From: a virus
Lineage: Duplodnaviria > Caudoviricetes
Reading direction: 5' to 3' (one strand)
IMG/VR virus record: IMGVR_UViG_3300006143_000006
Span: 1,512-65,511 of that record
Length of the DNA stretch: 64,000 nucleotides
In this document: positions 1 through 64,000 of the stretch, piece after piece
Position numbering within the stretch: position 1 is the stretch's first letter
How the letters are laid out: each line of letters opens with the position of its first letter
Notes under the pieces: model-generated
Database searches by the model: none
The model's input: only the letters and a program-made list of their open reading frames with translations
What the model was told of the DNA's origin: nothing
Translations under genes and position numbers: made by a program

Positions 1-1833
1 TTCACGGGCATTTTCCCATGCGGCTACATATGCGTCAGCGTCATACTTAAACCCTTCTGCATCTGGATTGATAATATCCGGGGATATAAACTGTACGAAT
101 GATTTAAAATCATCTGTACCAACTTTTCTCTGCTTATATAACTCATTTGCCTGGTTTGCAAATTCAGCCATGGAATTCCAGTCAGCGTCCTTATTCTCGG
201 ATTCAAATGCAGCCTTTACGCCGTCTACAGAACCGTCAATAGAGTTAATGGCTTGCTGTGCTTCTTCGGCAGATTGCACCAGTCCACTAAAGTAATCGTC
301 AAATACAGCTTTTTTGCCATCCCCAGTGATACCGAGGTCATTAAGGGTGATACCCATTTCATGAAGTGCGTCAGTTGCCTTTCCCCCAGATTTTACAGCC
401 TCTAGGAGTTGGTCTTTGATTGTATTGGATGTTTTGGAGCCGTTGAAGTAGGATTCAATTTGTTTTACTTGTTTTCCGGTTGGAGAAAGATCTATATTAG
501 TTACAGAATCTAATGCTTTTTCTAATTCTCTAATTTGGGCAGCATTTGCAGAGGGATCTAATTTTAAAGCATCAAGTTGGCTTTGGATAGTTTCCGAACG
601 GGAATCTATATCGGAGTAAAGTGTGTTGATAGATTCTTGATAACGTTTAAGTTCTTTTTCGGCTTCTTTTAATTCAATGTTTTTTCTAAAATATCCGTCA
701 TCCCAAATTGAAAGTTCAGATGTTTCTTCTTTTAATTTTACAATCTTTTCTTCTAAATTGGGTATCTCGGATTCATATTCTTTAATTAAAGCCAAATCTT
801 CTTTGAGTGCTTCGGTATCAGTTGATTTACCAACCTCGCCTTTAAATGTCTTCTCGCCTTTGGAATCACCCATTTTGACACTTTGAGCAACACTATGGTC
901 TTCTTTAGTCATTGCTTCTTTTGCATCATTGATGGCTTCTTGGGATTGGATAGCTAATAATCTCTCTTGTAATTGTATTTTCCGTTCCAGTTCAGCGTTT
1001 TGTGACTGTAAATTTTCTAACTCGGTTTCTTCAGCAACAGTAATAGTACCTGCGTCTTGTAATCCTTGTAATTCTGTAATACGAGACTGAGTTGTTTCTA
1101 ATTCAGAATTTAGAGATTCTAGATTAGACTTTGTATCTTGATATTTTTGTGAAGACTTTTGTAAAGCAGTGTTTGCCTCTTTATAGTCTATAGTTAATGC
1201 GTCTTCAAGTGCCACAGCAGCAACTGCAGCGGCAGACACCCATGTTAGGGGATTAGTGGCTAGTGTTGTGAATAGGTTTTTGGCGGAAGCGGCTATGCCA
1301 GTAAATATGTTTGGAAGGGTGGATGACGTTTGGTTCGCTGTTGTGCCAAGGTCGATGATGGAATCGGAGAGTCCATCAACAGAATTCAAGGCATCTAAAA
1401 CAGTTTGCTTATAATTATTTACGTTGCCGGAGTCTAAAACTGCTGACAATCTATTATGCATTTTATCTGATAGCTTACCACTTTCTAATAACTTTGTACC
1501 AATTTCATCCAAGTTGTCTCCAAATTCATTTACAGCTTTTCCCCAAGTTAATTTACCAGAGGCAACTTTCTGTGTGAATGTTGCGTCTTTTCCCATTGCA
1601 ATTAGTTCGGTTGTCAATGAATCAGTTAAACTCATAGTTGCAGCTTTAGCTTGTATTTGCGCTGTTGTAAATTCACTTAAACCATTAGTATTTATTTTAA
1701 ATTCTTTGTTAAGCAATTCAGTATGTATGTTTTGCATATCACTTAAAGAATTGTATCCTTTAAAAGTTCCTGCAAACATTTCATACAATCCATGACTTCC
1801 ATCAAAGTTAAATAGACTCCCTAAATCATTAAA
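1..1833 (-). CDS. Tape measure protein, predicted exon 2 (C-terminal part, runs off window)
   Basis: Manually checked stop-free minus frame from 1833 to 1 (611 codons, FNDLGSLFNFDG...ATNPLTWVSAAAVAAVALED...coiled coil); missing from ORF track because it runs off the edge; no RBS/start at its 5' end. Confidence 0.85.
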
Positions 1834-1918
1834 CTGCAAGTATATTTCATAATAATATTGGCTTTATCACATGAAATATGATATAATTTAGAAAATTTAT
1901 TTTACGAGGTGGAATATT

Positions 1919-2506
1919 ATGGCATTAGTTATTTGTCCCGAATGTAAAAAAGAGATAAGTGAATATACAGAGAACTGCCCTACATGTGGATTCCCTTTAA
2001 AAAATTTTATAGAAGAAAAAAATTTTTTTAATATATCTGGTGTATTAGTTTGTCCTAGGTGTGCAGAGATTTATAACGGTTGGGATTTAAAATATGGACT
2101 TCCACAACATTTAAAATGTGATTATTGTGATACCATTCTTGTTCAAACACAAGAAGATACAGAAACATTATATAAATTAAGTATATTAAAAGAAGATGAA
2201 GAAAAATATAAAAACGTATCAATTGAGATAGCGAAAAAATATGGAAATAATCAATTCTCTCAAGAAGAATACAATAAACGTGTTAACAAAATGAAATCTG
2301 ATAATGATGAATGGTTAAAACAGCATGAAAATAAAAATTTACAACAACAATTACAACCCCCAAGTACCTCTAAATGTCCCAAATGCGGTTCAACAGCGAT
2401 AGAAGCAACTCAAAAGGGATATTCCTTATTAACAGGTTTCATAGGTTCTGGTAAAACAATGAATTATTGTAAAAACTGTGGACATAAGTGGAAACTAGGG
2501 AAATAA
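1919..2506 (+). CDS. Zinc-ribbon protein (double Zn-ribbon N-terminus, C-terminal CPKCGS...CKNCGHKW ribbon)
   Basis: Multiple CxxC pairs; RBS GAGGTGG and TGaTATAAT extended -10 upstream (~1878-1887). Confidence 0.8.
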
Positions 2507-2518
2507 TATTTGTTTATG

Positions 2519-2546
2519 ATAACTGTGGATATGAGTGGTAGGAGAG
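2519..2546 (+). repeat. 28-bp direct repeat ATAACTGTGGATATGAGTGGTAGGAGAG (copy 1), encodes NCGYEW-stop
   Basis: Identical copy at 6216-6243; remnant of a zinc-ribbon gene 3' end. Confidence 0.9.
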
Positions 2547-2732
2547 AATAATCACAACTCAACGTAATGATTATAATGGTTTTTCTTAATAATATTATAT
2601 TGTTGGAGTAGTCTTTTTGCCTTATAGTATAAAGATAATATGATATAATATATAATAGTTTTTTTCTTCTTATTAACAGATTCGCCAATATAGTCTATTA
2701 TTATAATTTAAATCACCTCCTGGAGGAAAAGT

Positions 2733-3452
2733 ATGATTGATAAAAGAATAGAAGCACATGTACAATTTTTATGGGATAAATTTAATAGTGAAATTGAAGA
2801 AATTCCACATATTGAAAAAATTAATCTTGTAACCAATAATAAGTCTTGGGTATATTTCCCTATAGATGATTTATATAATCAAAAATATATAATGTATATT
2901 AATGATAAAATAAAAGAACAACCAAAAGAATTATTTGAACAAGTTTTATTTCATGAATTTGTACATATTTATGATTCAATAAAGTTAATAAAATATAATA
3001 TTAATGATTTTAAAAAATTAATGAATATATATTCTGAAATCCATGCGTCTGAAATTCTAATGGATAGATTACTAATTACACAAAATAAAAAACCATACAG
3101 ATTAGAAAACATTGTAATTCATAATGTCAGTATACCATTATATTCTTTCATGGAACAAACTGCTAATTCATTGAAAGAAGAATTTACTTTTAATAAACAA
3201 ACAATATTGAAACAGACATATAACTATAAATCAATATATTATTATATTGGATACATTTTGTCTTTAGAAAAACATGGAATTCAATACACATATAATTTTG
3301 AATATATTAATCGTTCATTGTCTGATTTATTATATAAAATACTAAATAGTTTTATTATAAAAAATTATACACCTGAATTACTAATTCAATATGAAAATGA
3401 TTTAAAGGGAACTATTTTGAATTTAGTAAAAGAAACATTGGGATTAGCATAG
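2733..3452 (+). CDS. Putative zincin-type metallopeptidase-like protein
   Basis: LFHEFVH (HExxH) plus downstream YSEIHA glutamate; GGAGG RBS. Confidence 0.6.
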   Translation: MIDKRIEAHVQFLWDKFNSEIEEIPHIEKINLVTNNKSWVYFPIDDLYNQKYIMYINDKIKEQPKELFEQVLFHEFVHIYDSIKLIKYNINDFKKLMNIYSEIHASEILMDRLLITQNKKPYRLENIVIHNVSIPLYSFMEQTANSLKEEFTFNKQTILKQTYNYKSIYYYIGYILSLEKHGIQYTYNFEYINRSLSDLLYKILNSFIIKNYTPELLIQYENDLKGTILNLVKETLGLA

Positions 3453-3703
3453 ATATTTTGTATATTATTCTGGGCACTATAATCGAACTTATGATAGTCT
3501 TAATACCCTTCACCTAATACCTTCTTCTTAAAAAGTTCGATAATTCTATAACATTCAGAATTACTAACTTGATTAGAATATAGTGTTCTTACAAGCATAT
3601 TGGCAATATAGTTTTCTTTTTCCATTTGTTTATTTACTTGCGCAACTGCATCGACCATATTAATATTGTTCATTTTTCACCAACTTTCTGAAAGGAGATT
3701 TTT

Positions 3704-4156
3704 ATGAAATTAGAACCTGATTGTGTACGTGATGTTTTACTATATCTTGAATCCCATTTAGAATATGTAGAAAGAAATGATCACGGATTAGAACATAATG
3801 AAATCAATTTTAGTTCAATTTCTGATGCCTTATTACAAGAACATAATTATAGCAAAGATTCTGTTAATTATGCTATTGAAAAACTATTGGAGGTAGGATT
3901 TATCACCTCTAACAAGCAGGTATATGGAAATAAAAAAACTATTCTTTCTTCTCCAATTTCTGATATTACATGGAGTGGACATCAATTCCTAAACAACATA
4001 CGCAAACAATCTATTTGGGATGCAACAAAATCTGGTGCCAAAAAGATTGGTGCTACTTCTATATCTGCTTTCAATATGATTGCAATGGAAATTGTCAAAA
4101 CTATTGTAACAAAACCAGAGGTAATAAACAGTATAATAAGCGAATTTCATCTTTAA
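3704..4156 (+). CDS. DUF2513-like winged-helix protein
   Basis: MKLEPDCVRDVLL start and ITWSGHQFLNNIRKQSIW motif typical of DUF2513; AAGGAG RBS. Confidence 0.8.
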   Translation: MKLEPDCVRDVLLYLESHLEYVERNDHGLEHNEINFSSISDALLQEHNYSKDSVNYAIEKLLEVGFITSNKQVYGNKKTILSSPISDITWSGHQFLNNIRKQSIWDATKSGAKKIGATSISAFNMIAMEIVKTIVTKPEVINSIISEFHL

Positions 4157-4223
4157 TATGGAATTAACACCTGTTGTATAGGCGGTATAATAAGTGTTTA
4201 CACATGAAGTACAAGGAATAATC

Positions 4224-4265
4224 TACTGTGCTAATTGTGGACACACATGGAAACCAGGGAAATAG
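4224..4265 (+). pseudogene. Remnant 3' end of a zinc-ribbon gene (YCANCGHTWKPGK-stop)
   Basis: Matches C-terminus of 1919-2506 ([13 protein letters not shown]-stop); no intact upstream frame. Confidence 0.75.
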
Positions 4266-4365
4266 TGTGGCATTGGCTTTATAGAATGAAAAATTTTATT
4301 TGTTGTAAAAATTAGCAACTTATAGAGTATAAAATTTGATTATTTAAAGTTAGTGGGAATACAAT

Positions 4366-4390
4366 AAAAGACACCAGATGGTGTCTTTTT
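4366..4390. terminator. Bidirectional intrinsic terminator
   Basis: AAAAGACACC-AGAT-GGTGTCTTTTT between convergent genes. Confidence 0.8.
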
Positions 4391-4396
4391 GTAACA

Positions 4397-4783
4397 CTAT
4401 TTTGTAAAATTTAAAAATGGAAGATTTAATGGTTTCATCCCTGCCTGTGTTGTTATCAAAGATATTATAGGTCTTGCATATGATAACAAAACTGTAGGAG
4501 CATTTATTTCTAATAATTTATCAAAAGATATTCCTTGAATTTCTCCGTCTAATTTAAAATGTGCGCCAATTATTAAGTTTATAAAAAACGGAAATTCAGA
4601 AGAATCCTCACCAATTTTGATTTCTAATTCTACAACCGCTTCATTAGTGCTTTTTTTATCAATATTATTATTTAGAGACACGTTTAAAATATCATTTGAG
4701 ATATTAGCATTGTCACCATTTTTTATTTCAAAATCTAATTTGACTAGTTTAGGATTTGAAAACTTAAAATTACTTTTTTCCAT
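4397..4783 (-). CDS. SecB-like chaperone
   Basis: INAPTVLLSYARPIISLITTQAGMKPLNLPFLNF is the SecB-family C-terminal signature. Confidence 0.85.
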   Translation of the reverse strand: MEKSNFKFSNPKLVKLDFEIKNGDNANISNDILNVSLNNNIDKKSTNEAVVELEIKIGEDSSEFPFFINLIIGAHFKLDGEIQGISFDKLLEINAPTVLLSYARPIISLITTQAGMKPLNLPFLNFTK

Positions 4784-4801
4784 TTTTATATTTCTCCCTA
4801 C

Positions 4802-5449
4802 TTATGCTGCATATAATATCGCTTTATAATCATCTAGTTCTTCAGAATTCATATTATCGTTTGTTTCGTATTCGATTTCAACCTCTGCTTGGAAAGAAAT
4901 TTTAGTGTCTGAATTTGTAATATTCATTGATAATTCTTCATACGCTTTATAAAAACTTTGTAAAATTTGTTCGTTAGAAATTGTCAAATCAAAAATGTAT
5001 TGTTCAAAATTATTTTTATCAAAGAGATGGAGAGGTAACGTTAAAGAAACAGAAGAATTTTTTATTTTGTTAATATAATCAGTTAAATACTCTTTCATTT
5101 CCAGATATTGATCATTTAATGGTAATTCATCCTCATCAATATCATTATATTCAGTGAGAACATAATTTATTTCTTTTTCAAAGGGTTTATTCGCAACTAT
5201 AACAGATTTGTTTTTATACACACTAAGAACGGTACATTCGTCATTTATAACATCTAATAACTCATTATTTGATATTTTTACAATAATCCATGATTCTTCA
5301 TCAATTATATCGTCACATACACATAAATATCTACTCTTATTCTTATCAATACATACAAATATAATAGGTATATTTTCAAAAGAAAACAGTTCTTCTTCTA
5401 AATATAACGTTCCTATTTGTGGTACGTTTTTAAAATACTCATTACTCAT
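4802..5449 (-). CDS. Putative antitoxin (DUF6575-like N-terminus, acidic tail)
   Basis: FSFENIPIIFVCIDKNKSRYLCVC motif; probable ATG at 5449 overlaps upstream stop; sits between toxin-like and SecB-like genes. Confidence 0.55.
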   Translation of the reverse strand: MSNEYFKNVPQIGTLYLEEELFSFENIPIIFVCIDKNKSRYLCVCDDIIDEESWIIVKISNNELLDVINDECTVLSVYKNKSVIVANKPFEKEINYVLTEYNDIDEDELPLNDQYLEMKEYLTDYINKIKNSSVSLTLPLHLFDKNNFEQYIFDLTISNEQILQSFYKAYEELSMNITNSDTKISFQAEVEIEYETNDNMNSEELDDYKAILYAA

Positions 5450-5909
5450 TATAATTTTCCTCTTTATACTGCTCACAAATTTCAAAATTATTTTTTATTT
5501 TTTCAAAATTTCCTTTATAAATCCACCAATCGACATGATCTTTATCTTTATAATTAGGTATACGATCTTTTGTCAATTGGGATAAACCACATATAGTATT
5601 TCCGTGAATTAAAATTGGATGTGGATACTGTTCATGATACCTTCTCTTAATAAAATTTAAAAACTTTTCAGGGGATTTAGGAGAAAGATAACATGAAGTA
5701 GAATATAGACCTATTTCATCAGGACTTTTCTTACTTTTTCTATCTTCATATTGATATTCTTCATAACTACACCAAAACGTTGATTCATTAATTATACCGC
5801 TTTTTGAAACCCGATATACATGTTGTTCATTCTGTTCTTTACCATTTCTGTAAATATCTTTAATTAACTCTTGTGGTATACAATCTGCTAAGTTAGACCC
5901 TCTATCCAT
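5442..5909 (-). CDS. Putative ADP-ribosyltransferase-fold toxin
   Basis: VYR ... STSCY ... HVDWW pattern resembling the R-S-x ART fold; first gene of a coupled triad. Confidence 0.55.
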   Translation of the reverse strand: MDRGSNLADCIPQELIKDIYRNGKEQNEQHVYRVSKSGIINESTFWCSYEEYQYEDRKSKKSPDEIGLYSTSCYLSPKSPEKFLNFIKRRYHEQYPHPILIHGNTICGLSQLTKDRIPNYKDKDHVDWWIYKGNFEKIKNNFEICEQYKEENYNE

Positions 5910-6094
5910 ATTTTCTTCCTTTGTTTTTAAATTTACTATTATATTATAAAGGTAAATAATGGAAAAGTCTATACAAACATATATTCGATTTTATACCATA
6001 AATGTCAAAAAGTCAAGATTTTATTGTTTATTGAACGTAATAACTTAGCAGGAATCTTCCAAAATAATTTACTGGACGTTATGAAGAGACACAA

Positions 6095-6238
6095 ACTCCC
6101 AAATGCTCAACATGTTAGTCAACTAACATAAAAAAGATATTGACAACATAAAAAGTAGCAAATACAGCATTATTTGGATTATTTGGGACTAAGAGACATA
6201 AAACATTCCACTGTAATAACTGTGGATATGAGTGGTAG
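6095..6238 (+). pseudogene. Decayed zinc-ribbon gene 3' half
   Basis: TPKCSTC*STNIKKILTT*KVANTALFGLFGTKRHKTFHCNNCGYEW-stop, two in-frame stops. Confidence 0.8.
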
Positions 6239-6243
6239 GAGAG
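6216..6243 (+). repeat. 28-bp direct repeat (copy 2)
   Basis: Identical to 2519-2546. Confidence 0.9.
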
Positions 6244-6289
6244 TGAGAGTAGTAAGATGGGATTCGTTCTTGAATCTCATCTTACTACT

Positions 6290-6982
6290 TTAGTACATAA
6301 TCTTATTATTCTTTTCCATTAATGAAATTAATTTACTATATTGCTTGGCAGATAAAATTCTTTGCAATTGATGTGTTTCTGCTAAAGATAAATTATTTAA
6401 TGTGATATTAAAAAGATAAATCATTATTGCATCAAATTGTTTGGTAAGATTAATTAAATCAGTGTGAACTTGATTGATAAATTTACTATCATTTTTTAAA
6501 ATTGTTTCCAAGAATCCAATTCCTTGATTGTTAGTATTTTTATCATGAACATCATTAGAATATTTTGCATAATACGTATATATGTATTCTAAGTTTTCGT
6601 TTTTAACACGAATGGAGTTATTTCTCAATTTTAAATCATCTTTTATATGTCTGTAGCTTGTTTTGTTTATTTTATCAGCAGAATAATTAAAACAAATAGA
6701 ATATAAAAACTTTAATAACTGTTCGATAGAATATCTCATGCAACCATTTATACCTATTCCGTCATTTACAGGGAGATATATCAATATCTTATTCAAACCC
6801 CATTTATATCTTTGTAAGAATAGTATATTTTCTTGGTTTATTTCAATATTTGAATATTTTAAATATATGTCTGTTAAAATATTATTTTTACATATAATGT
6901 TATAAACATCGTTATATAAGGTGTGATATTTTGAAAAAGGGAAATATTTATCAACAAATTCTTTATATTCACAATTCTTCAT
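6290..6982 (-). CDS. Hypothetical alpha-helical protein, possibly HEPN-like
   Basis: RYSIEQLL and YAKYSNDVH segments resemble degenerate HEPN motifs; start overlaps upstream stop. Confidence 0.45.
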   Translation of the reverse strand: MKNCEYKEFVDKYFPFSKYHTLYNDVYNIICKNNILTDIYLKYSNIEINQENILFLQRYKWGLNKILIYLPVNDGIGINGCMRYSIEQLLKFLYSICFNYSADKINKTSYRHIKDDLKLRNNSIRVKNENLEYIYTYYAKYSNDVHDKNTNNQGIGFLETILKNDSKFINQVHTDLINLTKQFDAIMIYLFNITLNNLSLAETHQLQRILSAKQYSKLISLMEKNNKIMY

Positions 6983-7373
6983 TGCTCCCCCTTCTATATT
7001 TGTTCATTATATCAGACATATAGTTACTTTTCTTTTTCTTTTTCTTTTTTGTTTGTTGTTCATTAGATGAGGAATTTTCTTTCATTTCTAACTTTTTTTC
7101 TAGTGTATTGATATATAATTGTATTTGTGATTCGTCAGCTTTTTCAATATTACGTAATATTTTTCCTAACATCGTTGTTCTGCTTTTCAACAAATATGGT
7201 TTATAACTAATTTTTAATTCTTTTAAGAAATCAGCAATATTTACATTTAAAGGAAATTCTTCCTTTGACAGAATAAGGTCAACTACAATTCCATATAATT
7301 CTAATTTGATTAGTTCAAGATCTGATGTTTTTTTAATGTGTGTTATCCGTTTTATTATTACTTTTTTGTTCAT
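6969..7373 (-). CDS. Hypothetical protein with basic C-terminal tail
   Basis: 134 aa ORF overlapping both neighbours; KKKKKKK tract. Confidence 0.6.
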   Translation of the reverse strand: MNKKVIIKRITHIKKTSDLELIKLELYGIVVDLILSKEEFPLNVNIADFLKELKISYKPYLLKSRTTMLGKILRNIEKADESQIQLYINTLEKKLEMKENSSSNEQQTKKKKKKKSNYMSDIMNKYRRGSNEEL

Positions 7374-8229
7374 TATATTTATTTACCTCTCTTTCAAATT
7401 CATTACTAATCTCTACTATATTATTCTTCAAAGCTTCGTCTTGTCTATCTATAATGAATTTAGATAATTGAGATGTAATCATTTTTTCTGATTTCATAAA
7501 GTAATTTTCAAATATGTAAATATTTTTATTAGATAAAGCTTCCTTTATTTGAAGCATATTATTTTGAATTCCAGCTTTATACCCATTAGGTATTTTTGTA
7601 AATATTATGCCTAGATTATCTAATGGTTTGCATTGAAAATTCGCTTTATATGTGTTTTTAGCATGTTTTACAACTTCTTCTAATAAATCAACACCTAATA
7701 AGGAATATGCATCAGGCACAACAGGAACGATGTATAAATCACATGCAAAAAAGGTTGCAATCGTATAAAAAGAATAAGTAGGAGGACAATCTATAAATAT
7801 GTAATCATATTTTTCTTTTAGATTATTATCTTCTATAAAATTATTTAATTTTTGTTCAGAAGCTCCGCTTCCAGTTTCCCTTTCCATAAATATAGCATGT
7901 AATTCACCCGGGATAATATGTAAATTATTATCTAACTTATAAATAGTTTTTTCCAAAGTTACTTGTTCAAGCCTACCAGAACTTTGAGAAAAAATATTCT
8001 CAATAGATGGGAGATGTCTTGGTTCTGTTATAATTTTATCTTCTTCATGTCCTAATACATTGTATCTCTCAAAAAAGGATTGTGTACAGTTTGATTGTGG
8101 ATCCATATCTATTATTAATATCTTTTTTTTATTTATATTAGATAAGCACAGTGCAATTTCTTTACACAATGTTGTTTTACACACACCACCCTTCATATTT
8201 AAAAACGCTATTATGTTCCTTTTTTTCAT
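7333..8229 (-). CDS. ParA/MinD-family ATPase
   Basis: Deviant Walker A KGGVCKTT, IDMDPQSN, Walker B FIDCPP. Confidence 0.9.
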   Translation of the reverse strand: MKKRNIIAFLNMKGGVCKTTLCKEIALCLSNINKKKILIIDMDPQSNCTQSFFERYNVLGHEEDKIITEPRHLPSIENIFSQSSGRLEQVTLEKTIYKLDNNLHIIPGELHAIFMERETGSGASEQKLNNFIEDNNLKEKYDYIFIDCPPTYSFYTIATFFACDLYIVPVVPDAYSLLGVDLLEEVVKHAKNTYKANFQCKPLDNLGIIFTKIPNGYKAGIQNNMLQIKEALSNKNIYIFENYFMKSEKMITSQLSKFIIDRQDEALKNNIVEISNEFEREVNKYNEQKSNNKTDNTH

Positions 8230-8915
8230 TTGTATTATCCTCCTTGCGACCTTACAGTGTAATTGTACTATATTGTATCTGCTATTTCAATAATAAATAA
8301 GGATGAAAGATGAAGAGGAGATGAGAGGATATGGTAAAACACTTAAGGGGTTTTTTTATCTATAATTTAATGTAGGAACTTGAAAAGTTACATAAGAGTT
8401 AGTATTGCATATTTTTATAAGATTGATCACATCATTTTTTTGAATCTGACCATGTTTATAAGATTTTTTACAATCTTCAGAAGATAAAGGACATTGAGTG
8501 TTCTCTTTACGGGCTACGTCCATAATTTTTTTGAAAAGCTCTTTCGGAAAAAGTGATCTATTATATTTAATTCTATAATAATCACCTACTTTTCAGTTAT
8601 AAAAAGACAGACAATGTAGGTGTCTTTTAGAGTGCTTTTTATCAGCTTAATCGTTAAATTGTTTTTATACCATTTTATTTATATTATTCTGAATATGTAT
8701 CGTCTGTTAGAGAAAACTGCTACTCGATCATCTTCTTAACCATATAACCCACCGACAGAACCATTCCTTGGATTTGTCGAAATTAAAAAAATATGTCGCA
8801 ATATTCCTTGGCATATGTTATAATATAAAGGGTTTCTCAATAGTAGGTGAGTGAGGAGAGCAGTGGTTCTCCCTATTCGCTTACTATTTTTATTATGAAA
8901 TAGGAGAGTACACAA

Positions 8916-9512
8916 ATGAAAAAATACCTACATAAAACCAACAAAAATCATTATTTTTCAGTAAAATTCATCAACTATATTTGTCTGTTCACATTTATGT
9001 TAATGTTAATTACTGGATGTTCTGGCAAAGAAGAAAATTTACAACAAAAGGTTGATGATTTAACTTCACAATATGAAGAACTACAAAAAGACCATGAAAC
9101 TCTTAATGAAGAATATAAGAAATTGCTGTCAGACTATGAAACATTGCAATCTGAAATAGAGAAATACCAGGATCAGCAAGCTACGATTGATGACCTAAAT
9201 AGTAAACTTACAGAATTACAAAATCAAAATAATGCCTTACAATCTGAAAAAGAATCATTAGCTTCTCAAGTATCAGCATTACAAACAACACAATCACAAA
9301 ACAATGATTCATCAGGAGGCAATGGATGGAGAGTTTCAGGTGTGATTTCAAATTCATCAGATGACTCAGGAGCTACGGTATGGCTATCGGAAACAGGAGA
9401 TAAATATCATAGTATAAATAACTGTGGACGTATGAATCCTAACAAAGCCAGACAAGTATCCCAATCATCAGCAGAAGCTAGTGGGTATGGAAGATGTAGC
9501 AAATGCTTTTGA
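8916..9512 (+). CDS. Putative lipoprotein: coiled coil plus C-terminal Cys/His metal-binding domain
   Basis: Signal peptide with LITGC lipobox, heptad repeats, VWLSETGDKYH...C...CSKC tail. Confidence 0.75.
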   Translation: MKKYLHKTNKNHYFSVKFINYICLFTFMLMLITGCSGKEENLQQKVDDLTSQYEELQKDHETLNEEYKKLLSDYETLQSEIEKYQDQQATIDDLNSKLTELQNQNNALQSEKESLASQVSALQTTQSQNNDSSGGNGWRVSGVISNSSDDSGATVWLSETGDKYHSINNCGRMNPNKARQVSQSSAEASGYGRCSKCF

Positions 9513-9782
9513 TTTAAAAAAATGTGCGAAACTCATATTATTGAGACAGATATTAGCATAGGTTTAAACCATAGTATGATACAATGCAATATTTATGATA
9601 TATCTTATCAAGAACATCAGCTTCTTGAGAGTATACGTCCTGAGTCAATATGGGGGACTAAAAATATAGCAAATTCTATAGTAAACTATTCATTAAATTT
9701 ATAGAAGATACAGTTCAAAAATACGCAGTAACTGCAACGGCAGTAATATTTAATAATTTAAAAAAATCCATAAAATATAAAA

Positions 9783-9817
9783 GTTAATCCTCGTGCATTG
9801 AAAGCACGGGGATTAAC
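9783..9817. terminator. Strong hairpin terminator (T-tract on minus strand)
   Basis: GTTAATCCTCGTGC-ATTGAAA-GCACGGGGATTAAC flanked by A/T runs. Confidence 0.8.
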
Positions 9818-9873
9818 ATTTTCCACTTATTAAGTTGTTTATAAATTCTATAGCAACATATTGTTATCAATTT

Positions 9874-10041
9874 CTACAACACAATACACTGATATCTTCT
9901 CTTATCCGAATATATTCTCAGTAGTTCATCCAGAGTATCAGAATTATTACCATAAATTTCATCATAGATCTTGGAATATAATCCAGACTTATCTATTACC
10001 AGAAGCCTCCAGGTATTGTCGTTAAATTCAAAATGATTCAT
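9874..10041 (-). CDS. Small hypothetical protein (55 aa, MNHFEFNDNTWRLL...)
   Basis: GGAGGTG RBS before ATG; below ORF-track cutoff. Confidence 0.4.
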   Translation of the reverse strand: MNHFEFNDNTWRLLVIDKSGLYSKIYDEIYGNNSDTLDELLRIYSDKRRYQCIVL

Positions 10042-10196
10042 AATACACCTCCGAATATCTTTGATGTGATTATGATATCATAGTGGGTGTAGAGAAATCT
10101 GGACAGTGGGAGAAAAACTAATAATAAAAGAAAGAAATTGTTACAATTTGTTTTATTAAACTATATATAATTTCAACAATTTCTTTCTTTGATTAT

Positions 10197-10664
10197 TTAT
10201 CGTCTGTTTTTTCTTTCTTTTTTATTTTTTGGTTTTACACTGTTAAAATAATTTTCGTCTATTTTTGAAAAGGAATATTGTGTGATGAAAAACAACATAC
10301 CTAACAATTCAACAATAGTTGCAGAAATATAGTATTTAAGAAAATTTAATAGAGAAGATGTAATTGAAGTAGATAACTTATTAAAATTAGTATAATTTAC
10401 AATAATAGAAACAATTATAAATCCGATAATTAAATTAAAAACTATCAATTGAAAAACTATCAATCCTCTTATGAAACCAACAATTTTATCTCTCAATGCT
10501 TGTTTCTGTTTTTCTGCGTTAAAAAATAATTCATTAAAATTATCGATTTCTTTATCTTTATCTTTGCCTTTGAGATAAGATATAGGAGTTTGTTTTGTTG
10601 ACATCTCCTTTATGTAAATATCAAATAATGGATTATTAGACATTAGTATTTTACTCCGGTACAA
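10197..10664 (-). CDS. Two-TM membrane protein
   Basis: Hydrophobic segments LIVFQLIVFNLIIGFIIVSII and YYISATIVELLGMLFFI; overlaps upstream peptidase stop. Confidence 0.7.
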   Translation of the reverse strand: MYRSKILMSNNPLFDIYIKEMSTKQTPISYLKGKDKDKEIDNFNELFFNAEKQKQALRDKIVGFIRGLIVFQLIVFNLIIGFIIVSIIVNYTNFNKLSTSITSSLLNFLKYYISATIVELLGMLFFITQYSFSKIDENYFNSVKPKNKKERKNRR

Positions 10665-11277
10665 TAATTTTATCTAAGATGTCATCATAATATGGTATTT
10701 TTAAAACTTCTAATCTACCTCTCATGACTGAGATTGAAACCTCAAAAATTTCTGCTAAGGCTTTAATAGAAGGTTTCATTAATCGATTTATTATATTATT
10801 TAAAGAATGTTTTGGGATTAATAATTCTCCAGCAAATGTATTTGCTTCAATTTCTTTAACAGAACCATTATTTGAATTATTACGAAATTCAATATATCCA
10901 TCTTGTAAAGAATTTCCATGGAGACAACAATGACCAAGTTCATGTGCAACGGTAAATCTTCTCCTATGTAATGAATCTGTTTCTTTATAAAATATTCCAA
11001 CATCGTTTCCGTCTAATAATACTAGGCCTGAAATTTCACCAAGATTTTTAAACTCTTCACTTTGTTCTAAATAATCAAAACTTGTTCCTACCTTTTTTAT
11101 CTTGAGATTGTCAAGAATAACATCAAGATTTACAGGTACTTGATTTAACTGACCAGTTTTTAATAAAATGGTTTCTGCGGACATTTTATTAAGTTTGTTT
11201 AATGTTTTACACATATAATCACCATCCATCCTAAGTAAAGCTTTTTGATATAAATAAAAATTCATATTTTTTGACAT
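10651..11277 (-). CDS. ImmA/IrrE-family metallo-endopeptidase
   Basis: RRRFTVAHELGH (HExxH) and EIEANTFAGELLIP, C-terminal HTH-like segment. Confidence 0.9.
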   Translation of the reverse strand: MSKNMNFYLYQKALLRMDGDYMCKTLNKLNKMSAETILLKTGQLNQVPVNLDVILDNLKIKKVGTSFDYLEQSEEFKNLGEISGLVLLDGNDVGIFYKETDSLHRRRFTVAHELGHCCLHGNSLQDGYIEFRNNSNNGSVKEIEANTFAGELLIPKHSLNNIINRLMKPSIKALAEIFEVSISVMRGRLEVLKIPYYDDILDKIIVPE

Positions 11278-11584
11278 AACCTATTCCTTTATATAAATAA
11301 TATAAAGAAGTATATCATTTTAAAATATAAAATTATATCAAAAAAGGCAAAAAAAATAAAAGATATAACTACATATCATAACACAGATATAATGTCTTCG
11401 TCAATATATTCTTTTTTTCTAATAATATCTTAGCATAAATTGCAAAATTTGTAAATATTTTTTTGATAAAAAATACTTGACAAACTATATGAAAAATAGT
11501 ATATAGAACCTTTATTTATAAATAAGCATGTTTTATGTAAAATGTCAAGAGATTTTTTTTGTAAAATATTAAATGTCAAAATTA

Positions 11585-12033
11585 TATTTCCCATGCCAAT
11601 AACGGTTGGGAACACACCGGACGGCTTACCGTCATCTTGTTATTTTATCTTGGACTATACATTACAAGCAAATGTAATAAGGTTTACATTTGCTCGGAGG
11701 AACGGTAGTCTCTGAACGTCCCACTATATCATATAGATATGTTGGTGCGCTGCTGATCAGTTAGTCGGATATACATTACATATCCTTTGCCCTTACGCTA
11801 GGTACTTAGGAACATCTCCCGATGTCTTTTTTTCACCATATACCATCTCGCTAATTTTTTCTGCTTTCGCCGCATATCACGCTTGCCGTTTCCAGCTACG
11901 TTGTAGCTTAACGAGCATTAGGCTTCCCAGCAATTACTCCTCCAGTTTGAGAACATGACACCACACGATTGTCCATGACACCATTTTCGTCACTTTCTTT
12001 CATATGGATTAGACCAGTTTAATAATAAAACAA
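11585..12033 (-). ncRNA. Group I intron catalytic core
   Basis: P AATTGCTGGGAAG (11935-11923), Q GATCAGCAGCG (11758-11748), R GTTCAGAGACTA (11717-11706), S ATGTATAGTCC (11662-11652); P3 GGAGGAG/TTCCTCC; 12-bp P8; P9 GACGG-TAAG-CCGTC. Confidence 0.92.
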
Positions 12034-14085
12034 ATCTAGGTTCTTAAAGAATGATACAGCACCAATAGTGCCTAATGATGCAGGTATTCCATTCCCCACA
12101 TCTAAAATGTTTGTTAAAATATCTAAAAATGCTGTTCCAGAGTCAATAACGCCTTTAAAAAGATCAGAACTTAATGTTGTATTAGATAGATTTTGAAAAG
12201 ATGCTTTGAACTGTTGTATTTTTGCTTCTATAGATTCTAGCCAACGTTCTTGCTCTTGCATAGCAGAACCTTCAGCATTTAATGTAGCTGCATATGCCTT
12301 TTGTACTTGCCCAGATTGAAATGCCTGTATAACAGCAGCACCTTGATTACCTCTATTTTTTCCAAACATTGTTTCAAGTAGATCTGCACGTTTTGTCTGA
12401 TCTAACTGATTCCATACTTTAGACACATCTTCTAAAATATCATAGTAATCTCTGAACTTTGTTGGGTCAGCTGAATCCATGATATTTACTTGACCTTTAG
12501 TAAGATTAAGAATGTGTGTTTGTATTTTACTAACAGACTCTAAACCTTCTGATTCTTCACCTAAGGCCTCCAAATCACCTTTCATACCTTGAATACGCAT
12601 CTGTCCAATCTTAAGAGCGTTTCCTAATTCTCCAGCAGATTGAGTGATTTCTGCTCCACCTGTAAGCATTGCAAGAGCTTTGTTCAGATCTGTCCCACCT
12701 AATGACATCATAGATGCTGCATGTGACATACCCTCACCCAAATCTTTAGCTGAGGTGGCGAACTCATTTCCAAGTTTATTATATTTGTCAACAATGGATA
12801 ATGCATCATCATACTGAATATCATAAGCCTTCATGACCGTCACAAGGTCGCTAACAGCAGTTTTATCATCAACTTCTCCAACATTAGAATAAATCGAACT
12901 GATTTTTGCTAAATTAGCACTAGAATCCATAGAATATCCTAGTTTTGCCCATTCACTTGTTTGAGTAATATATGAGGATATATCACGTCCTACATCTTTA
13001 GCTGTTTTCCCTGCATTACTTAGGAATTTATTGTATTTGTTTGAAGTCTCATCTGTGACTTTATACAAATTTGTCATGGCAGTATCGATATCAATGACAG
13101 CTTGCGCCATTTGTTTTGTAATATCAACACCGTTTTGTAGTACACCATAAACGCCAACAAACTGTCCGATTTGGCTGAACCCTCTCTTCATTTCAGTCCA
13201 AAAACTATTCCCCACGGCACCTTTTTCCTGGGCAGTAGAAACAATGGCTTTAAATTGTTTATTGTAATCTGCTAATTCTTCAGAACTTGTTGCAGATTTT
13301 TGTTTGTTAGCCAACTCAGTCAACGCTTCTCCAAATTCTTTTGCAGCTTTTGTATTATTATTTAGCCAGGTAAGCGTTTTGTTAGAAGAAGTAGTAGCAT
13401 CCAAAATGCTAAAAGGTTTTCCGATAAGTTTAATTTCATTATTAAATTTCTTTGCTGCTTCAGATAACTTATTAAATTCTGAAATAAGATTATTGTCAGA
13501 TAATTCACTTGTTTTATTAAAGTGCTTTGATATTTTAGAATATATTTTTTCGTATTCATCAGCATATTGTTGAAGTTCTTGATTATTTAAATTAGAATAT
13601 TTCTCTAATTTGTTCTGAATACTATTTCTTTGCGCTTTGTAATCACCTAATTCAAACTTTCTTGAAAATTCAGCAATCTTTTTCTGTTGTTCGTCGTAAA
13701 TTTTATTTAGTGCTTGTTTTTCTTTTTCAATAGCGTTTTGATTAGCTTTAGCACCACTAAATGCAATTTTATTTGGAACATTATAATCTTTTTCTAATTT
13801 TTTTGCGTCTTTTACAGCATCTTTGTACTTTTGAAAATAATCATCGTAATTAAATTTTACTGATTTAATACCTTGGTTAAAATTTTTCCCAATGTTTTGT
13901 CCAGTTTTCATAGCAGTAGTATTTAAACCAGACATCTGTTTTTCTAAAAGTTTACCAAGATCAGTACCATCACCAGATAATTTTACGTCTAGTTTTATCT
14001 TTTGATTCTTTTGTAAATTTTTTAACTGAGCTTCTACTTTACTGGTATCTAATACAGCTTGTATTTGTGCAATAAAGTCTGACAA
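12034..14085 (-). CDS. Tape measure protein, predicted exon 1 (684 codons; unspliced ORF stops at 12019)
   Basis: TP901-type TMP motifs (IDTAMTNLYKVTDET, EWAKLGYS, GTDLNKALAMLTGGAEITQ); ends at ...FFKNLD before intron P1. Confidence 0.9.
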
Positions 14086-14179
14086 ATAATCACTCCTTTA
14101 CATACAAAAAGCAGAAGGATCAACGACAAAATGCCAATTCTTCTGCTAAATAAAATTATATATTAATTTTTATTATGTT

Positions 14180-14623
14180 TTATAAAAATTTATAATGTGG
14201 TTTTTCTTCGCCGAACAACCAATAACGCAAATAATCATCAAGCACAATTGCTAAAAATGATATAAAGAACCAGATTATAGAAAAAGGTAAACAAATTTGT
14301 CCTAAAATATTAAAAGGTAAATCGCTATAATCCCATACATTCCATTTAAAGATAAGGTTTACAATAATCCCTGTTATAAATTCTAATGTCGTAATAATCA
14401 TAGTTCCAATTAGCATTTGCTTATATATCAGCATATCCCATTCAATATGTTCATTAATGCGTCCAATGAGATAAAACGCCAAACCTCCTACAATAACCAT
14501 AGACCAATGAGTGTATCCTCGATATATAATTTCAATGAGTGAATAAATTAATCCACCTATAGTTATAAGGATAAACGGTTTAAAAACACTGGATTTATGA
14601 GAAAATCGAATTTTCACTACCAC
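14180..14623 (-). CDS. Putative membrane protein (phage-associated 'putative ABC permease' / CmpB-like family)
   Basis: EIIYRGYTHWSM...WDYSDLPFNILGQICL motifs, 4 TM segments. Confidence 0.8.
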   Translation of the reverse strand: MVVKIRFSHKSSVFKPFILITIGGLIYSLIEIIYRGYTHWSMVIVGGLAFYLIGRINEHIEWDMLIYKQMLIGTMIITTLEFITGIIVNLIFKWNVWDYSDLPFNILGQICLPFSIIWFFISFLAIVLDDYLRYWLFGEEKPHYKFL

Positions 14624-14640
14624 ATACCCCTTCCTTTAAG

Positions 14641-15636
14641 TTACACAATATATTTTTTATGATTATATTGAACACTATCTTGTGATATTTTTGCATAAAT
14701 CATTGTAGTATCAATTTTTGCATGTCCTAACATTGCTTGAACATCAGTTATATTCATCCCTCGCTTTAATGCATCTGTGGCAGTAGTATGACGAATTAGA
14801 TGCGGATATAAATTTCTGCCAATATTAGAACGTTTTCCGATAATTCTGACAATTCTTTCTATACCTGTCTTGCTTAAACGTTGATAAGGTTTCCTTTCTG
14901 ACACAATAAGAGCATTATTATCATCGTTTCTTGTATGTAGATACTTTTTTAAATACACTTCCGATTTCGCATTTAAGTATGATGTGCGATGCTTGTTACC
15001 TTTGCCAAACAAAAACACTTCTCCAGATTTAAAATTTATATCACTTTTATTTAAATTTACCATCTCTGATACACGACAACCAGTGCTATAGAATAACTCT
15101 ATAATTGCTTTTTCTCTCAATGTAATACAACTATAACGAACTAATTCAAGTTCTATATCACTTAATGGTTCTCGTGGTTTTTCTTCATATTTAATAGGTT
15201 GTATCTGGTCACAAGGATTCTTTTTTATATATTCCTCGTTTTTGCACCATTCGAGAAAAGTATGTATTACTACACGTTTTCCATCCAAAGAATGATTTGA
15301 TATATTCCTACGTTTCTGAAGATTATATAAATAAACTCGTATATCGTTTGTTGTTATCTGATCCAGAGGTTTTTCTATATACATAAAGAAATCTCTGAGA
15401 TATAAATCGTAAATTTTTAATGTACCTTCACTAAGACCTTCTATTCGCTTGGAAATTAAGTATACCTTATAACATGATGGTATAATATCATTATAAGACA
15501 AAATGTCCGTACTCTTGCCTTTGATATCATAATCATTTGAAAATATTTCTAATTCTTGTAATACTAATTTTAAATCTTCATTATTTAGTTTTCCGTTTAA
15601 TTTTAATATAAATTCCTTCGCAAATGTATTAGTCAT
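14641..15636 (-). CDS. Tyrosine recombinase (XerD-like with SAM-like N-domain), candidate cassette invertase
   Basis: TGCRVSE, GKGNK, HLIRH, LGH...Y catalytic residues. Confidence 0.92.
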   Translation of the reverse strand: MTNTFAKEFILKLNGKLNNEDLKLVLQELEIFSNDYDIKGKSTDILSYNDIIPSCYKVYLISKRIEGLSEGTLKIYDLYLRDFFMYIEKPLDQITTNDIRVYLYNLQKRRNISNHSLDGKRVVIHTFLEWCKNEEYIKKNPCDQIQPIKYEEKPREPLSDIELELVRYSCITLREKAIIELFYSTGCRVSEMVNLNKSDINFKSGEVFLFGKGNKHRTSYLNAKSEVYLKKYLHTRNDDNNALIVSERKPYQRLSKTGIERIVRIIGKRSNIGRNLYPHLIRHTTATDALKRGMNITDVQAMLGHAKIDTTMIYAKISQDSVQYNHKKYIV

Positions 15637-15800
15637 ATTACAAACATCTCCATTCTATATAAAAATAAGAACTTATGTTTGTATATTCTTCATTTGAAAA
15701 AAATTTTTTCAAGAATTTTCATTTATTGGTAAATAAATGAAAAAGTAGTAATTATCTGATAATATATAAATAAAACTGATAATTATAGACCTGTATCACT

Positions 15801-15819
15801 TACTCAACTAAATGGCAAA
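15801..15819 (+). repeat. 19-bp inverted repeat TACTCAACTAAATGGCAAA (candidate recombination site)
   Basis: Exact reverse complement at 16730-16748; encodes TQLNGK in both cassette frames. Confidence 0.9.
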
Positions 15820-16164
15820 AGTATACAAGATATCGTCAACACATCCACGGGAACTGCTATAAAATATGCAAATGGTTTTGTTGTGGAATTCGGTCAGGCT
15901 ATATGCCCAAACGCAAATGGCTATGTTGCACAAAAAGAATTTGCGCTTCCAATAGCGATCCTATTAACTAAAAAATATTCCGTATCTGTAACCAAAAAAA
16001 GCATGGGTAACGTAGGCGCTGCAACAAGGGTAACAACCTTTGGCGAGGTATATAATAATGGTGTTACTGGATTTGTTGGGTTACAGACCGATGCGCAGGA
16101 GCTTAATACGTTATCCGATAGCAACCGCACGGTATCATGGCGTGTAACGGGATTCTGGCGCTAA
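15802..16164 (+). other. Headless tail-fibre-tip cassette A (gp53-like)
   Basis: Open from TQLNGKSIQD to WRVTGFWR-stop; KYANGFVVEFG motif; no start codon upstream in frame. Confidence 0.7.
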
Positions 16165-16172
16165 ATTTATAA

Positions 16173-16400
16173 TTAAACAATATCATTTTATCCGAGGAGA
16201 TTACTGTAACTACAAATGGTAACTGGGCTACATTATCGAGAGCTGGATATAAGTTGGCAAGTGTATATACAGTCCGGGCAGATAGCTCCTATTATATAAA
16301 AGGCGTCAACCGACGCACCGATGGACTCTACATAGTTGTGTTTGATGGGGTAAACTCAAACACGACCATACCGATATCGGTTCTTTGGATAAAATTATAG
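16173..16400 (+). other. Headless tail-fibre-tip cassette C with degenerate site
   Basis: LNNIILSEEITVTTNG...ISVLWIKL-stop; starts at an LN motif like the other cassettes; no start codon. Confidence 0.5.
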
Positions 16401-16411
16401 ATAATGCTAGG

Positions 16412-16747
16412 TTAATTTATTATCCAGCATCCGCTCACATGACGTTCCAGGGAATCTTTTTTGTCCGATACAATATCTATGCTGCCATCAGTAGTTATTA
16501 AATATCTGGTTACGCCATAATCAGCAGCATAATTAGCACTGGTAACATTTTTGGCTGTCAATATACTGCTATAACATGGTCTATACCCAGCCGGAATTAC
16601 AACCGACACTCCATGGTTTGCTGATAAAGATCCAGTTGCACTTATGCTACAAAAAACAAATTTGTAGATTTTTACTAAAGAAATTTTGCAGCTCAGTCCA
16701 TTTATGGTCGCGGTAATTTGCTGGGTAGATTTGCCATTTAGTTGAGT
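16412..16747 (-). other. Headless tail-fibre-tip cassette B
   Basis: Open from TQLNGKSTQQ through IPAGYRP to SGCWIIN-stop. Confidence 0.7.
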
Positions 16748-16748
16748 A
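16730..16748 (-). repeat. 19-bp inverted repeat (copy 2)
   Basis: TTTGCCATTTAGTTGAGTA on plus strand. Confidence 0.9.
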
Positions 16749-16951
16749 GATTGGGGTATGTCAGATTATGTCGAAAGAAGATGTTTAGTTTCTTTTGAAA
16801 ATAAATTTATCTTATGATAATATAATATTGTAAAGAGGAGGTGAATTATAATTAAATTAGCAATATCCTCAATTTTATAAAATATATAGGAACGTATAAA
16901 AATTTAAAATTCTTGTGGGACGTTTCCTATATACTTGAAATATCTCTTTAT

Positions 16952-17350
16952 TTAGTGAAATCTTTTTCCAAAGCTCTCCTGTATATTTTGTTGCACATCT
17001 TTTTCAGTTTCTGCCCAAGTCCCAGGAGCACCTAATATACCAGACCCCCCAACTTCTGCCTCCTCAAATACTTGTTTTGCAGAATAAGTTCCAGTATTGT
17101 ATGTATAACCATTATCAAGATATACAGCAGAAAACAATGTATCTCCCATATCTTCAATGCCATCAATTGTTGGAGAATTCCCATATTTATAGGTTCTTTC
17201 ATAGGATTTAGGAGTGCTACCTGCATAGAATGCCTTGGTATTCATCTGTGCATCCGCTAAAGAATTTTCAGTAGTTTCTTCTAATGCTTCATACATTTTA
17301 GCTTTTAATGCTTTTCGCAAAGCATCCATATTTTTAAATACCATGCCCAT
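16952..17350 (-). CDS. Phage tail/neck protein (HK97 gp10-like position)
   Basis: YERTY motif, position upstream of TMP. Confidence 0.55.
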   Translation of the reverse strand: MGMVFKNMDALRKALKAKMYEALEETTENSLADAQMNTKAFYAGSTPKSYERTYKYGNSPTIDGIEDMGDTLFSAVYLDNGYTYNTGTYSAKQVFEEAEVGGSGILGAPGTWAETEKDVQQNIQESFGKRFH

Positions 17351-18073
17351 TTACTTAGCATCCTTTGATTTAGATGCGCCAGAAACAGATTTCTTTCGAT
17401 TAGATTTTGGCAATGTGGATTTCATTTCAATAACATTTTTCTTGTGATTATCACTTTTAAGATATTTTTCGGTAACTAGTTCAGCTAATTTACCAAAATC
17501 CATTTCTTCATTCAACATCTTCTTATTTAATGAAGCAGTTTCTTCTGGAGTCATATAGCTCATTACTTTTTCTCCATAGTTATTTTGGTTGATTTGCTGT
17601 AATAACATTTTATTTTCATTTTGTGCAATTTCTAGTTTAAGAACTTCTAACTGCTTCTGAACCTCCAAAATTTCTAACATTTTGTTATTAAATACTGGAT
17701 TATTGTGTATAATTTGTTGCTTTTTAAATTCAACCATATCAATTACATCGTTCATAATAGAGTTAATTGTTTCAATCATTTTATTACTAGAAGAATCTTT
17801 TTTTAGATTAGTTGATAGGGTAGTAGTATATAATTCAACAAGTTCTTCATCAGCACAGACAGACTCGTATACTTTCTCATTTTCACCGAATTTAACTCCT
17901 TCAACACAATATAAGAAGAAAATAGTAGTCAATGCAGAATCGATCATATATGGAGTATATGTTAAAGAACCATCATCATTTTCTGTAAAATAAGAATCGA
18001 CAAGATGATTTGTAATAATTGCTCTTTCTTCCATAGTAATAAATTCCTTAATCTTTACATCTGTTTTAACCAT
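17351..18073 (-). CDS. Phage hypothetical protein (tail-region)
   Basis: 240 aa ORF with GGAGG RBS in late operon. Confidence 0.6.
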   Translation of the reverse strand: MVKTDVKIKEFITMEERAIITNHLVDSYFTENDDGSLTYTPYMIDSALTTIFFLYCVEGVKFGENEKVYESVCADEELVELYTTTLSTNLKKDSSSNKMIETINSIMNDVIDMVEFKKQQIIHNNPVFNNKMLEILEVQKQLEVLKLEIAQNENKMLLQQINQNNYGEKVMSYMTPEETASLNKKMLNEEMDFGKLAELVTEKYLKSDNHKKNVIEMKSTLPKSNRKKSVSGASKSKDAK

Positions 18074-18160
18074 TTAAAATCCTCCGATTCATATATAATA
18101 AAAAAGGATCCGTCTATGACAGATCCCTAGCACCTTCATACTTTAATATTTATTGTTCCG

Positions 18161-18406
18161 TTATTTCAGAAATTCCTCAATTTCTTCCAAACTCTTTCCA
18201 GATGAAATCAACATTTCAGCAGCTTTCTGTATCTCTTCTTGTTTTCTTTGCTTTTCTGCGTAAATCTCATATCTGACTTGATCTTTCTTTAACTGTTTCA
18301 GATTTGCTTTTTCCTGTTTCAACTCCGCAGATAACGATTCGATTCTTTCTTCAGATTCCGCGATTAATTCTGAATAATTTTTTTCAACAACTTTCCTTCT
18401 TGCCAT
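18161..18406 (-). CDS. Small coiled-coil protein
   Basis: GGAGG RBS, heptads. Confidence 0.6.
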   Translation of the reverse strand: MARRKVVEKNYSELIAESEERIESLSAELKQEKANLKQLKKDQVRYEIYAEKQRKQEEIQKAAEMLISSGKSLEEIEEFLK

Positions 18407-18515
18407 CTCAATGACCTCCTACTATTTGATATAGTATAAAGATAACATTCCTTTGGGAAAGAGTAAAGTGTTTTATTACAATTTTTGTAAAAAATTAGAA
18501 ATTAGATTCTAAAAA

Positions 18516-18713
18516 TTAAGTATCATTATAAATACAGTATTTCCAATATGTTCCAAATTTGTCCCACGACTCAAAATAATTTCCAAATGGTTTATATATT
18601 GTATGGTCAATCTGTGGAGAGGAATAGATTATGTTTCTATATAATGATGACGGAATAGAATTATTGTATTGATTTAAAAGTTTTGTAATTTCATATGAAT
18701 AAATATTTTTCAC
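18516..18713 (-). CDS. Small hypothetical protein
   Basis: Start overlaps RecU stop. Confidence 0.5.
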   Translation of the reverse strand: MKNIYSYEITKLLNQYNNSIPSSLYRNIIYSSPQIDHTIYKPFGNYFESWDKFGTYWKYCIYNDT

Positions 18714-19231
18714 ACTTTCTTTGACATAATTAAAAATTTTTCTATGTCATATCTATAATTTACTTTCAATTTCTTTTTATTAATTTCTATTGGGGTGCAA
18801 GACTCGAATAAGTCTATTTCATTAAAAGATTTTTTGCCGATTGTGTTTATCATATGGTTAAAATCTCTAATATTACAAAAATACGTTTTTTCGCTCAAAC
18901 GAAAATCAAAGATAAATCCACTTATAACATTTTTATATGTAGAAAACTTAGTAAGATTATCAATCTGGTGCTTATGTATTACACCTCTATCAGTTTTATC
19001 ACGTTCAAACGAAATCGATTTTGTACCTACACATTTTAGTTCAAGTGTGTATAATGTATTTCCATCAAATAAAAAACAGTCACAAGGTGATTTCGCACTA
19101 AACCTTAAATTTTGATTATTTCCAAACGACTGAGCGGAGTCTGGAGGTCTATAGTAGAATATATAATCTGGAATGGATTTTTTCCAGTTTTGTTCAAAGA
19201 TTTTTCCAACATTTTTGCTAATGTATATCAC
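18710..19231 (-). CDS. recU: RecU-family Holliday junction resolvase
   Basis: GKIFEQ, SPCDCF, LELKC, HQIDNL nuclease motifs. Confidence 0.8.
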   Translation of the reverse strand: MIYISKNVGKIFEQNWKKSIPDYIFYYRPPDSAQSFGNNQNLRFSAKSPCDCFLFDGNTLYTLELKCVGTKSISFERDKTDRGVIHKHQIDNLTKFSTYKNVISGFIFDFRLSEKTYFCNIRDFNHMINTIGKKSFNEIDLFESCTPIEINKKKLKVNYRYDIEKFLIMSKKV

Positions 19232-19289
19232 CTCAATTTATAAAGAAGCAGAAGAGGAGTTCGATGCCTCTCCTCTCTATCAAGATTAC

Positions 19290-19955
19290 TTAAGTGATTA
19301 TCAATTTAGTTTTCACTGGGAGAACAGGCAAATGATTAATGCAATATTCATATTTCGCATCTCCACTATGGTTGCCCCCAATAGCTTTGTAAGCCGTATG
19401 TAAGTTAGTAAATTCATCAATCTCATCTTCAGGTATTCCCTTAATGGAAATATAATATTTATATTTTTCGTTAATTTTATCTGCCAATACTTCTCTTTGA
19501 GCTGCCATCAAATTATCCATCTGTTGATCTTTTTCTGTATTACGTTCAACAATACTTTTAATAGAATCTGTTAGTTCTTTCTGGATTTCACGAGATTGCT
19601 CTCTGTCATGAACTCTATTTTCATAAAATTGTTTAATTTCAGATTGAGTTTCAGATATTAAAGTTTTTACTTCATCCATAAATACTGTGAAGTTTTTATT
19701 GATAATTTCATCTTGAGCATCAGATTGCTTTTCTGCTTTATCTTGCCTTTGCTGCAAAATGGAGAGATTTTGAGAAGTTTGTATCAATAATTCACGTTCT
19801 TCTCTTTTCTTTCGCATCCATTTGGTTTCCAATCCTAGCTTTCCAATTGTTCCTTCAAAAATGGAAATAACCGCTTTTAATCCGACAAGGATAGTAAATA
19901 CTGCAACGAAAAGGGCAGAATAATCAATATTAGATAATGCTGTCACTTCATTCAT
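19290..19955 (-). CDS. Membrane-anchored coiled-coil protein (lysis/holin-associated)
   Basis: N-terminal TM, coiled coil, YKAIGGNHSG C-terminal motif common in phage lysis regions. Confidence 0.55.
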   Translation of the reverse strand: MNEVTALSNIDYSALFVAVFTILVGLKAVISIFEGTIGKLGLETKWMRKKREERELLIQTSQNLSILQQRQDKAEKQSDAQDEIINKNFTVFMDEVKTLISETQSEIKQFYENRVHDREQSREIQKELTDSIKSIVERNTEKDQQMDNLMAAQREVLADKINEKYKYYISIKGIPEDEIDEFTNLHTAYKAIGGNHSGDAKYEYCINHLPVLPVKTKLIIT

Positions 19956-19964
19956 ATCATCACC

Positions 19965-20354
19965 CTATACATTATTTCTTTTTAATTCATAAAGTGCTGT
20001 ACCAATTAAGCTGTCCAGATACTCATCAAAATCAGCATTAGCAGCTTTAAGCGATTGATACACAGATGTAGTAAGTGCGCTTACAACTTTATTTTTTGCT
20101 AATTCCTTAACAGATTCTTTCATTTCATCATTCCAACTTTCCGTACCTTTAACATCTCTTACAACAGTTTCATATACATCTTTTACAGCATTTAAGACAT
20201 TTTTATACAAAATATCGGTATACTTATCAATTCTTTTTTCTTTTGCGTATGCATTAATTTGCGTCCCAATATATGTAATTATAGGTAGTAATATTACTGT
20301 CCATATAGTGTAGATAACATGATTCCAGTCAATCCCTTTTAAAATTTCACTCAT
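19965..20354 (-). CDS. Putative holin-like protein
   Basis: Single N-terminal TM and YETVV...W...K pattern like LL-H-type holins. Confidence 0.5.
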   Translation of the reverse strand: MSEILKGIDWNHVIYTIWTVILLPIITYIGTQINAYAKEKRIDKYTDILYKNVLNAVKDVYETVVRDVKGTESWNDEMKESVKELAKNKVVSALTTSVYQSLKAANADFDEYLDSLIGTALYELKRNNV

Positions 20355-20601
20355 ATATTTATCTCCTTATTTGGTATTTGTATCATATCTTTTCCAACGC
20401 TCCCAACATTTTTTTGTACGTTCTTTTCCATAATATTCAATTATTTTTCCATCATATATAGATTTTCCAATCCAATCAGGTAAAACTCCACATTTGTTTT
20501 ATTCAAATCACCTCAAATCGTAAAAAATAGGGATATATAGAAACAAAAACAATATTATGTATTCTATATATCCCTAAACTTATTTACAATACACAATATC
20601 C

Positions 20602-20928
20602 TTATTCGGTTTCATTATTTTTAATTTCATTTTTAACCTCAGAATTTATTGAAGATTCCTTCTTTATATTTTTTCTTTTTGAAGCAGCTTTTCTAACTAT
20701 GCTTTCTACATCAGTGGCTTGTGAAGCCACAAAAGTATTCCCAATATTTTCCTTTTTCTCTTTTAATGACTCACGATATGCAATAGTATCATTAATATAT
20801 TTTTGCGCACATTCAATCGAACAAGCAAAATTTCGCCACATAAATATATCAGAATGTGACTGACAATAGGTACACGGTGGAAAAAGTTTGCCACAAACAC
20901 GACAAGGAATTTTTTTCTTTCCTGACAT
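20602..20928 (-). CDS. Hypothetical Cys-rich protein
   Basis: CRVC, CTYC, CSIEC motifs. Confidence 0.65.
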   Translation of the reverse strand: MSGKKKIPCRVCGKLFPPCTYCQSHSDIFMWRNFACSIECAQKYINDTIAYRESLKEKKENIGNTFVASQATDVESIVRKAASKRKNIKKESSINSEVKNEIKNNETE

Positions 20929-20984
20929 AAATTCACCTCTTTCTAAAGAAAGTAGATAGTTGTGTGCTATCTACTTCCAAATTA

Positions 20985-21770
20985 TCAATCAAAGATTATA
21001 AAATCCCAATGATTGGATTTCCCTGTACAAATATCAGGAAGAGTAGTAAATTCAAAGCCTAAAGTTGATGGATCAGAGCCACCTTGCACATCAAACGTTC
21101 CATTAAAATCTGCACGATCAATAATAAACTGTCCATGGAATAGATTGTCACAAGGGTCAGTACAAGTCACATCTATAAAAACTTGTAAACATTTACTGTA
21201 TTTTTCGGAATCGTTCGTGATTTTCTTACCAGTCACTTTTGTATCATAAAATGCTATAACCTCTACACCATCAGCGACATCTCCAGCAAAAAATGTAATT
21301 TCTTTAGTCGTGGGGTCGTAAGAAAATTCACCTGTTGCTGGTGCTGCACTCGTCTGTGTTAGCTTTTTACCACCAGACACATATGCATTCGTCTCATCCC
21401 TTACATAGATTGTGCCAATTTCATTACCAATAGTACCAGTGGCAACTTCCTTCGTAATGCCTTTATTGTCTTTTACTTTAATAGAATCACTGTATCTGAT
21501 TTCAAATTCGCCATCTTCAATTTCTGTACCAAGCATTGCGGCTAAAGCTCCACCAGATAACATACCATTGGTTCCCTTACCAGTTACCTTCTTGTTTTTC
21601 TTCAAAAAACCAATAGTCCTGCCGCCTTTACCATTGATATCTACCTTTTCTTCTTCTTGTGATAAGGTAAAGTCGTTTAATTCATCAAGAATCATGTCAA
21701 GACTTCCATTAGTCCTATCAAACCCCTTTAATTGGTCATAGGACGTGATAGTAAATTTATCAATATTCAT
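20985..21770 (-). CDS. Major tail tube protein (probable)
   Basis: Beta-rich 261 aa, position after neck genes. Confidence 0.7.
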   Translation of the reverse strand: MNIDKFTITSYDQLKGFDRTNGSLDMILDELNDFTLSQEEEKVDINGKGGRTIGFLKKNKKVTGKGTNGMLSGGALAAMLGTEIEDGEFEIRYSDSIKVKDNKGITKEVATGTIGNEIGTIYVRDETNAYVSGGKKLTQTSAAPATGEFSYDPTTKEITFFAGDVADGVEVIAFYDTKVTGKKITNDSEKYSKCLQVFIDVTCTDPCDNLFHGQFIIDRADFNGTFDVQGGSDPSTLGFEFTTLPDICTGKSNHWDFIIFD

Positions 21771-21833
21771 TTGATTTCCTCCCTATTTTTTATATAAAAT
21801 AAAAGACCAATTACGGTCTAAAAATTTCAATGA

Positions 21834-22553
21834 TTATTTAGGTATCCAAGATAAAGAATCTTTATTGTTCATCTTAGACGTATCTATTGTTCCAGAATAT
21901 ACTCCTGTCATTGTATTATCAAAATTGATTTTATGCTGTATTTGTTTAAAACTTTGATTAAATCTATATATAGACAAGTCCATGCATGTATCATAATCAA
22001 AAGAAAATTCATTTGTGTTTACTAATGCAATAACTAATTTTTCTAAATATGGTTCTGTTTTCTTATTAGCATTACGCTTTAGTCTCTTACGTTCTTTTTC
22101 TAACAGATATCTTTTTGCAGATTCATTACCTGGTTTTGATTTTACCTTTTCGAACATATTTATTTTTCTTATCATATCAGCTAAAGTATTATAAACAAGT
22201 TCATCAATAGTTATGTCATTTTGTGGATTATATAAGACCTCATTTTTTGTTTGTTTATCAAGATAAATATCAAATTGCGAAATATCCAAGTCTCCAAACA
22301 ACAAAGACAAATCATTTGTTCTATTCATAAAAAATAATATTTTAAAGAATTCATAACTTGATATTTGAGTATAATCAACCCCGATATCATCAAGTTGAAC
22401 CATGTACTGGAACGGGCTTGCGGTCAACGCATACGCTATATTATAATAAGAATATTCATCTTCTAATATTTCTCCAACTGTTGGGATTTTCAATGAGAAA
22501 TTAGGAGCAATTTCAATAGAAGATGAATTCAGTAAACTTTTTCTACTTTCCAT
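21834..22553 (-). CDS. Phage structural/hypothetical protein
   Basis: ORF in late operon. Confidence 0.6.
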   Translation of the reverse strand: MESRKSLLNSSSIEIAPNFSLKIPTVGEILEDEYSYYNIAYALTASPFQYMVQLDDIGVDYTQISSYEFFKILFFMNRTNDLSLLFGDLDISQFDIYLDKQTKNEVLYNPQNDITIDELVYNTLADMIRKINMFEKVKSKPGNESAKRYLLEKERKRLKRNANKKTEPYLEKLVIALVNTNEFSFDYDTCMDLSIYRFNQSFKQIQHKINFDNTMTGVYSGTIDTSKMNNKDSLSWIPK

Positions 22554-22986
22554 ACTTTAATCCATTGTTAAAATCTTTTACAATAAATTTCAACATTCTT
22601 CCTTTGAATTTATTTTGAGGACAATATGGAACATTACTTGATAATGCTGTTTTCCCTACGCCCAAGATATTTTTTTCACAGAATATATTATCTAATTCAC
22701 AAGTTACCCTATCGTACCAAAGATACTTTCTACTTTTTTCCTCATAAATAACAATATCTTGATGGCACATTATAAAAAAATAAATTTGTAAGTCTTTATA
22801 TACATTGTTTTTTGGGTCTAAATATGCGCTAATTTCAAAATTTATAAATTTATCTGTCTTTGTAATTGTATCTGGGATATATTCATGTGGGAAAGAACGA
22901 TTGTAGGGGATGATATCTTCTGGATATTCTTCATGCTCACACCCAAGTAATTTGATTAATTCTTTTGATTTGCAAATTTCATTCAT
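22543..22986 (-). CDS. Putative tail terminator/completion protein
   Basis: 147 aa, position before major tail gene. Confidence 0.5.
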   Translation of the reverse strand: MNEICKSKELIKLLGCEHEEYPEDIIPYNRSFPHEYIPDTITKTDKFINFEISAYLDPKNNVYKDLQIYFFIMCHQDIVIYEEKSRKYLWYDRVTCELDNIFCEKNILGVGKTALSSNVPYCPQNKFKGRMLKFIVKDFNNGLKYGK

Positions 22987-23047
22987 GATTAGTTTACGGT
23001 ATTCAATTATTTCATAACTCCTTGCTTTTCCCAGAATATCACCTCCA

Positions 23048-24094
23048 TCATTCTTCGATAGTTATTTTAATTTTTGCTAGAACTATATTATCAGGAACAA
23101 GTAAAACTTCCAATAAAAAAGAACTACCTATACAGTCCTCATTGTCTATAAATAATTCTATTTTATTATCATATATATTTTGTTCCATATCGAAATCCGA
23201 TGTAATATTCCAACTAAAGTTAATATCTTGCCAGTCTATATTTTTTCCATTTTTATTTACAAAATCAACAGAATAGATACGTTTGTATGAATTCCTAATT
23301 ATTGGTCTTCCAGAGATAGAAGCACTTAAAACGGTCATTTCATTAGGTGGCTGTGGAGTAGGTGGGAGAGGAATATTACTATTGTAATCACATATCCTCA
23401 ATTCTTGATTGTCAGTATTTGGATTAAATTCAACCTTATCTGCTATAAAACTTAATAAAGAACCCATATTGCCAGAATTATAAAGAACATCATCGCTACG
23501 GGTAATTTTAAACACTTTTGTAGGATTAATTGGTTTCAAGTCAATAAATACTCTTTTCTCTTCAAGTTCAAATCCTTCTTCACAATATCCAATTAGTATA
23601 GTATAGTTATTAGAACTTAATACAATAGTACGATTACCATTTTCTCCAACATCATATTTTGAAGCACTGACAATATTGGCCCAGCGTTCTATAATTGTTC
23701 CATCAGATAATTGCCATTTTAAAAGATAATTACATTGGATTAGTTTTCCTTCATAATGAATATCATTTACATTGAAAGAATTATATACTAACCAATAACT
23801 GTCATCTTTTGTGTCATGAATATAATCACCAATTTTTACGGGATTGTCATATGTCGCCAGAAAAGATTGATAATTCCCATTTAGGGAACTGTATTTTCTA
23901 TTATAAATACGAAGCTTTGCTGGACGATCATCATAACCCATATTTTGCTTATATTTCCAAAAGAATACGGTAGGAGAGTAAGATGTATCATGTTCAAGTT
24001 CTTTGGTTAAAAGATTTTGTCCATCACGAATCATTTCTTCACGTAATGATGTACCGCTTTGTTTAATTCGTTCTTTCATAAGATGAAGGCTCAT
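23048..24094 (-). CDS. Putative head-closure/neck protein with Ig-like C-terminus
   Basis: KIGDYI..YWLV..GKLIQCNYLLKW pattern; position. Confidence 0.55.
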   Translation of the reverse strand: MSLHLMKERIKQSGTSLREEMIRDGQNLLTKELEHDTSYSPTVFFWKYKQNMGYDDRPAKLRIYNRKYSSLNGNYQSFLATYDNPVKIGDYIHDTKDDSYWLVYNSFNVNDIHYEGKLIQCNYLLKWQLSDGTIIERWANIVSASKYDVGENGNRTIVLSSNNYTILIGYCEEGFELEEKRVFIDLKPINPTKVFKITRSDDVLYNSGNMGSLLSFIADKVEFNPNTDNQELRICDYNSNIPLPPTPQPPNEMTVLSASISGRPIIRNSYKRIYSVDFVNKNGKNIDWQDINFSWNITSDFDMEQNIYDNKIELFIDNEDCIGSSFLLEVLLVPDNIVLAKIKITIEE

Positions 24095-24100
24095 ATGTGG

Positions 24101-24553
24101 TTACACCTTCTTCCTTTTAGAAACGATATCAAATATTTTTGAATTTTTATATGATTTATTGATTGCCAACTGATCATTCTCTGCCTTTAAAGTATTTCGT
24201 AGCTCAGTTGCCTTAGATAATTGATTATGTAAATTAAGACTATGAAAATCAGATGTAGAAAGTCTCGACTTTAAAGCATTTGAAGTTAGAATAAAATTAG
24301 ATGTTAGCCATTCAATAATCATGTAATTAACAAGAATCACAAACGTGTTGTCAGATAACCGAAAGTTAAACTGTGCAAGTTCGTCATCCCTATCAGATAA
24401 ATCCTGAGTTGCAGATTGAAAAGCTACGATTGCAGATCTCATATAGCTAATAACTATTTGATAAGCAATTTCTTCATCCATATTTGCAAAATCTATATCT
24501 TTAATTTTATCAAAAACAGCATTGGCAAGTTCCCGATATGTAGTATTAGTCAT
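24101..24553 (-). CDS. Putative head-tail adaptor
   Basis: Alpha-helical 150 aa after capsid genes. Confidence 0.55.
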   Translation of the reverse strand: MTNTTYRELANAVFDKIKDIDFANMDEEIAYQIVISYMRSAIVAFQSATQDLSDRDDELAQFNFRLSDNTFVILVNYMIIEWLTSNFILTSNALKSRLSTSDFHSLNLHNQLSKATELRNTLKAENDQLAINKSYKNSKIFDIVSKRKKV

Positions 24554-24574
24554 ATTTGTTACCCACTTTTAAAA

Positions 24575-25384
24575 CTAATCCACAACAATACTAAAGCGTA
24601 ATTTTTCTTCCAGTAAACGAATAATATGTGTATTATTTAAAACACCATTATTATACATAGTTCGTACTTTAGAAATTACAACTTCACGCATTCCTGATTT
24701 TAATGCGCTTTCAATAGTAGCTTCAATAAGTTTTGTATCACCTGTTGCAAATAACTTCTTTAACTGATTAACTTTTGCGACTTCTTCATATTTCGACATG
24801 AGCCTAAATTTATTGACCGCGCGAATATCCTGCAAAATAATCCAAGGTCTATTTAAAAATACTGGTTTGGAATTGTTCATGGAGATGAGTTCTTTGACAG
24901 AAAGATATTCTACATCACCAATCTTATGCCATTTATATGTTGCACCAGTAATAGGAGATGTGTATACTAAGCCACCAAAAGTAATACTCATACAAGGAAC
25001 TTCTTCATCCATACCAATATCATCAATCGTATCATCTTTCTCGTCAGATTCCTCAAAGTCTTCTAAATCTGTAACAATATCGTTAATTGCCCCAATTACA
25101 TTTCCTTTTTTACCTTTATCGTTTGCTTTTGAATATTCAATATCACTTACTTTGTCTGAAGTAAGTGTATCTTCAGAAATATCATCTTTCATATCTGATC
25201 CGTCAATTAATGTTGAAGTTGTGATATCTAAATCATACTTTTGAAGTTTTTCTATAATTTTTTCCTGTCTGCTATTTCCAACAGAAATTCCTCGTTCTTT
25301 TGCAATTTTCTTTAACTCATCTAAAGAAAGTTCTTCATAATTCATTTTTGATTCTCCTCCAACTTGAATTTTATTGTATTCCAT
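24575..25384 (-). CDS. Phage protein with N-terminal HeH/Rho-N-like motif
   Basis: ELKKIAKERGI motif then acidic linker. Confidence 0.6.
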   Translation of the reverse strand: MEYNKIQVGGESKMNYEELSLDELKKIAKERGISVGNSRQEKIIEKLQKYDLDITTSTLIDGSDMKDDISEDTLTSDKVSDIEYSKANDKGKKGNVIGAINDIVTDLEDFEESDEKDDTIDDIGMDEEVPCMSITFGGLVYTSPITGATYKWHKIGDVEYLSVKELISMNNSKPVFLNRPWIILQDIRAVNKFRLMSKYEEVAKVNQLKKLFATGDTKLIEATIESALKSGMREVVISKVRTMYNNGVLNNTHIIRLLEEKLRFSIVVD

Positions 25385-25496
25385 ACAACGGTTGCATTAT
25401 CTAAATCATCAGATTTATGAACTACCACAAAGCTGAAGCTCCGATAAAAAAGAAGTGGCAGCACTAAACCACCACTTCAAAATAGACTTTTTATTC

Positions 25497-26516
25497 TTAT
25501 GCAATCGTATATTTTCCGAATAAATCAGAAGTTACAAGTTCAACACCGACTTTGTGCTGAAATTGAATTCTAATTGTTTGATCATGTTCCTCATCCTCAT
25601 GAGCCTCTTTGGAACGCACATCACCCTCGTAAAAGATTTTAATAATCTGTTCATCAGGTAGTACATAAAGAGTATCGTCAGCACCAGCAAATTCATATGT
25701 AAAAGGAACAAAAGAATCTGGAATGATGATTGCGTCACATCCGATACCTGTATTCTTTACAACAACTCCGCTAGTAGCTAATTCATCTTTTGCTGCATTG
25801 GAAATCCAATTTGCATTAGTACCTTCAGCAATTTTACTAACTGCTCTCTGTGAACCAGCAACAATAGTATTCTTTCTATTGGCTGTCCGTACTCTTCTGA
25901 TCATATCAATTAGAGTATCTTTGTCATAAGTTCCTTGCTGAACAAACTGTGATGGGAGATAAGCACCCATACCATTAAATACCGTTGCAATACGATTATC
26001 CATATCAATCGCAAAACCTTCACGTACTTCGTTTAACATTTCCACGATAGTAGTATAACCTTTAAGAAACCTGTCTAATTCCTCATAACAGCTTACATAA
26101 GACCATTCTGTATCAATCGGAATGTCTTTAGCTCGTCCAATTTTCTGATACTCAACATCCCATGTTCCACCAGAAAATTTAGCTGCTGCAAGATAACTTT
26201 TATCCCGGACAGCAAAGGCATTTTTATCACCTAAAGCGCCATTCTTTACTTCGCACATTCTTTTATAAAATGGTGAAGTCTTCCATGCTTCAGGAAGTTC
26301 TGGTTTTAAAACATTTTCCCAGATAGTAAAAATGGCATTCTTGTTATTTCTCCAAGACTGCCAATCTAACTCTCCACCTAAAATTTCTGTATGAAATTTT
26401 CTAATTGCATCATCTGCATGTTTTGCAGAATTTTCATTAGAGAACATTGCAACTCTATTAGTTGCAGCATCTCTTATAAGAGTACTCATCTGTAATAATT
26501 CTTCTTTATTATACAT
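25497..26516 (-). CDS. Major capsid protein (probable)
   Basis: 339 aa, downstream of protease/scaffold and decoration genes, GGAG RBS, followed by terminator hairpin ~25449-25478. Confidence 0.75.
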   Translation of the reverse strand: MYNKEELLQMSTLIRDAATNRVAMFSNENSAKHADDAIRKFHTEILGGELDWQSWRNNKNAIFTIWENVLKPELPEAWKTSPFYKRMCEVKNGALGDKNAFAVRDKSYLAAAKFSGGTWDVEYQKIGRAKDIPIDTEWSYVSCYEELDRFLKGYTTIVEMLNEVREGFAIDMDNRIATVFNGMGAYLPSQFVQQGTYDKDTLIDMIRRVRTANRKNTIVAGSQRAVSKIAEGTNANWISNAAKDELATSGVVVKNTGIGCDAIIIPDSFVPFTYEFAGADDTLYVLPDEQIIKIFYEGDVRSKEAHEDEEHDQTIRIQFQHKVGVELVTSDLFGKYTIA

Positions 26517-26543
26517 AAAAATATTTTCTCCCTTCTATAATAA

Positions 26544-27101
26544 TTAATCATTTTTAATTACTCGAATTTTTACCTTTACAATTCTAGTATCAAACACATA
26601 ACCCATGTCAGAAGTTTGTACACCCTTGGAACTTCCGAAATAAGGAAATCCAGTTTCTTCAATTGTTTCAACAATACCTACGAACTTAGCATCGGTTGGA
26701 GCAGTAGCGACAGCAGACATTTTGTACGTTCCGTCAGCAACCACATACTGACCAACTGCAATAGCGGTAGACTCATCAATAGGCATAATCATGTCACTAG
26801 AAACTCTAAATTTTCTATCTGGCTTTAGTTCATAAGTTCTAAAAATTTTGCCAGCTTCATTTGTGTAATTATCTTCGTTCTTTTCCTCAGTAAGTCTTTC
26901 ATCATATCCATATACAGAATGAATTACGATATAAACGCTATCGTTTTTTGTTGGTTTATTTGCCGTATATACATCAGAGTAACCAGTAGCAAGACCACCA
27001 TTTGCGACAATAGAACCATTGTCAATATCTTCAGTTGCAATAAAACTTACATTCATGCAACCCTGTAATTTTGTTGATTCAGCAATACCATGTTTTGCCA
27101 T
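26544..27101 (-). CDS. Capsid decoration/cement protein (probable)
   Basis: IDNGSIV motif; between scaffold and capsid. Confidence 0.6.
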   Translation of the reverse strand: MAKHGIAESTKLQGCMNVSFIATEDIDNGSIVANGGLATGYSDVYTANKPTKNDSVYIVIHSVYGYDERLTEEKNEDNYTNEAGKIFRTYELKPDRKFRVSSDMIMPIDESTAIAVGQYVVADGTYKMSAVATAPTDAKFVGIVETIEETGFPYFGSSKGVQTSDMGYVFDTRIVKVKIRVIKND

Positions 27102-27115
27102 ATTTAAATCCTCCT

Positions 27116-28654
27116 TTAATCCATAAATCCATCAAGCAAATTTCCATATCTGCTTTTAGTATCATTTTCAGTACTATACTTGTTTACATTTGTTGTAGTA
27201 GGGGTATATGAGAACGTTTTATTTTTAGTGGAATTAATCAAAATTTCTCCAGACATTAAGGTAAGATCTTTATCAAGTTTGTCTAAATTAACATTTTCAT
27301 AATCCCCTAGTTTTGCTTTAAAATAAATAAACTCTGGAGCTTTGCCTATTTTCTTTTCAAAGCGTTCCAGAGTTTCTTTAACGTTTTCAATATGCCGTTG
27401 TTTTTCTTTTTCTTTTTTATCAGCTTCGTATACATTTAGTTGATCTTTTGCAATCGTATGAGCTGCTTTTAGCGTATTAAATTCTTCCTGTAAAAGATTA
27501 TATTTTTCTTCAAGTTGCTTAGATACTTCCTTAATTTTTTCATCAAGTCTTTCATTATAATCAGTTTCAAATTTTTTACTAAGTGTTTCATTAATTTCAT
27601 TATAAATTGCAGTTAAGTGAGAATCTTCATCTTCAGATTTAGCAGTAAAAGCAATGTCGCCTTCTATTTTTGTATTCCAATTGATGACAGGATCATCATT
27701 AGACATTACATATTCGACAGAATAAATTTTGCATCCATTTTCCTTATCAAGAACGTAAATTTTAGATTCGTCTGCTGATAAGAGTTCATACTTCATACAA
27801 TCATTGCCTTCACATTTAATATCTGAAAGAAGAGTAGTAAACTTAGTTAAATCCATTTTGTGTTCTCCTTCCATTTGTGAGTTATTATTTGTTACATTAT
27901 TTTGAACAGTGGTAGTGGCAAGAGTGCTTGTACCATCTGATTCATATTGTTTTAATTTTTCTAACATCAGTTCAAAGTTCTGCTTGAATTTGGATTCATC
28001 AATAGAAAATTTCTTGACTTGTGAAGATTCAAAACAAGGTTCTTGATTTTTGTTATTACCATCTGTTCCAGAACTATCACGTTTGTTTAATAGACATAGC
28101 GCAGACATATGAAAATCATGTACCACCACATAGCCATCATTATCAATTTCCGCAGAATCAAAAGTGACTTCCATTGACTGATTAAAGTAAATTTCATCAT
28201 TGTATGAAGCCTCCATGATCGGATAACGGTGTGTCCATAAAATAATATCAACAGAAAAATATTTTCTTTGTATACCAGATTTTTCAGTGATTAAATCTTT
28301 TGATGGATTACAATCTTCTGGTATAACGCCATAGGGAACTGTTTCATCAAGAAAATCAATCCCATCATTACTAAGAATTATTTTTCTATCATGTTCTCCA
28401 ACATAGAAATTACCATTATCATCTTTCATAAGATGTGCCACTACTGGTATATTTGCATATCCTTTTCTTGCAATAAATTTATCTAACGCAGCTTCGGTAA
28501 TGTCAGAAAAATTTCTGTTGCGACCTGTGTAAAAAACGCTACATCTACAACGTGTAAAATCTTCATTTAAAATCTCAAAATTAGAAAATTTTGCTGTCAT
28601 TTCGATGTTTTTTAATTCCAATTTTTTCAATTTATAATTAATCCTCCTTTCCAT
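27116..28654 (-). CDS. Prohead protease/scaffold (YonD-like)
   Basis: YTGRNRN, ETVPYGVIP, NQSME, SALCLL...PCFESS then coiled-coil scaffold. Confidence 0.8.
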   Translation of the reverse strand: MERRINYKLKKLELKNIEMTAKFSNFEILNEDFTRCRCSVFYTGRNRNFSDITEAALDKFIARKGYANIPVVAHLMKDDNGNFYVGEHDRKIILSNDGIDFLDETVPYGVIPEDCNPSKDLITEKSGIQRKYFSVDIILWTHRYPIMEASYNDEIYFNQSMEVTFDSAEIDNDGYVVVHDFHMSALCLLNKRDSSGTDGNNKNQEPCFESSQVKKFSIDESKFKQNFELMLEKLKQYESDGTSTLATTTVQNNVTNNNSQMEGEHKMDLTKFTTLLSDIKCEGNDCMKYELLSADESKIYVLDKENGCKIYSVEYVMSNDDPVINWNTKIEGDIAFTAKSEDEDSHLTAIYNEINETLSKKFETDYNERLDEKIKEVSKQLEEKYNLLQEEFNTLKAAHTIAKDQLNVYEADKKEKEKQRHIENVKETLERFEKKIGKAPEFIYFKAKLGDYENVNLDKLDKDLTLMSGEILINSTKNKTFSYTPTTTNVNKYSTENDTKSRYGNLLDGFMD

Positions 28655-28680
28655 TTAATTACAATATAAAAGAGTGCAAA

Positions 28681-29871
28681 TCATGCACTCTCTTTTACAT
28701 CATTATCAAATTTAAAAATATATTTCCCACCACATGTTTTATATTTTCCAGTACAGTTATCTAGTAGTCTTGTAATTGTATATCCAGTATATTTAGAAGT
28801 GTCATATATGTTTGCGTGTATTTTTAATAAATTATCCTGCAAGTCATATTGTAGTATTTTATAATTTTTATATTTTAATAGTCTCTTAGAACGATTGGAT
28901 AGATATTTTTTAGATATGTCATCAGTAGATTTTATCCAAAAATAACCACCAGCAGTATAATTATTCATATTACATGATTTCGCTATATTAGATGATTCTA
29001 TATTTGTTTTAACACTAGCATCTTTTATAGAATCAAACGATCTTATAAAATTTTTATCTATATCATACATGTCAATAGTATATTGCTCTGGAACTTTATA
29101 TTTGTTAAAATCATCACCAGAAAATCTCCATACATAACCACCTGAAGTATAATTTTTACCGGTACAACATAAACCTATATTATGAAAACCAGTTGTCTGT
29201 TCTGCTTCTTGTATTCCATTGTATTTATGTAATAATTCACCAGATAAGTTATACTGAAGAACTACTTTTGTATTTAACTCTAATGTTTTTACATCATAAT
29301 CGTCACCTTTAAATCTCCAAATATAACCATTAACAATCTTTAATTTCTTTCTATGACAGCAAAAAGAAATATCAGATTCGCTTATATTATAATATCTAGC
29401 AGCTTCAGAAATTGATTCAAATTCATGGACTAAATTTCTTTCTAAATCATAATTACATACAGGTTTTGATGGGAATGTATTGGGCATTAAAACACCGCCA
29501 TCTGTCATATTATAACCATTAGGTTTTCTTGTATTATATGTATTTATATAATAAACTTCTTTTTCATTCAATAGTTGCAATAAGTTGTCTTTGCTTTCGC
29601 ATTTAATAATTTCAATTTCTTGTATTGAAAAATTTTCTTTACCATATTTCTGCATTGCAGTATACAAATATTGATTGTCTTTATTATATTTTTGCTTTCT
29701 TAAATGATCTCCCCAACGTTGTTTTATTGTCCGTATTGTTTGTCCAATGTATTTCTTACCATTAACTTTATTCATAATACAGTAAATGTATCCTTCATAC
29801 ATTCCAGTTTCTTTGTTGTAACTTATAATAATTACCTCCTCAATATAAAGTCTTGAATATATCCAATCCAA
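28681..29871 (-). CDS. GIY-YIG homing endonuclease with NUMOD1 repeats (free-standing)
   Basis: GYIYCIMNKVNGKKYIGQT, E...YI..YNT..PNGYN; repeated F.SI.EA...I..CC...GY.W units. Confidence 0.9.
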   Translation of the reverse strand: MDWIYSRLYIEEVIIISYNKETGMYEGYIYCIMNKVNGKKYIGQTIRTIKQRWGDHLRKQKYNKDNQYLYTAMQKYGKENFSIQEIEIIKCESKDNLLQLLNEKEVYYINTYNTRKPNGYNMTDGGVLMPNTFPSKPVCNYDLERNLVHEFESISEAARYYNISESDISFCCHRKKLKIVNGYIWRFKGDDYDVKTLELNTKVVLQYNLSGELLHKYNGIQEAEQTTGFHNIGLCCTGKNYTSGGYVWRFSGDDFNKYKVPEQYTIDMYDIDKNFIRSFDSIKDASVKTNIESSNIAKSCNMNNYTAGGYFWIKSTDDISKKYLSNRSKRLLKYKNYKILQYDLQDNLLKIHANIYDTSKYTGYTITRLLDNCTGKYKTCGGKYIFKFDNDVKESA

Positions 29872-29970
29872 GGCTCATTTCTTTAGAGGTAGAGATAGGA
29901 GAGTACTGGCTGTCCTATATTACTCTTTACTGGTTTATCCAACCAACCAACCATTACAATACATATTTCT

Positions 29971-30159
29971 CTAAAAGCAAACTGTTTTGTTTACAAAAAA
30001 AGAACATTGCTCAAATTTTGAGTTCAGTTCCTTCATCAATTCATTCGTCTGTATAAAAACAAACACTTCTTTATTATCAATGTTTCTTTTTGTATATTTG
30101 AAACCAAGAGACTGTAATATATCGGCCTTTACTTGGTCTAAAATCAATACCTCACCCAT
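29971..30159 (-). CDS. Small conserved phage protein
   Basis: Probable ATG at 30159 after GGTG RBS; L.SLGFKY motif. Confidence 0.55.
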   Translation of the reverse strand: MGEVLILDQVKADILQSLGFKYTKRNIDNKEVFVFIQTNELMKELNSKFEQCSFFVNKTVCF

Positions 30160-30178
30160 ATGTTCAATCACCAGCTTT

Positions 30179-31735
30179 CTAAATACGGTTCTCTGTTTTA
30201 TTTGAATCATTCTGCCTTTGAGTATCGGTAGATTCAGCTATATCGGTATCATCATTCATTGGTCTACCACCTTCTGATCCATCATTGGCGGTTGTATACG
30301 ATGTCTTTAACACTTCCCACTTATCATAAATATCTTCTTTGAACATCTGCTCTGTAAATGAATTTCCTAGCATTTTTGCGGTATTTACACCAGAAGCGGC
30401 TAACAATTCTCCTTTAACTGGTAGAGATGCTTGTGCCAATTTTAATTTCTTTTCTATATAATCATCTACATCAAAAATGGTAACTGGTAAAATCCGATAG
30501 ACAAATTGATAATCGTCATGGATGTGACCACGAAGTTTCATTTGCAAATCCATCCATGATTCAAGTTGGCGATATATACGATAAATATCAGATGAATCCA
30601 CTTTCATAGAAAGTTTTAATTCAGAACCGCTAGAAGCAGAAGATATAAGTGCTTTAGATACACCGGCTTCTCCATAATAATTTTCAACAGCCTGTTCAAC
30701 CTTATTTTTATCATCTGATATAGTAGATTTTGACTCAATAAGCTGTAAGTCCATAGGGGATGGCACAACGCCAAAGCGATCAGGCAGAATGGACTTTGCC
30801 ATTTCAACGAATGGATAGATTAACTCATCACCCATAGTTATATGACCTTCATCATCAACAGGTATCTTAAAATAAACCAGTTTATATGCATCCGCTTCTG
30901 ATTTTGCTTTTACCAAATCCTTTATATCATCTATGTCAAGTATTGATGCTATCAAAGGAAAGAAGGGGCTATACAAATATGTAAAATCATTATTATACTT
31001 CAAACACAATGAATTTTCATATGGAACCATAACCATATTATTCAAAGAAAGTTCTTTTGATTGTTCTAATAAATTCTGTAATTCTAAAGGTAGTGTTTGT
31101 AAATATGAATTACTTAATAAGCTGCGATTGATAGCATATTGATAAATTGAACCGTTGGAAAGTTTCTTGATTTCACAATATCTTGGATCAATAAAAAATA
31201 TGGAAATATCAGTATCATTTTCCGTTACAAATCCAAAACAAGCATCTTCAAGAAATAGTTTTTTCATAATGTCAGTAATCCGATTATCTAATTTGAATTT
31301 GTTTGCTTGTGCTGTGAATTTAATATAATTCTTTTTGAATTCTTTTTGATATTGTTCCTTGGATTTGTCGGTTTTAGTATTACAAAACATTTTCTCTTGC
31401 TTTATCTCTGTGTCTACAGTCCAGTTTACCACAGCCATATTGACGAAATAATCAATGAGTCTTTTATAATAACCACTTTTTAGATACATATATTGTGATA
31501 AACGAATTATAGAATTTCCATACTGTTCAGGATTTTGAACAATACGAAGGATCTGACTTCTTGTAAACCCACAAATACGGTTATATTTGAAAGCACCTTT
31601 ATATGAAAGTTCTGATAAAACAAGCCTACGAAGAGAATTTACATTAAATGTAGCTGTCTTATGTTCTATAAAATTTTCAAAATTTTCTTTATCTTGTTTA
31701 TATTCTTTAGTAATATTTTCGTTTTCAACAGACAA
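30179..31735 (-). CDS. Portal protein (YonE-like)
   Basis: Size and position after terminase; probable TTG start at 31735 after GAGGAGG RBS (ORF-track start overlaps upstream gene). Confidence 0.8.
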   Translation of the reverse strand: MSVENENITKEYKQDKENFENFIEHKTATFNVNSLRRLVLSELSYKGAFKYNRICGFTRSQILRIVQNPEQYGNSIIRLSQYMYLKSGYYKRLIDYFVNMAVVNWTVDTEIKQEKMFCNTKTDKSKEQYQKEFKKNYIKFTAQANKFKLDNRITDIMKKLFLEDACFGFVTENDTDISIFFIDPRYCEIKKLSNGSIYQYAINRSLLSNSYLQTLPLELQNLLEQSKELSLNNMVMVPYENSLCLKYNNDFTYLYSPFFPLIASILDIDDIKDLVKAKSEADAYKLVYFKIPVDDEGHITMGDELIYPFVEMAKSILPDRFGVVPSPMDLQLIESKSTISDDKNKVEQAVENYYGEAGVSKALISSASSGSELKLSMKVDSSDIYRIYRQLESWMDLQMKLRGHIHDDYQFVYRILPVTIFDVDDYIEKKLKLAQASLPVKGELLAASGVNTAKMLGNSFTEQMFKEDIYDKWEVLKTSYTTANDGSEGGRPMNDDTDIAESTDTQRQNDSNKTENRI

Positions 31736-31736
31736 T

Positions 31737-32990
31737 TTATGCAACCACCTCCTCATTCGGTATATATTCAAAACGATAACCTCTATATGTTTTCTTTGTT
31801 CCATTACATGCTGCATAGATACCATATCTATTAAATTTGATTCCAAATTTTTCACAAGATATTTTTTCTAATTCTACTGCTGATTTAAATTCCCCATAAT
31901 TCCCATCACTTGAATACATTCTTATTTTTTGTGATGTCTTTTCTTGCCTAGTATATTCTCTTTTACACCACCCAATTTTTCTGCCATGTTTTATATATTT
32001 TCTAATTGCATCTTCAGACAAACCATATTTTTTAGCTAAATCACTATAATATACTTGATTATTTTCATAATCAAAACAAACAGATTTCATTAGATTACTA
32101 CAAGCAAATATATCGCAACTTTTAAAATCTACTTTTGAGAAATCTAATATATTTTTTAATTTTGAATTTAGTATATTTTTTGAAATATAATCTGAATTTG
32201 AAATAAAAGTATCTATTCGTATTAATTCCACACTATTATTTTTTGCTAAATTGTCTTTTATCCGATCTATCTCTATTGTCTCTTCCTTCGTTATCTTGGA
32301 ATTTGTATGAATATATCCTCCATGTCCAAGACCTCCATCAAATTCACATATGTATTTTTTGCCATCTTTTTCAAAATAAAAATCATATGAATATCGTTTT
32401 GCCCAGTCTGGACTATATTCTCTAATAAAATTTTGTATTTGATTTTTTAATTGATTATTAAATAGTTCAAATCCATATTTATTTGGATAAGATATACCGT
32501 CACCACATACACAAGGCAAATATCCATTTTTTGCTAAGAAATCAATATGAATTTGCTTATCTTTAATTCGACCGCAATGAGGACAAATAAAATATTTCAT
32601 TTTGTTAGAATACGGAGAATACTTTTTGGCTTCTTCATATCCTCCTTGAAAATAAGGTATCATCCATTCTGTTTCTTTACTGGATACTATGGAATTGATA
32701 TGACTAACAGTGATTCTATGACTTTTATTACAACACGGACAACCATATTTTTTATTTATAAGTCCACCTTGTAATATCCAATATTCTTTGTATAGAACAC
32801 CGTTTATATAATATTCACTGCTATCATAGCCACATTTATTACAAATAAATTGATAATATATTTCACTTTTACTATATTGGTTACCATTCTTTTTTCCATA
32901 TATTTTTTCAACAATTTTTCTGTTGGTAATAGTTAAATCTCTCGTGTCATTTTTTAATCTATCTCCGATATTAAGTTTATATGTAATCAT
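31737..32990 (-). CDS. Free-standing endonuclease (Zn ribbons, PD-(D/E)xK/DUF559-like, NUMOD1-like tail)
   Basis: CNKCG, CPCC, CPHCG; YDFY...ICEFDG..H; C-terminal IYAACNG..KTYRGYRFEY. Confidence 0.75.
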   Translation of the reverse strand: MITYKLNIGDRLKNDTRDLTITNRKIVEKIYGKKNGNQYSKSEIYYQFICNKCGYDSSEYYINGVLYKEYWILQGGLINKKYGCPCCNKSHRITVSHINSIVSSKETEWMIPYFQGGYEEAKKYSPYSNKMKYFICPHCGRIKDKQIHIDFLAKNGYLPCVCGDGISYPNKYGFELFNNQLKNQIQNFIREYSPDWAKRYSYDFYFEKDGKKYICEFDGGLGHGGYIHTNSKITKEETIEIDRIKDNLAKNNSVELIRIDTFISNSDYISKNILNSKLKNILDFSKVDFKSCDIFACSNLMKSVCFDYENNQVYYSDLAKKYGLSEDAIRKYIKHGRKIGWCKREYTRQEKTSQKIRMYSSDGNYGEFKSAVELEKISCEKFGIKFNRYGIYAACNGTKKTYRGYRFEYIPNEEVVA

Positions 32991-33016
32991 AAATCTCTCC
33001 TTTTAATCTCTACATT

Positions 33017-33205
33017 CTATTTCTTCCTTTGTGCATAAAAATAAGCGAGTTGTAAAAACAACTCACTTGTCTTTTCATACTTATATGTAGAAATATTGTT
33101 ATTTCGTTTTACAAAAGTATAGTTAATACCTTTGCTTTTTAAAAAATCAACTTCATCACGCCACTGAGTAGAATACTCAGAATCAAATAATTTTTTATCT
33201 ATCAA
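33017..33205 (-). CDS. Small conserved phage protein
   Basis: GGAG RBS; EVDFLKSKGINY...YKYEKT motif. Confidence 0.6.
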   Translation of the reverse strand: MIDKKLFDSEYSTQWRDEVDFLKSKGINYTFVKRNNNISTYKYEKTSELFLQLAYFYAQRKK

Positions 33206-33337
33206 ATTTTAATCACTCCTTAATATGTGGAAAGTTGGTGATTAACATTTGAGAAATATACACTTTTGTCGTCTTGAAACTGTTCTTTTATTGCTCCATT
33301 GTTATTTGTATTTTCTTCGATGTTCACAACCGCCTTT

Positions 33338-35038
33338 CTAATGTGAATATAGTTTTGGTTTACGTGCTAGAGCAGTGAGCGAGGAGACATTGGTATTTGT
33401 CTTGGATTTAACAGCACTGCAATATTCAGTAATATAAAATATTAAATAACTTAATGCAGAAAAACGGTCTTTGTCTAATTTTTTCACGACTTTTTCAACT
33501 GACAATGCACCATTGGTCATATGTTTCAATTTTAAATTTGCGATTTCTTCAAATAGTAAATCTGTTTGTATATAAGGTAATACTTTTAGGTCAATATTTT
33601 GATTATCCTTATGTGTAAAATCTGAATCTTGCTTTTTTTCTAGCAGTTTCAGTTTTCCGCCTTCCACGGAATCTATAAAATCTGTTACAACCTTACTTTG
33701 AAAATGCTGTGCCTTCATATCAAATAAACACTTTTCTGCATCTTTTATTTCTGGTTGATTATCAGTATTCATAGTATTCCAACATCCTAAATATTCGCCA
33801 GTAATAGGGTCATAAGATTCTTTCAAAAGTTCATCAATCAACCCTGCGCCCAAGCCATTACCATCTGCGATAACTGCTTTTGCTAAGAAGTTTTTCTTTG
33901 TTTTTTTAACAAGACAAGCCTGTGCAGAAAAATTTAATACGTTAGAAACGGTCATAATATTTGGAATTTCTATAGACACAATACGATTTGATTCTTTGTT
34001 CCTTATAACTCGCCCAACAGCAATAGAAGATTGATTGTTAGTTGCTTTTTGACTACGAGCAACGTCAACACCAAGATAAAATTCTTCATCCAGCTTATTG
34101 TAATTTATCATAGGCGTTGTTAGAGATCTACAATTCATCAACTTATTAATATCTACTAATGCATCATTAGAAGAACCAACCCATCGAGATTCATAGTTTT
34201 GTGCAAAAGCAATTGGTGACATTTCCTTTTTCTTTTGTAATATTTGACTTTTTGTGCTTCCACGCCCATACCAACATGCCAAAAACCACGATGAACCAAG
34301 TACAATTTCTCCTTTAAGGTTTGCCATATTATTTAGCATACGAATACTTCTTTGGAATTCGTCACTTCCTCTGAACCCAGAAGTTGTAAAAAAGTTGATT
34401 TGTTGGTTTAATTCCTCTGGATTTACAACTGCTAGTTTGCCAATTGTGTATCGTGGAACCTCTGGAATTGGTTTTAAGACATCCTGATATAATACATCGT
34501 TTAACAAAGCAGATTCTTCTATGTTAATTCTTTTACGCCTTTGCCCTTTCGATTGTTGGGCGTTAGCAAGCACATCAATTCTTCCTCCCGATTTAAAACG
34601 AACTTCTGCATCATTTTTAGAAAAACTTGTTCCAGATTTAATTGTGCCACCCATCAGTTCATTTTCAAGCATTGGGTAAAATTTAATGATTTCTAATGTC
34701 TTATCTTTTAATAATTCAGCAGCGTTTTCTTTTGTTTGAGCTGTTAATGCAAGGGTAATATCTGAAAATCGAATAGCGACAATAAACATAGCCAGAACTT
34801 CATCAAATGTTTTACCATAACCTCTAGGGAAAACACCATATATACTACAAAACCTTAAAACAGACCTAAGATATATTCTCTGATCCATGTGTAACTTTAT
34901 TCCACCAGATTCAGGCGTTATTAGATTTAAAAATAAATCAGGATACCAATTTGTCCAACTTGCGAATTCTACATACTTATATAAATTTCTGCCAAATACT
35001 GAGTCATCTTGGAGATTAATAATTTGTTCTTTTGTCAT
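33338..35038 (-). CDS. Terminase large subunit
   Basis: Walker A PRGYGKT, Walker B INIEES, nuclease LGVDVAR and DKDRFSAL. Confidence 0.93.
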   Translation of the reverse strand: MTKEQIINLQDDSVFGRNLYKYVEFASWTNWYPDLFLNLITPESGGIKLHMDQRIYLRSVLRFCSIYGVFPRGYGKTFDEVLAMFIVAIRFSDITLALTAQTKENAAELLKDKTLEIIKFYPMLENELMGGTIKSGTSFSKNDAEVRFKSGGRIDVLANAQQSKGQRRKRINIEESALLNDVLYQDVLKPIPEVPRYTIGKLAVVNPEELNQQINFFTTSGFRGSDEFQRSIRMLNNMANLKGEIVLGSSWFLACWYGRGSTKSQILQKKKEMSPIAFAQNYESRWVGSSNDALVDINKLMNCRSLTTPMINYNKLDEEFYLGVDVARSQKATNNQSSIAVGRVIRNKESNRIVSIEIPNIMTVSNVLNFSAQACLVKKTKKNFLAKAVIADGNGLGAGLIDELLKESYDPITGEYLGCWNTMNTDNQPEIKDAEKCLFDMKAQHFQSKVVTDFIDSVEGGKLKLLEKKQDSDFTHKDNQNIDLKVLPYIQTDLLFEEIANLKLKHMTNGALSVEKVVKKLDKDRFSALSYLIFYITEYCSAVKSKTNTNVSSLTALARKPKLYSH

Positions 35039-36219
35039 TCGCTATCACTATCTTCGTAGTCTTTTGGTAGGGTAATAAATTTTTGAATATTTTCTCTTAT
35101 TATCTCAGTTGGATCTTCATCAAATATTCCATATGGATCTCCATATTGAGAAATATATTCTTCTTTCTTTCTGTCGTAAAATTTATATACATCCTCATAT
35201 TCGCAATGTGACAAACCCTGTAAATTTCGTGCATAATTTATGTAACACCAAATTATAAAATCACAAGCATCATTTGGTGCAAATTTGAATCTTGGTAGAA
35301 TAGGAACTACATCAACGGCTTGTTCAACAGCTTTAAATATTTCTGAAAAACTATTAATACCATTTTGCAAATCTGCTTGTGTTAATTGTCTTGGTGTTAA
35401 TTTTGCCTTTTCCGCTGCATTTTGTGCTGCGTCATACCATTTTTTTGCTTCATCTACATTGCCAGCGGCAGTAGCCATTTCTTCCTTTACCTTAAAACGA
35501 ACATAGGTTGCAAGAGCTTCTTGGTGTAAATTCGTTTGTAAGGTGTAATTGAGTTTAAGTTTCTCGTATTTTTCATACATTTTTTTATACTCAATAGTAG
35601 TGTATCCATCCCCAAATAAATCTTTTATATCATCTGTAACTTCAAAATTATCAATATTTGAATAGTGTTTGTTTTGATTTTGTTTAGACATATGTTGCGT
35701 TTTATTATTTTGTAAACACTGATTAATCAAATGAGAATATCTATTTAAAATTTCATCTTTTTCCTTTTTGGTTCGGTTACTATTTTGATGAATAAATCCC
35801 TCTTTCTCTGCGTCAGAGTACGATTTCGCTTTATCCTGCCTCATTACCACCATCATGAAGTATTTCTGTAATATCTCATATCCGTGTAATGACACTTCTT
35901 CGTCACTCAAGTAACTGTTTTCCTTCTTTACAGATTCCTCAGAAGAGAAGAGTAAGTCAAAATACAGAGGCTTATCAATATTTCTAAGCAAATCCTTAAA
36001 TTTATCAAAATCAATTTTTCCGTCATCAGATAAAACGGAAGTCTTGCAACATTCTTTACAAACAGGTATACGCTCATCCAGAGAGTACATAGGGGAGCTG
36101 CTATAATAGAAGTCTGTTAGATTCTTCTCGTCATGACAGCAAGTACATACCTTTTTCCCTTTTTGCTGATTAGCTGGCAACGGTTTATTGCCAGATGATT
36201 TGGTTTTTGTTCTTGGCAT
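35035..36219 (-). CDS. Terminase small subunit-like / YonG-like protein
   Basis: Overlaps terminase start; N-terminal CTCC...CKEC Zn motif. Confidence 0.55.
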   Translation of the reverse strand: MPRTKTKSSGNKPLPANQQKGKKVCTCCHDEKNLTDFYYSSSPMYSLDERIPVCKECCKTSVLSDDGKIDFDKFKDLLRNIDKPLYFDLLFSSEESVKKENSYLSDEEVSLHGYEILQKYFMMVVMRQDKAKSYSDAEKEGFIHQNSNRTKKEKDEILNRYSHLINQCLQNNKTQHMSKQNQNKHYSNIDNFEVTDDIKDLFGDGYTTIEYKKMYEKYEKLKLNYTLQTNLHQEALATYVRFKVKEEMATAAGNVDEAKKWYDAAQNAAEKAKLTPRQLTQADLQNGINSFSEIFKAVEQAVDVVPILPRFKFAPNDACDFIIWCYINYARNLQGLSHCEYEDVYKFYDRKKEEYISQYGDPYGIFDEDPTEIIRENIQKFITLPKDYEDSDSE

Positions 36220-36759
36220 ATTGCCACCATCCTTTCATTTTTAAAATTATTTGTATAATATTAACAAATTTATATAAATTGCTTGTAGACACTTGTCTTT
36301 TTGATTTAATGGTTTTATAATAAAAAGTATAAATTAGAAATTATATATAATGTTATTTAATGAAAGGAGAATAAGTATAAGTGAAAAATGAATTTAAATA
36401 TGGTTATTATAGGGATTCATAACATTGATTAACATTATATTTTTGGGAGAAATAATATTATTTTTGTTAGGATTGATTGGAGGTGTTATAATTGTTAAAA
36501 TATTTTGTAAAGACATAAAACATGATTTTAAAATGAGAATTGGAAAGATTTTTGAAATTTCTATTAGTGTTCATGATAAAAAGAAATAAAATTTTGTGAT
36601 TAAAAAAATATTCAATAGGCTGTGAAAATATGATTTGAAAACTTCTATTTTCCACAGCCTATTTTTTAAACAAGTTCAATAAAAATTCAATGAAACAATT
36701 CATTCAAGGCAGGATAGGGTAGTGGTTATACAGCCACTACCTTTTCTGTACTCTTAACT

Positions 36760-37569
36760 TCAAAATTCATGCGTTTGTTCATAGACAGCTAAATACCAAT
36801 CTGCACACTCGCAAAAATCTATTTTGGGATCTTCCAAATATACTGTATATCCACAGATTGAACAAAATAAACCATTTTTTAAGATAATCTTATTTATATT
36901 ATATTTTTCGCGTAAATATAATAATAAAAATAACGAAAATAGATTATATGTTTCTAAACCACCCTCAGTTACATATTTGCGTACATAAATATCAATAAGA
37001 TTTTTTATTGCATTTGGATTGCCTTGTCTTAATGTTGATGAAATTATCAAATAATTTGGAACATCCTCATCACAACCAGCTAAAGAACTAAAAAACATTA
37101 ATCTATCTATTTTTTTGTTTTTTGATTCTTCGTTGTAATTTTCATTGTTATCCAACATAGAAAACTCTTTTGTTTTATTAATTGCATCAAAATAGTCTAT
37201 TTTAAACCATTCCCCAAGTTTTCTATCTATAGAAAAATAATCGTGTAACATTGATTCGACATTGGATGCTTTTTGTTTAGAAATTGTTTTGTATACATCT
37301 GGAATAAAATATCCACCTGCATTTTCAAAAGTGCGCTTTCTAAATTCAACATCGTGACTAATTCCTATTTTTACTAATCCATTTTCATTACGCATAACAT
37401 AGTTATATACTGTTTCTTCACTTGTATTATTTTTAGAATTTATTTGCCCATCATAGAATTCAATAATTTCTGAAATTCCTTCCATCATTTTATTAAAAAC
37501 TTGCATAGGTGTTTTGGTTTGTTTCTGTTTTTCAAATAATCTCATAGTTTTCACGCCTTTCCCACGCAT
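36760..37569 (-). CDS. GIY-YIG/T5orf172-domain protein
   Basis: YVMRNENGLVKIGIS...ESMLHDYF...GEWF. Confidence 0.8.
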   Translation of the reverse strand: MRGKGVKTMRLFEKQKQTKTPMQVFNKMMEGISEIIEFYDGQINSKNNTSEETVYNYVMRNENGLVKIGISHDVEFRKRTFENAGGYFIPDVYKTISKQKASNVESMLHDYFSIDRKLGEWFKIDYFDAINKTKEFSMLDNNENYNEESKNKKIDRLMFFSSLAGCDEDVPNYLIISSTLRQGNPNAIKNLIDIYVRKYVTEGGLETYNLFSLFLLLYLREKYNINKIILKNGLFCSICGYTVYLEDPKIDFCECADWYLAVYEQTHEF

Positions 37570-38203
37570 TTCAATTTTTAAGAGAGGGCAGTAGAGCGTG
37601 GACTACCATTCACAAAGTTTGCAATTCTTTGTTATCCTCTCTGATTCAGTTACCAACTAATGAAGTTGACGATTCTCTCATAACTGCTAAATACTTATTC
37701 TATTTTTATTTCTACAAAACAACATAAAAAGAGCCATGATATTTCACATGACTCTTTCAAAAAATCTTATTAAATTCACCCAATGAAATGCTTATTTAAA
37801 CAAGTAAATAAAAATGCAGGAGAAACAGATGGCATGGCAGACAAATAACATCTGACTATGATGTGAAATATAATATAATTATTTTTGAATAACTAAGAAA
37901 GAAGAGGAAAATATTTTGAAATATATAAATGTCAAAATGATACATCCAACAAATAATTCAGATATAGATATAGGACTTCCTGTAAATATATATTAAAGAT
38001 GTTTTTTCACAACTTATTGATGCTAATTTTCTTTCGCCAGCACAGCAATATAGTGGTGTAGTACTATCTAAAGAAGCTAATGGTAATTTTATTCCTCTTG
38101 ACAATGAAAAACAGTTTTTGAAAATTGTATTAATAATAATGACAAAATTCAAATTTTAATTTCAACATGTGCAGGAGGAGGTGTTTATGATTGTGTAATA
38201 GAA

Positions 38204-38524
38204 TTGTGGCAATCAATATATTTATTTTTAGATCAATTAGGCACAATAGTAGAAGTGACAGGTTCAATTATTGGTCTTGGAGCATGGATTAAAAATAAAT
38301 TTAATCATAAATATACACCTAATCAGTTTGTACAGTTTGTAACAAGTAAAGAATTATGGAATACTCATGAACTCGCAATAAAATTGTCTGTATCCGACAA
38401 AGAAGCTAAAGATTTATTAAAAGGCTTTGGTTATAAATGGAACAAGGAGTTTTCTTTATATATAAAAACGGATAGAACAGTAGAAATAATGGAAAATATT
38501 GAGAAATCAATTAATCAATATTAA
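38204..38524 (+). CDS. Hypothetical protein with N-terminal TM
   Basis: 106 aa ORF opposite to phage operons. Confidence 0.45.
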   Translation: MWQSIYLFLDQLGTIVEVTGSIIGLGAWIKNKFNHKYTPNQFVQFVTSKELWNTHELAIKLSVSDKEAKDLLKGFGYKWNKEFSLYIKTDRTVEIMENIEKSINQY

Positions 38525-38876
38525 ATATTTTCAAGTTCTAGCTTGCAGTTTTACTTCACAAAATAGAGTATAAGAGCAATGAATCTTTTTCATTGCTCTT
38601 CAATTACTCTATTTTTTTATTTACATAAATTTAAATTGTAAGCAAAAAATGAATGTGGTATAATAAAAATACATTGGAAGAACAAAAATGTATTTATATT
38701 AGTACAATTTTTGAAAAAACAAAAAATGGGCTGAAAAAGACTATTGTTAGAATATTCAGATAAATACTTGCAAAATCGAGGCTGGGAAGCCTTAATTTTA
38801 GCGGGGGCTGAGAGGCTACCGTAGAAATGAATAAATCCCGTTTTAGGGTATTGCTACATATTTTCGCCTACGCAAT

Positions 38877-39812
38877 CTAAACTATTTTTTTGTATTTAAT
38901 ACAATATAAAACTGATGTATTAGTTGGTCTTGATACAAAAGAATTTATATTTCTACCATTATTAGGGAATGGATAAGCATCTGATTGAGCCATTACCCAT
39001 TTTTTGCTGTCACCATTTGTTTTATCTGGATTAGTTACAATATCATAATTACCACTTGTTATCCAACAATCATTCTCGTTGGATATACCAGCACAGAATG
39101 GCTGCACTGTTCCATTTTGATGTGTACCAGCAACATCAGCACCACTGCCAGTATCTCTTGTAGCAGTTCCTACTCCTCTTAAAAATTCACCACGTAAATC
39201 AGGCACCGCAAAAGTGCTTGACCCATTACCACCAAAATATCCTGCGTTACCAAAATTGCTTTTAAAATGATTTGCAAGCTCTTGATACTGTGAAATATTG
39301 TATACTGTTCCGTCACACTTCAAATATCCTGTTGGCGCATTTAAACCCATAAAAGATATGATTGACCCGACAGGTGCGCAATCGCTTTGACCACTAGGAG
39401 ATTGATTGATTAATTCATCAACCTGTACTTTGGTATAATAATTGCTTAAATCAATATCGCTCTGAATCGTACCGATTAACTCATACTTAAAACCGTTGAC
39501 ATTCCAGATGTATTCATCGTAATTGTTATTTTCACTTCCGCTGTTTGGAACAAGATAAAGTACTCCGACTTCGCCGATAACGGGAAGGTCCGCAAAACTA
39601 TTGACCGCTTCAAACGAAATCTGTGTCACATTCCCGATTGCGTCTGTGATAGCCTTGGAGATTCCTAAGTCTGCAAGCGTTTTATTCCCTGTCAGCGTAA
39701 TTCCGTTGATCTGAGGTTGCCCAGTAAGAGAATTATATTTACCATCAAAAGAAGAATCTTCAGAGACTGAGACTTTATTATTTAATACGCCATATATTTG
39801 TAATGCATTCAT
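38877..39812 (-). CDS. Phage tail-collar domain protein
   Basis: PVGSIISFMG...GYLKCDG...FAVPDLRGEFLRG. Confidence 0.88.
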   Translation of the reverse strand: MNALQIYGVLNNKVSVSEDSSFDGKYNSLTGQPQINGITLTGNKTLADLGISKAITDAIGNVTQISFEAVNSFADLPVIGEVGVLYLVPNSGSENNNYDEYIWNVNGFKYELIGTIQSDIDLSNYYTKVQVDELINQSPSGQSDCAPVGSIISFMGLNAPTGYLKCDGTVYNISQYQELANHFKSNFGNAGYFGGNGSSTFAVPDLRGEFLRGVGTATRDTGSGADVAGTHQNGTVQPFCAGISNENDCWITSGNYDIVTNPDKTNGDSKKWVMAQSDAYPFPNNGRNINSFVSRPTNTSVLYCIKYKKIV

Positions 39813-39827
39813 TTAACTTTTTTCCTC

Positions 39828-40055
39828 CTATACTTGACACCATACACCTTTTGAATTAAGCATAAAAAGCTGTGCTGTTGAAATAATAAATGCGGAACTT
39901 CCTGTGGCACAATATTCGTTGCTTACAGTATCTTGACCAACTTGTGTTCCTTTTTGTGTCTGCGTTGGAAGATACTGTACGTCATCGGGAGCATCGAGTA
40001 TGAATTCTTTTACTCTCTCTGGAGTTCTATTACCAATTTTTGTAACTGCGAACAT
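39828..40055 (-). CDS. Small hypothetical protein co-transcribed with collar gene
   Basis: GAGG RBS; GSSAFII...LNSKGVW motif. Confidence 0.6.
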   Translation of the reverse strand: MFAVTKIGNRTPERVKEFILDAPDDVQYLPTQTQKGTQVGQDTVSNEYCATGSSAFIISTAQLFMLNSKGVWCQV

Positions 40056-40141
40056 TATAATTACCTCGTTTCATTATTGTAACTGATTTTAATAAAAAAC
40101 AACCTCATAATAAAGTTGGTCGTAAATGTCATACTGATAAA

Positions 40142-40224
40142 TCCCGCCACCAGGTAACGATCCTGGCTGTTCCGAAGAAGACAGATTTACAGTCTGCCCC
40201 ACCTCCTTAGTGGTCTATGACGGG
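40142..40224 (-). tRNA. tRNA-Tyr(GTA)-like, atypical
   Basis: Acceptor CCCGTCA/TGGCGGG+A; anticodon arm GCAGA-CTGTAAA-TCTGT; long variable arm; T-arm CCAGG-ATCGTTA-CCTGG; no encoded CCA. Confidence 0.8.
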
Positions 40225-40374
40225 TTATGAGAATAGGAGAGTGCTGAAGACTCTCCTGAAATGTTCTGTCTTTCCAGAATGTCAGACCGCACAGCAGCCA
40301 TTCGCTAATTTAATCTCTCAACACTTTCCTTGGCAGTTGTCAGCCTATTATAGTTTTGGTTGTTACTATTTAAT

Positions 40375-40403
40375 TTGACATTATATGGGATATTATGTAG
40401 AAT
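40375..40403 (+). promoter_or_regulatory. Sigma-A-type promoter for small toxin
   Basis: TTGACA-17bp-TAGAAT. Confidence 0.8.
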
Positions 40404-40514
40404 ATACTTGGGTGCTACCTAAGTACGGTAGGACGGTTGTCTTCCGCCAGAGAGTACAAGCTCTGTTTACATAGAAACCTTTCGAGGAATCTACGAAAGG
40501 AGGACTTATTGCAT

Positions 40515-40619
40515 ATGATAACTATAGAAACGATATATTATATTGTAGTGATTGCAAGCATTCTTTGCGGTGCTGCATATAAAATTGGATACGAACATGG
40601 TAAGAATGCAAGAAAGTAA
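40515..40619 (+). CDS. Type I TA-like small membrane toxin (34 aa)
   Basis: MITIETIYYIVVIASILCGAAYKIGYEHGKNARK; AAGGAGG RBS overlapped by CCTTTCG/CGAAAGG hairpin. Confidence 0.7.
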   Translation: MITIETIYYIVVIASILCGAAYKIGYEHGKNARK

Positions 40620-40776
40620 CCGCCCTCGCCAAAGGATAATCGGTTACTTCCTAGTTCTTACTAGATTTAATTGAAAATTCAAGGCAACCGTTCTGCAATA
40701 CGGGTAGTGCCTTTTAAAATGTTGTATTGTCTTTTCTATACTCATTATCTTATATCAATTCGCAAGTATTGTCAAT
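40612..40776 (-). ncRNA. Putative antisense antitoxin RNA
   Basis: Convergent TTGACA-17bp-TAAGAT promoter (~40747-40775) and shared hairpin AAGTAACCG...CGGTTACTT at toxin 3' end. Confidence 0.5.
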
Positions 40777-40908
40777 AACATGATTCGTACATAAGTCTTT
40801 ATAATGCCATATATCTCTTTATATTCTAATACATTGCATGTAGAATATCTACTTGAAATTGGAGTTCTATTGCCTTTTTACAAAGACATTTATAGTAAAT
40901 CACACAAC

Positions 40909-42126
40909 TTACGCTGCATTTATAACTATAGGGGTTAGAACACCCTCTATCCCATATCGTTCATTGAACGCATTTGGGAATACTTTCATCATAATCTGTA
41001 ATGATCCATTCACATCACTGTTGATAAGCAATCCAGAATTACTTTTAAACAATCCTCTTTCTATCCGTCTTGACTTATCATAATTCTGTTTAACTGGTTC
41101 TTCTCCATCCAAGAAACTTGTTCCTGAAGAATAACTCTCTTCAGTCTCAACATATTTGATTCCTACATTTTCACATTTATATTTGAGTTGTTGTAACAAC
41201 ATCTGGTAAGGAATACTCACAAATTTTTGATTGCTGTATTTACTCATATCAGCATTTTGTTTCCATTCCTTATTCTTGCCTACTACCAAAGTGTCAATAT
41301 CATTTTCTGCACACCACTTTACTATATAGGCACTAGCATTGTGCATATAGTTCTTGATCCTCTGATATCTTTTAAATGAGATAGAATCCAGTTTCTTAGA
41401 CCAGTCTTTGCCATGACGTATTTTCAGTAAAGATTTCTCTTTCGCCAATCGTTTGTTGTAATATTGATTGATACTTTTGACTCCCTTGCCGTTAATAATA
41501 ATTGGATTCAAACCGATATTATTTGTCATAGTTACAAGATTATCTACACCTAAATCAATACTTGCTATACGATTACTTTCTGCTTTTACGTTTGGAATTT
41601 CTGTCTCATAAACAATTTCCATTACATAACAGGAACCTCTCGGAATAAATCTGACTTGAATAATCCTGCCAAGACAGCGACACTTCCAATCATAGTCATT
41701 CAATAAACGATTACTTATATGTACAGTTCCCTTTTCATAATTATAATGGAGCTGATTATTAGGAATCATCCAAGGAAACCTACCCTCTTTCTTTAAATAC
41801 TTTGGCAACTTAGGCATACCAAGATATTTTGAAGGGTTCTTTTTCCAGTCTTTAATCGCTCTGAAATAAGATTTCCAGTTCTTGTCTAAAGTTCTGAGAG
41901 TACAATTAGCTGGCTGGCTAAAAGTAAGTTTGTAATTTTCATGTGTTTTGAACTCGAAATTCATATCAAAATAATTAATATAATTCCCATTGCCTAAAAA
42001 TTCTTGACGAATTATATAATTTGCTTCATTGTAAAGGTTTTTAGAATGAAAGCATTGCTGATCAATGATTTTGAATTTTGGATGGTTTTTTCGGATGATT
42101 TTATGCTCTATTCTTTGTACTTTTAT
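40909..42126 (-). CDS. tnpB: IS200/IS605-family TnpB RNA-guided nuclease (solo)
   Basis: RuvC D (SIDLG), E (TEESYSS), D (NSDVNG) intact; N-terminal HSKNLYN helix open to 42126; RBS-proximal TTG at 42130 is out of frame. Confidence 0.88.
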   Translation of the reverse strand: MKVQRIEHKIIRKNHPKFKIIDQQCFHSKNLYNEANYIIRQEFLGNGNYINYFDMNFEFKTHENYKLTFSQPANCTLRTLDKNWKSYFRAIKDWKKNPSKYLGMPKLPKYLKKEGRFPWMIPNNQLHYNYEKGTVHISNRLLNDYDWKCRCLGRIIQVRFIPRGSCYVMEIVYETEIPNVKAESNRIASIDLGVDNLVTMTNNIGLNPIIINGKGVKSINQYYNKRLAKEKSLLKIRHGKDWSKKLDSISFKRYQRIKNYMHNASAYIVKWCAENDIDTLVVGKNKEWKQNADMSKYSNQKFVSIPYQMLLQQLKYKCENVGIKYVETEESYSSGTSFLDGEEPVKQNYDKSRRIERGLFKSNSGLLINSDVNGSLQIMMKVFPNAFNERYGIEGVLTPIVINAA

Positions 42127-42164
42127 TCAATATTCACCTGCCTTTAAAACATTATAATTTTGTA

Positions 42165-43118
42165 CTAAAAAGTAAATTTGTCTTTATTATCTTTGACTTT
42201 TTTCTTATTAACGGTCAAATAATGTTTGACAGTTGTTTCCGTACTTTCATGATGTAGAAGTTCAGCAATATCCTGAATATCCATTCCTAACTCCTTTAAT
42301 ATATTAGATCCTGAATGACGCAGGTCATGGTTGTGGAGCGTTGGAATACCAATCATTTCACCAGCTTTTTTACACCAATCGTTAAGAGTACCATTATTTA
42401 TACATTCTTCTTCCGTAATATATGGCGTATACCATACCCATCCAAAATCATTGATTTGCTTTTCTTCACGTTCTGATTTCATCTTTCTCAGAAGTTCTTC
42501 AACTTCTTTAGAAAAATATAAATCTACAATTTTTCCCTCTTTCTCAAGTACATCGCAACAAGTTCTTTCATCTAAATCAACCTGTTCCCATCTTAAATGT
42601 GCCATAGCATTAACTCTTGCCATAGTAGATAGTCCAAAGAATATATATGTTTGAAGTTGAATGTCTCCATATTCTGTTAATTTTTCTCTTAATTTATTTA
42701 CCTGTTCTACATTTAAGAATGTTTGCTTTATAACAGGTTGACCTTGTTTTGGACGTTCCAAAAATTCAGTAGGCGATTCTTTTATTAATTTCTTTTTCCT
42801 CAAAAATTTGTAGAAAGCAGATATAGAAGACATAACACGTCGTTGTCTTGACACATTATTGCCTTCTTGCTTTCTAAAATAAAAATATTCATTCAAATCG
42901 TCATCGGTTGCTTCCAATACAGATAAATTAAATTGATTGTCATACATATAAACAAACCACTGATACAAATCTGATGTATATTGTTGTATACTATTTGGCG
43001 ATAAATCACGAATAGACATATCGATTTGATATTTTTGAAATAATTTTAATGTTTCAGGATTTGTACGTTTAATTTTTTCTTTATCATACAGACAAATTCG
43101 TTTACTGCGTTCTGCCAT
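42165..43118 (-). CDS. Tyrosine recombinase/integrase
   Basis: TMARVNA, EKEGK, HDLRH, LHH...HY. Confidence 0.9.
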   Translation of the reverse strand: MAERSKRICLYDKEKIKRTNPETLKLFQKYQIDMSIRDLSPNSIQQYTSDLYQWFVYMYDNQFNLSVLEATDDDLNEYFYFRKQEGNNVSRQRRVMSSISAFYKFLRKKKLIKESPTEFLERPKQGQPVIKQTFLNVEQVNKLREKLTEYGDIQLQTYIFFGLSTMARVNAMAHLRWEQVDLDERTCCDVLEKEGKIVDLYFSKEVEELLRKMKSEREEKQINDFGWVWYTPYITEEECINNGTLNDWCKKAGEMIGIPTLHNHDLRHSGSNILKELGMDIQDIAELLHHESTETTVKHYLTVNKKKVKDNKDKFTF

Positions 43119-43161
43119 CTGTTCTCACTTCCTTTCAAACAAAAAAAGAAGTGATTAAATA

Positions 43162-45126
43162 TTAAACCGCTTCTTTTAAAATCTTTTTAATTTTGCTATC
43201 TATTAATGACTGATATGTATTGTCAATTTCAGTCCAATATGGTATTTCTAAAAAGTAATATCCATTTTTTAAAGCATATTCTTTTTTGTATTTATCTTTC
43301 CATTTTTGATATTTTAATTCATATTCAGGCGTGGTATTATAATGCTTTGCTGTTAATTGTGTAAATCCTGTTATTTCGTAATGTTGTTTCCCATGGACTT
43401 CAATAATTAATTTTAATTCTACAATTTCATTATCAAAAGGTAGTGGAAAATTTGTTTTTGGATTAATAGGAACAATATTACAATTGTGTTCATGAAGCAT
43501 ATTATAGCCATATTTATCCGTGATGTAGGTATCTACTTTTTCTTGTAAAAATGATATACTTTTTTCATATGAACACTTAGGACACCTAAACTCATAATTT
43601 ACAGTGTCACAAATGCTTCTAATATAATCTTTGTGAATACCGTTTTTACATTTCCACCATACTTTTTGATTTGAATATGGTAAATATTCTTAAGGTGTCT
43701 TATTATTTTTATCAGACCAATATTCAAATGACTCTGGATATTTATAACCAAGACTATCTTCTTTACAAACAGATTTTTTAGCACAATAACTGCAATGGTG
43801 TTCATGATTTTTTACATCATTAGGATAAACATGAGTTGGAGGATGATATGTTGTGTCTATACAATTCAACCAAACTTTTGATGTTCTTGTAGAAGGTGCT
43901 ATTGTAAATGGATTAATTTTATTCATATCATAATTCCATATTTTTTCAAAATTATTTTTACCATATTTGTCAACCATCCATTGAGCAAAGCTATCTTTTT
44001 GATGAATCCTTATATGAGAGCAATACGGACACTCATTTCTTAAAGCGTCTTGCCTAGAAACTTTATATGACCCATGATAATCTGTTTTAGTACATTTAAT
44101 CCATACATGTTCTTTTGAATATGCAGGAATTTCCCATGGATCTTGTTTATTTTTGTCATAATCCCAGTATAATTCCAAAGCACTTTCGCCTTTTTCATCT
44201 ATTAACTTTTGTGCAAAAGAATTACAATACTTACATCGTATAGTGTCCATATGAGAAACATGTGCCAATTCATATTTTGTACTATTATGAATTCCTTTAT
44301 CACATTTAAAATAAACTTGTTTATGTGCGCAATATGAGATTTGTTTTGGATCTAAATTATTTAAATTATAGTCCCATCTTTTTAACCATTCTTCATGATT
44401 TTGCTCTATGCACCAATCATAAAATGATTGTGAACGAATTGTTCCCTTTAAGTTTGCAACAGCCTCATTCCTCAAACATCCACAACTTAATGATTGTTTT
44501 CTTTTTAGAGCGTTTTCGCCAACCTCTTTAATTATTCCACTTCCACATGTACATTGACAAATCCAATAAGGAATATTTTTGTTCTTTTTAGATTGTTTAC
44601 TTTGTCATTTTGCTATTATTTTCCATCTGCCAATAATATCACCAATATGAATATCTTCATAAATATGTCTCTTGTCTTTTATACTAAATTGTTTATTAAA
44701 TTCATCAACAGATATTTGACAATCTTTTAATATTTTTAGAATAGTTTGTCTTGAAGGGAAATTATATTGATATGTACATTTATTCGTTGTGGGAAATTCA
44801 TGAAATTTATTTATATATTGATTATATAAAATAACCAAATCATCATATTTCAAATCGCTAATATTTTTATGTATTCCATTCACATTTAAAGTTCTTACTT
44901 TTCCAAATTGTAATAAAAATTCATTATATGAAATACCCTCATTTTTAACAACAGATTTAACAATTCCTGACTGTGGGAGATTGTATTTAGATAAACATTG
45001 AGTAAGCATAGGAACACTGCCATATTTATCTATATATTGTTTATATAAAATAATCAAATCATTATAAGTTATTTTTGTTGCTAATACTTTTTTGTCAGAA
45101 ACATTTAAGTAAACTGCTTTTCCCAT
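43162..45126 (-). pseudogene. Decayed Zn-ribbon-repeat endonuclease gene
   Basis: The three track ORFs are one frame broken by TGA (44605-44607) and TAA (43690-43692); read-through gives WICQCTCG..SCGC, KVWWKC repeats and IEVHG.QHY nuclease. Confidence 0.85.
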
Positions 45127-45410
45127 AAATCTTTTCCTACTTTCTCACCTACTCAACTAAAATAAAGAAATGGGAGAGAGGTAGGTGACTCTGCGTTACT
45201 GGGTAGCTACTCCCAATAATCCCATTTCCAAAATTCCAATGCAGGTTCCGACACCAACTCAGCTTACAATCCATAACAATCTGTAAACCAAATGATTTTC
45301 CCTAAATCGCATTGGACACTATATACTTCTCTAAACAAAAAAAACTTACGCTCAATTTCTGAACGCAAATCTTTCCTATAAAAAATCTCATCGAATATCA
45401 GATACTATAT

Positions 45411-46055
45411 TTACCAATAAAACCTAAGTGGCTGTGGATGATACTCATAAAGATATGGTCTATATAACATATCAAACATACCAGACACTTCTCTCTGAAA
45501 ATTTTTCCTCATATCACGAATCATCTTTTCTGCTTCATTAGTATCTAAATTGACTTTAACTGTGACGCTATATTTAGAATCTTTTGATTTATCTTCAGGG
45601 TCAGCATTATCTAAATTGCCTTCTTCATCCAAACCACCTTCATCAGTGTTTTCAGATTCTTCATTACCAATAGTAAACCAATCATGCTCACCTAATGGCA
45701 TATACTCATTGTTCTGCATATCAACCATTGCTTTACTATTTACATCTTCATGGAATAATACATAACCCTCTGTATCTACATATTTTTGCTTTTCAGGAAG
45801 ATAGCATTTTTTTACATTAACGTGCCAATTATCGGATTCTACATCATCAAATAGAGATACAATATATTCTCTATCGTATTCTTCATCATAATCAAGTGCA
45901 CAACTTTCAAGAATTACATTTTTGTAATTAAGTAATTCTACCATAATATCAATAATCATTTGCTTATTTGCAATTACGGATACAAGATTATCTTCATTAT
46001 CTAAATTGGCAAACATATGGGAAACTAAATCCTCAACATTTTCAAATTTTAACAT
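45411..46055 (-). CDS. Acidic hypothetical protein
   Basis: GGAGG RBS, 214 aa. Confidence 0.6.
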   Translation of the reverse strand: MLKFENVEDLVSHMFANLDNEDNLVSVIANKQMIIDIMVELLNYKNVILESCALDYDEEYDREYIVSLFDDVESDNWHVNVKKCYLPEKQKYVDTEGYVLFHEDVNSKAMVDMQNNEYMPLGEHDWFTIGNEESENTDEGGLDEEGNLDNADPEDKSKDSKYSVTVKVNLDTNEAEKMIRDMRKNFQREVSGMFDMLYRPYLYEYHPQPLRFYW

Positions 46056-46076
46056 TATAATTTACCTCCATATAGT

Positions 46077-46352
46077 TTAAGCCTTTACAGCATCCTTTAA
46101 TGCCTTACCAGCCTTAAACTTCGGAGATTTAGAGGCTGCAATAGTCATTGCTTCCCCTGTGGCTGGATTCCGACCAAGACGTTCTGCACGTTCTACAACT
46201 TCAAAAGTTCCGAAACCAACCAACTGTACCTTATCACCATCTACAAGCGCATCTGCAACAACATTAGTAAACGCATTGATTACCTTCTCGACATCTTTCT
46301 TGGAAATTTCACTCTTTGAGGCAACTGCTCCGATTAATTCAACTTTATTCAT
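46077..46352 (-). CDS. hup: HU family DNA-binding protein (YonN-like)
   Basis: MNKVELI...LVGFGTF...GRNPATGE...PKFKAGKALKDAV. Confidence 0.97.
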   Translation of the reverse strand: MNKVELIGAVASKSEISKKDVEKVINAFTNVVADALVDGDKVQLVGFGTFEVVERAERLGRNPATGEAMTIAASKSPKFKAGKALKDAVKA

Positions 46353-46503
46353 AGATTTATACTTCCTTTCGATTTTTAATATTTGTTCCGAATTCTATAC
46401 ATTTTTCGTGACATCAAAATAGGAGAGTAGTACTATACTCTCCAATACATGTGTTTTATGGCTTTGTCAGCCAAATATAATTAATAGGTCATTCATACCT
46501 ACT

Positions 46504-46815
46504 TTATTTTGTCTTACTCTTATTTACAGAATTTGAAATCTGTTTTATATTTTTCATAAGCTGAATATTATCATTAATCATTAGAGCTAAAGCCTGATCT
46601 TCTGTGAATCCAACGGAAACATAAGCATCATACATATTTTTCTTCGTTTTAGCCACAATAGTAGGATATTCTGTATTATTTGAATAGTCCTTATATACTT
46701 CAACTACTTCTTGTGCCAAATCATATACCATAGGTTTGTATTTATTGATATATTCCTTGATTATAGGAGCTAACATTTCAGGTTTACTCATTAACAGTTC
46801 TAAAATTTTATCCAT
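46504..46815 (-). CDS. Hypothetical protein
   Basis: GGAG RBS, 103 aa. Confidence 0.6.
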   Translation of the reverse strand: MDKILELLMSKPEMLAPIIKEYINKYKPMVYDLAQEVVEVYKDYSNNTEYPTIVAKTKKNMYDAYVSVGFTEDQALALMINDNIQLMKNIKQISNSVNKSKTK

Positions 46816-46850
46816 ATTTATATTTTCTCCTTAAAATTAGTAATTCATAG

Positions 46851-48062
46851 TCAATCCAGTTCAATAGGGTAACAACACTTGATTCCCTTATCGTTTACTA
46901 CCAATACTGTTTGTGACGGTTTTCCAGTAAGTCTCTTTTGCCTGGTATATTCATCTCCACTTCCACCAAGACTTCCTAATTGTACAACTTTAATTCCAGA
47001 AACATCAGTCATTGCAGGATAATGTTTATGTCCACACACAACACAATATGGTGTCATTTTTGCCCATAATATTAACTTAGATATTGAAGTGTCACTTGTA
47101 GAATCAAAATCACCATGCACTCCAAAATATAGTTTTTCTCTTACAAAGAATATAGATAGTGTATCATCAATATCTTCATCAATAACTGAGATGTTTTTAA
47201 CATTTTTAAGCATGGACTTGATAAACCATAAAATAAGAGTATCTAACCGTTCTCCAAGTAATGCATCTTCTTTTTCCTCAAGACGACTATGATTTCCAGC
47301 AACTCCACGCAATTCAACTGTTTTGAAATATTTCCCTAGTTCATATACAAAATCAGAAATGTATTCGCAAGCAAGTTTTACTTGCTCAATAACATTTTCT
47401 TTATTTGTGACAGAAATGGTTTTATGTATAGAACCACTTATAAGATCTCCAAGAAGAAGGCAAATGCAATTCTCTGTATTATGAGTTTTCTGAATCTCTA
47501 TGATTTCGGATAAATACTTCTTCAATCGTTCTTTGGCAATGAGAGAATCATATGCACCATCAAAACCATAATATGTTGCACCTATATGAAGATCAGATAA
47601 ACATACAATCATATCATTTTCGCTATTTGAAACAGCAGGAGAGTATGTTACATATCTATCATTTGCGACATTAGATAGCATATCTTCAAACTTCTCTATT
47701 GTTGTTTCTAATCGTGATTCTTCCCTGAGTCTTCTGTTAATATCGAGTCTTTCATCATATAATTTACGTTTTTCTTTTTGAATTTCTTGCTTTTGTAGGC
47801 GAAGTTCTTTAAAGTATTCATCTTCACTCAAATTATTAAAAACGCCATTTTCTAGGAATTTCTTTGCCATTTGGTAAGGCTTACGCCAGGCAGCTTCAGA
47901 ATATGGTTTATCTGGATCGCCAAAATATTTATTCATAAGATCAGCTATACCATTCCAATCCATATCTAATAAACCAGAATCTTTTGCTTGTCCTAATCGC
48001 CATAGGTACTGAAATTCATTTTCTGTTTCTTTTCTGGTTGTATCAAACAGAGTGGTCACCAC
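46851..48062 (-). CDS. Calcineurin-like metallophosphoesterase (YonJ-like)
   Basis: SDLHIG, LGDLI, GNH, HGD, GHKH. Confidence 0.88.
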   Translation of the reverse strand: MVTTLFDTTRKETENEFQYLWRLGQAKDSGLLDMDWNGIADLMNKYFGDPDKPYSEAAWRKPYQMAKKFLENGVFNNLSEDEYFKELRLQKQEIQKEKRKLYDERLDINRRLREESRLETTIEKFEDMLSNVANDRYVTYSPAVSNSENDMIVCLSDLHIGATYYGFDGAYDSLIAKERLKKYLSEIIEIQKTHNTENCICLLLGDLISGSIHKTISVTNKENVIEQVKLACEYISDFVYELGKYFKTVELRGVAGNHSRLEEKEDALLGERLDTLILWFIKSMLKNVKNISVIDEDIDDTLSIFFVREKLYFGVHGDFDSTSDTSISKLILWAKMTPYCVVCGHKHYPAMTDVSGIKVVQLGSLGGSGDEYTRQKRLTGKPSQTVLVVNDKGIKCCYPIELD

Positions 48063-48064
48063 CT

Positions 48065-48316
48065 TTACTCTTCATCATCTTCCGACGTAATTAAGTCTAA
48101 ATCTTCATCTGATTTAAGACTCACACCAAACTCGATAGGTTGATTGATGAATGCTTTAAGTAAATCAGATACTTTTACATCCTGTTCTATATCATTTTCG
48201 TCAGTATAAGTAATAAATGTTCCATCTTCTGATAGAATTCCTTTTACAGATAATTTGTCAGTGATATTTCTTTTGAAACTTAACTTGGATTTTGCCATGT
48301 GAAATCTTCCTTTCAT
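48065..48316 (-). CDS. YonK-like protein
   Basis: KGIL...TY...VSDLLKAF pattern; adjacent to YonJ-like gene. Confidence 0.6.
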   Translation of the reverse strand: MKGRFHMAKSKLSFKRNITDKLSVKGILSEDGTFITYTDENDIEQDVKVSDLLKAFINQPIEFGVSLKSDEDLDLITSEDDEE

Positions 48317-48423
48317 TCATACATTTTATTTTTATATCTCTAAACACTTAATTTACAAATTGCCGGGCTATTGACGAAGAGCCTTGCTACGGAGGACTGT
48401 TTTATAAAAACAGACAAAAGAAT

Positions 48424-48495
48424 TGCGGAGACAGGACACGATCCTGCATACTCTTGGTTATGAATCAAGTGAGCTTCCTTTGCTCGTCACTCCGC
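48424..48495 (-). tRNA. tRNA with CAT anticodon (Met or Ile2), atypical
   Basis: Acceptor GCGGAG/CTCCGC; anticodon arm CTTGA-TTCATAA-CCAAG; T-arm GCAGG-ATCGTGT-CCTGT. Confidence 0.75.
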
Positions 48496-49068
48496 TATAA
48501 TAGTCATAAAAAGAATAAACGACGATACCGCTAGAATAAGCAGCACCGCCATCTGCATAGAATTAATTACTCCTTATAAACGCCTCTGATTCAGGAAGAC
48601 TCTCGTATAATATTATCGGGAGTTTGAATCACTCTATGTACTTCCAGAGTATGTGAAGTCGTACAGTCTCGCTTGGTGGACTTAACTGGTCTATATCACG
48701 TTTCACAAGTTTTTCATATAACATCACACCAACTAACTTATAGTTACATGTCAGACGAAAATTTTTTGTTGCCCATTTAAGGGTTCTTTATTATTTTTAT
48801 CAGAACCGGCAATGATTAGTAACCGATGTACTTTTGATAGGTAATCACAACCTAAATAAATTGAATCACGACCTTTATTTCTCCTTATCGTGTAGGATAA
48901 ATCATTGTTCTGCTTTAATTTATTTAACAGGACAGTAGTTGCAAATCCTGCAATTGACAAAATAGAATAGAAGATAAATTTCATTGCTATATTCCTATAC
49001 ATAATAAGAAAAACGGGCATAGAAGCTGAAAACCTTTATTTTTCAATGGTTTCAGCAATTTCCTAAAA

Positions 49069-49833
49069 CTAGACAGATTGTTTTCTTACTTTATGTTTAT
49101 ATTTTAGATCCCATTCTTTTTGTTTTTCGTGTTTACATTTAGTACAATAAAGACATTTATTATTGGTTTTTCTAATTAAACGATTGCACTCTGAACAATG
49201 AATAAAATTTCCATTTCCAATATAACTCAAATATTCATATCCAAGTTCTCTAAAATCATCAACATCAAGAACAGATTCACCATCCATGTCAACAAAATTA
49301 ACTCTGATATTCAAATTATCATTTTTGCTTGAAAAAGAAATCAACCCAGTTTTTTCAATATCGTTCAAATATAAAAACTTATCATTTCGATATTTGACTG
49401 ACACTCGTGCCACTCTAAATATTTCTTTAATATCTGTATTAATCCAACCATTGTTGTTTTCTGAAATACAATTATATAATTTTGCATAGCACAACATGGT
49501 AAATAATAATTTTTGATATTTCAAATTGTTCATATCGGAAATTGTATCTAATTCCTTTTGTGTAATACCAATAGAATTAATTTCTCTTAATGAATATTTA
49601 TTTGCCTTTTTACATATATCTTCAATAATATCTTCCCATAATGCTGAATTATAATCTTTATAATTATGTTCCATAAATTCATTCAGTTTATTAAAAGTTT
49701 GTTCTTTGTCTAAATTTTCCTTAACTCTATAATATTTTCCTAAAAGAAAGAGGGTAGAAGTTGGTTTATTCCCAACTTCTCCATTTTTTATAATGCATTC
49801 AGCCTGTTTTACTTCATTTAATACAACTGGCAT
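49069..49833 (-). CDS. Hypothetical protein with C-terminal Zn finger, coupled to RNAP gene
   Basis: Overlaps RNAP stop; CSEC...CTKC. Confidence 0.7.
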   Translation of the reverse strand: MPVVLNEVKQAECIIKNGEVGNKPTSTLFLLGKYYRVKENLDKEQTFNKLNEFMEHNYKDYNSALWEDIIEDICKKANKYSLREINSIGITQKELDTISDMNNLKYQKLLFTMLCYAKLYNCISENNNGWINTDIKEIFRVARVSVKYRNDKFLYLNDIEKTGLISFSSKNDNLNIRVNFVDMDGESVLDVDDFRELGYEYLSYIGNGNFIHCSECNRLIRKTNNKCLYCTKCKHEKQKEWDLKYKHKVRKQSV

Positions 49834-52595
49834 TCACAATCCTCCGTTTCAGCAATATCTACCATTACTTTAATTTCAGTAGTATTCATACTAAAATGTA
49901 ATCCACAAAATTCAATTTCGCCATTTTCATCTAATGTTGGATATGAAATCATATAATTATTTTTTCTCAATAAGTTTTGAATAAATGTTTCTCCGCAAAC
50001 ATCCCATGCGAATTGTTTACTATATTTTGACTTTGAATAGCATAAGTCTAATACAATATTGCACAATATATCTTCATTGGGACATTGTTCTAAACACTGC
50101 CGCTTAAAATCTTCTCTGAAAATATATTTTTGTATCTGTCGTTCCTCAGATTTAATTCTTTCTGATTTAGCATATTGCATATAATTAGATGTTTCGCGCC
50201 GATACCTATCATAGATCTTCTTTATTTGTGTATATAAATGATTTGAATATTCAGCATTGCTTTTCAAAATGGAATAATCAAATTCATCGGATTCGCAAGA
50301 TTTTAAATGGTCAAAAGTATCTTCAATTTTCCAACATATTTTATTTATAGTACATGGTGCAATTCCAAGTGGCAATCTCTGATAATAACAGTAAATGAAT
50401 TTTTCTTCTTCTGGTGTTTTATTTTCTTTTGCAAATAGCTCATCCAATGTAATTCTAAAACGCATAATACACTTTTCATTATTCTTTTTTATGTATTCAT
50501 TCATTTTAGATTTTTCTGATGGATATATGTATTGCATGAAATATGGTTTTTTATCAGCTATAAGTTTCCTGTTAAACCAATTTTCTTTTTTCTCAGAAGA
50601 AGTTTTCGCTTTACTAATTTTATTTGAAATCCAATTATACCACCTATCAGGCATATCTTTAGATTCAATACCCTTGGTCTTGTCGATAGAATTCTGCTGG
50701 AAAAGCTGTCCACATTTAATACGATAATCTAAAATTCTATATTCACGACTATCTTTTTTGTATCTCGCTTGTACTTCAAACATAGATGTGATTTTATTAG
50801 TGACCTCTCCAACAGCATTTCCAAAACTGTTAATATTTGACTGCATAATATCATCTTCAGTAGGAACACATTTGGGAGCCTTACGCTGCACACATACAAC
50901 AGCAGGTAATTCAACAGTATTATTTACCAGTAAAGGAAAAGACGTATTAATTACACAATCACCATCTTTATCAAAACCATTCATAGCATCTGCACAGGTA
51001 TCCCAACTGTTAAAGATAGTAGGTGTAGTCATATACTTATAAAACTCATCCATTTCCTCATTGTGTACCACATTAAGTAATCTTATATTGTTATGAGAAG
51101 TCATTGGTGCACGGAAACTTACAATCTTATCTATGCCTTTATCAATCCAGTATTTGGAATAAACTTGTCCTGCCTTTAATAGACCCGTTACTTCTAACCC
51201 AAACATTGACTGACAAAGTGAATATGGATCTCCTGATACTAAGGAATAATTAGCAGGAACTTTTAAAACTCCGACTTTTGCATCGTCAATTCGTTTCTTA
51301 ATCATTGTATATAATTGACTTTTTACATATGGATCATCTTTCATCTTTGGTTCAATCATAAGGGCAGTAGCAAATGAACTATCTAAATGTTGAACATTCT
51401 TTTCATTTAACCCAATTCCCTTTGTATATAGAATTGTTTTTCTGTAGTCATCCGAAAGAATGTCTTTTATCTCAGAAACCGTTGGCGCAATTAGTTCGTT
51501 AATCTGTTCATCTGTAAAATCATAACTTTGTAAGAACTGGTAATTCATAGTCCTAACATTTTCAAGTTCTTCTTCAGATGACTTAGTAATTGCAAATGTA
51601 TAATGATTCTTTTCGCAGTTTTCCAGATAATCTTCGATAGAAGAGTAAGAATCCCACAATTTAAGCATAGATTCTGTTAGTACAAGTTCAACCTTATCTA
51701 TATCATAAGTATTTCCCCACACATCTGTAATTGTCTCGATATTATGTTCTCTAGCAAACTTTTGAAAATCAATAGGAAATACAGCACCTTTACAGAATGA
51801 ATTTCTAATTACACATCCAGGTAGCATAAAATCTTCACCGATTTCTTCTCCCCATCGTTCCATTAATGGTGGATATGCTAGTCCATAACCATCACTATCA
51901 TTTAATTCTATATCTTTGTCTTTGATGTACTTCATACTCGGTTGATCCAAACCAGTATCGTCTAATTCAATTACATCGGATTTAAAATGAGTGATACAAT
52001 CATGAACTACTACAATACCATTTGGCATTGAGACAGGAGTGGAAGAGCTACATACCAAAGCGTTATACGCTTCTAATTTTGCTGGTGTAAACTCTTTAGT
52101 TAAATCTCTACCATTATCAATTCGCCTTTTTAATTCTGGTAATAACTTCTCATTTACAAAAACAATAGTATTGTTCTTTACACCACCAGTTGTCCCAAGC
52201 AATCTTCTGTAGGTAATTCCGTTTATTTTAAAACCGTTTTTATAGATTTTCATGTAGTCCTTGTTGTTATCTATAACTACACAGACATAATCTTTCTTGA
52301 ACTGATATTTATCTAATTCATCATATAGTTTCTTGATTTTAGGTCGAGAATAAGCCAAATTCTTTTCAAGTTTCAACTTTTTGATCTGTAATTTAATATC
52401 GGCAATATGTATTTCTGGATTAGTAATACTATTCAGTTCATCTATAAATCTCATCATCTGGCTTTCGCTTAAAGCAATAAGTTCTTTGTTTTCTCTTGCC
52501 TGATTTATAGTCAAAGTTAAATTCCATTTTGCCCTGCGGAGGCGAGAAGTATGTATTTTATATACAAATCTTTGTGATGTTAAGTGTTTACTCAA
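49818..52595 (-). CDS. yonO: YonO-like single-subunit phage RNA polymerase
   Basis: DSDGYG, IRNSFCKG, FRAP, metal-binding GFDKDGD (DxDGD) motif; 925 aa. Confidence 0.88.
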   Translation of the reverse strand: MSKHLTSQRFVYKIHTSRLRRAKWNLTLTINQARENKELIALSESQMMRFIDELNSITNPEIHIADIKLQIKKLKLEKNLAYSRPKIKKLYDELDKYQFKKDYVCVVIDNNKDYMKIYKNGFKINGITYRRLLGTTGGVKNNTIVFVNEKLLPELKRRIDNGRDLTKEFTPAKLEAYNALVCSSSTPVSMPNGIVVVHDCITHFKSDVIELDDTGLDQPSMKYIKDKDIELNDSDGYGLAYPPLMERWGEEIGEDFMLPGCVIRNSFCKGAVFPIDFQKFAREHNIETITDVWGNTYDIDKVELVLTESMLKLWDSYSSIEDYLENCEKNHYTFAITKSSEEELENVRTMNYQFLQSYDFTDEQINELIAPTVSEIKDILSDDYRKTILYTKGIGLNEKNVQHLDSSFATALMIEPKMKDDPYVKSQLYTMIKKRIDDAKVGVLKVPANYSLVSGDPYSLCQSMFGLEVTGLLKAGQVYSKYWIDKGIDKIVSFRAPMTSHNNIRLLNVVHNEEMDEFYKYMTTPTIFNSWDTCADAMNGFDKDGDCVINTSFPLLVNNTVELPAVVCVQRKAPKCVPTEDDIMQSNINSFGNAVGEVTNKITSMFEVQARYKKDSREYRILDYRIKCGQLFQQNSIDKTKGIESKDMPDRWYNWISNKISKAKTSSEKKENWFNRKLIADKKPYFMQYIYPSEKSKMNEYIKKNNEKCIMRFRITLDELFAKENKTPEEEKFIYCYYQRLPLGIAPCTINKICWKIEDTFDHLKSCESDEFDYSILKSNAEYSNHLYTQIKKIYDRYRRETSNYMQYAKSERIKSEERQIQKYIFREDFKRQCLEQCPNEDILCNIVLDLCYSKSKYSKQFAWDVCGETFIQNLLRKNNYMISYPTLDENGEIEFCGLHFSMNTTEIKVMVDIAETEDCECQLY

Positions 52596-53825
52596 TTATC
52601 TCCGTACCTCCAAAAATCTTATTTTTTCATTCTTATATTCTAAGAGCACTTGTTTATTTTCTTTCATCAATTTTGCTAATATATTTTTTAATACATCTAA
52701 ATTTCTTGCGCACTTTTTATACAAGTCATAATTTTCTTTTCTGAATTCATTCACATCAATACGTTTACATTTTTTATCTTTGATATGCCTAATTGTTATT
52801 CCATCACATTCACTACACAAAACTCTTGGTTCTGCAACAATAAAATCGTGATGCTTATTTTTGCCAACTCCAGATCGCGGCGAAAAAGCAATTATCCAAT
52901 TTATACCGTCTCTTAACAAAAATACATTATCTGAAATTTGATTACGTAGTTTTCTGTTTTGAATTTCTAAGTATTTGTTATGTCTTTTCGGAAACTTACA
53001 ACTATTTAAAGATTGAATCTTACTTCTATATTCGACTTTCTTTTTTACCTCGTCTGGTTTACCTAATTTAAAATTATATATTTCTCCATCAAAAGTGAAT
53101 TGATCTATTGGTAAACCATAAAAATCATCAAATCCACTATGATATTTCTTGCAATCTAGTTTGACTTTTTGTACATAAAATCCATACGAATTAAGTATCA
53201 TCTTTTTATCTCTATAAGAATAATAAGAACAAGCATAATCACAGATATACTTTCTTCTCATATTTGCTTTCAGATATTTTTCAGTTCCTAGAATCCATAT
53301 ATCGGTTATACCAACAGCTTTATATAATTCGTGGCGTTCAACATACTCAGACGTGATTGGAGAGCATTGGTATTCAATCACGCACTTCTTTCCTTTATAC
53401 TCAAACATAATATCTGGTCGTTGTTTGGTTTCTGGTATCCATCCCTCTAATACAGCATTAGTAACGCCGTTTTGTTTTTTAATCCACTCAAATAAATCAC
53501 GCTTACCATTCAGATGTTCTTCTGTCTCTGATTCAGAATATTTATCTTCACATTCGTTTTTATCCATATGCCTAAAATACGGAGTTTTTACTTCTCCATG
53601 ACAATATTCATATGGTTTACCACAAACAGGGCATAATAAGATCTTCTTAGATGCCCATTTCTTTAATTGCTCCTTATTGTGTGTTCCATCATAACAGTTG
53701 ATGATTTCGTTTCCTAATTTACAAGTTAAAATAAGTGTGTCCTCCTTTATATTTTTTGTTATATTTGTTATTTCTATATTTACACCAATGAAATTTCTAT
53801 TTCCTGTCCTTCGGTATATAAACAT
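52596..53825 (-). CDS. CoiA-like PD-(D/E)xK nuclease
   Basis: CPVCG..YFRH, QRPDIM..VIEYQCS; true start probably ~53732 (ATT after AAGGAGG). Confidence 0.75.
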   Translation of the reverse strand: MFIYRRTGNRNFIGVNIEITNITKNIKEDTLILTCKLGNEIINCYDGTHNKEQLKKWASKKILLCPVCGKPYEYCHGEVKTPYFRHMDKNECEDKYSESETEEHLNGKRDLFEWIKKQNGVTNAVLEGWIPETKQRPDIMFEYKGKKCVIEYQCSPITSEYVERHELYKAVGITDIWILGTEKYLKANMRRKYICDYACSYYSYRDKKMILNSYGFYVQKVKLDCKKYHSGFDDFYGLPIDQFTFDGEIYNFKLGKPDEVKKKVEYRSKIQSLNSCKFPKRHNKYLEIQNRKLRNQISDNVFLLRDGINWIIAFSPRSGVGKNKHHDFIVAEPRVLCSECDGITIRHIKDKKCKRIDVNEFRKENYDLYKKCARNLDVLKNILAKLMKENKQVLLEYKNEKIRFLEVRR

Positions 53826-53897
53826 CGAAAAGTAAGAATACTGTAATTACTATTGCACTACAAATAATTATTCCCGTCATTATCTATGTACTCCGTT

Positions 53898-54179
53898 TTA
53901 ATCAATAAAATATACAGGTACTTTACCAATCCCTTTTAAATATGCAATTTTTACACTACTAAAACCATCGATCAAATTAAAGTTTTTATCTAATATAATT
54001 TTTGATTCCAAGTTCCCAGTGTGTAAATAGTATTTCAGTTTATGTTTCCATTTCTTTTCTCCAATTTTATTCTTTTTATATTGCCCAGGAACTTTAATGT
54101 CTTGTACATTTACCCAATATTCATATCCCGGTTCATATTTACCCAATATTTTCTTTATAAATCTAATAATTGTCTTCAT
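53898..54179 (-). CDS. Small ParB-like hypothetical protein
   Basis: LIDGFSSV motif; probable ATG at 54179. Confidence 0.5.
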   Translation of the reverse strand: MKTIIRFIKKILGKYEPGYEYWVNVQDIKVPGQYKKNKIGEKKWKHKLKYYLHTGNLESKIILDKNFNLIDGFSSVKIAYLKGIGKVPVYFID

Positions 54180-54411
54180 ATGTGTCCTCCATCGTTTTAA
54201 TTTCATAACCCAACCATTCTAATAAATCTCTCATCCCACAAAAACAGTCAAAATGTCTATGTTCGTCATCGTCATTAGTAATATATTCTTCACCTTCATA
54301 AATACCTTCACCACAAGTAGAACAATAGTAGATAGCTTTTTTGTAGGAGAATAAGGGGCAACGTGGCAAATGCCCATTGACTCTTCCACACAATTCACAT
54401 TCATATCCCAT
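54163..54411 (-). CDS. Small Cys-rich phage protein
   Basis: CELCG, CSTCG motifs; probable ATG at 54411. Confidence 0.55.
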   Translation of the reverse strand: MGYECELCGRVNGHLPRCPLFSYKKAIYYCSTCGEGIYEGEEYITNDDDEHRHFDCFCGMRDLLEWLGYEIKTMEDTYEDNY

Positions 54412-54412
54412 T

Positions 54413-54850
54413 TTAAGCAACCCTTCCTTCTGTATATGCGATACGTTCATGCATATATCCATAATTTGTTGTATAGTATATATTTCTAATTCCTAAGTCA
54501 CGAATAGCAGCCATACAGGATGGGCAAGGTCTGGATAATCCAAATGGTTGATCTTTACGTATCCTATATGTATATATCTTCACTTTATGAAATTTTATAT
54601 CAAGATGCTTTATGGAATTGATACAATTAATTTCTGCATGAAGTTTTGGAAGTAGCTCTACTTTATTTGATTTGCAACGAAATTTATTATAATATTTCTG
54701 AGAAGGATGTGTTTTATTACAATTACATCCAATCCCAATAATACTTCCTTGATAAACTGCTACACACCCAACATGAATATTAGCATAGTCTGAAACCATA
54801 GCAATTTGACGAGCTTTTGTAAAATATTTATAATCACTCTTTCTTATCAT
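54413..54850 (-). CDS. Zn-dependent cytidine/dCMP deaminase-fold protein
   Basis: HAEINC and RPCPSC motifs. Confidence 0.85.
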   Translation of the reverse strand: MIRKSDYKYFTKARQIAMVSDYANIHVGCVAVYQGSIIGIGCNCNKTHPSQKYYNKFRCKSNKVELLPKLHAEINCINSIKHLDIKFHKVKIYTYRIRKDQPFGLSRPCPSCMAAIRDLGIRNIYYTTNYGYMHERIAYTEGRVA

Positions 54851-55205
54851 TTGTTCTACTCAATCTTTCTTTCTCCAAAATATCATTTCCTATGTCAAAG
54901 CATTTGCATTCATATTCAAATTGTTTAATATGTTCATCAAAAAAATTTGAAGTTGCTGCAAAATCAATGAGTTTTTTAATATGTATTTCAATATTTTCTT
55001 TTGTTCCAGAAAGATATTGGGTGTCAATTTCATTAAATTCAATTTTAATACGATTATTGAAGTACTTAGGTTTCAATCCCATACGGAGTAAATATTTTCC
55101 TTTTTCTTTGTCATATTGATATGTACACTCAACAGAATAATCATCATATCCATATTTACTTAAATCCGCTTCAACTACAAATCCTTTTCTTTTTAATTGG
55201 TTCAT
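54834..55205 (-). CDS. Hypothetical protein
   Basis: Coupled ORF in operon. Confidence 0.55.
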   Translation of the reverse strand: MNQLKRKGFVVEADLSKYGYDDYSVECTYQYDKEKGKYLLRMGLKPKYFNNRIKIEFNEIDTQYLSGTKENIEIHIKKLIDFAATSNFFDEHIKQFEYECKCFDIGNDILEKERLSRTNDKKE

Positions 55206-55206
55206 T

Positions 55207-55425
55207 TTACTGGTCTCCTTTTCTCATTTTTAATTCTATATTCCTTCTGCACAAATTATCGAAATTTCTATCTGATATAATTCGAGAGGCAATCAGTGAG
55301 CCTTTTGTATTAAGAGCTTTTCTAATACTTGTATTATAATCTGAAGCACAAATAATTCCTCCAAAAGTAGTATGATCCACTTTATGACTTCCTGTTCTGT
55401 AATAAGTTTCTGGCATTTGTTGCAT
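55207..55425 (-). CDS. Small hypothetical protein
   Basis: AGGAG RBS. Confidence 0.5.
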   Translation of the reverse strand: MQQMPETYYRTGSHKVDHTTFGGIICASDYNTSIRKALNTKGSLIASRIISDRNFDNLCRRNIELKMRKGDQ

Positions 55426-55546
55426 TTGTTATCGTTTCTTCTCCTTTTCTTTGTAATAGTTTTCTTAATGATGTTTTAACAATCATAATATAATATCTCC
55501 TTTGAATATAGGATAGTTAGTGATGTGATTATACTATATATAATTT

Positions 55547-56353
55547 CTACATTTTCTTTTGTGATTCTTTTAAAATATCTAACTGTTTCTGAATTTCTGC
55601 TTTGTAATCATAATTAGAATTTAATATCTGATTTCCTTTCTCATCTTTTACAAAATGTCTATAATCAGCAAATACCTTTGGAGTAGTAAGAAATCCGTAT
55701 TTATCATCTTGTTTCTTATATCTAATCCGCTTTCCTTCTTGAAACTTTATAATATTCATTACATTTAACATTTCTACAATCCGTGATATATAACGTTCTG
55801 ATAATCCGATATCCTCTGTGATCTTTTGATATAGCCGGTAGCAGCATAATGGCTTGTCTGGATTACGATTCATATTTACACGAATATAGGAGAGGAGCAG
55901 TAGGATATAAGCTGATGACATTCTGGTTACATCAATTTCTTCTCCATTTACTTTGATATCTTTTAGTTCTTCCTTGAAATTCAGTATCTTTCCTAATTCG
56001 TCAAAGTAGATAATTCCAAAATTATCAGGTATATCAAATTTCTCCGTTTTGATTTTTATATTGTAATAATCTGTTGAATTTTTCTTTTCTTTTGCCAGTT
56101 TTTCAAAATTAGGATAAGATTTAAAATATCCATAGTGAGAGAGTAGTTCTAACATTTCCAGATATTTGTGATTTATTTTTCCATCGTGATAATTAGGTTT
56201 TAAGTGTGACCAGTGGCACAGTTCCGAAATACTGAATGCCACTGTATCATCTAAGGTTCTACGAGAACACAGGTAAGAAAATATGATTACTCGCTTATCA
56301 CCAAGTTCTTTGTTGTAGATTATTTCTCGTGGTATCTTTACATAATTAGGCAA
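55547..56353 (-). CDS. Winged-helix-type DNA-binding protein
   Basis: YVKIPREII start; ITEDIGLSERYISRIV HTH. Confidence 0.6.
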   Translation of the reverse strand: MPNYVKIPREIIYNKELGDKRVIIFSYLCSRRTLDDTVAFSISELCHWSHLKPNYHDGKINHKYLEMLELLSHYGYFKSYPNFEKLAKEKKNSTDYYNIKIKTEKFDIPDNFGIIYFDELGKILNFKEELKDIKVNGEEIDVTRMSSAYILLLLSYIRVNMNRNPDKPLCCYRLYQKITEDIGLSERYISRIVEMLNVMNIIKFQEGKRIRYKKQDDKYGFLTTPKVFADYRHFVKDEKGNQILNSNYDYKAEIQKQLDILKESQKKM

Positions 56354-56369
56354 GTTATCACCTGCCTAA

Positions 56370-56975
56370 TTACAGAAATGCCACATTTTTACCATTATTG
56401 GTATAAGATAAAAAGTCTGTTAAAGCTCGACAACGTTCTTTTGCTAAATTACCATTATCTCTTTTTTCAATTAATTCATTTAAACAACGCTTAAAATATG
56501 TATATTGTGGTTTCCAATTATCTCTAATTTCTTTTGCTTGAGAGTATTGACTGGTAGGATTTTCATAATCTTCCATAGAAACATCATCCCAATTACCAAG
56601 TTCTAACTGAAATTCAATATCCGCATAAATTCCTTTAAAAAAATACGGTGAAAATAAAATGTAATCGGCAGTAGTTTTGTCACCGAGTAAAAATTTAACT
56701 CGTGCTGATGCTTTTTTTGAAAACTTATTTCTTCGCTTATGATGTGTTGGCGCACATAATACATTTGTTTGTTCCTTTAACAAATTAATATCTGTTCTAT
56801 TTGTATTAGTATCATCTTCTAATTCTTTTTGTTTTTCTTTAATTTTTTTTGTTTCGTTTTCATTATCTTCTATACGTCTTTTTAATTGCTCATATTTTTT
56901 TTCTGCAATTTTTTGCTCAGCCAATTCCATTTCTTCAGGTGACATATTATTTAAATCAATCATATAATTATCCAT
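56370..56975 (-). CDS. Coiled-coil hypothetical protein
   Basis: AGGAG RBS. Confidence 0.55.
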   Translation of the reverse strand: MDNYMIDLNNMSPEEMELAEQKIAEKKYEQLKRRIEDNENETKKIKEKQKELEDDTNTNRTDINLLKEQTNVLCAPTHHKRRNKFSKKASARVKFLLGDKTTADYILFSPYFFKGIYADIEFQLELGNWDDVSMEDYENPTSQYSQAKEIRDNWKPQYTYFKRCLNELIEKRDNGNLAKERCRALTDFLSYTNNGKNVAFL

Positions 56976-56996
56976 TATAAAAAATCTCCTTTTCTT

Positions 56997-58046
56997 TTAT
57001 TGTTCACATACAACATTGTCGTATCTGTTTGTTAATAGTTTCTTCATCTCATAAGACCAGTCATCAAGTTTTTTAATTATTTCTTCTAAGTTACCAACAC
57101 ATACATCACTGGAATCTAAAACTTCCATACAACGCTTGAATTTAATAGGTGCAAGCTCATCCTCTAATAGTTTCTGCAATCTTACAGTTAAACCAGCCAA
57201 TTCAGTAGCAGAATCTATCTGTCTCCCTAAATCTGATTTCTGTTTTGTGAGAAACTCGATTTCAGATTTCAACTTGTTGTACTTATCTGATTCTTCTTGA
57301 TTCAGTTTAACTTTTCTCTCCAATAAACTTTTTTCTGATTTTAAATCAGAAATTTGTCTTTCTAATTCTTTAACTTTTGGATTATCAGATTCAAGCTGTT
57401 TGATCTTGTCAATATACTGTTGTACTTCTCTTTTTGTAATCTTTTGTGTAATATCCATAGATTTAACAAAATCTTCTTGCTCGCTAGGCGACATATACTT
57501 AATAAGTGCAATAGCAGTAGTAGGTGCAAGAATACCTGTTTCGACCCAATCCTGTAACTCTGGAACTAATTCTGTTAATTTCTTATAATTTTGAAGAGTA
57601 TCTACAGAAATACCAATCATTTCTGCGATGTCTGATTGATATAAGACATCCCCACCCGAAAGTTTCGGCTCGGATTGACCAGCACTGCCATCTCTAACTC
57701 CATAAATTCGTTCCAGCTCCTTAATACATCTACCTAATTTAATGGGATTAGGGTTCCCAATACCTCTTTGACGAATATTTGTTTCAATGAGATCCTTTAA
57801 AACTTTGTCTTCTTTGTCATACTTACGAATATCAACCATGATAGTTTCAATTCCAAGTTCTTTAGCAGCTCTTACCCGTTGATGTCCTGATACAATAACC
57901 ATATTTTGTGTTACTACAATAGGTTCAATAATTCCTGATGATTCGATAGATTCTAAAAATGCTTTCCAAGAATCACCTGTAATATCATCAAAAAATTCAT
58001 TGTTACGTGGATGTGATCTCAATTCATTAATGTTAATCTGTTGCAT
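56997..58046 (-). CDS. ParB N-terminal domain protein with HTH and coiled coil
   Basis: HPRN..FF, GIIEPIVV, VSGHQRVRA, ETNIRQR. Confidence 0.85.
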   Translation of the reverse strand: MQQININELRSHPRNNEFFDDITGDSWKAFLESIESSGIIEPIVVTQNMVIVSGHQRVRAAKELGIETIMVDIRKYDKEDKVLKDLIETNIRQRGIGNPNPIKLGRCIKELERIYGVRDGSAGQSEPKLSGGDVLYQSDIAEMIGISVDTLQNYKKLTELVPELQDWVETGILAPTTAIALIKYMSPSEQEDFVKSMDITQKITKREVQQYIDKIKQLESDNPKVKELERQISDLKSEKSLLERKVKLNQEESDKYNKLKSEIEFLTKQKSDLGRQIDSATELAGLTVRLQKLLEDELAPIKFKRCMEVLDSSDVCVGNLEEIIKKLDDWSYEMKKLLTNRYDNVVCEQ

Positions 58047-58148
58047 TTGTAAAAATTCCTTTCCTTAATTAAAATTGATTTATAGTTACATAGAACAAGT
58101 TTTGTTCTAACTTGTATTTCTACATTTCAAATATAAAATCACCTCGAA

Positions 58149-58922
58149 TTATGCAAGAGGAATTATTGGTCTATAAGCATGTCCCTTGGCTTTTTCAAAC
58201 ACTATGTGTCCATTAGAGGTGGATTCTTTGCTATAAGAAATAAATTCTGGAGAATTCTTTGAGTCAAATACTTTCTTTTCAATAGAATTAATATATTTTC
58301 TTGAAATTGATGTATCAGGTAAGTCAAAAGGGAGAACATCTTTTGTATTCGATTCGCTATTAAATTTTGGCTTTAATTTAGATATATAATATATTTCAAA
58401 AATATTTGCTTCTGCTTTTGTATTAAATTCTATCAACTTAATTTTACTGAAATCGCCTAAAACTCTTTGAACTGCTGAAACACAAGCCCTTGTTAATAAA
58501 TCACTTGTACTTTTACCTATATACACAAGTATTCCATCATTATCGTATATAAAGTAGCACCCAATATTTGTTGACATGATAGGTCTTGTATAGGTGCAAA
58601 TCATATCTTTATCTACATTTGATATAGCAAATGCTTTTAAACCAAACTTATATACAATATCCTGATTAAATTTATTAATATCATTTATAGACAAACCAAT
58701 TTCTGAAATACGTTTTAGCTCATTAATATCATTATTAGCAAATAGTTTTATCCACTCTGAAAAATTAAAATTGTATGATACTTTATCGTTATGCAAATTA
58801 AGATAGTTGTATATATGTTCAAGCCCAGAATAATTATCAAAATTTATATCATGATTATTATTCTTGGCAACAACTGATAAATAACGTTTTAACCCATAAA
58901 AATTTTTAAATTTGTTCCTCAA
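58149..58922 (-). CDS. GIY-YIG-like nuclease domain protein
   Basis: GCYFIY...VYIGKS...FEIYYISKLKPKFN. Confidence 0.65.
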   Translation of the reverse strand: MRNKFKNFYGLKRYLSVVAKNNNHDINFDNYSGLEHIYNYLNLHNDKVSYNFNFSEWIKLFANNDINELKRISEIGLSINDINKFNQDIVYKFGLKAFAISNVDKDMICTYTRPIMSTNIGCYFIYDNDGILVYIGKSTSDLLTRACVSAVQRVLGDFSKIKLIEFNTKAEANIFEIYYISKLKPKFNSESNTKDVLPFDLPDTSISRKYINSIEKKVFDSKNSPEFISYSKESTSNGHIVFEKAKGHAYRPIIPLA

Positions 58923-58925
58923 TAA

Positions 58926-59801
58926 CTATTTTTCCTTTCTTTCATATCTGTAATTTCCGCTTTTAGATGGATAAAATTCGTCCACTTTATATAATTCCAA
59001 CATTTTACTTAAAGCCCATTCTATTTCCTGCTTATATCCCTCCTTATTCAATACATAAATGTTTGGTACATTTTGTGGTGGTTTGGTTTTATCTGGTTGT
59101 ACACTACCTACTTCTCTTTTTATTAAAAGGGCAGGTATGTCATCAGATGATTTGGTTAAATATTCTATACATTGGTTAATAGTGTCTTTTGACATAGACA
59201 ATTCTTCAGCCATATGTTTAATACTTCTATAAAATGCTTCTGGATTATCTTTTGCATTCTCATATTCAGAACCATCATTTTGTCTTGGGCGACACCCTAT
59301 GTAAGAGTTAATGTATAAAAAAGCCACAAGTATATTTTCTCTATTTAAAGAACTATCGGCCATCATAATTGTGTCAAACTGAGAAGATGTAAGTTTTGCA
59401 AATTTTTCTGTTGAATCAAAATTTTTTGGAATAATTTTTATCTCAATTCCAGTATCATAAGATAAAGAATCTAAATCTTGCTTTACTTCAATCATCTGGT
59501 TATTTATCATATATTCCAACACATCTAATATTTCTTTAAATGCTTTTGGTTTATTTCTGTGTGTTTTATATCCATAAAAATCTAAGACTTTACGGATGGT
59601 AATCCAACTGTAATCTTCATATGAGCGATATTTGTCAATGAGGATATAAGTGATATAAAATTTTCTGCTTATTCCGAATTTTGTTTTGATATTTCCTTGA
59701 ATATATTCATTAGGAAATCTTGTAAAATATTCTTTCTTTGTTTTGTTATTGATAATGCATTCTCCTTTCTGCGAGAGTTCAGTAAACGTGAAAAAATGCA
59801 C
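58926..59801 (-). CDS. Winged-helix-type DNA-binding protein, distant paralogue of 55547-56353
   Basis: YFTRFPNE start; MAEELSMSKDTINQCI HTH. Confidence 0.6.
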   Translation of the reverse strand: MHFFTFTELSQKGECIINNKTKKEYFTRFPNEYIQGNIKTKFGISRKFYITYILIDKYRSYEDYSWITIRKVLDFYGYKTHRNKPKAFKEILDVLEYMINNQMIEVKQDLDSLSYDTGIEIKIIPKNFDSTEKFAKLTSSQFDTIMMADSSLNRENILVAFLYINSYIGCRPRQNDGSEYENAKDNPEAFYRSIKHMAEELSMSKDTINQCIEYLTKSSDDIPALLIKREVGSVQPDKTKPPQNVPNIYVLNKEGYKQEIEWALSKMLELYKVDEFYPSKSGNYRYERKEK

Positions 59802-60086
59802 ATAATTTTTTTTGAAGTCTTATTTTCCATGTGCAAAAATACACATAAACTGAACAGAATTAAAATATAATCTTATTAATAAAGACAGACATATTCATGA
59901 TTGTTTGCTAACGCAAAAATCACTCTCTTAAAACTTTTTGATTGTTGTTGGTTAATGATTGATTTTTTTATTATTAATTATTGATGATATAGTAGTAGTG
60001 GTTATTTATGTATTCTCTTTTCTCGGATGTAAAATTCCTTGTATGTATATAGGTTGTATTCTACATGTAAGTTTTCTTCCGTATGG

Positions 60087-60938
60087 TTATTTCTTATTTC
60101 TCACAGGTTCTCTATCAAATAATGTTTCTCTTTTGAAGTTCTTTATTTCTTCTTCAGTCTTGAGTCCATATTTGATTAGACTATTATCAATTAGCAAAGT
60201 TAGAGCGTCTCTAAGTTTAGTATCATGTTCAATAGCATCCATTGGATAACACTCATCTTTTAATAAATGGTTTTCATAACAGTAATCTTCATGAATCTGG
60301 TTGATATCCACGTCATATGTATCTTCCAGTTCCTTATAGATAGAAGAGTACAGTTCTTTTCTGTCACAATCGAAATATTCCATAAGCATTTTGTATTTAG
60401 GTGCGATTTTCTTGTACCAAGCTGACGGATATTTGTTTTCTAATAAATAGCGATTTCTTTGTGACTGTTTCAGGTCTTGAATGTCTTGTTGCATTGCTGC
60501 CATATTGGTAATCAGTGTAGTTATTGCCTGAGACATTGAGGTTATTGATTCTGTTACAGGATCCATATTTATCTGTGGAGTAGTAGTTAATTCATGATTT
60601 CTATATCTTTCAACAATATCCCATACCCAGTCCATAAATTGATTGGCTTTGGATTTGTTGCTCCAACGACATATCTCCATAACACCTCTTTCTGTATAGA
60701 GCATTGTTTCATATTCTTTCCCGTCAGTACTTAACAGTTTGGTAACTACTGATAATGGATCGAGTCTATCTTGATGTCTTTTGTGAATCATACTCATAGA
60801 AGAGTTTGGATTCTTATATTCAAGTGCTAATCCAATCTGTTCTCGTGTAAGTAAAATGTCATCGTTCATATTGCGATAAAAGTTACAAGATAGGTCTCCG
60901 AAAGTTTCGGATGTGATAAGTTTTAAGTTATTTGCCAT
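60087..60938 (-). CDS. Bro-N (BRO family) antirepressor-like protein
   Basis: LTREQIGLALEY...LYTERGVMEICRWS.K.KANQF..W. Confidence 0.85.
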   Translation of the reverse strand: MANNLKLITSETFGDLSCNFYRNMNDDILLTREQIGLALEYKNPNSSMSMIHKRHQDRLDPLSVVTKLLSTDGKEYETMLYTERGVMEICRWSNKSKANQFMDWVWDIVERYRNHELTTTPQINMDPVTESITSMSQAITTLITNMAAMQQDIQDLKQSQRNRYLLENKYPSAWYKKIAPKYKMLMEYFDCDRKELYSSIYKELEDTYDVDINQIHEDYCYENHLLKDECYPMDAIEHDTKLRDALTLLIDNSLIKYGLKTEEEIKNFKRETLFDREPVRNKK

Positions 60939-61263
60939 GTAAAAATCTCCTTTAATTTAATATTGTTTTTTGGAGCTAAATATTATTTCTACATTTTGTT
61001 TCTGAAAGTGCTAAAAATTTTGAGTTTACATTTTTAACAGTAGGAGAGTGTATAGACAGTAAATGGTAAGAAATGTAAAGTATACCCCCATCCTTCATAT
61101 GTACTTTACATAGGTTTTTGTTTTTGAAAGATTAATATATGGGATATTTATTATTTCTTTATTTAGATTAAAAAGATGTACGATTCCTGAGAATTTAATA
61201 TAATATAAGAAAAGACAGATGATTTCTCACCTGTCTTGAAGACATCAATACTGTTTATCTATA

Positions 61264-62263
61264 TTACTTATTATTTGCACTGAGCCAGTTGCATTCTGGT
61301 TTGGCGATTAGTCTAGCATTATTATATGCCATGTCAAGAGTTAAACATGTATGTCCTTGGTATACATCTCCAATTTTTGTAACAACCAGTGCTAAATCTG
61401 GTATATCATCAGAATGTAAGCATAATGGTAATAGTAATAGTAATTGTACTTTTCCTTCAAAATACTGAGGAATTGCCTATAATTTGATGAAACTTTCTTC
61501 TTCATAGTATCTATAGCTCCGTTAAATGTATTAAGAAGATTGTGACTATTTAATATGTCTTCTGGTATATTTATCCTACTTTTATTCTTCTAAAATATGC
61601 TTATAATAAACATTAATCTTATAATGCCAATCAAATAATAGCAATTCTGGATGCTCAAAATAATTGGCCCTGTCAGGATATTTTACTATATCTCTTTTAC
61701 CTAAATCATATTCTGTTAAAAATAAAATATCTTGTTCTGAATGATATGCATATATAGGTTCATAATATTTCGTAAATAATCCAGTATTAAACAATGCATA
61801 ATTTTGCTCAAATATTATATTTCTTTCTGACTGAAGTTTTTCATATGTCTTTACAATATAATTTGCAAGTATACCATTGTTTGGATAAGTATCATTAGAC
61901 CATTCTTCAGGAGATGCCATTTTTAATAAATCATTTGTATGATCATTCCAATTTACATTAAAGAAAGCCATATTCTGATTCTCCTTTGTGTTTGATAAAG
62001 ATATTGTATCATAATCTTTTGGTGGTTCACAATCTCTTTCTACTGAAAAAATGGGATTATATGATGAGATAATATATCCTTGGAATTTTTCTTTGTAATG
62101 ATCCTTCCAGTATTTCGTGTCGTAATCGTCAGTTTGCAAATAAATTGGATTCTGGAAATCATATAATTTGATTTTTGCATTTTGAATAGCTTCTTGATCT
62201 GAATCAGCATACATACATATCCAATCTCATTTTGTGGTCAACTTGAATTTGGTATTTGTTCAT
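61264..62263 (-). pseudogene. DUF3825-like gene disrupted by frameshifts
   Basis: FNTGLFTKYYEPIY and, in another frame, AIPQYFEGKVQLLLPLC...TLDMAYNNARLIAKP; shifts near 62215 (ATGT duplication), 61582 and 61480. Confidence 0.75.
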
Positions 62264-63636
62264 TTTTATAAATCCTCCGTTTGTAAGTAAATTAATTGTT
62301 ACAAAGTACATTTCTCTATTTGTGTCAGAAATTTTATTGGAAAATTAACGAGATGTGGTCGCAAAAATTTTGTGAGTTCGGTAGGAGAGTAGTTTAGACA
62401 GATTGGTGAGACATGAAAAGCATTGATTTTACTGGATATTTATAGATTCTTATTGGATATTTTTATGTTATTTGGATGGGTGATTACCTTATTGTAATAT
62501 AAGATTTGAAGCGAGTTCGATATTTGCTTGATTTATAGGGGGGTTTGAGAGTTTTTGTTAAAAAATAATTAAAAATATGAATTTGAAGAATTGTCAGAAA
62601 ATTTATTTTTGCCTTATTTTTATGGATTTTCCGTATCTGGCACCGAACAGACTGCCGAACATTTTTTATGAATTGTTTGTAATTTTTACACAATTTTTAG
62701 GTCGATGTGTGAGTAGAACACATTACCCCTTTTTTGCAAACGAATGTTTTGATATAAATGTAAACCCACCGGGGTATGCCAAAATACTATAATAGTGTAG
62801 TATTATGGTATTTTGTTAGTCTTAATTGTTAGCAATAGATAAGGATAGATAAGGATAAGAATACTGTTTATTATCGTGATATTATCAAATTATCTGATAA
62901 TTGTTCGAGAGTAAATGAAAATATATCACACTTCGATATAACGAACTATGATATGCTTAACCGTGTTGTGAAGTATGTCGCACAAAAGATGGGCAAGACT
63001 ACTTCTAATCTATAAATAAGATATTATATAAATTCTCATACCATCTCATAAATCATCAAAAAAAATTTTTCCTCTTCTTTCTCTCTTATTACTTTTAAAT
63101 ACAATTCAACGCAAATATGCATATAAAGACGCGTAATGATAAATAAACTAATTGCTAATTATGATATATAACAACGCATTATGATATATATAAAGTTTGT
63201 ATAACATAAATCATCAATTATATGTACACTTTATTTGGTTATTCTACCAGTAAATCCATTATTAAAACTGTCACAAATATATAGATAACTCCAGCGCAGC
63301 ACCAGTATAATCTCATCATAGTATTATACCAGTATATTACTATCATCATATCAGCTATAGCATACTAATATAATCATAATACTATAATCAACTATAATAA
63401 CTATATACTATATATATGCATATATTATTAATATCATGAAAACATTGATAACACGACAGTAATATGATGATAAATAATCCAATAAATAACCAGTATGCAC
63501 ATGCCATTAATTATATTGTCTATATCCTAAAGTGGTATGGTTTAATTACCTCACAACTATATCATCTTACTCATATTCTTTTACAATAAAAAAGACTCTG
63601 AACTATTGTCAAAAGCTTTCTTTTCTTTACGGTATA

Positions 63637-63873
63637 TTAAATACATTCCCAAAATCTGTCAATCATAGCCTTTACAATTATTTTTTTCAGTTCATTTTGA
63701 AATTCAAATAAGTCAACTGCAATAGATATGCTGCCCTCATGTAATCTGTTTTTCTTTTCATAAAAATTCACATCAATGCTATATTTAATTTCCTTACCAG
63801 ATTCCAAATCAACGCTCAGATAAATATTGTTTATTATAACTTCTTCGCTCCATATGTTTCTGAAAGATAACAT
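63637..63873 (-). CDS. Small hypothetical protein
   Basis: AAGGG RBS, 78 aa. Confidence 0.5.
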   Translation of the reverse strand: MLSFRNIWSEEVIINNIYLSVDLESGKEIKYSIDVNFYEKKNRLHEGSISIAVDLFEFQNELKKIIVKAMIDRFWECI

Positions 63874-64000
63874 GTCCCTTAATTCTTTTTTGTGTTCTGT
63901 ATTCTTGGTACATACTTCCTTAATTGCTTCTTCCCATCTGGTAGCACTAACAGTTTTTTACTCTGAAATGTCACCACATATAAATATATAAAAATAAAAT

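Follow-up and report, generated by a model that had tools for sequence, protein, structure and literature searches.

The window, a stretch of 64,000 nt of DNA from a phage of gut bacteria, contains on its minus strand an essential tape-measure protein (TMP) gene that is interrupted by 10.2 kb of sequence. We take this interruption to be a genuine group I intron, belonging to a family found at one TMP codon (after KN[FL]D) in Lachnospiraceae phages, and the swollen copy of the window to be probably spliced, and in cis; the probability of this reading is put at about 0.58. The anatomy, the homology, the covariation and the occurrence of compact as well as unbroken alleles are shown directly, whereas the splicing of the 10.2-kb copy, and its splicing in cis, is inferred. 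By comparison the intron would have grown from about 1.2 kb, its size in close relatives, to 10.2 kb by acquiring a dozen accessory and defence-like genes. The exons and the elements of the intron are the following:

12034..14085, minus strand: TMP exon 1, 684 codons with the end ...FFKNLD, within the ORF 12019..14085
12010..12038, minus strand: P1 helix, exon TAGAT (12038-12034) with guide GTCTA (12014-12010)
12015..12026, minus strand: P10 strand of the internal guide, ATTATTAAACTG, immediately 5' of the P1 strand
11594..12033, minus strand: group I ribozyme core of about 440 nt with P2, P2.1, P3-P9 and a further hairpin
11943-11937 with 11702-11696, minus strand: P3, GGAGGAG with TTCCTCC
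11932-11927 with 11756-11751, minus strand: P4, TGCTG(G) with (T)CAGCA
11710-11706 with 11657-11653, minus strand: P7, GACTA with TAGTC
11694-11684 with 11677-11667, minus strand: P8, a stem of 11-13 bp
11651-11646, minus strand: AAGATA
11633-11620, minus strand: P9, GACGG/CCGTC
1837..1918, minus strand: 3' tail of the intron with the proposed terminal G1837 (alternative G1834)
1..1836, minus strand: TMP exon 2, beginning QFNDLGS, 1,115 codons to the contig start with the frame still open

The TMP frame meets a stop four codons past T12034, reopens at 1836 and runs past the window edge. The ORF containing exon 1 is preceded by the ribosome-binding site AAGGAG, and exon 1 matches Pfam PF10145 (E 1.2e-19); its alignment to long TMPs stops at residue 684, which is exactly the final exon codon. 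From 1839 onward exon 2 has an open frame that runs through the window start to the contig start, so that the combined exons encode a TMP of at least 1,799 codons; the earlier note, confined to the window, had arrived at no fewer than 1295. Exon 2 resembles exon 2 of the related locus L023 from the first codon onward, and its initial residues align with those following KNF[DE] in L004 and P0002, two unbroken TMP alleles without intron. When used as a query against deposited phage genomes and IMG/VR, exon 2 gave no match. Both exons remain open, and dN/dS is 0.08 for exon 1; the value for exon 2 was dropped since the divergence was too great and synonymous sites were saturated. The remainder of the structural module is intact beside both exons. 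A tyrosine recombinase gene is situated 0.6 kb upstream of the TMP gene.

Two separate proteins could also be made from such an arrangement, with exon 2 translated independently from TTG 1839 and the core playing no part in expression. In the window and in L011, L015, L017 and L009 an in-frame TTG or ATG does lie no more than a few codons ahead of where homology begins, but none of them has a ribosome-binding site. For the window, no such site was found upstream of exon 2 or before the in-frame starts in its first 75 codons, unlike most genes of this phage, which are preceded by ribosome-binding sites of at least 5 nt. In L003 there is no start codon for 35 codons. Moreover, the unbroken homologues run continuously across the junction, and the pairing between the guide and the start of exon 2 co-varies (see below), which a separate gene would not require. 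We regard two separate proteins as quite improbable.

The 5' end of the proposed intron was confirmed base by base: exon 1 ends with CTAGAT at 12034, and a 5-bp P1 places the wobble U12034.G12014 at the 5' splice site. The in-frame stop TAA (12021-12019) sits in the P1 loop. P3, P4, P7, P8, P9 and the AAGATA motif were likewise located on the minus strand as the earlier note had described them. Every core helix can be drawn, and AAUUGCUGGGAA, UCAGCAGC and GUUCAGAGACUA agree with the RF00028 consensus. The search of the core with Rfam models that the earlier note had proposed was less clear, the RF00028 match being weak (10.7 bits, E 8.2, where the gathering score is 50) and covering P4, P6 and J6/7-P7; at gathering scores there was no group I call in the window or in seven related loci. 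A pattern scan of IMG/VR with the P7-P3' stretch matched only on the contig of L003. In its P3-P5 part, over 11827-11935, the core is 75-80% identical to compact introns from phages of Enterococcus and Staphylococcus. One of these, the compact nrdE intron of an Enterococcus phage, can be aligned with the window core and matches RF00028 over its full length (41.9 bits, E 2.9e-9). This homology supports placing the window core among the group I introns; RF00028 evidently misses introns of this type, which have a long P5 insert.

The core is 81-86% identical to those of six related loci (L003, L023-L026 and L031). Compensating changes affect 21 of its base pairs and are seen even in the window, L003 and L031, which are laden with cargo. 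P3, P4 and P7 are unchanged across the seven copies and thus give no covariation signal. Between the window and L003 the core is 85% identical, and the synonymous sites of exon 1 are saturated. Position -4 of P1 and its partner co-vary, being A-U in the window, L003 and L031 and G-C in L023-L026. Together with the nrdE homology and the covariation of P10, these changes support the assignment to group I made in the earlier note.

The 3' splice site had been placed after G1834 within TATACTTGCAG (1844-1834, minus strand), giving KNLD|FNDLG, with a nine-position P10 formed by the guide stretch ATTATTAAA at 12026-12018. The distance of about 10.2 kb, the reading frame and the pairing of this guide with the start of exon 2 all hold, but the pairing extends further and the splice site shifts by 3 nt. 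The complete 12-nt guide pairs contiguously at 12 of 12 positions with CAGTTTAATGAT (1836-1825), which follows G1837 and is the single best site of the window. For this reason the splice site is better placed after G1837 (TTG|CAG), 3 nt upstream of G1834, which would join the exons in frame as KNLD|QFNDLGS and make P10 contiguous with P1. This junction aligns without gaps to QLK[DNE]LGN in relatives. G|CAG is kept in the window, L003 and L023-L026, while the two bases ahead of the G vary; in the other intron lineages (L009, L011, L015, L016 and L017) exon 2 likewise follows a G.

With the guide fixed beforehand and G-preceded sites then scored, the 12/12 site ranks first of the 2,047 that lie downstream and also of all 19,291 in the window, where it has no equal; in unrelated loci, only one of 208,259 G-preceded sites matches this pairing. 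P10 position 4 co-varies among relatives (U-A, C-G and U.G). In L009 and L019, too, the distant exon 2 start is the top-ranked site with a 12/12 P10. Against this, a cryptic site in the cargo of L003 forms 11 contiguous pairs and so surpasses the site presumed to be the true one. A blind search with neither the 5' splice site nor the guide fixed returned many spurious 10-12 bp matches inside long frames and was discarded.

A P9.0 of 6-7 bp between TATACTT and AAGATA had been claimed as well. This helix shrinks to 3 bp that can form (AAG 11651-11649 with CUU 1840-1838), is weak and shows no matching pairs in relatives. Apart from P10, no conserved long-range pairing between core and 3' tail was common to the copies.

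All six related Lachnospiraceae (pro)phage loci share the intron at the KNLD site. The copies in L023-L026 are compact (about 1.2-1.3 kb) and consist of the core, one antisense zinc-ribbon gene and a short tail; in L023 the core is followed by about 105 nt and then the zinc-ribbon gene. The two other loci have large cargo, 7.4 kb in one and more than 2 kb up to the contig end in the other. A syntenic cargo piece is common to the window, L003 and L031, and the swollen state therefore looks old. Other intron lineages at the same TMP site measure from about 1.25 to about 6 kb with differing cargo, and two of them include both compact and swollen forms. The accessory island proposed in the earlier note stands up to this comparison, and its cargo is changeable.

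We also considered that the cargo insertions disabled splicing, leaving a prophage without full TMP. P1 and P10 might conceivably be left over from a compact ancestor, which is a point against the splicing reading, and the transcript would have to pass through antisense genes and terminator-like sites. The cargo-bearing sequence is nearly unchanged across many mouse-gut DNA runs, which fits a vertically inherited prophage equally with an active phage. On the other hand, a dead gene would hardly be expected to retain intact exons (684 and at least 1,115 codons) beside an intact structural module, or core helices kept by compensating changes even in the cargo-laden copies. The P10 of the window is perfect and superior to that of the compact relatives, and swollen introns with intact exons recur across several lineages. 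Loss of splicing is thus rather unlikely.

Homology of the window to L023 ends at 11594 and restarts at 2521, which delimits the added DNA. The genes within the intron are:

2522..11593: extra cargo of about 9 kb, absent from compact relatives
10651..11277, minus strand: ImmA/IrrE (M78) metallopeptidase, CapP-like (Pfam PF06114 E 1.9e-17; PADLOC capP E 1e-23)
6290..8229, minus strand: overlapping three-gene operon, the first gene a ParA-like ATPase (7333-8229, Pfam AAA_31 E 1.6e-34)
4397..5909, minus strand: three-gene toxin-antitoxin-chaperone-like unit, the last gene SecB-like (4397-4783, Pfam SecB E 7e-10)
2733..4156, plus strand (antisense to TMP): two genes, one for a protein of 239 aa and one for a DUF2513 protein (Pfam DUF2513 E 4.7e-21)
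1919..2506, plus strand: resident antisense zinc-ribbon gene, the sole ORF of compact introns (Pfam zinc-ribbon matches)

The G+C content of the extra cargo is about 0.22-0.31 compared with 0.34-0.39 in the exons. In PADLOC the toxin-antitoxin-chaperone-like unit also matched PD-T4-9_C (E 9e-12) and PD-T4-10_B (E 1e-6), and a 1.5-kb contig from an RNA library spans it. The cargo genes come with their own promoter-like sites, and several are antisense to TMP. No homing endonuclease of the LAGLIDADG, GIY-YIG, HNH, His-Cys or PD-(D/E)XK families was found in the cargo with Pfam, nor any transposase or recombinase family among its ORFs with Pfam and PADLOC, as an IStron would carry.

The final 2.5 kb ahead of exon 2 consists mostly of genes on the opposite strand, and a terminator-like 10-bp hairpin is present on the TMP strand at 4389-4366; a single 10-kb precursor would consequently need read-through. 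Such terminator-like hairpins and convergent gene orientations would suit splicing in trans, where the late transcript ends in the cargo and the RNA of exon 1 and ribozyme captures a separate RNA of tail and exon 2 by P10. The 5' piece contains the full catalytic core, the 3' piece would require just the terminal G and P10, and P10 is unusually long with 12 bp. Yet there is no clear TMP-strand promoter just upstream of exon 2, where the only strong consensus site (1858-1887, the promoter-like site of the zinc-ribbon gene on the strand opposite to the intron tail) faces away. The two halves show no added complementarity, and the compact relatives with identical splice sites are ordinary cis introns. 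Trans-splicing is therefore judged unlikely.

Finally, the cargo could be removed at the DNA level before late expression, like elements excised from sporulation genes, so that a compact intron or none remains. The nearby tyrosine recombinase gene and an exact 28-nt direct repeat within the cargo (2519-2546 and 6216-6243) might speak for this. But the cargo is without a recombinase and its borders are without repeats, the internal repeat would excise only 3.7 kb, and the recombinase had been read as part of a tail-fibre inversion system. We consider excision highly improbable.

Assembled contigs of four mouse-gut metatranscriptome runs were mapped to 1-14100, and no spliced joint was reported among them. 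Both splice sites are crossed unspliced by RNA-library contigs (11956-12259, from a variant strain, and 1769-2105), which omit rare forms, may include DNA and are uninformative on splicing either way.

If the intron is spliced in cis, we would picture the process as follows. The basic form of about 1.2 kb comprises a 5' ribozyme of about 440 nt, the antisense zinc-ribbon gene and an 80-nt tail ending with the terminal G; in the window, about 9 kb of accessory genes have built up in addition, behind the final hairpins of the ribozyme and ahead of the zinc-ribbon gene. The late transcript would cover the entire 10.2 kb. The ribozyme, positioned by P1, would cleave after U12034, the 12-nt guide beside P1 would capture CAGTTTAATGAT, and ligation after G1837 would yield a single TMP of at least 1,799 residues. 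The predicted junction RNA is AACCTAGAT|CAGTTTAATGAT, or AACCTAGAT|TTTAATGAT with the alternative splice site. The cargo may be expressed independently of the late transcript from its own promoter-like sites. Whether the group I introns at the TMP codon are exchangeable storage bays, with cargo promoters active in the lysogen and up to 10 kb removed from the late RNA, we judge to be evenly balanced; the extended P10 guide would then locate the distant splice site and let an essential structural gene host an accessory island.

The phage T4 sunY (nrdD) intron has one endonuclease ORF and about 1 kb; with its 5' catalytic core, ORF and short 3' segment bearing the splice site it resembles the window intron. 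In IStrons the foreign DNA is located between the core and the 3' splice site. These fusions of a group I ribozyme with an IS element in Firmicutes also render a foreign DNA insertion harmless to the host gene (Tourasse et al. 2014, PMC4227781). In contrast to IStrons, the window cargo has no transposase but changeable accessory genes that bring their own promoter-like sites and in several cases are antisense, and the element occupies one homing-type site whereas IStrons spread to many. Closest in location are TMP-IVS1, IVS2 and IVS3 in TMP genes of Bacillus cereus-group prophages (Tourasse and Kolsto 2008, PMC2504315), whose host family differs from the Lachnospiraceae. They too are in-frame group I insertions with a stop within the first 27 intron nt, different introns are fitted to one site via P1 and P10, and most lack a homing endonuclease; yet they are described as ordinary introns with 0-1 endonuclease gene (PMC2504315), whereas the window intron carries a resident antisense zinc-ribbon gene and about 9 kb of further genes. 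The ND5-717 intron of hexacoral mitochondria reaches 18.1 and 19.3 kb, and although numerous functional genes lie within it, it is excised from the RNA of an essential gene (Chi et al. 2019, PMC6545197). Its cargo consists of the organelle's core gene set within P8 (PMC6545197), whereas accessory genes follow P9 in the window intron. A phage genome exceeding 65 kb could hardly take the route described for ND5-717.

Among the papers searched, none dealt with phage group I introns that carry several cargo genes. To our knowledge, the 10.2-kb intron would, if spliced, far exceed all other group I introns of bacteria and phages in size, and would be the first shown with a multi-operon accessory island instead of one endonuclease or transposase. 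It would represent a new kind of phage site for accessory and defence-like genes, account for many 'broken' TMP annotations in gut prophages and provide a natural test of the reach of a group I ribozyme to its 3' splice site. As the family contains matched versions, compact at 1.2 kb and swollen at 7-10 kb, that share their splice sites, the question can be tested directly. The zinc-ribbon gene of the window has 73.5% DNA identity to L023 (11528-12120), and homologues adjoin the 3' splice site in L003, L016, L029 and L009; this conserved antisense gene may bear on cargo exchange.

The window covers bases 1512–65511 of a 65.5-kb IMG/VR virus record, and all of its large genes, including the terminase-like and portal genes and those of the virion proteins, are located on the minus strand. 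Its DNA is found near word-for-word in 14 mouse-gut DNA runs from six studies, and prophages of Lachnospiraceae from the mouse gut are the source of the relatives of its tape-measure protein (TMP) gene. Exon 1 of this gene lies in a frame of 688 codons (12019–14085, minus strand) that is preceded by a good ribosome-binding site and encodes a PhageMin_Tail domain. The frame can be aligned to TMPs of 1,200–3,400 residues up to its residue 684 (...FFKNLD), whose last base is T12034; past this base four codons follow and then a stop. The exon 2 frame opens at 1839 (minus strand) and continues past the window start to the start of the contig, being still open after 1,115 codons. The earlier note had interpreted the sequence in between as a group I intron. 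All elements that it listed were found in place, and the interpretation is supported by the comparative evidence, namely the introns of the relatives, covariation and the pairing P10 between the internal guide and the start of exon 2.

With the end of exon 1 as query 17 viral and 21 bacterial loci were found. In nearly all relatives the TMP frame stops within a few codons of the window's site and exon 2 resumes 1.2–7.4 kb further on; L004 was the sole unbroken TMP among the related loci compared. The intron type of the window follows directly after the same codon in six loci (L003, L023, L024, L025, L026, and L031), with a ribozyme core 81–86% identical to that of the window. In L023–L026 the intron comprises only about 1.2–1.3 kb: the core is separated by about 100 nt from a single zinc-ribbon gene encoded on the opposite strand, and a tail of 85 nt leads to exon 2. 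The exon 2 start in L023 and L024, QLKELGNLFNFDGSHG..., closely resembles that of the window, QFNDLGSLFNFDGSHG.... Homology between L023 and the window stops at 11594 and picks up again at 2521; consequently, the window intron is this very element, enlarged by about 9 kb between these two points. L003 (7.4 kb) and L031 carry large cargo too. Since a syntenic piece of cargo (window 10113–9874) is common to these two and the window, the swollen state seems to be older than the divergence of the three.

At least two further intron types are situated at this site. The first, with a guide of the type ...GGTCTAC, spans 5.4–5.7 kb in L009, L015, L017, and L019; its P10 is 12/12 and ranks top in L009 and L019, and is 11/12 in L015 and L017. 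The second has a guide of the type ...GGGTCTA and comprises about 1.25 kb in L032, 3.9 kb in L016, and about 6 kb in L029. The guides vary between the lineages in step with the differing exon 2 starts. Prophage TMP genes are known to harbour group I introns that are in frame, have early stops and in many cases carry no endonuclease, and different introns have been described to adapt to one site in a prophage TMP (PMC2504315).

In some relatives exon 1 is interrupted a second time, after ...QMRIQG (residue about 498–500 in window numbering). The frame resumes 1.3 kb later in L017:8713–10001 and L019:9734–11022, and L039:3401 (Lachnospiraceae MD308) has a stop at this very residue. Probably the TMP gene has a further site of intron insertion here; exon 1 of the window is uninterrupted at this position.

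The core of the window was not called by Rfam. RF00028 gave 10.7 bits only, a weak match comprising P4, P6 and J6/7–P7 around a long P5 insert. The stretch 11827–11935 shows 75–80% identity to sites without annotation in Herelleviridae that infect Staphylococcus and Enterococcus. In the Enterococcus phage phiEF17H this site is a 366-nt gap by which a ribonucleotide reductase gene is split in two, and RF00028 matches it along the entire model (41.9 bits, E 2.9e-9). From P3 to P7 the window core aligns through to the phiEF17H intron. The structured part of the window intron extends from the 5' splice site over about 440 nt, with P9 (11633–11620) and one further hairpin as its last elements. For an alignment of seven cores RNAalifold predicted 129 pairs, 21 of which are kept through two-sided changes; these are located in P1, P2, P2.1, the P5 extension, P6/P6a, P8, and P9. 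In P1, the helix of exon end and guide, exon position –4 and its partner form A-U in the window, L003, and L031 and G-C in L023–L026. Between the window and L003 the core is 85% identical and the synonymous sites of the adjoining exon 1 are saturated (pS 0.67); the dN/dS of this exon is 0.08.

For the 3' splice site the guide was defined in advance as the 12 nt that immediately precede the P1 strand on its 5' side (12026–12015), and all downstream sites preceded by G were scored. The best site, G1837|CAGTTTAATGAT, forms 12 contiguous pairs (11 Watson–Crick and one G.U), the runner-up seven. On both strands of the whole window it was the only one of 19,291 sites that reached a 12-pair P10, and in unrelated loci one of 208,259 did so. 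The site coincides exactly with the opening of the exon 2 frame, and G|CAG is present in all six copies with known 3' end, the two preceding bases being variable (TT, TA, CC, CC, TA, AT). We therefore take G1837 as the putative last base of the intron; the site chosen in the earlier note, G1834, lies 3 nt further downstream and is kept as the alternative. Both sites are in frame. With G1837 P10 is contiguous with P1, and the junction KNLD|QFNDLGS aligns gap-free to KNYG|QLKDLGN in L011 and to the unbroken KNFE-QLKNAS (homologue P0002) and KNFD-NLKNVS (L004). The fourth exon position of P10 and its guide partner are U-A in the window and L003, C-G in L024 and L025, U.G in L026, and C/A in L023. 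The predicted RNA junction is AACCTAGAT|CAGTTTAATGAT for G1837 and AACCTAGAT|TTTAATGAT for G1834; the predicted junction peptide is NLDQFNDLGSLFNFDGSHGLYEMFAGTFK, with or without Q depending on the site.

A further site was seen inside a cargo gene of L003. At L003:14789 G|CAGTTTAATAG pairs 11/11 with the L003 guide; the presumed true site, 18388, has eight contiguous pairs and 11/12 overall. The better pairing at 14789 may reflect a cryptic 3' splice site that yields a truncated TMP, or chance.

No ribosome-binding site was found before the exon 2 frame opening or before any in-frame start in its first 75 codons; most genes of this phage have at least 5 nt of such a site. Exon 2 of L003 has no start codon for 35 codons. 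Independent translation of exon 2 is thus unlikely, and joining at the RNA level is the natural reading. We estimate a probability of roughly 0.7 that the two exons are joined in RNA, whether in cis or in trans, and cis-splicing by itself is somewhat favoured. A single 10-kb precursor would require read-through of a 10-bp terminator-like hairpin on the TMP strand (4389–4366) and of the antisense genes that fill most of the last 2.5 kb of the intron. Trans-splicing via the 12-bp P10 has to be considered as an alternative, though at low probability. It is also unlikely, if less strikingly so, that the window copy is dead. In the assembled contigs of four RNA libraries from mouse gut, cargo operons are represented and both splice sites are crossed unspliced; these contigs contain no spliced joint and bear neither for nor against splicing. 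Long contigs from such libraries match window 4438–5915 (the TA-chaperone-like operon) and 9835–11039 (the ImmA-like/membrane gene pair) without differences, which is consistent with expression of the cargo in the gut or with DNA carry-over.

The cargo of the window comprises:
ImmA/IrrE-type protease (CapP-like), small membrane protein and coiled-coil lipoprotein
ParA-like three-gene operon
three-gene unit ending in a SecB-like chaperone (PADLOC PD-T4-9_C, PD-T4-10_B)
DUF2513 protein and others

No endonuclease, transposase or recombinase was found among these ORFs. Other swollen copies carry MazF toxins, a GmrSD restriction enzyme, an S24 repressor, an NYN nuclease, DUF3800, and Big_2 proteins. 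Genes near the core tend to be oriented along the TMP gene, those near the 3' splice site opposite to it. In three intron lineages the ORF adjoining the 3' splice site, on the opposite strand, is a zinc-ribbon homologue:
window 1919–2506, plus strand
L003:17025–17579 and L003:17930–18310
L016:14362–14826
L029:16480–17019
L009:16326–16613

The proteins have a C-terminal double CxxC motif in common and could not be assigned to any known endonuclease family. The gene is the sole ORF of the compact introns, and its DNA in L023 is 73.5% identical to window 1919–2506. Fragments resembling its 3' end are found inside the window cargo at 2519–2546, 4226–4264, and 6216–6243, the first and the last being identical over 28 nt and forming a direct repeat with a spacing of 3.7 kb. 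A promoter-like stretch of the intron tail is duplicated as well (1857–1899 and 4272–4314, 72% identical). These remnants together with the duplication suggest that the cargo has grown through repeated recombination at the zinc-ribbon gene.

Foreign DNA is carried by a group I ribozyme in IStrons (PMC4227781), and giant gene-filled group I introns are known from coral mitochondria (PMC6545197). Our literature search turned up no description of a phage or bacterial group I intron that carries several accessory genes as cargo.

The noncoding stretch 6097–6237 (minus strand), upstream of the TA-chaperone-like operon, shows 74–80% identity to cargo spots in L015, L016 (twice), and L017; it may represent a regulatory region common to these introns or the scar of a recombination event. 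The Lachnospiraceae isolate C63_86 has three TMP genes with the compact intron (L023, L024, and L025) on three contigs; among such co-resident copies cargo exchange could occur. The position directly upstream of the TMP gene of the window, usually taken by tail chaperone genes, is occupied by the genes of a tyrosine recombinase and of a CmpB-like membrane protein (14180–15636, minus strand), the recombinase on a first reading being part of an invertible tail-fibre system. A resolvase-like gene is situated within the structural module at 18710–19231.

Follow-up and report, generated by a model that had tools for sequence, protein, structure and literature searches.

The window, meaning the whole 64,000-nt stretch of DNA that was analyzed, comes from a mouse-gut phage that carries accessory genes in an intron of ~10 kb within its tape-measure protein (TMP) gene. 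This gene lies on the minus strand and is split between 12033 and 1837, with the following parts:

12034..14085, minus strand: TMP exon 1 (phrog_4211, E=2e-71)
1837..12033, minus strand: group I intron of 10,197 nt, predicted to self-splice, with the ribozyme core at ~11590-12033 and omega-G at 1837
1..1836, minus strand: TMP exon 2 (phrog_4211 match), extending past the start of the window

From its sequence features the 10,197-nt insert is a group I intron, for which self-splicing is predicted. The mouse-gut samples of runs X1-X15 contain the phage, and the stretch was found in no RNA run. The exon frame joined at the predicted splice (...FFKNLD running into QFNDLG...) stays open in the window, as does the spliced ORF across the predicted junction in L001, its best relative; an in-frame TAG lies at the predicted junction in the L004 group. 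Alignments with the uninterrupted TMPs of other phages reach the last residues of exon 1 and then continue. P1 is formed by exon TAGAT and GTCTA and has U.G as the pair marking the 5' splice site. P10 is formed by exon 2 CAGTTTAA and TTAAACTG, and the two helices are contiguous on one guide sequence; P10 also covaries between L008 and L004. The R and S elements of the catalytic core were found as GTTCAGAGACTAC and TGTATAGTCC, and 24 of the 59 consensus pairs show compensatory change (RNAalifold, five sequences from relatives). Rfam gave no match to the region at gathering score, RF00028 (Intron_gpI) reaching 11.2 bits (E=3.7) against a gathering score of 50. The RF00028 model misses many bacterial and phage subgroups.

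The cargo occupies a peripheral loop of at most ~9.7 kb that holds a dozen genes. Searches for LAGLIDADG, GIY-YIG, HNH, His-Cys and PD-(D/E)XK homing-endonuclease domains in the intron ORF, and for a recombinase anywhere in the cargo or intron (1837-12033), gave no match. A tyrosine recombinase gene is located outside the intron, at 14641-15636, 556 nt upstream of the TMP gene.

Zinc-ribbon gene, remnants and cassettes

The cargo nearest the 3' splice site is built around a zinc-ribbon gene (ZnR) and truncated copies of its 3' end, as follows:

1858..1887, plus strand: ZnR promoter (element E), TTGGCT, an 18-nt spacer and a TG-extended TATAAT (TTGGCT-18-TGnTATAAT)
1919..2506, plus strand: intact ZnR gene, antisense to the intron, with its conserved C-terminal domain at 2354-2506
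2519..2546, plus strand: remnant 1, a 28-nt island of NCGYEW* (2521-2541) plus GAGAG, with unrelated flanks on both sides
2547..4216, plus strand: cassettes A1 and A2, between remnants 1 and 2; A1 is an M76-like gene (2733-3452), and A2 a 57-aa gene on the minus strand (3500-3673) with a DUF2513 gene (3704-4156)
4217..4265, plus strand: remnant 2, which retains the final 48 nt of a ZnR gene, with YCANCGHTWKPGK* at 4224-4265
4272..4314, plus strand: E', in which the ZnR promoter region is repeated in decayed form, adjoining remnant 2
4315..6091, minus strand: cassette B, a PD-T4-9/CmdTAC-like triad at 4397-5909 with a terminator at 4366-4389
6092..6243, plus strand: remnant 3, a decayed ZnR C-domain ending HCNNCGYEW*
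6290..11589: deeper cargo lacking ZnR remnants, with a ParA-like operon (6290-8229), a lipoprotein gene (8916-9512), a small 55-aa gene with a homolog in L001 (9874-10041), a membrane protein gene (10197-10664) and a Peptidase_M78/ImmA-like gene (10651-11277)

A preliminary description of this DNA had placed the end of the intact gene, NCGYEW*, the YCANCGHTWKPGK* remnant, the decayed copy and a pair of identical 28-mers at these coordinates, and all of them held on recheck. Remnant 2 is 75% identical to the end of the intact gene (4217-4264 versus 2458-2505). A ZnR C-domain HMM search of the window and its relatives, which the preliminary description had proposed, recovered the intact gene (E=2e-20) and the decayed copy at 6092-6238 (E=1e-17), whose frame is broken by two stop codons, together with truncated copies in relatives. 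The ending of remnant 3 is the same as that of the intact ZnR of L009, and the remnant is followed by a hairpin at ~6249-6289. The 28-mer shared by remnants 1 and 3 (2519-2546 and 6216-6243) is the sole exact direct repeat of at least 20 nt in the 64 kb, and the remnant-1 copy is also found in metagenome contig L037. The window has three occurrences of the motif C..CG[YH].W, all on the plus strand and within the cargo, versus none in 60 Markov-1 random windows; a looser scan for the C-terminal motif found no remnants past 6243. Cassette B matches PADLOC PD-T4-9_C (E=9e-12) and Pfam SecB.

The N-terminus of ZnR matches Pfam Zn_ribbon_3 and DZR. For ZnR and 17 homologs, Pfam and NCBIfam returned generic zinc-ribbon matches and no nuclease domain, and its neighbors in Atlas are hypothetical phage zinc-ribbon proteins; a role as a nuclease or homing endonuclease was thus rejected, as these three sources provide no domain support. 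The promoter assigned to ZnR scores 10 of 12 matches plus the TG and overlaps the 3'-terminal hairpin of the intron (1842-1879). A repeat linking 1857 with 4272 had been described, with its first copy placed at the intron 3' end: the repeat itself is real (1857-1899 and 4272-4314 are 72% identical, and their first 11 nt are identical), but it represents the ZnR promoter and its relic and no structural element of the intron. In L001, a stretch homologous to element E lies between two ZnR genes and not at the intron end, and the tandem junction of a ZnR end with element E is present both there and in X11 record 2. E' together with remnant 2 is the relic of two ZnR genes in tandem.

Relatives and exchange breakpoints

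Neither 1-6300 nor 6300-14200 found a relative among GenBank phages by megablast. No close relative of the window was found in IMG/VR or GTDB either, the best being L001, with 62% identity in the TMP and 85% in the intron core. An antisense ZnR by the 3' splice site was found in every relative examined; it adjoins the site in L001, L004, L008, L009, L011, L014 and L016-L023, and in 40 further IMG/VR loci a ZnR C-domain and a TMP homolog are encoded on opposite strands. The inserts of L019-L022 and L026, of 1.2-1.4 kb with ZnR as the sole recognizable ORF, were used for gene order only, and neither our own core HMM nor Rfam matched a ribozyme core in them. Relatives carry one or two intact ZnR genes and up to three truncated copies each, all co-oriented, including in 18 of 18 multi-copy IMG/VR loci. 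The N-terminal part of ZnR varies freely between relatives. Between unrelated cargo sets, the DNA in common is only the ZnR C-terminal domain (~150 nt) and a terminator. The truncation points of the copies range from HMM position 17 to 39.

The cargo of related phages had been predicted to vary at boundaries coinciding with ZnR remnants, and the alignments agreed: the cargo is not invariant and its boundaries often coincide with remnants. Exchange breakpoints inside the ZnR C-domain were observed in four comparisons, namely L004/L011, L004/L009, window/L037 and window/X11 contig. L004, L009 and L011 are mutually 98-99% identical, yet their cargo contains blocks that do not match, each extending from a point 209-240 nt inside exon 2 as far as a ZnR remnant. 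At the L004/L011 junction the two sequences pass from unrelated to homeologous at the KCPxC codons and are then 100% identical through the stop codon and beyond; overall, junction identity was observed to rise from unrelated through ~75% to 100%. Such graded junctions resemble what would be left by homeologous recombination. The intact ZnR of L011 corresponds in L004 to a 5'-truncated hybrid remnant, on whose splice-site side L004 has a new cassette of 3.2 kb and a new ZnR. The L004/L009/L011 group and L008 share only one island, 62 nt consisting of a remnant and its terminator.

Contig L037, 88% identical to the window, is without 4242-6209 and hence cassette B, and its junction falls at the first Cys codon of remnants 2 (left) and 3 (right), so that both ends of the indel are in remnants, with ACTGT in common; cassette B may have been either gained or lost between the two genomes. 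L037 also carries a decayed ZnR fragment between A1 and A2. Run X11, which belongs to another study, yielded an 11.5-kb contig that contains window 2373-11906 with only 12 differences, and because this assembly is independent, the arrangement is not an assembly artefact. Relative to the window, 1897-2372 (up to the ZnR N-terminus) and parts of exon 2 are replaced in that contig; joints in which one side spanned no more than 26 letters (e.g., 4740>7213 and 5515>11313) were taken as artefacts of AT-rich repeats. The contigs of runs X16-X18 are short, near-identical fragments that carry no structural information.

About 5 of 10 internal break ends lie in ZnR islands, which make up ~5-8% of the cargo (P ~6e-4 by a rough binomial estimate, with few independent events). 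The claim that remnants sit at cassette boundaries is therefore borne out, breakpoints between near-identical genomes being far above the expectation from this footprint. It does not extend to all boundaries, since indels occur away from remnants at L011 15321-16708, at L004 13053 (267 nt) and at L008 13749 (~180 nt from a remnant). Break ends cluster at the first CxxC knuckle (X11 2372/2373, the start of L004/L011 similarity and the L037 fragment), with a second cluster at the stop codon or terminator of ZnR.

Origin of the cassette array

These observations suggest that the cargo is probably exchanged by homology-guided general recombination between exon 2 and the ZnR C-domain islands. When two intron-bearing phages or prophages meet, homologous, mismatch-tolerant recombination would begin in TMP exon 2 and the crossover would be resolved at the next homology island, an intact or remnant ZnR C-domain. 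The other crossover being in exon 2, the 3' splice site would therefore move along with the block. For stacking, a donor remnant would pair with the intact ZnR of the recipient, so that the donor ZnR and its cassette or cassettes land on the splice-site side and the recipient ZnR becomes a 5'-truncated hybrid remnant; L004 versus L011 has the form of this end state. For deletion, two co-oriented islands of one genome would pair and the cassette between them would be lost. Occasional illegitimate joins may create new remnants such as remnant 1, and because this remnant has no flanking homology, some joins at least appear to be illegitimate. The compared sequences show the architecture, the breakpoints and the graded junction identity; how the recombination proceeds, and which way any one event went, is what we infer from them. 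No single-strand annealing protein was identified among the scanned phage ORFs, where only an SbcD-like exonuclease was seen. The earlier proposal of exchange anchored on a zinc-ribbon gene thus stands as to the gene; the anchor is not its last codons alone but ~150 nt of C-terminal domain DNA with the terminator. Likewise, cassettes appear to stack as proposed, and also to be lost.

The remnants could instead be passive debris, left as tandem ZnR duplicates decay while random illegitimate joins bring in cassettes, which persist best where they destroy a dispensable copy, so that remnants would mark insertions without guiding them. Intact tandem ZnR genes in L001, several IMG/VR loci and X11 record 2 are consistent with this, as are the variable truncation points and the resemblance of remnant 1 and of the remnant 2/E' junction to illegitimate joins. 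Random joins would not yield a homeologous stretch followed by exact identity, however, and the recurrence of the 62-nt island with unrelated flanks in different genomes and the placement of both ends of the cassette B indel in remnants also argue against this explanation, which we regard as unlikely. If a nuclease or recombinase acted on the ZnR C-domain or terminator, cutting there or recombining site-specifically as homing endonucleases and integron integrases do, this would account for the two clusters of break ends; the candidate agents are ZnR itself, a cassette gene and the tyrosine recombinase upstream of the TMP gene. Nuclease genes are reported to lie at exchange boundaries in phages (PMC10448857). 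Nevertheless, ZnR gives only generic zinc-ribbon matches, a homolog of the recombinase near the TMP gene is absent in L001, L004, L008, L009 and L011, the terminator hairpins differ in sequence between lineages with no common inverted-repeat site seen, and a homology island alone gives clustering at domain edges; targeted breakage or recombination is accordingly very improbable.

The remnants might also be retained for function, the ZnR stop codon and hairpin serving as a terminator or insulator for the new upstream gene and blocking antisense transcription through the intron. Hairpin terminators lie directly 3' of remnants in L004, L008, L009, L011, L033 and the window (6249-6289), and L037 has the 28-mer of the window with 100% identity, while the flanks are 88% identical. 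Against this, a terminator scan of the window found none adjoining remnants 1 and 2, and a terminator role leaves the graded junction identity unexplained. Retention for function is improbable as the explanation of the array, and it can coexist with homology-guided exchange. A further and tentative possibility, on balance doubtful, is that the ZnR C-domain and terminator are a selected, reusable cassette linker that makes the intron an integrase-free capture platform for defence and accessory genes, with ZnR kept for docking homology or its protein promoting breaks or exchange.

Comparison with known exchange systems

We read this locus as a case of linker-mediated phage mosaicism that resembles Rhs/CDI orphan arrays. 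In Rhs and CdiA orphan module arrays, modules are displaced through homologous recombination in the conserved core-coding DNA. As in those arrays, one intact gene stands here at a fixed end, its co-oriented truncated copies have each retained some of the conserved segment and are linked to a downstream module that differs from copy to copy, and recombination in the conserved segment appears to bring in new modules and push old ones along; junctions in the conserved segment were found in L004/L011, L009/L004 and window/L037. Here that segment encodes the C-terminus of a small zinc-ribbon protein, whereas there it is the 5' core of a toxin gene, and a group I intron in a phage structural gene contains the entire array. 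The modules are accessory or defence genes, unrelated and oriented either way (M76-like, DUF2513, the CmdTAC-like triad and the ParA-like operon), with no toxin tips and immunity genes among the cassettes.

Phages are reportedly viewed as assemblies of modules in the theory of Susskind and Botstein, and their mosaicism can arise at short conserved linker or boundary sequences through relaxed homologous recombination by Rad52-like recombinases. The present locus is similar in that diverged phages exchange at short homology islands beside non-homologous modules, with homeologous junctions. It differs in that the linker is a recurring gene fragment that piles up as an array of scars, and in that the exchanged block takes in the splice site together with the beginning of an exon. 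Group I introns such as T4 td carry a homing endonuclease ORF in a loop and co-convert the flanking exons. The likeness lies in the essential phage gene, the ORF in a peripheral loop and the co-exchange of intron-adjacent exon sequence, whereas the resident ORF here is antisense, with no recognizable nuclease domain, and the loop accommodates up to ~9.7 kb and a dozen genes.

The locus had also been called integron-like, without an integrase of its own. The cargo indeed holds no recombinase, and the term is apt only as an analogy, for variable ordered cassettes with repeated boundary elements between them and the newest entry at one end. Unlike an integron, the locus lacks an integrase, an attI site and any attC hairpin consensus, and its cassettes have their own promoters and lie in either orientation. 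No attC sites of common architecture were found at the boundaries, which are ZnR coding remnants cut at variable points. Integron-type site-specific recombination was rejected, as 1837-12033 contains no IntI-type recombinase and the one at 14641-15636 is not conserved.

An essential tail gene of this phage thus bears a very large intron load, including a CmdTAC-like defence triad, that would be diversified by ordinary recombination at one gene fragment and would need no dedicated recombinase. The ZnR scars would then be a readable record of past exchanges, and recoding the linker is predicted to serve as a test of cassette exchange or as a means of preventing it. An antisense ZnR C-domain between TMP halves also serves as a search key for intron cargo islands in gut phages, and more than 40 further loci were found with it.

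The split tape-measure gene and its intron

The phage genome is a single contig of 65.5 kb with 30% G+C, of which the window is the whole minus the first 1,511 bases, and the phage was present in mouse-gut metagenomes of nine studies. Its tail tape-measure (TMP) gene lies on the minus strand in two parts, and uninterrupted TMPs of other phages align right up to where part 1 stops, with sequence of their own continuing beyond.

12019-14085, minus strand: ORF of TMP part 1, matching phrog_4211 positions 527-942
1-1839, minus strand: ORF of TMP part 2, matching phrog_4211 positions 956-1368

The DNA between exon 1 (12034-14085) and exon 2 (1-1836) is a predicted group I intron of 10,197 nt, running from 12033 to 1837. 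Group I hallmarks were found 3' of exon 1. The P1 guide GTCTA pairs with exon TAGAT, exon 2 CAGTTTAA pairs with TTAAACTG as P10, and the P1 and P10 guide segments are contiguous; classical R and S elements were found in the intron, and a G at 1837 stands just ahead of the 3' splice site. The predicted join 12034/1836 keeps the frame open (...FFKNLD joined to QFNDLG...), as it does in the relative L001. Amongst five intron cores analyzed with RNAalifold, 24 of 59 pairs showed compensatory change; the Rfam group I model gave the intron only 11 bits. TMP relatives were collected from IMG/VR and GTDB (hosts Lachnospiraceae), and nearly all of their TMP reading frames end at the same position. Splice sites were set for five of them (L001, 11699-19116; L004, 12100-17763; L008, 10831-16285; L009, 13390-18804; L011, 12663-17310).

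Four of these relatives (L004:12040-12110; L008, L009 and L011 alike) carry 38 extra nt after the codons matching the end of the window's exon 1 (..KNFD), comprising a small hairpin and a second CCTAGAT P1 sequence; splicing predicted from P1/P10 after this second copy would create an in-frame TAG at the junction. Exon 1 of relatives also contains more insertions, of 0.5-1.9 kb, at residues ~439, 498 and 576 (L009:11510-12796; L011:10784-12070; L010:10769-12311 and 12717-13195; L008:8097-10000). They probably represent further introns that carry endonuclease genes; one encloses a 345-aa ORF (L009 11588-12625), and L004 is without the insertion at residue 498. The packaging genes of the window (33338-37569) may be interrupted too: ORF 33338-35038 resembles the terminase large subunit over just part of its length, and ORF 36760-37569 has a homing-endonuclease PHROG as its match.

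The zinc-ribbon gene, its promoter and its remnants

The features relevant to the intron cargo are as follows; those named in the preliminary description were all found where it had placed them.

1919-2506, plus strand: intact zinc-ribbon gene (ZnR), antisense to the intron, with its C-terminal domain (C-domain) at 2354-2506
2519-2546, 4217-4265 and 6092-6243: remnants 1, 2 and 3 of the ZnR 3' end
1858-1887 and 4272-4314: elements E and E'
2547-4216 and 4315-6091: DNA holding cassettes A1/A2, and cassette B

In relatives, an antisense gene with the same C-domain immediately adjoins the start of the second TMP part. Scanning IMG/VR with a DNA pattern of the PKCPxCGST knuckle located 114 further loci, with the C-domain in 91; where a TMP homolog was also present in the examined stretch, the two genes lay on opposite strands (40 of 40). 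Two of the TMP relatives differ: their ZnR homolog has the TMP orientation and directly precedes the second TMP part (L010:16773-17237; L024:16592-17071). In five GTDB contigs the TMP halves are just 1.2-1.4 kb apart with ZnR as the sole recognisable ORF between them, and no match to the window's ribozyme core was found in these gaps. Alignment of ZnR proteins showed conservation confined to the C-domain, with N-terminal parts variable or unrelated. Searches of Pfam, NCBIfam and Atlas returned generic zinc-ribbon matches and no nuclease domain.

A six-frame scan of the 64 kb gave three occurrences of the motif C..CG[YH].W; 60 random windows gave none. Remnant 3 matches the C-domain profile over 6092-6235 (E=1e-17) with two stops. 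Relatives have one or two intact ZnR genes and up to three truncated or stop-bearing C-domain copies further into the cargo (three remnants in L009 and L033; two in L002/3, L004/6, L008 and L149; one in L011). Every copy points the same way as the intact gene, also in 18 of 18 multi-copy loci in the knuckle-pattern set. Their truncation points vary (HMM start 17 to 39), which argues against a fixed recombination site. For several remnants a sizeable ORF lies upstream, and the remnant overlaps its stop codon or begins immediately behind it (L009:15838-18308; L008:13476-15833); in L009, for instance, a C-domain at 17380-17529 comes after a 258-aa ORF (17532-18308). A variable N-terminal part may thus have been fused to the ZnR C-domain in the past in some cassettes.

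The 28-mer shared by 2519-2546 and 6216-6243 is the sole exact direct repeat of at least 20 nt in the window. It recurs unchanged in metagenome contig L037 (1193-1220), where the surroundings are 88% identical; at that divergence 28 unchanged nt are expected by chance in ~3% of cases, and selection or recent conversion could be reflected.

Element E is a good predicted ZnR promoter (TTGGCT and a TG-extended TATAAT separated by 18 nt). In the window it overlaps the 3'-terminal hairpin of the intron (1842-1879), so that the same DNA has two uses. The repeat reported at the intron 3' end and at 4272 is present. In L001 the homologous stretch separates two intact ZnR genes arranged in tandem, away from the intron end, and in a second contig of metagenome run X11 a ZnR 3' end is followed by 17 nt and then element E. 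Given these arrangements, remnant 2 with E' (4217-4314) is best read as what is left of a place where one ZnR gene followed another in tandem, rather than as a duplicated structural part of the intron.

Breakpoints between near-identical genomes

L004, L009 and L011 represent phages that are 98-99% identical. Between L004/L011 and L009, high identity stops within a remnant (...CNNCKSDF*; L004 14320, L011 15146, L009 15873), whose coding part is homeologous between the two versions and whose stop codon and terminator, GACTAGAAATAGTCTC, begin full identity; in the opposite direction the replaced block extends 209-240 nt into exon 2. What is the intact ZnR in L011 (...CKNCGHTW*) survives as a remnant of 54 codons in L004, which on its splice-site side has a different cassette of 3.2 kb and a different intact ZnR. 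At this junction, unrelated sequence becomes ~75% identical from the KCPxC codons and 100% identical from mid-domain past the stop codon. L008, from another lineage, has only a 62-nt island in common with this group, consisting of remnant and terminator.

The 3,244-nt L037, 88% identical to the window, joins 3512-4241 straight to 6210-8268 at the first Cys codon common to remnants 2 and 3, so that cassette B (4242-6209) is missing; a decayed internal ZnR fragment separates its cassettes A1 and A2. An independently assembled 11.5-kb contig of run X11 matches 2373-11906 with 12 differences, has 465 other letters in place of 1897-2372, and is divergent in exon 2; the break coincides with the C-domain's first CxxC knuckle.

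The proposed anchoring of exchange on the conserved ZnR is supported by the cargo-side breaks in L004/L011/L009, window/L037 and window/X11, which lie inside the C-domain or remnants. That cassette boundaries coincide with remnants held in part: of 10 internal break ends, ~5 are located in C-domain plus terminator, which make up 5-8% of the cargo (rough binomial P ~6e-4, from few independent events). ZnR DNA is not involved in a 1.39-kb indel (L011 15321-16708), in a 267-nt indel (L004 13053) or in the break between L008 and L033, whose distance from a remnant is ~180 nt.

Proposed exchange and known systems

These patterns are best explained by intron-bearing genomes recombining through general homologous recombination that tolerates mismatches; its pathway, and which way each event went, are our inference. 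One exchange point would be in TMP exon 2 and the other in the ZnR C-domain and terminator, the sole homology on offer inside the cargo. A donor remnant recombining with a recipient's intact ZnR would stack cassettes and leave a new hybrid remnant, and pairing of two islands of one genome would delete a cassette. The identical 28-mers would be consistent with a requirement for short exact identity. Illegitimate joining must account for part of the junctions, as the DNA on either side of remnant 1 is unrelated.

As had been proposed, the intron loop has no integrase of its own: no recombinase genes were found in the cargo, and relatives have no conserved counterpart of the tyrosine recombinase (14641-15636) near their TMP. 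The term integron-like suits the layout only, as the integron's defining integrase, attC and attI are missing. The ZnR-scar pattern works like Rhs/CDI orphan arrays and linker-mediated module exchange in phages; no description of cassette exchange at ZnR scars was found in the literature searched, and we rate the pattern as a variation on an already known type of system. The cargo-laden intron itself is the more unusual object.

Elsewhere in the window, tRNA-Tyr (40142-40224) has as its neighbours a transposase-like ORF (40909-41964, phrog_506) and, at 42165-43118, an integrase. At 46851-52595 an SbcD/Mre11-like exonuclease (phrog_284) adjoins a 925-aa protein, and the two may form a phage recombination nuclease pair.
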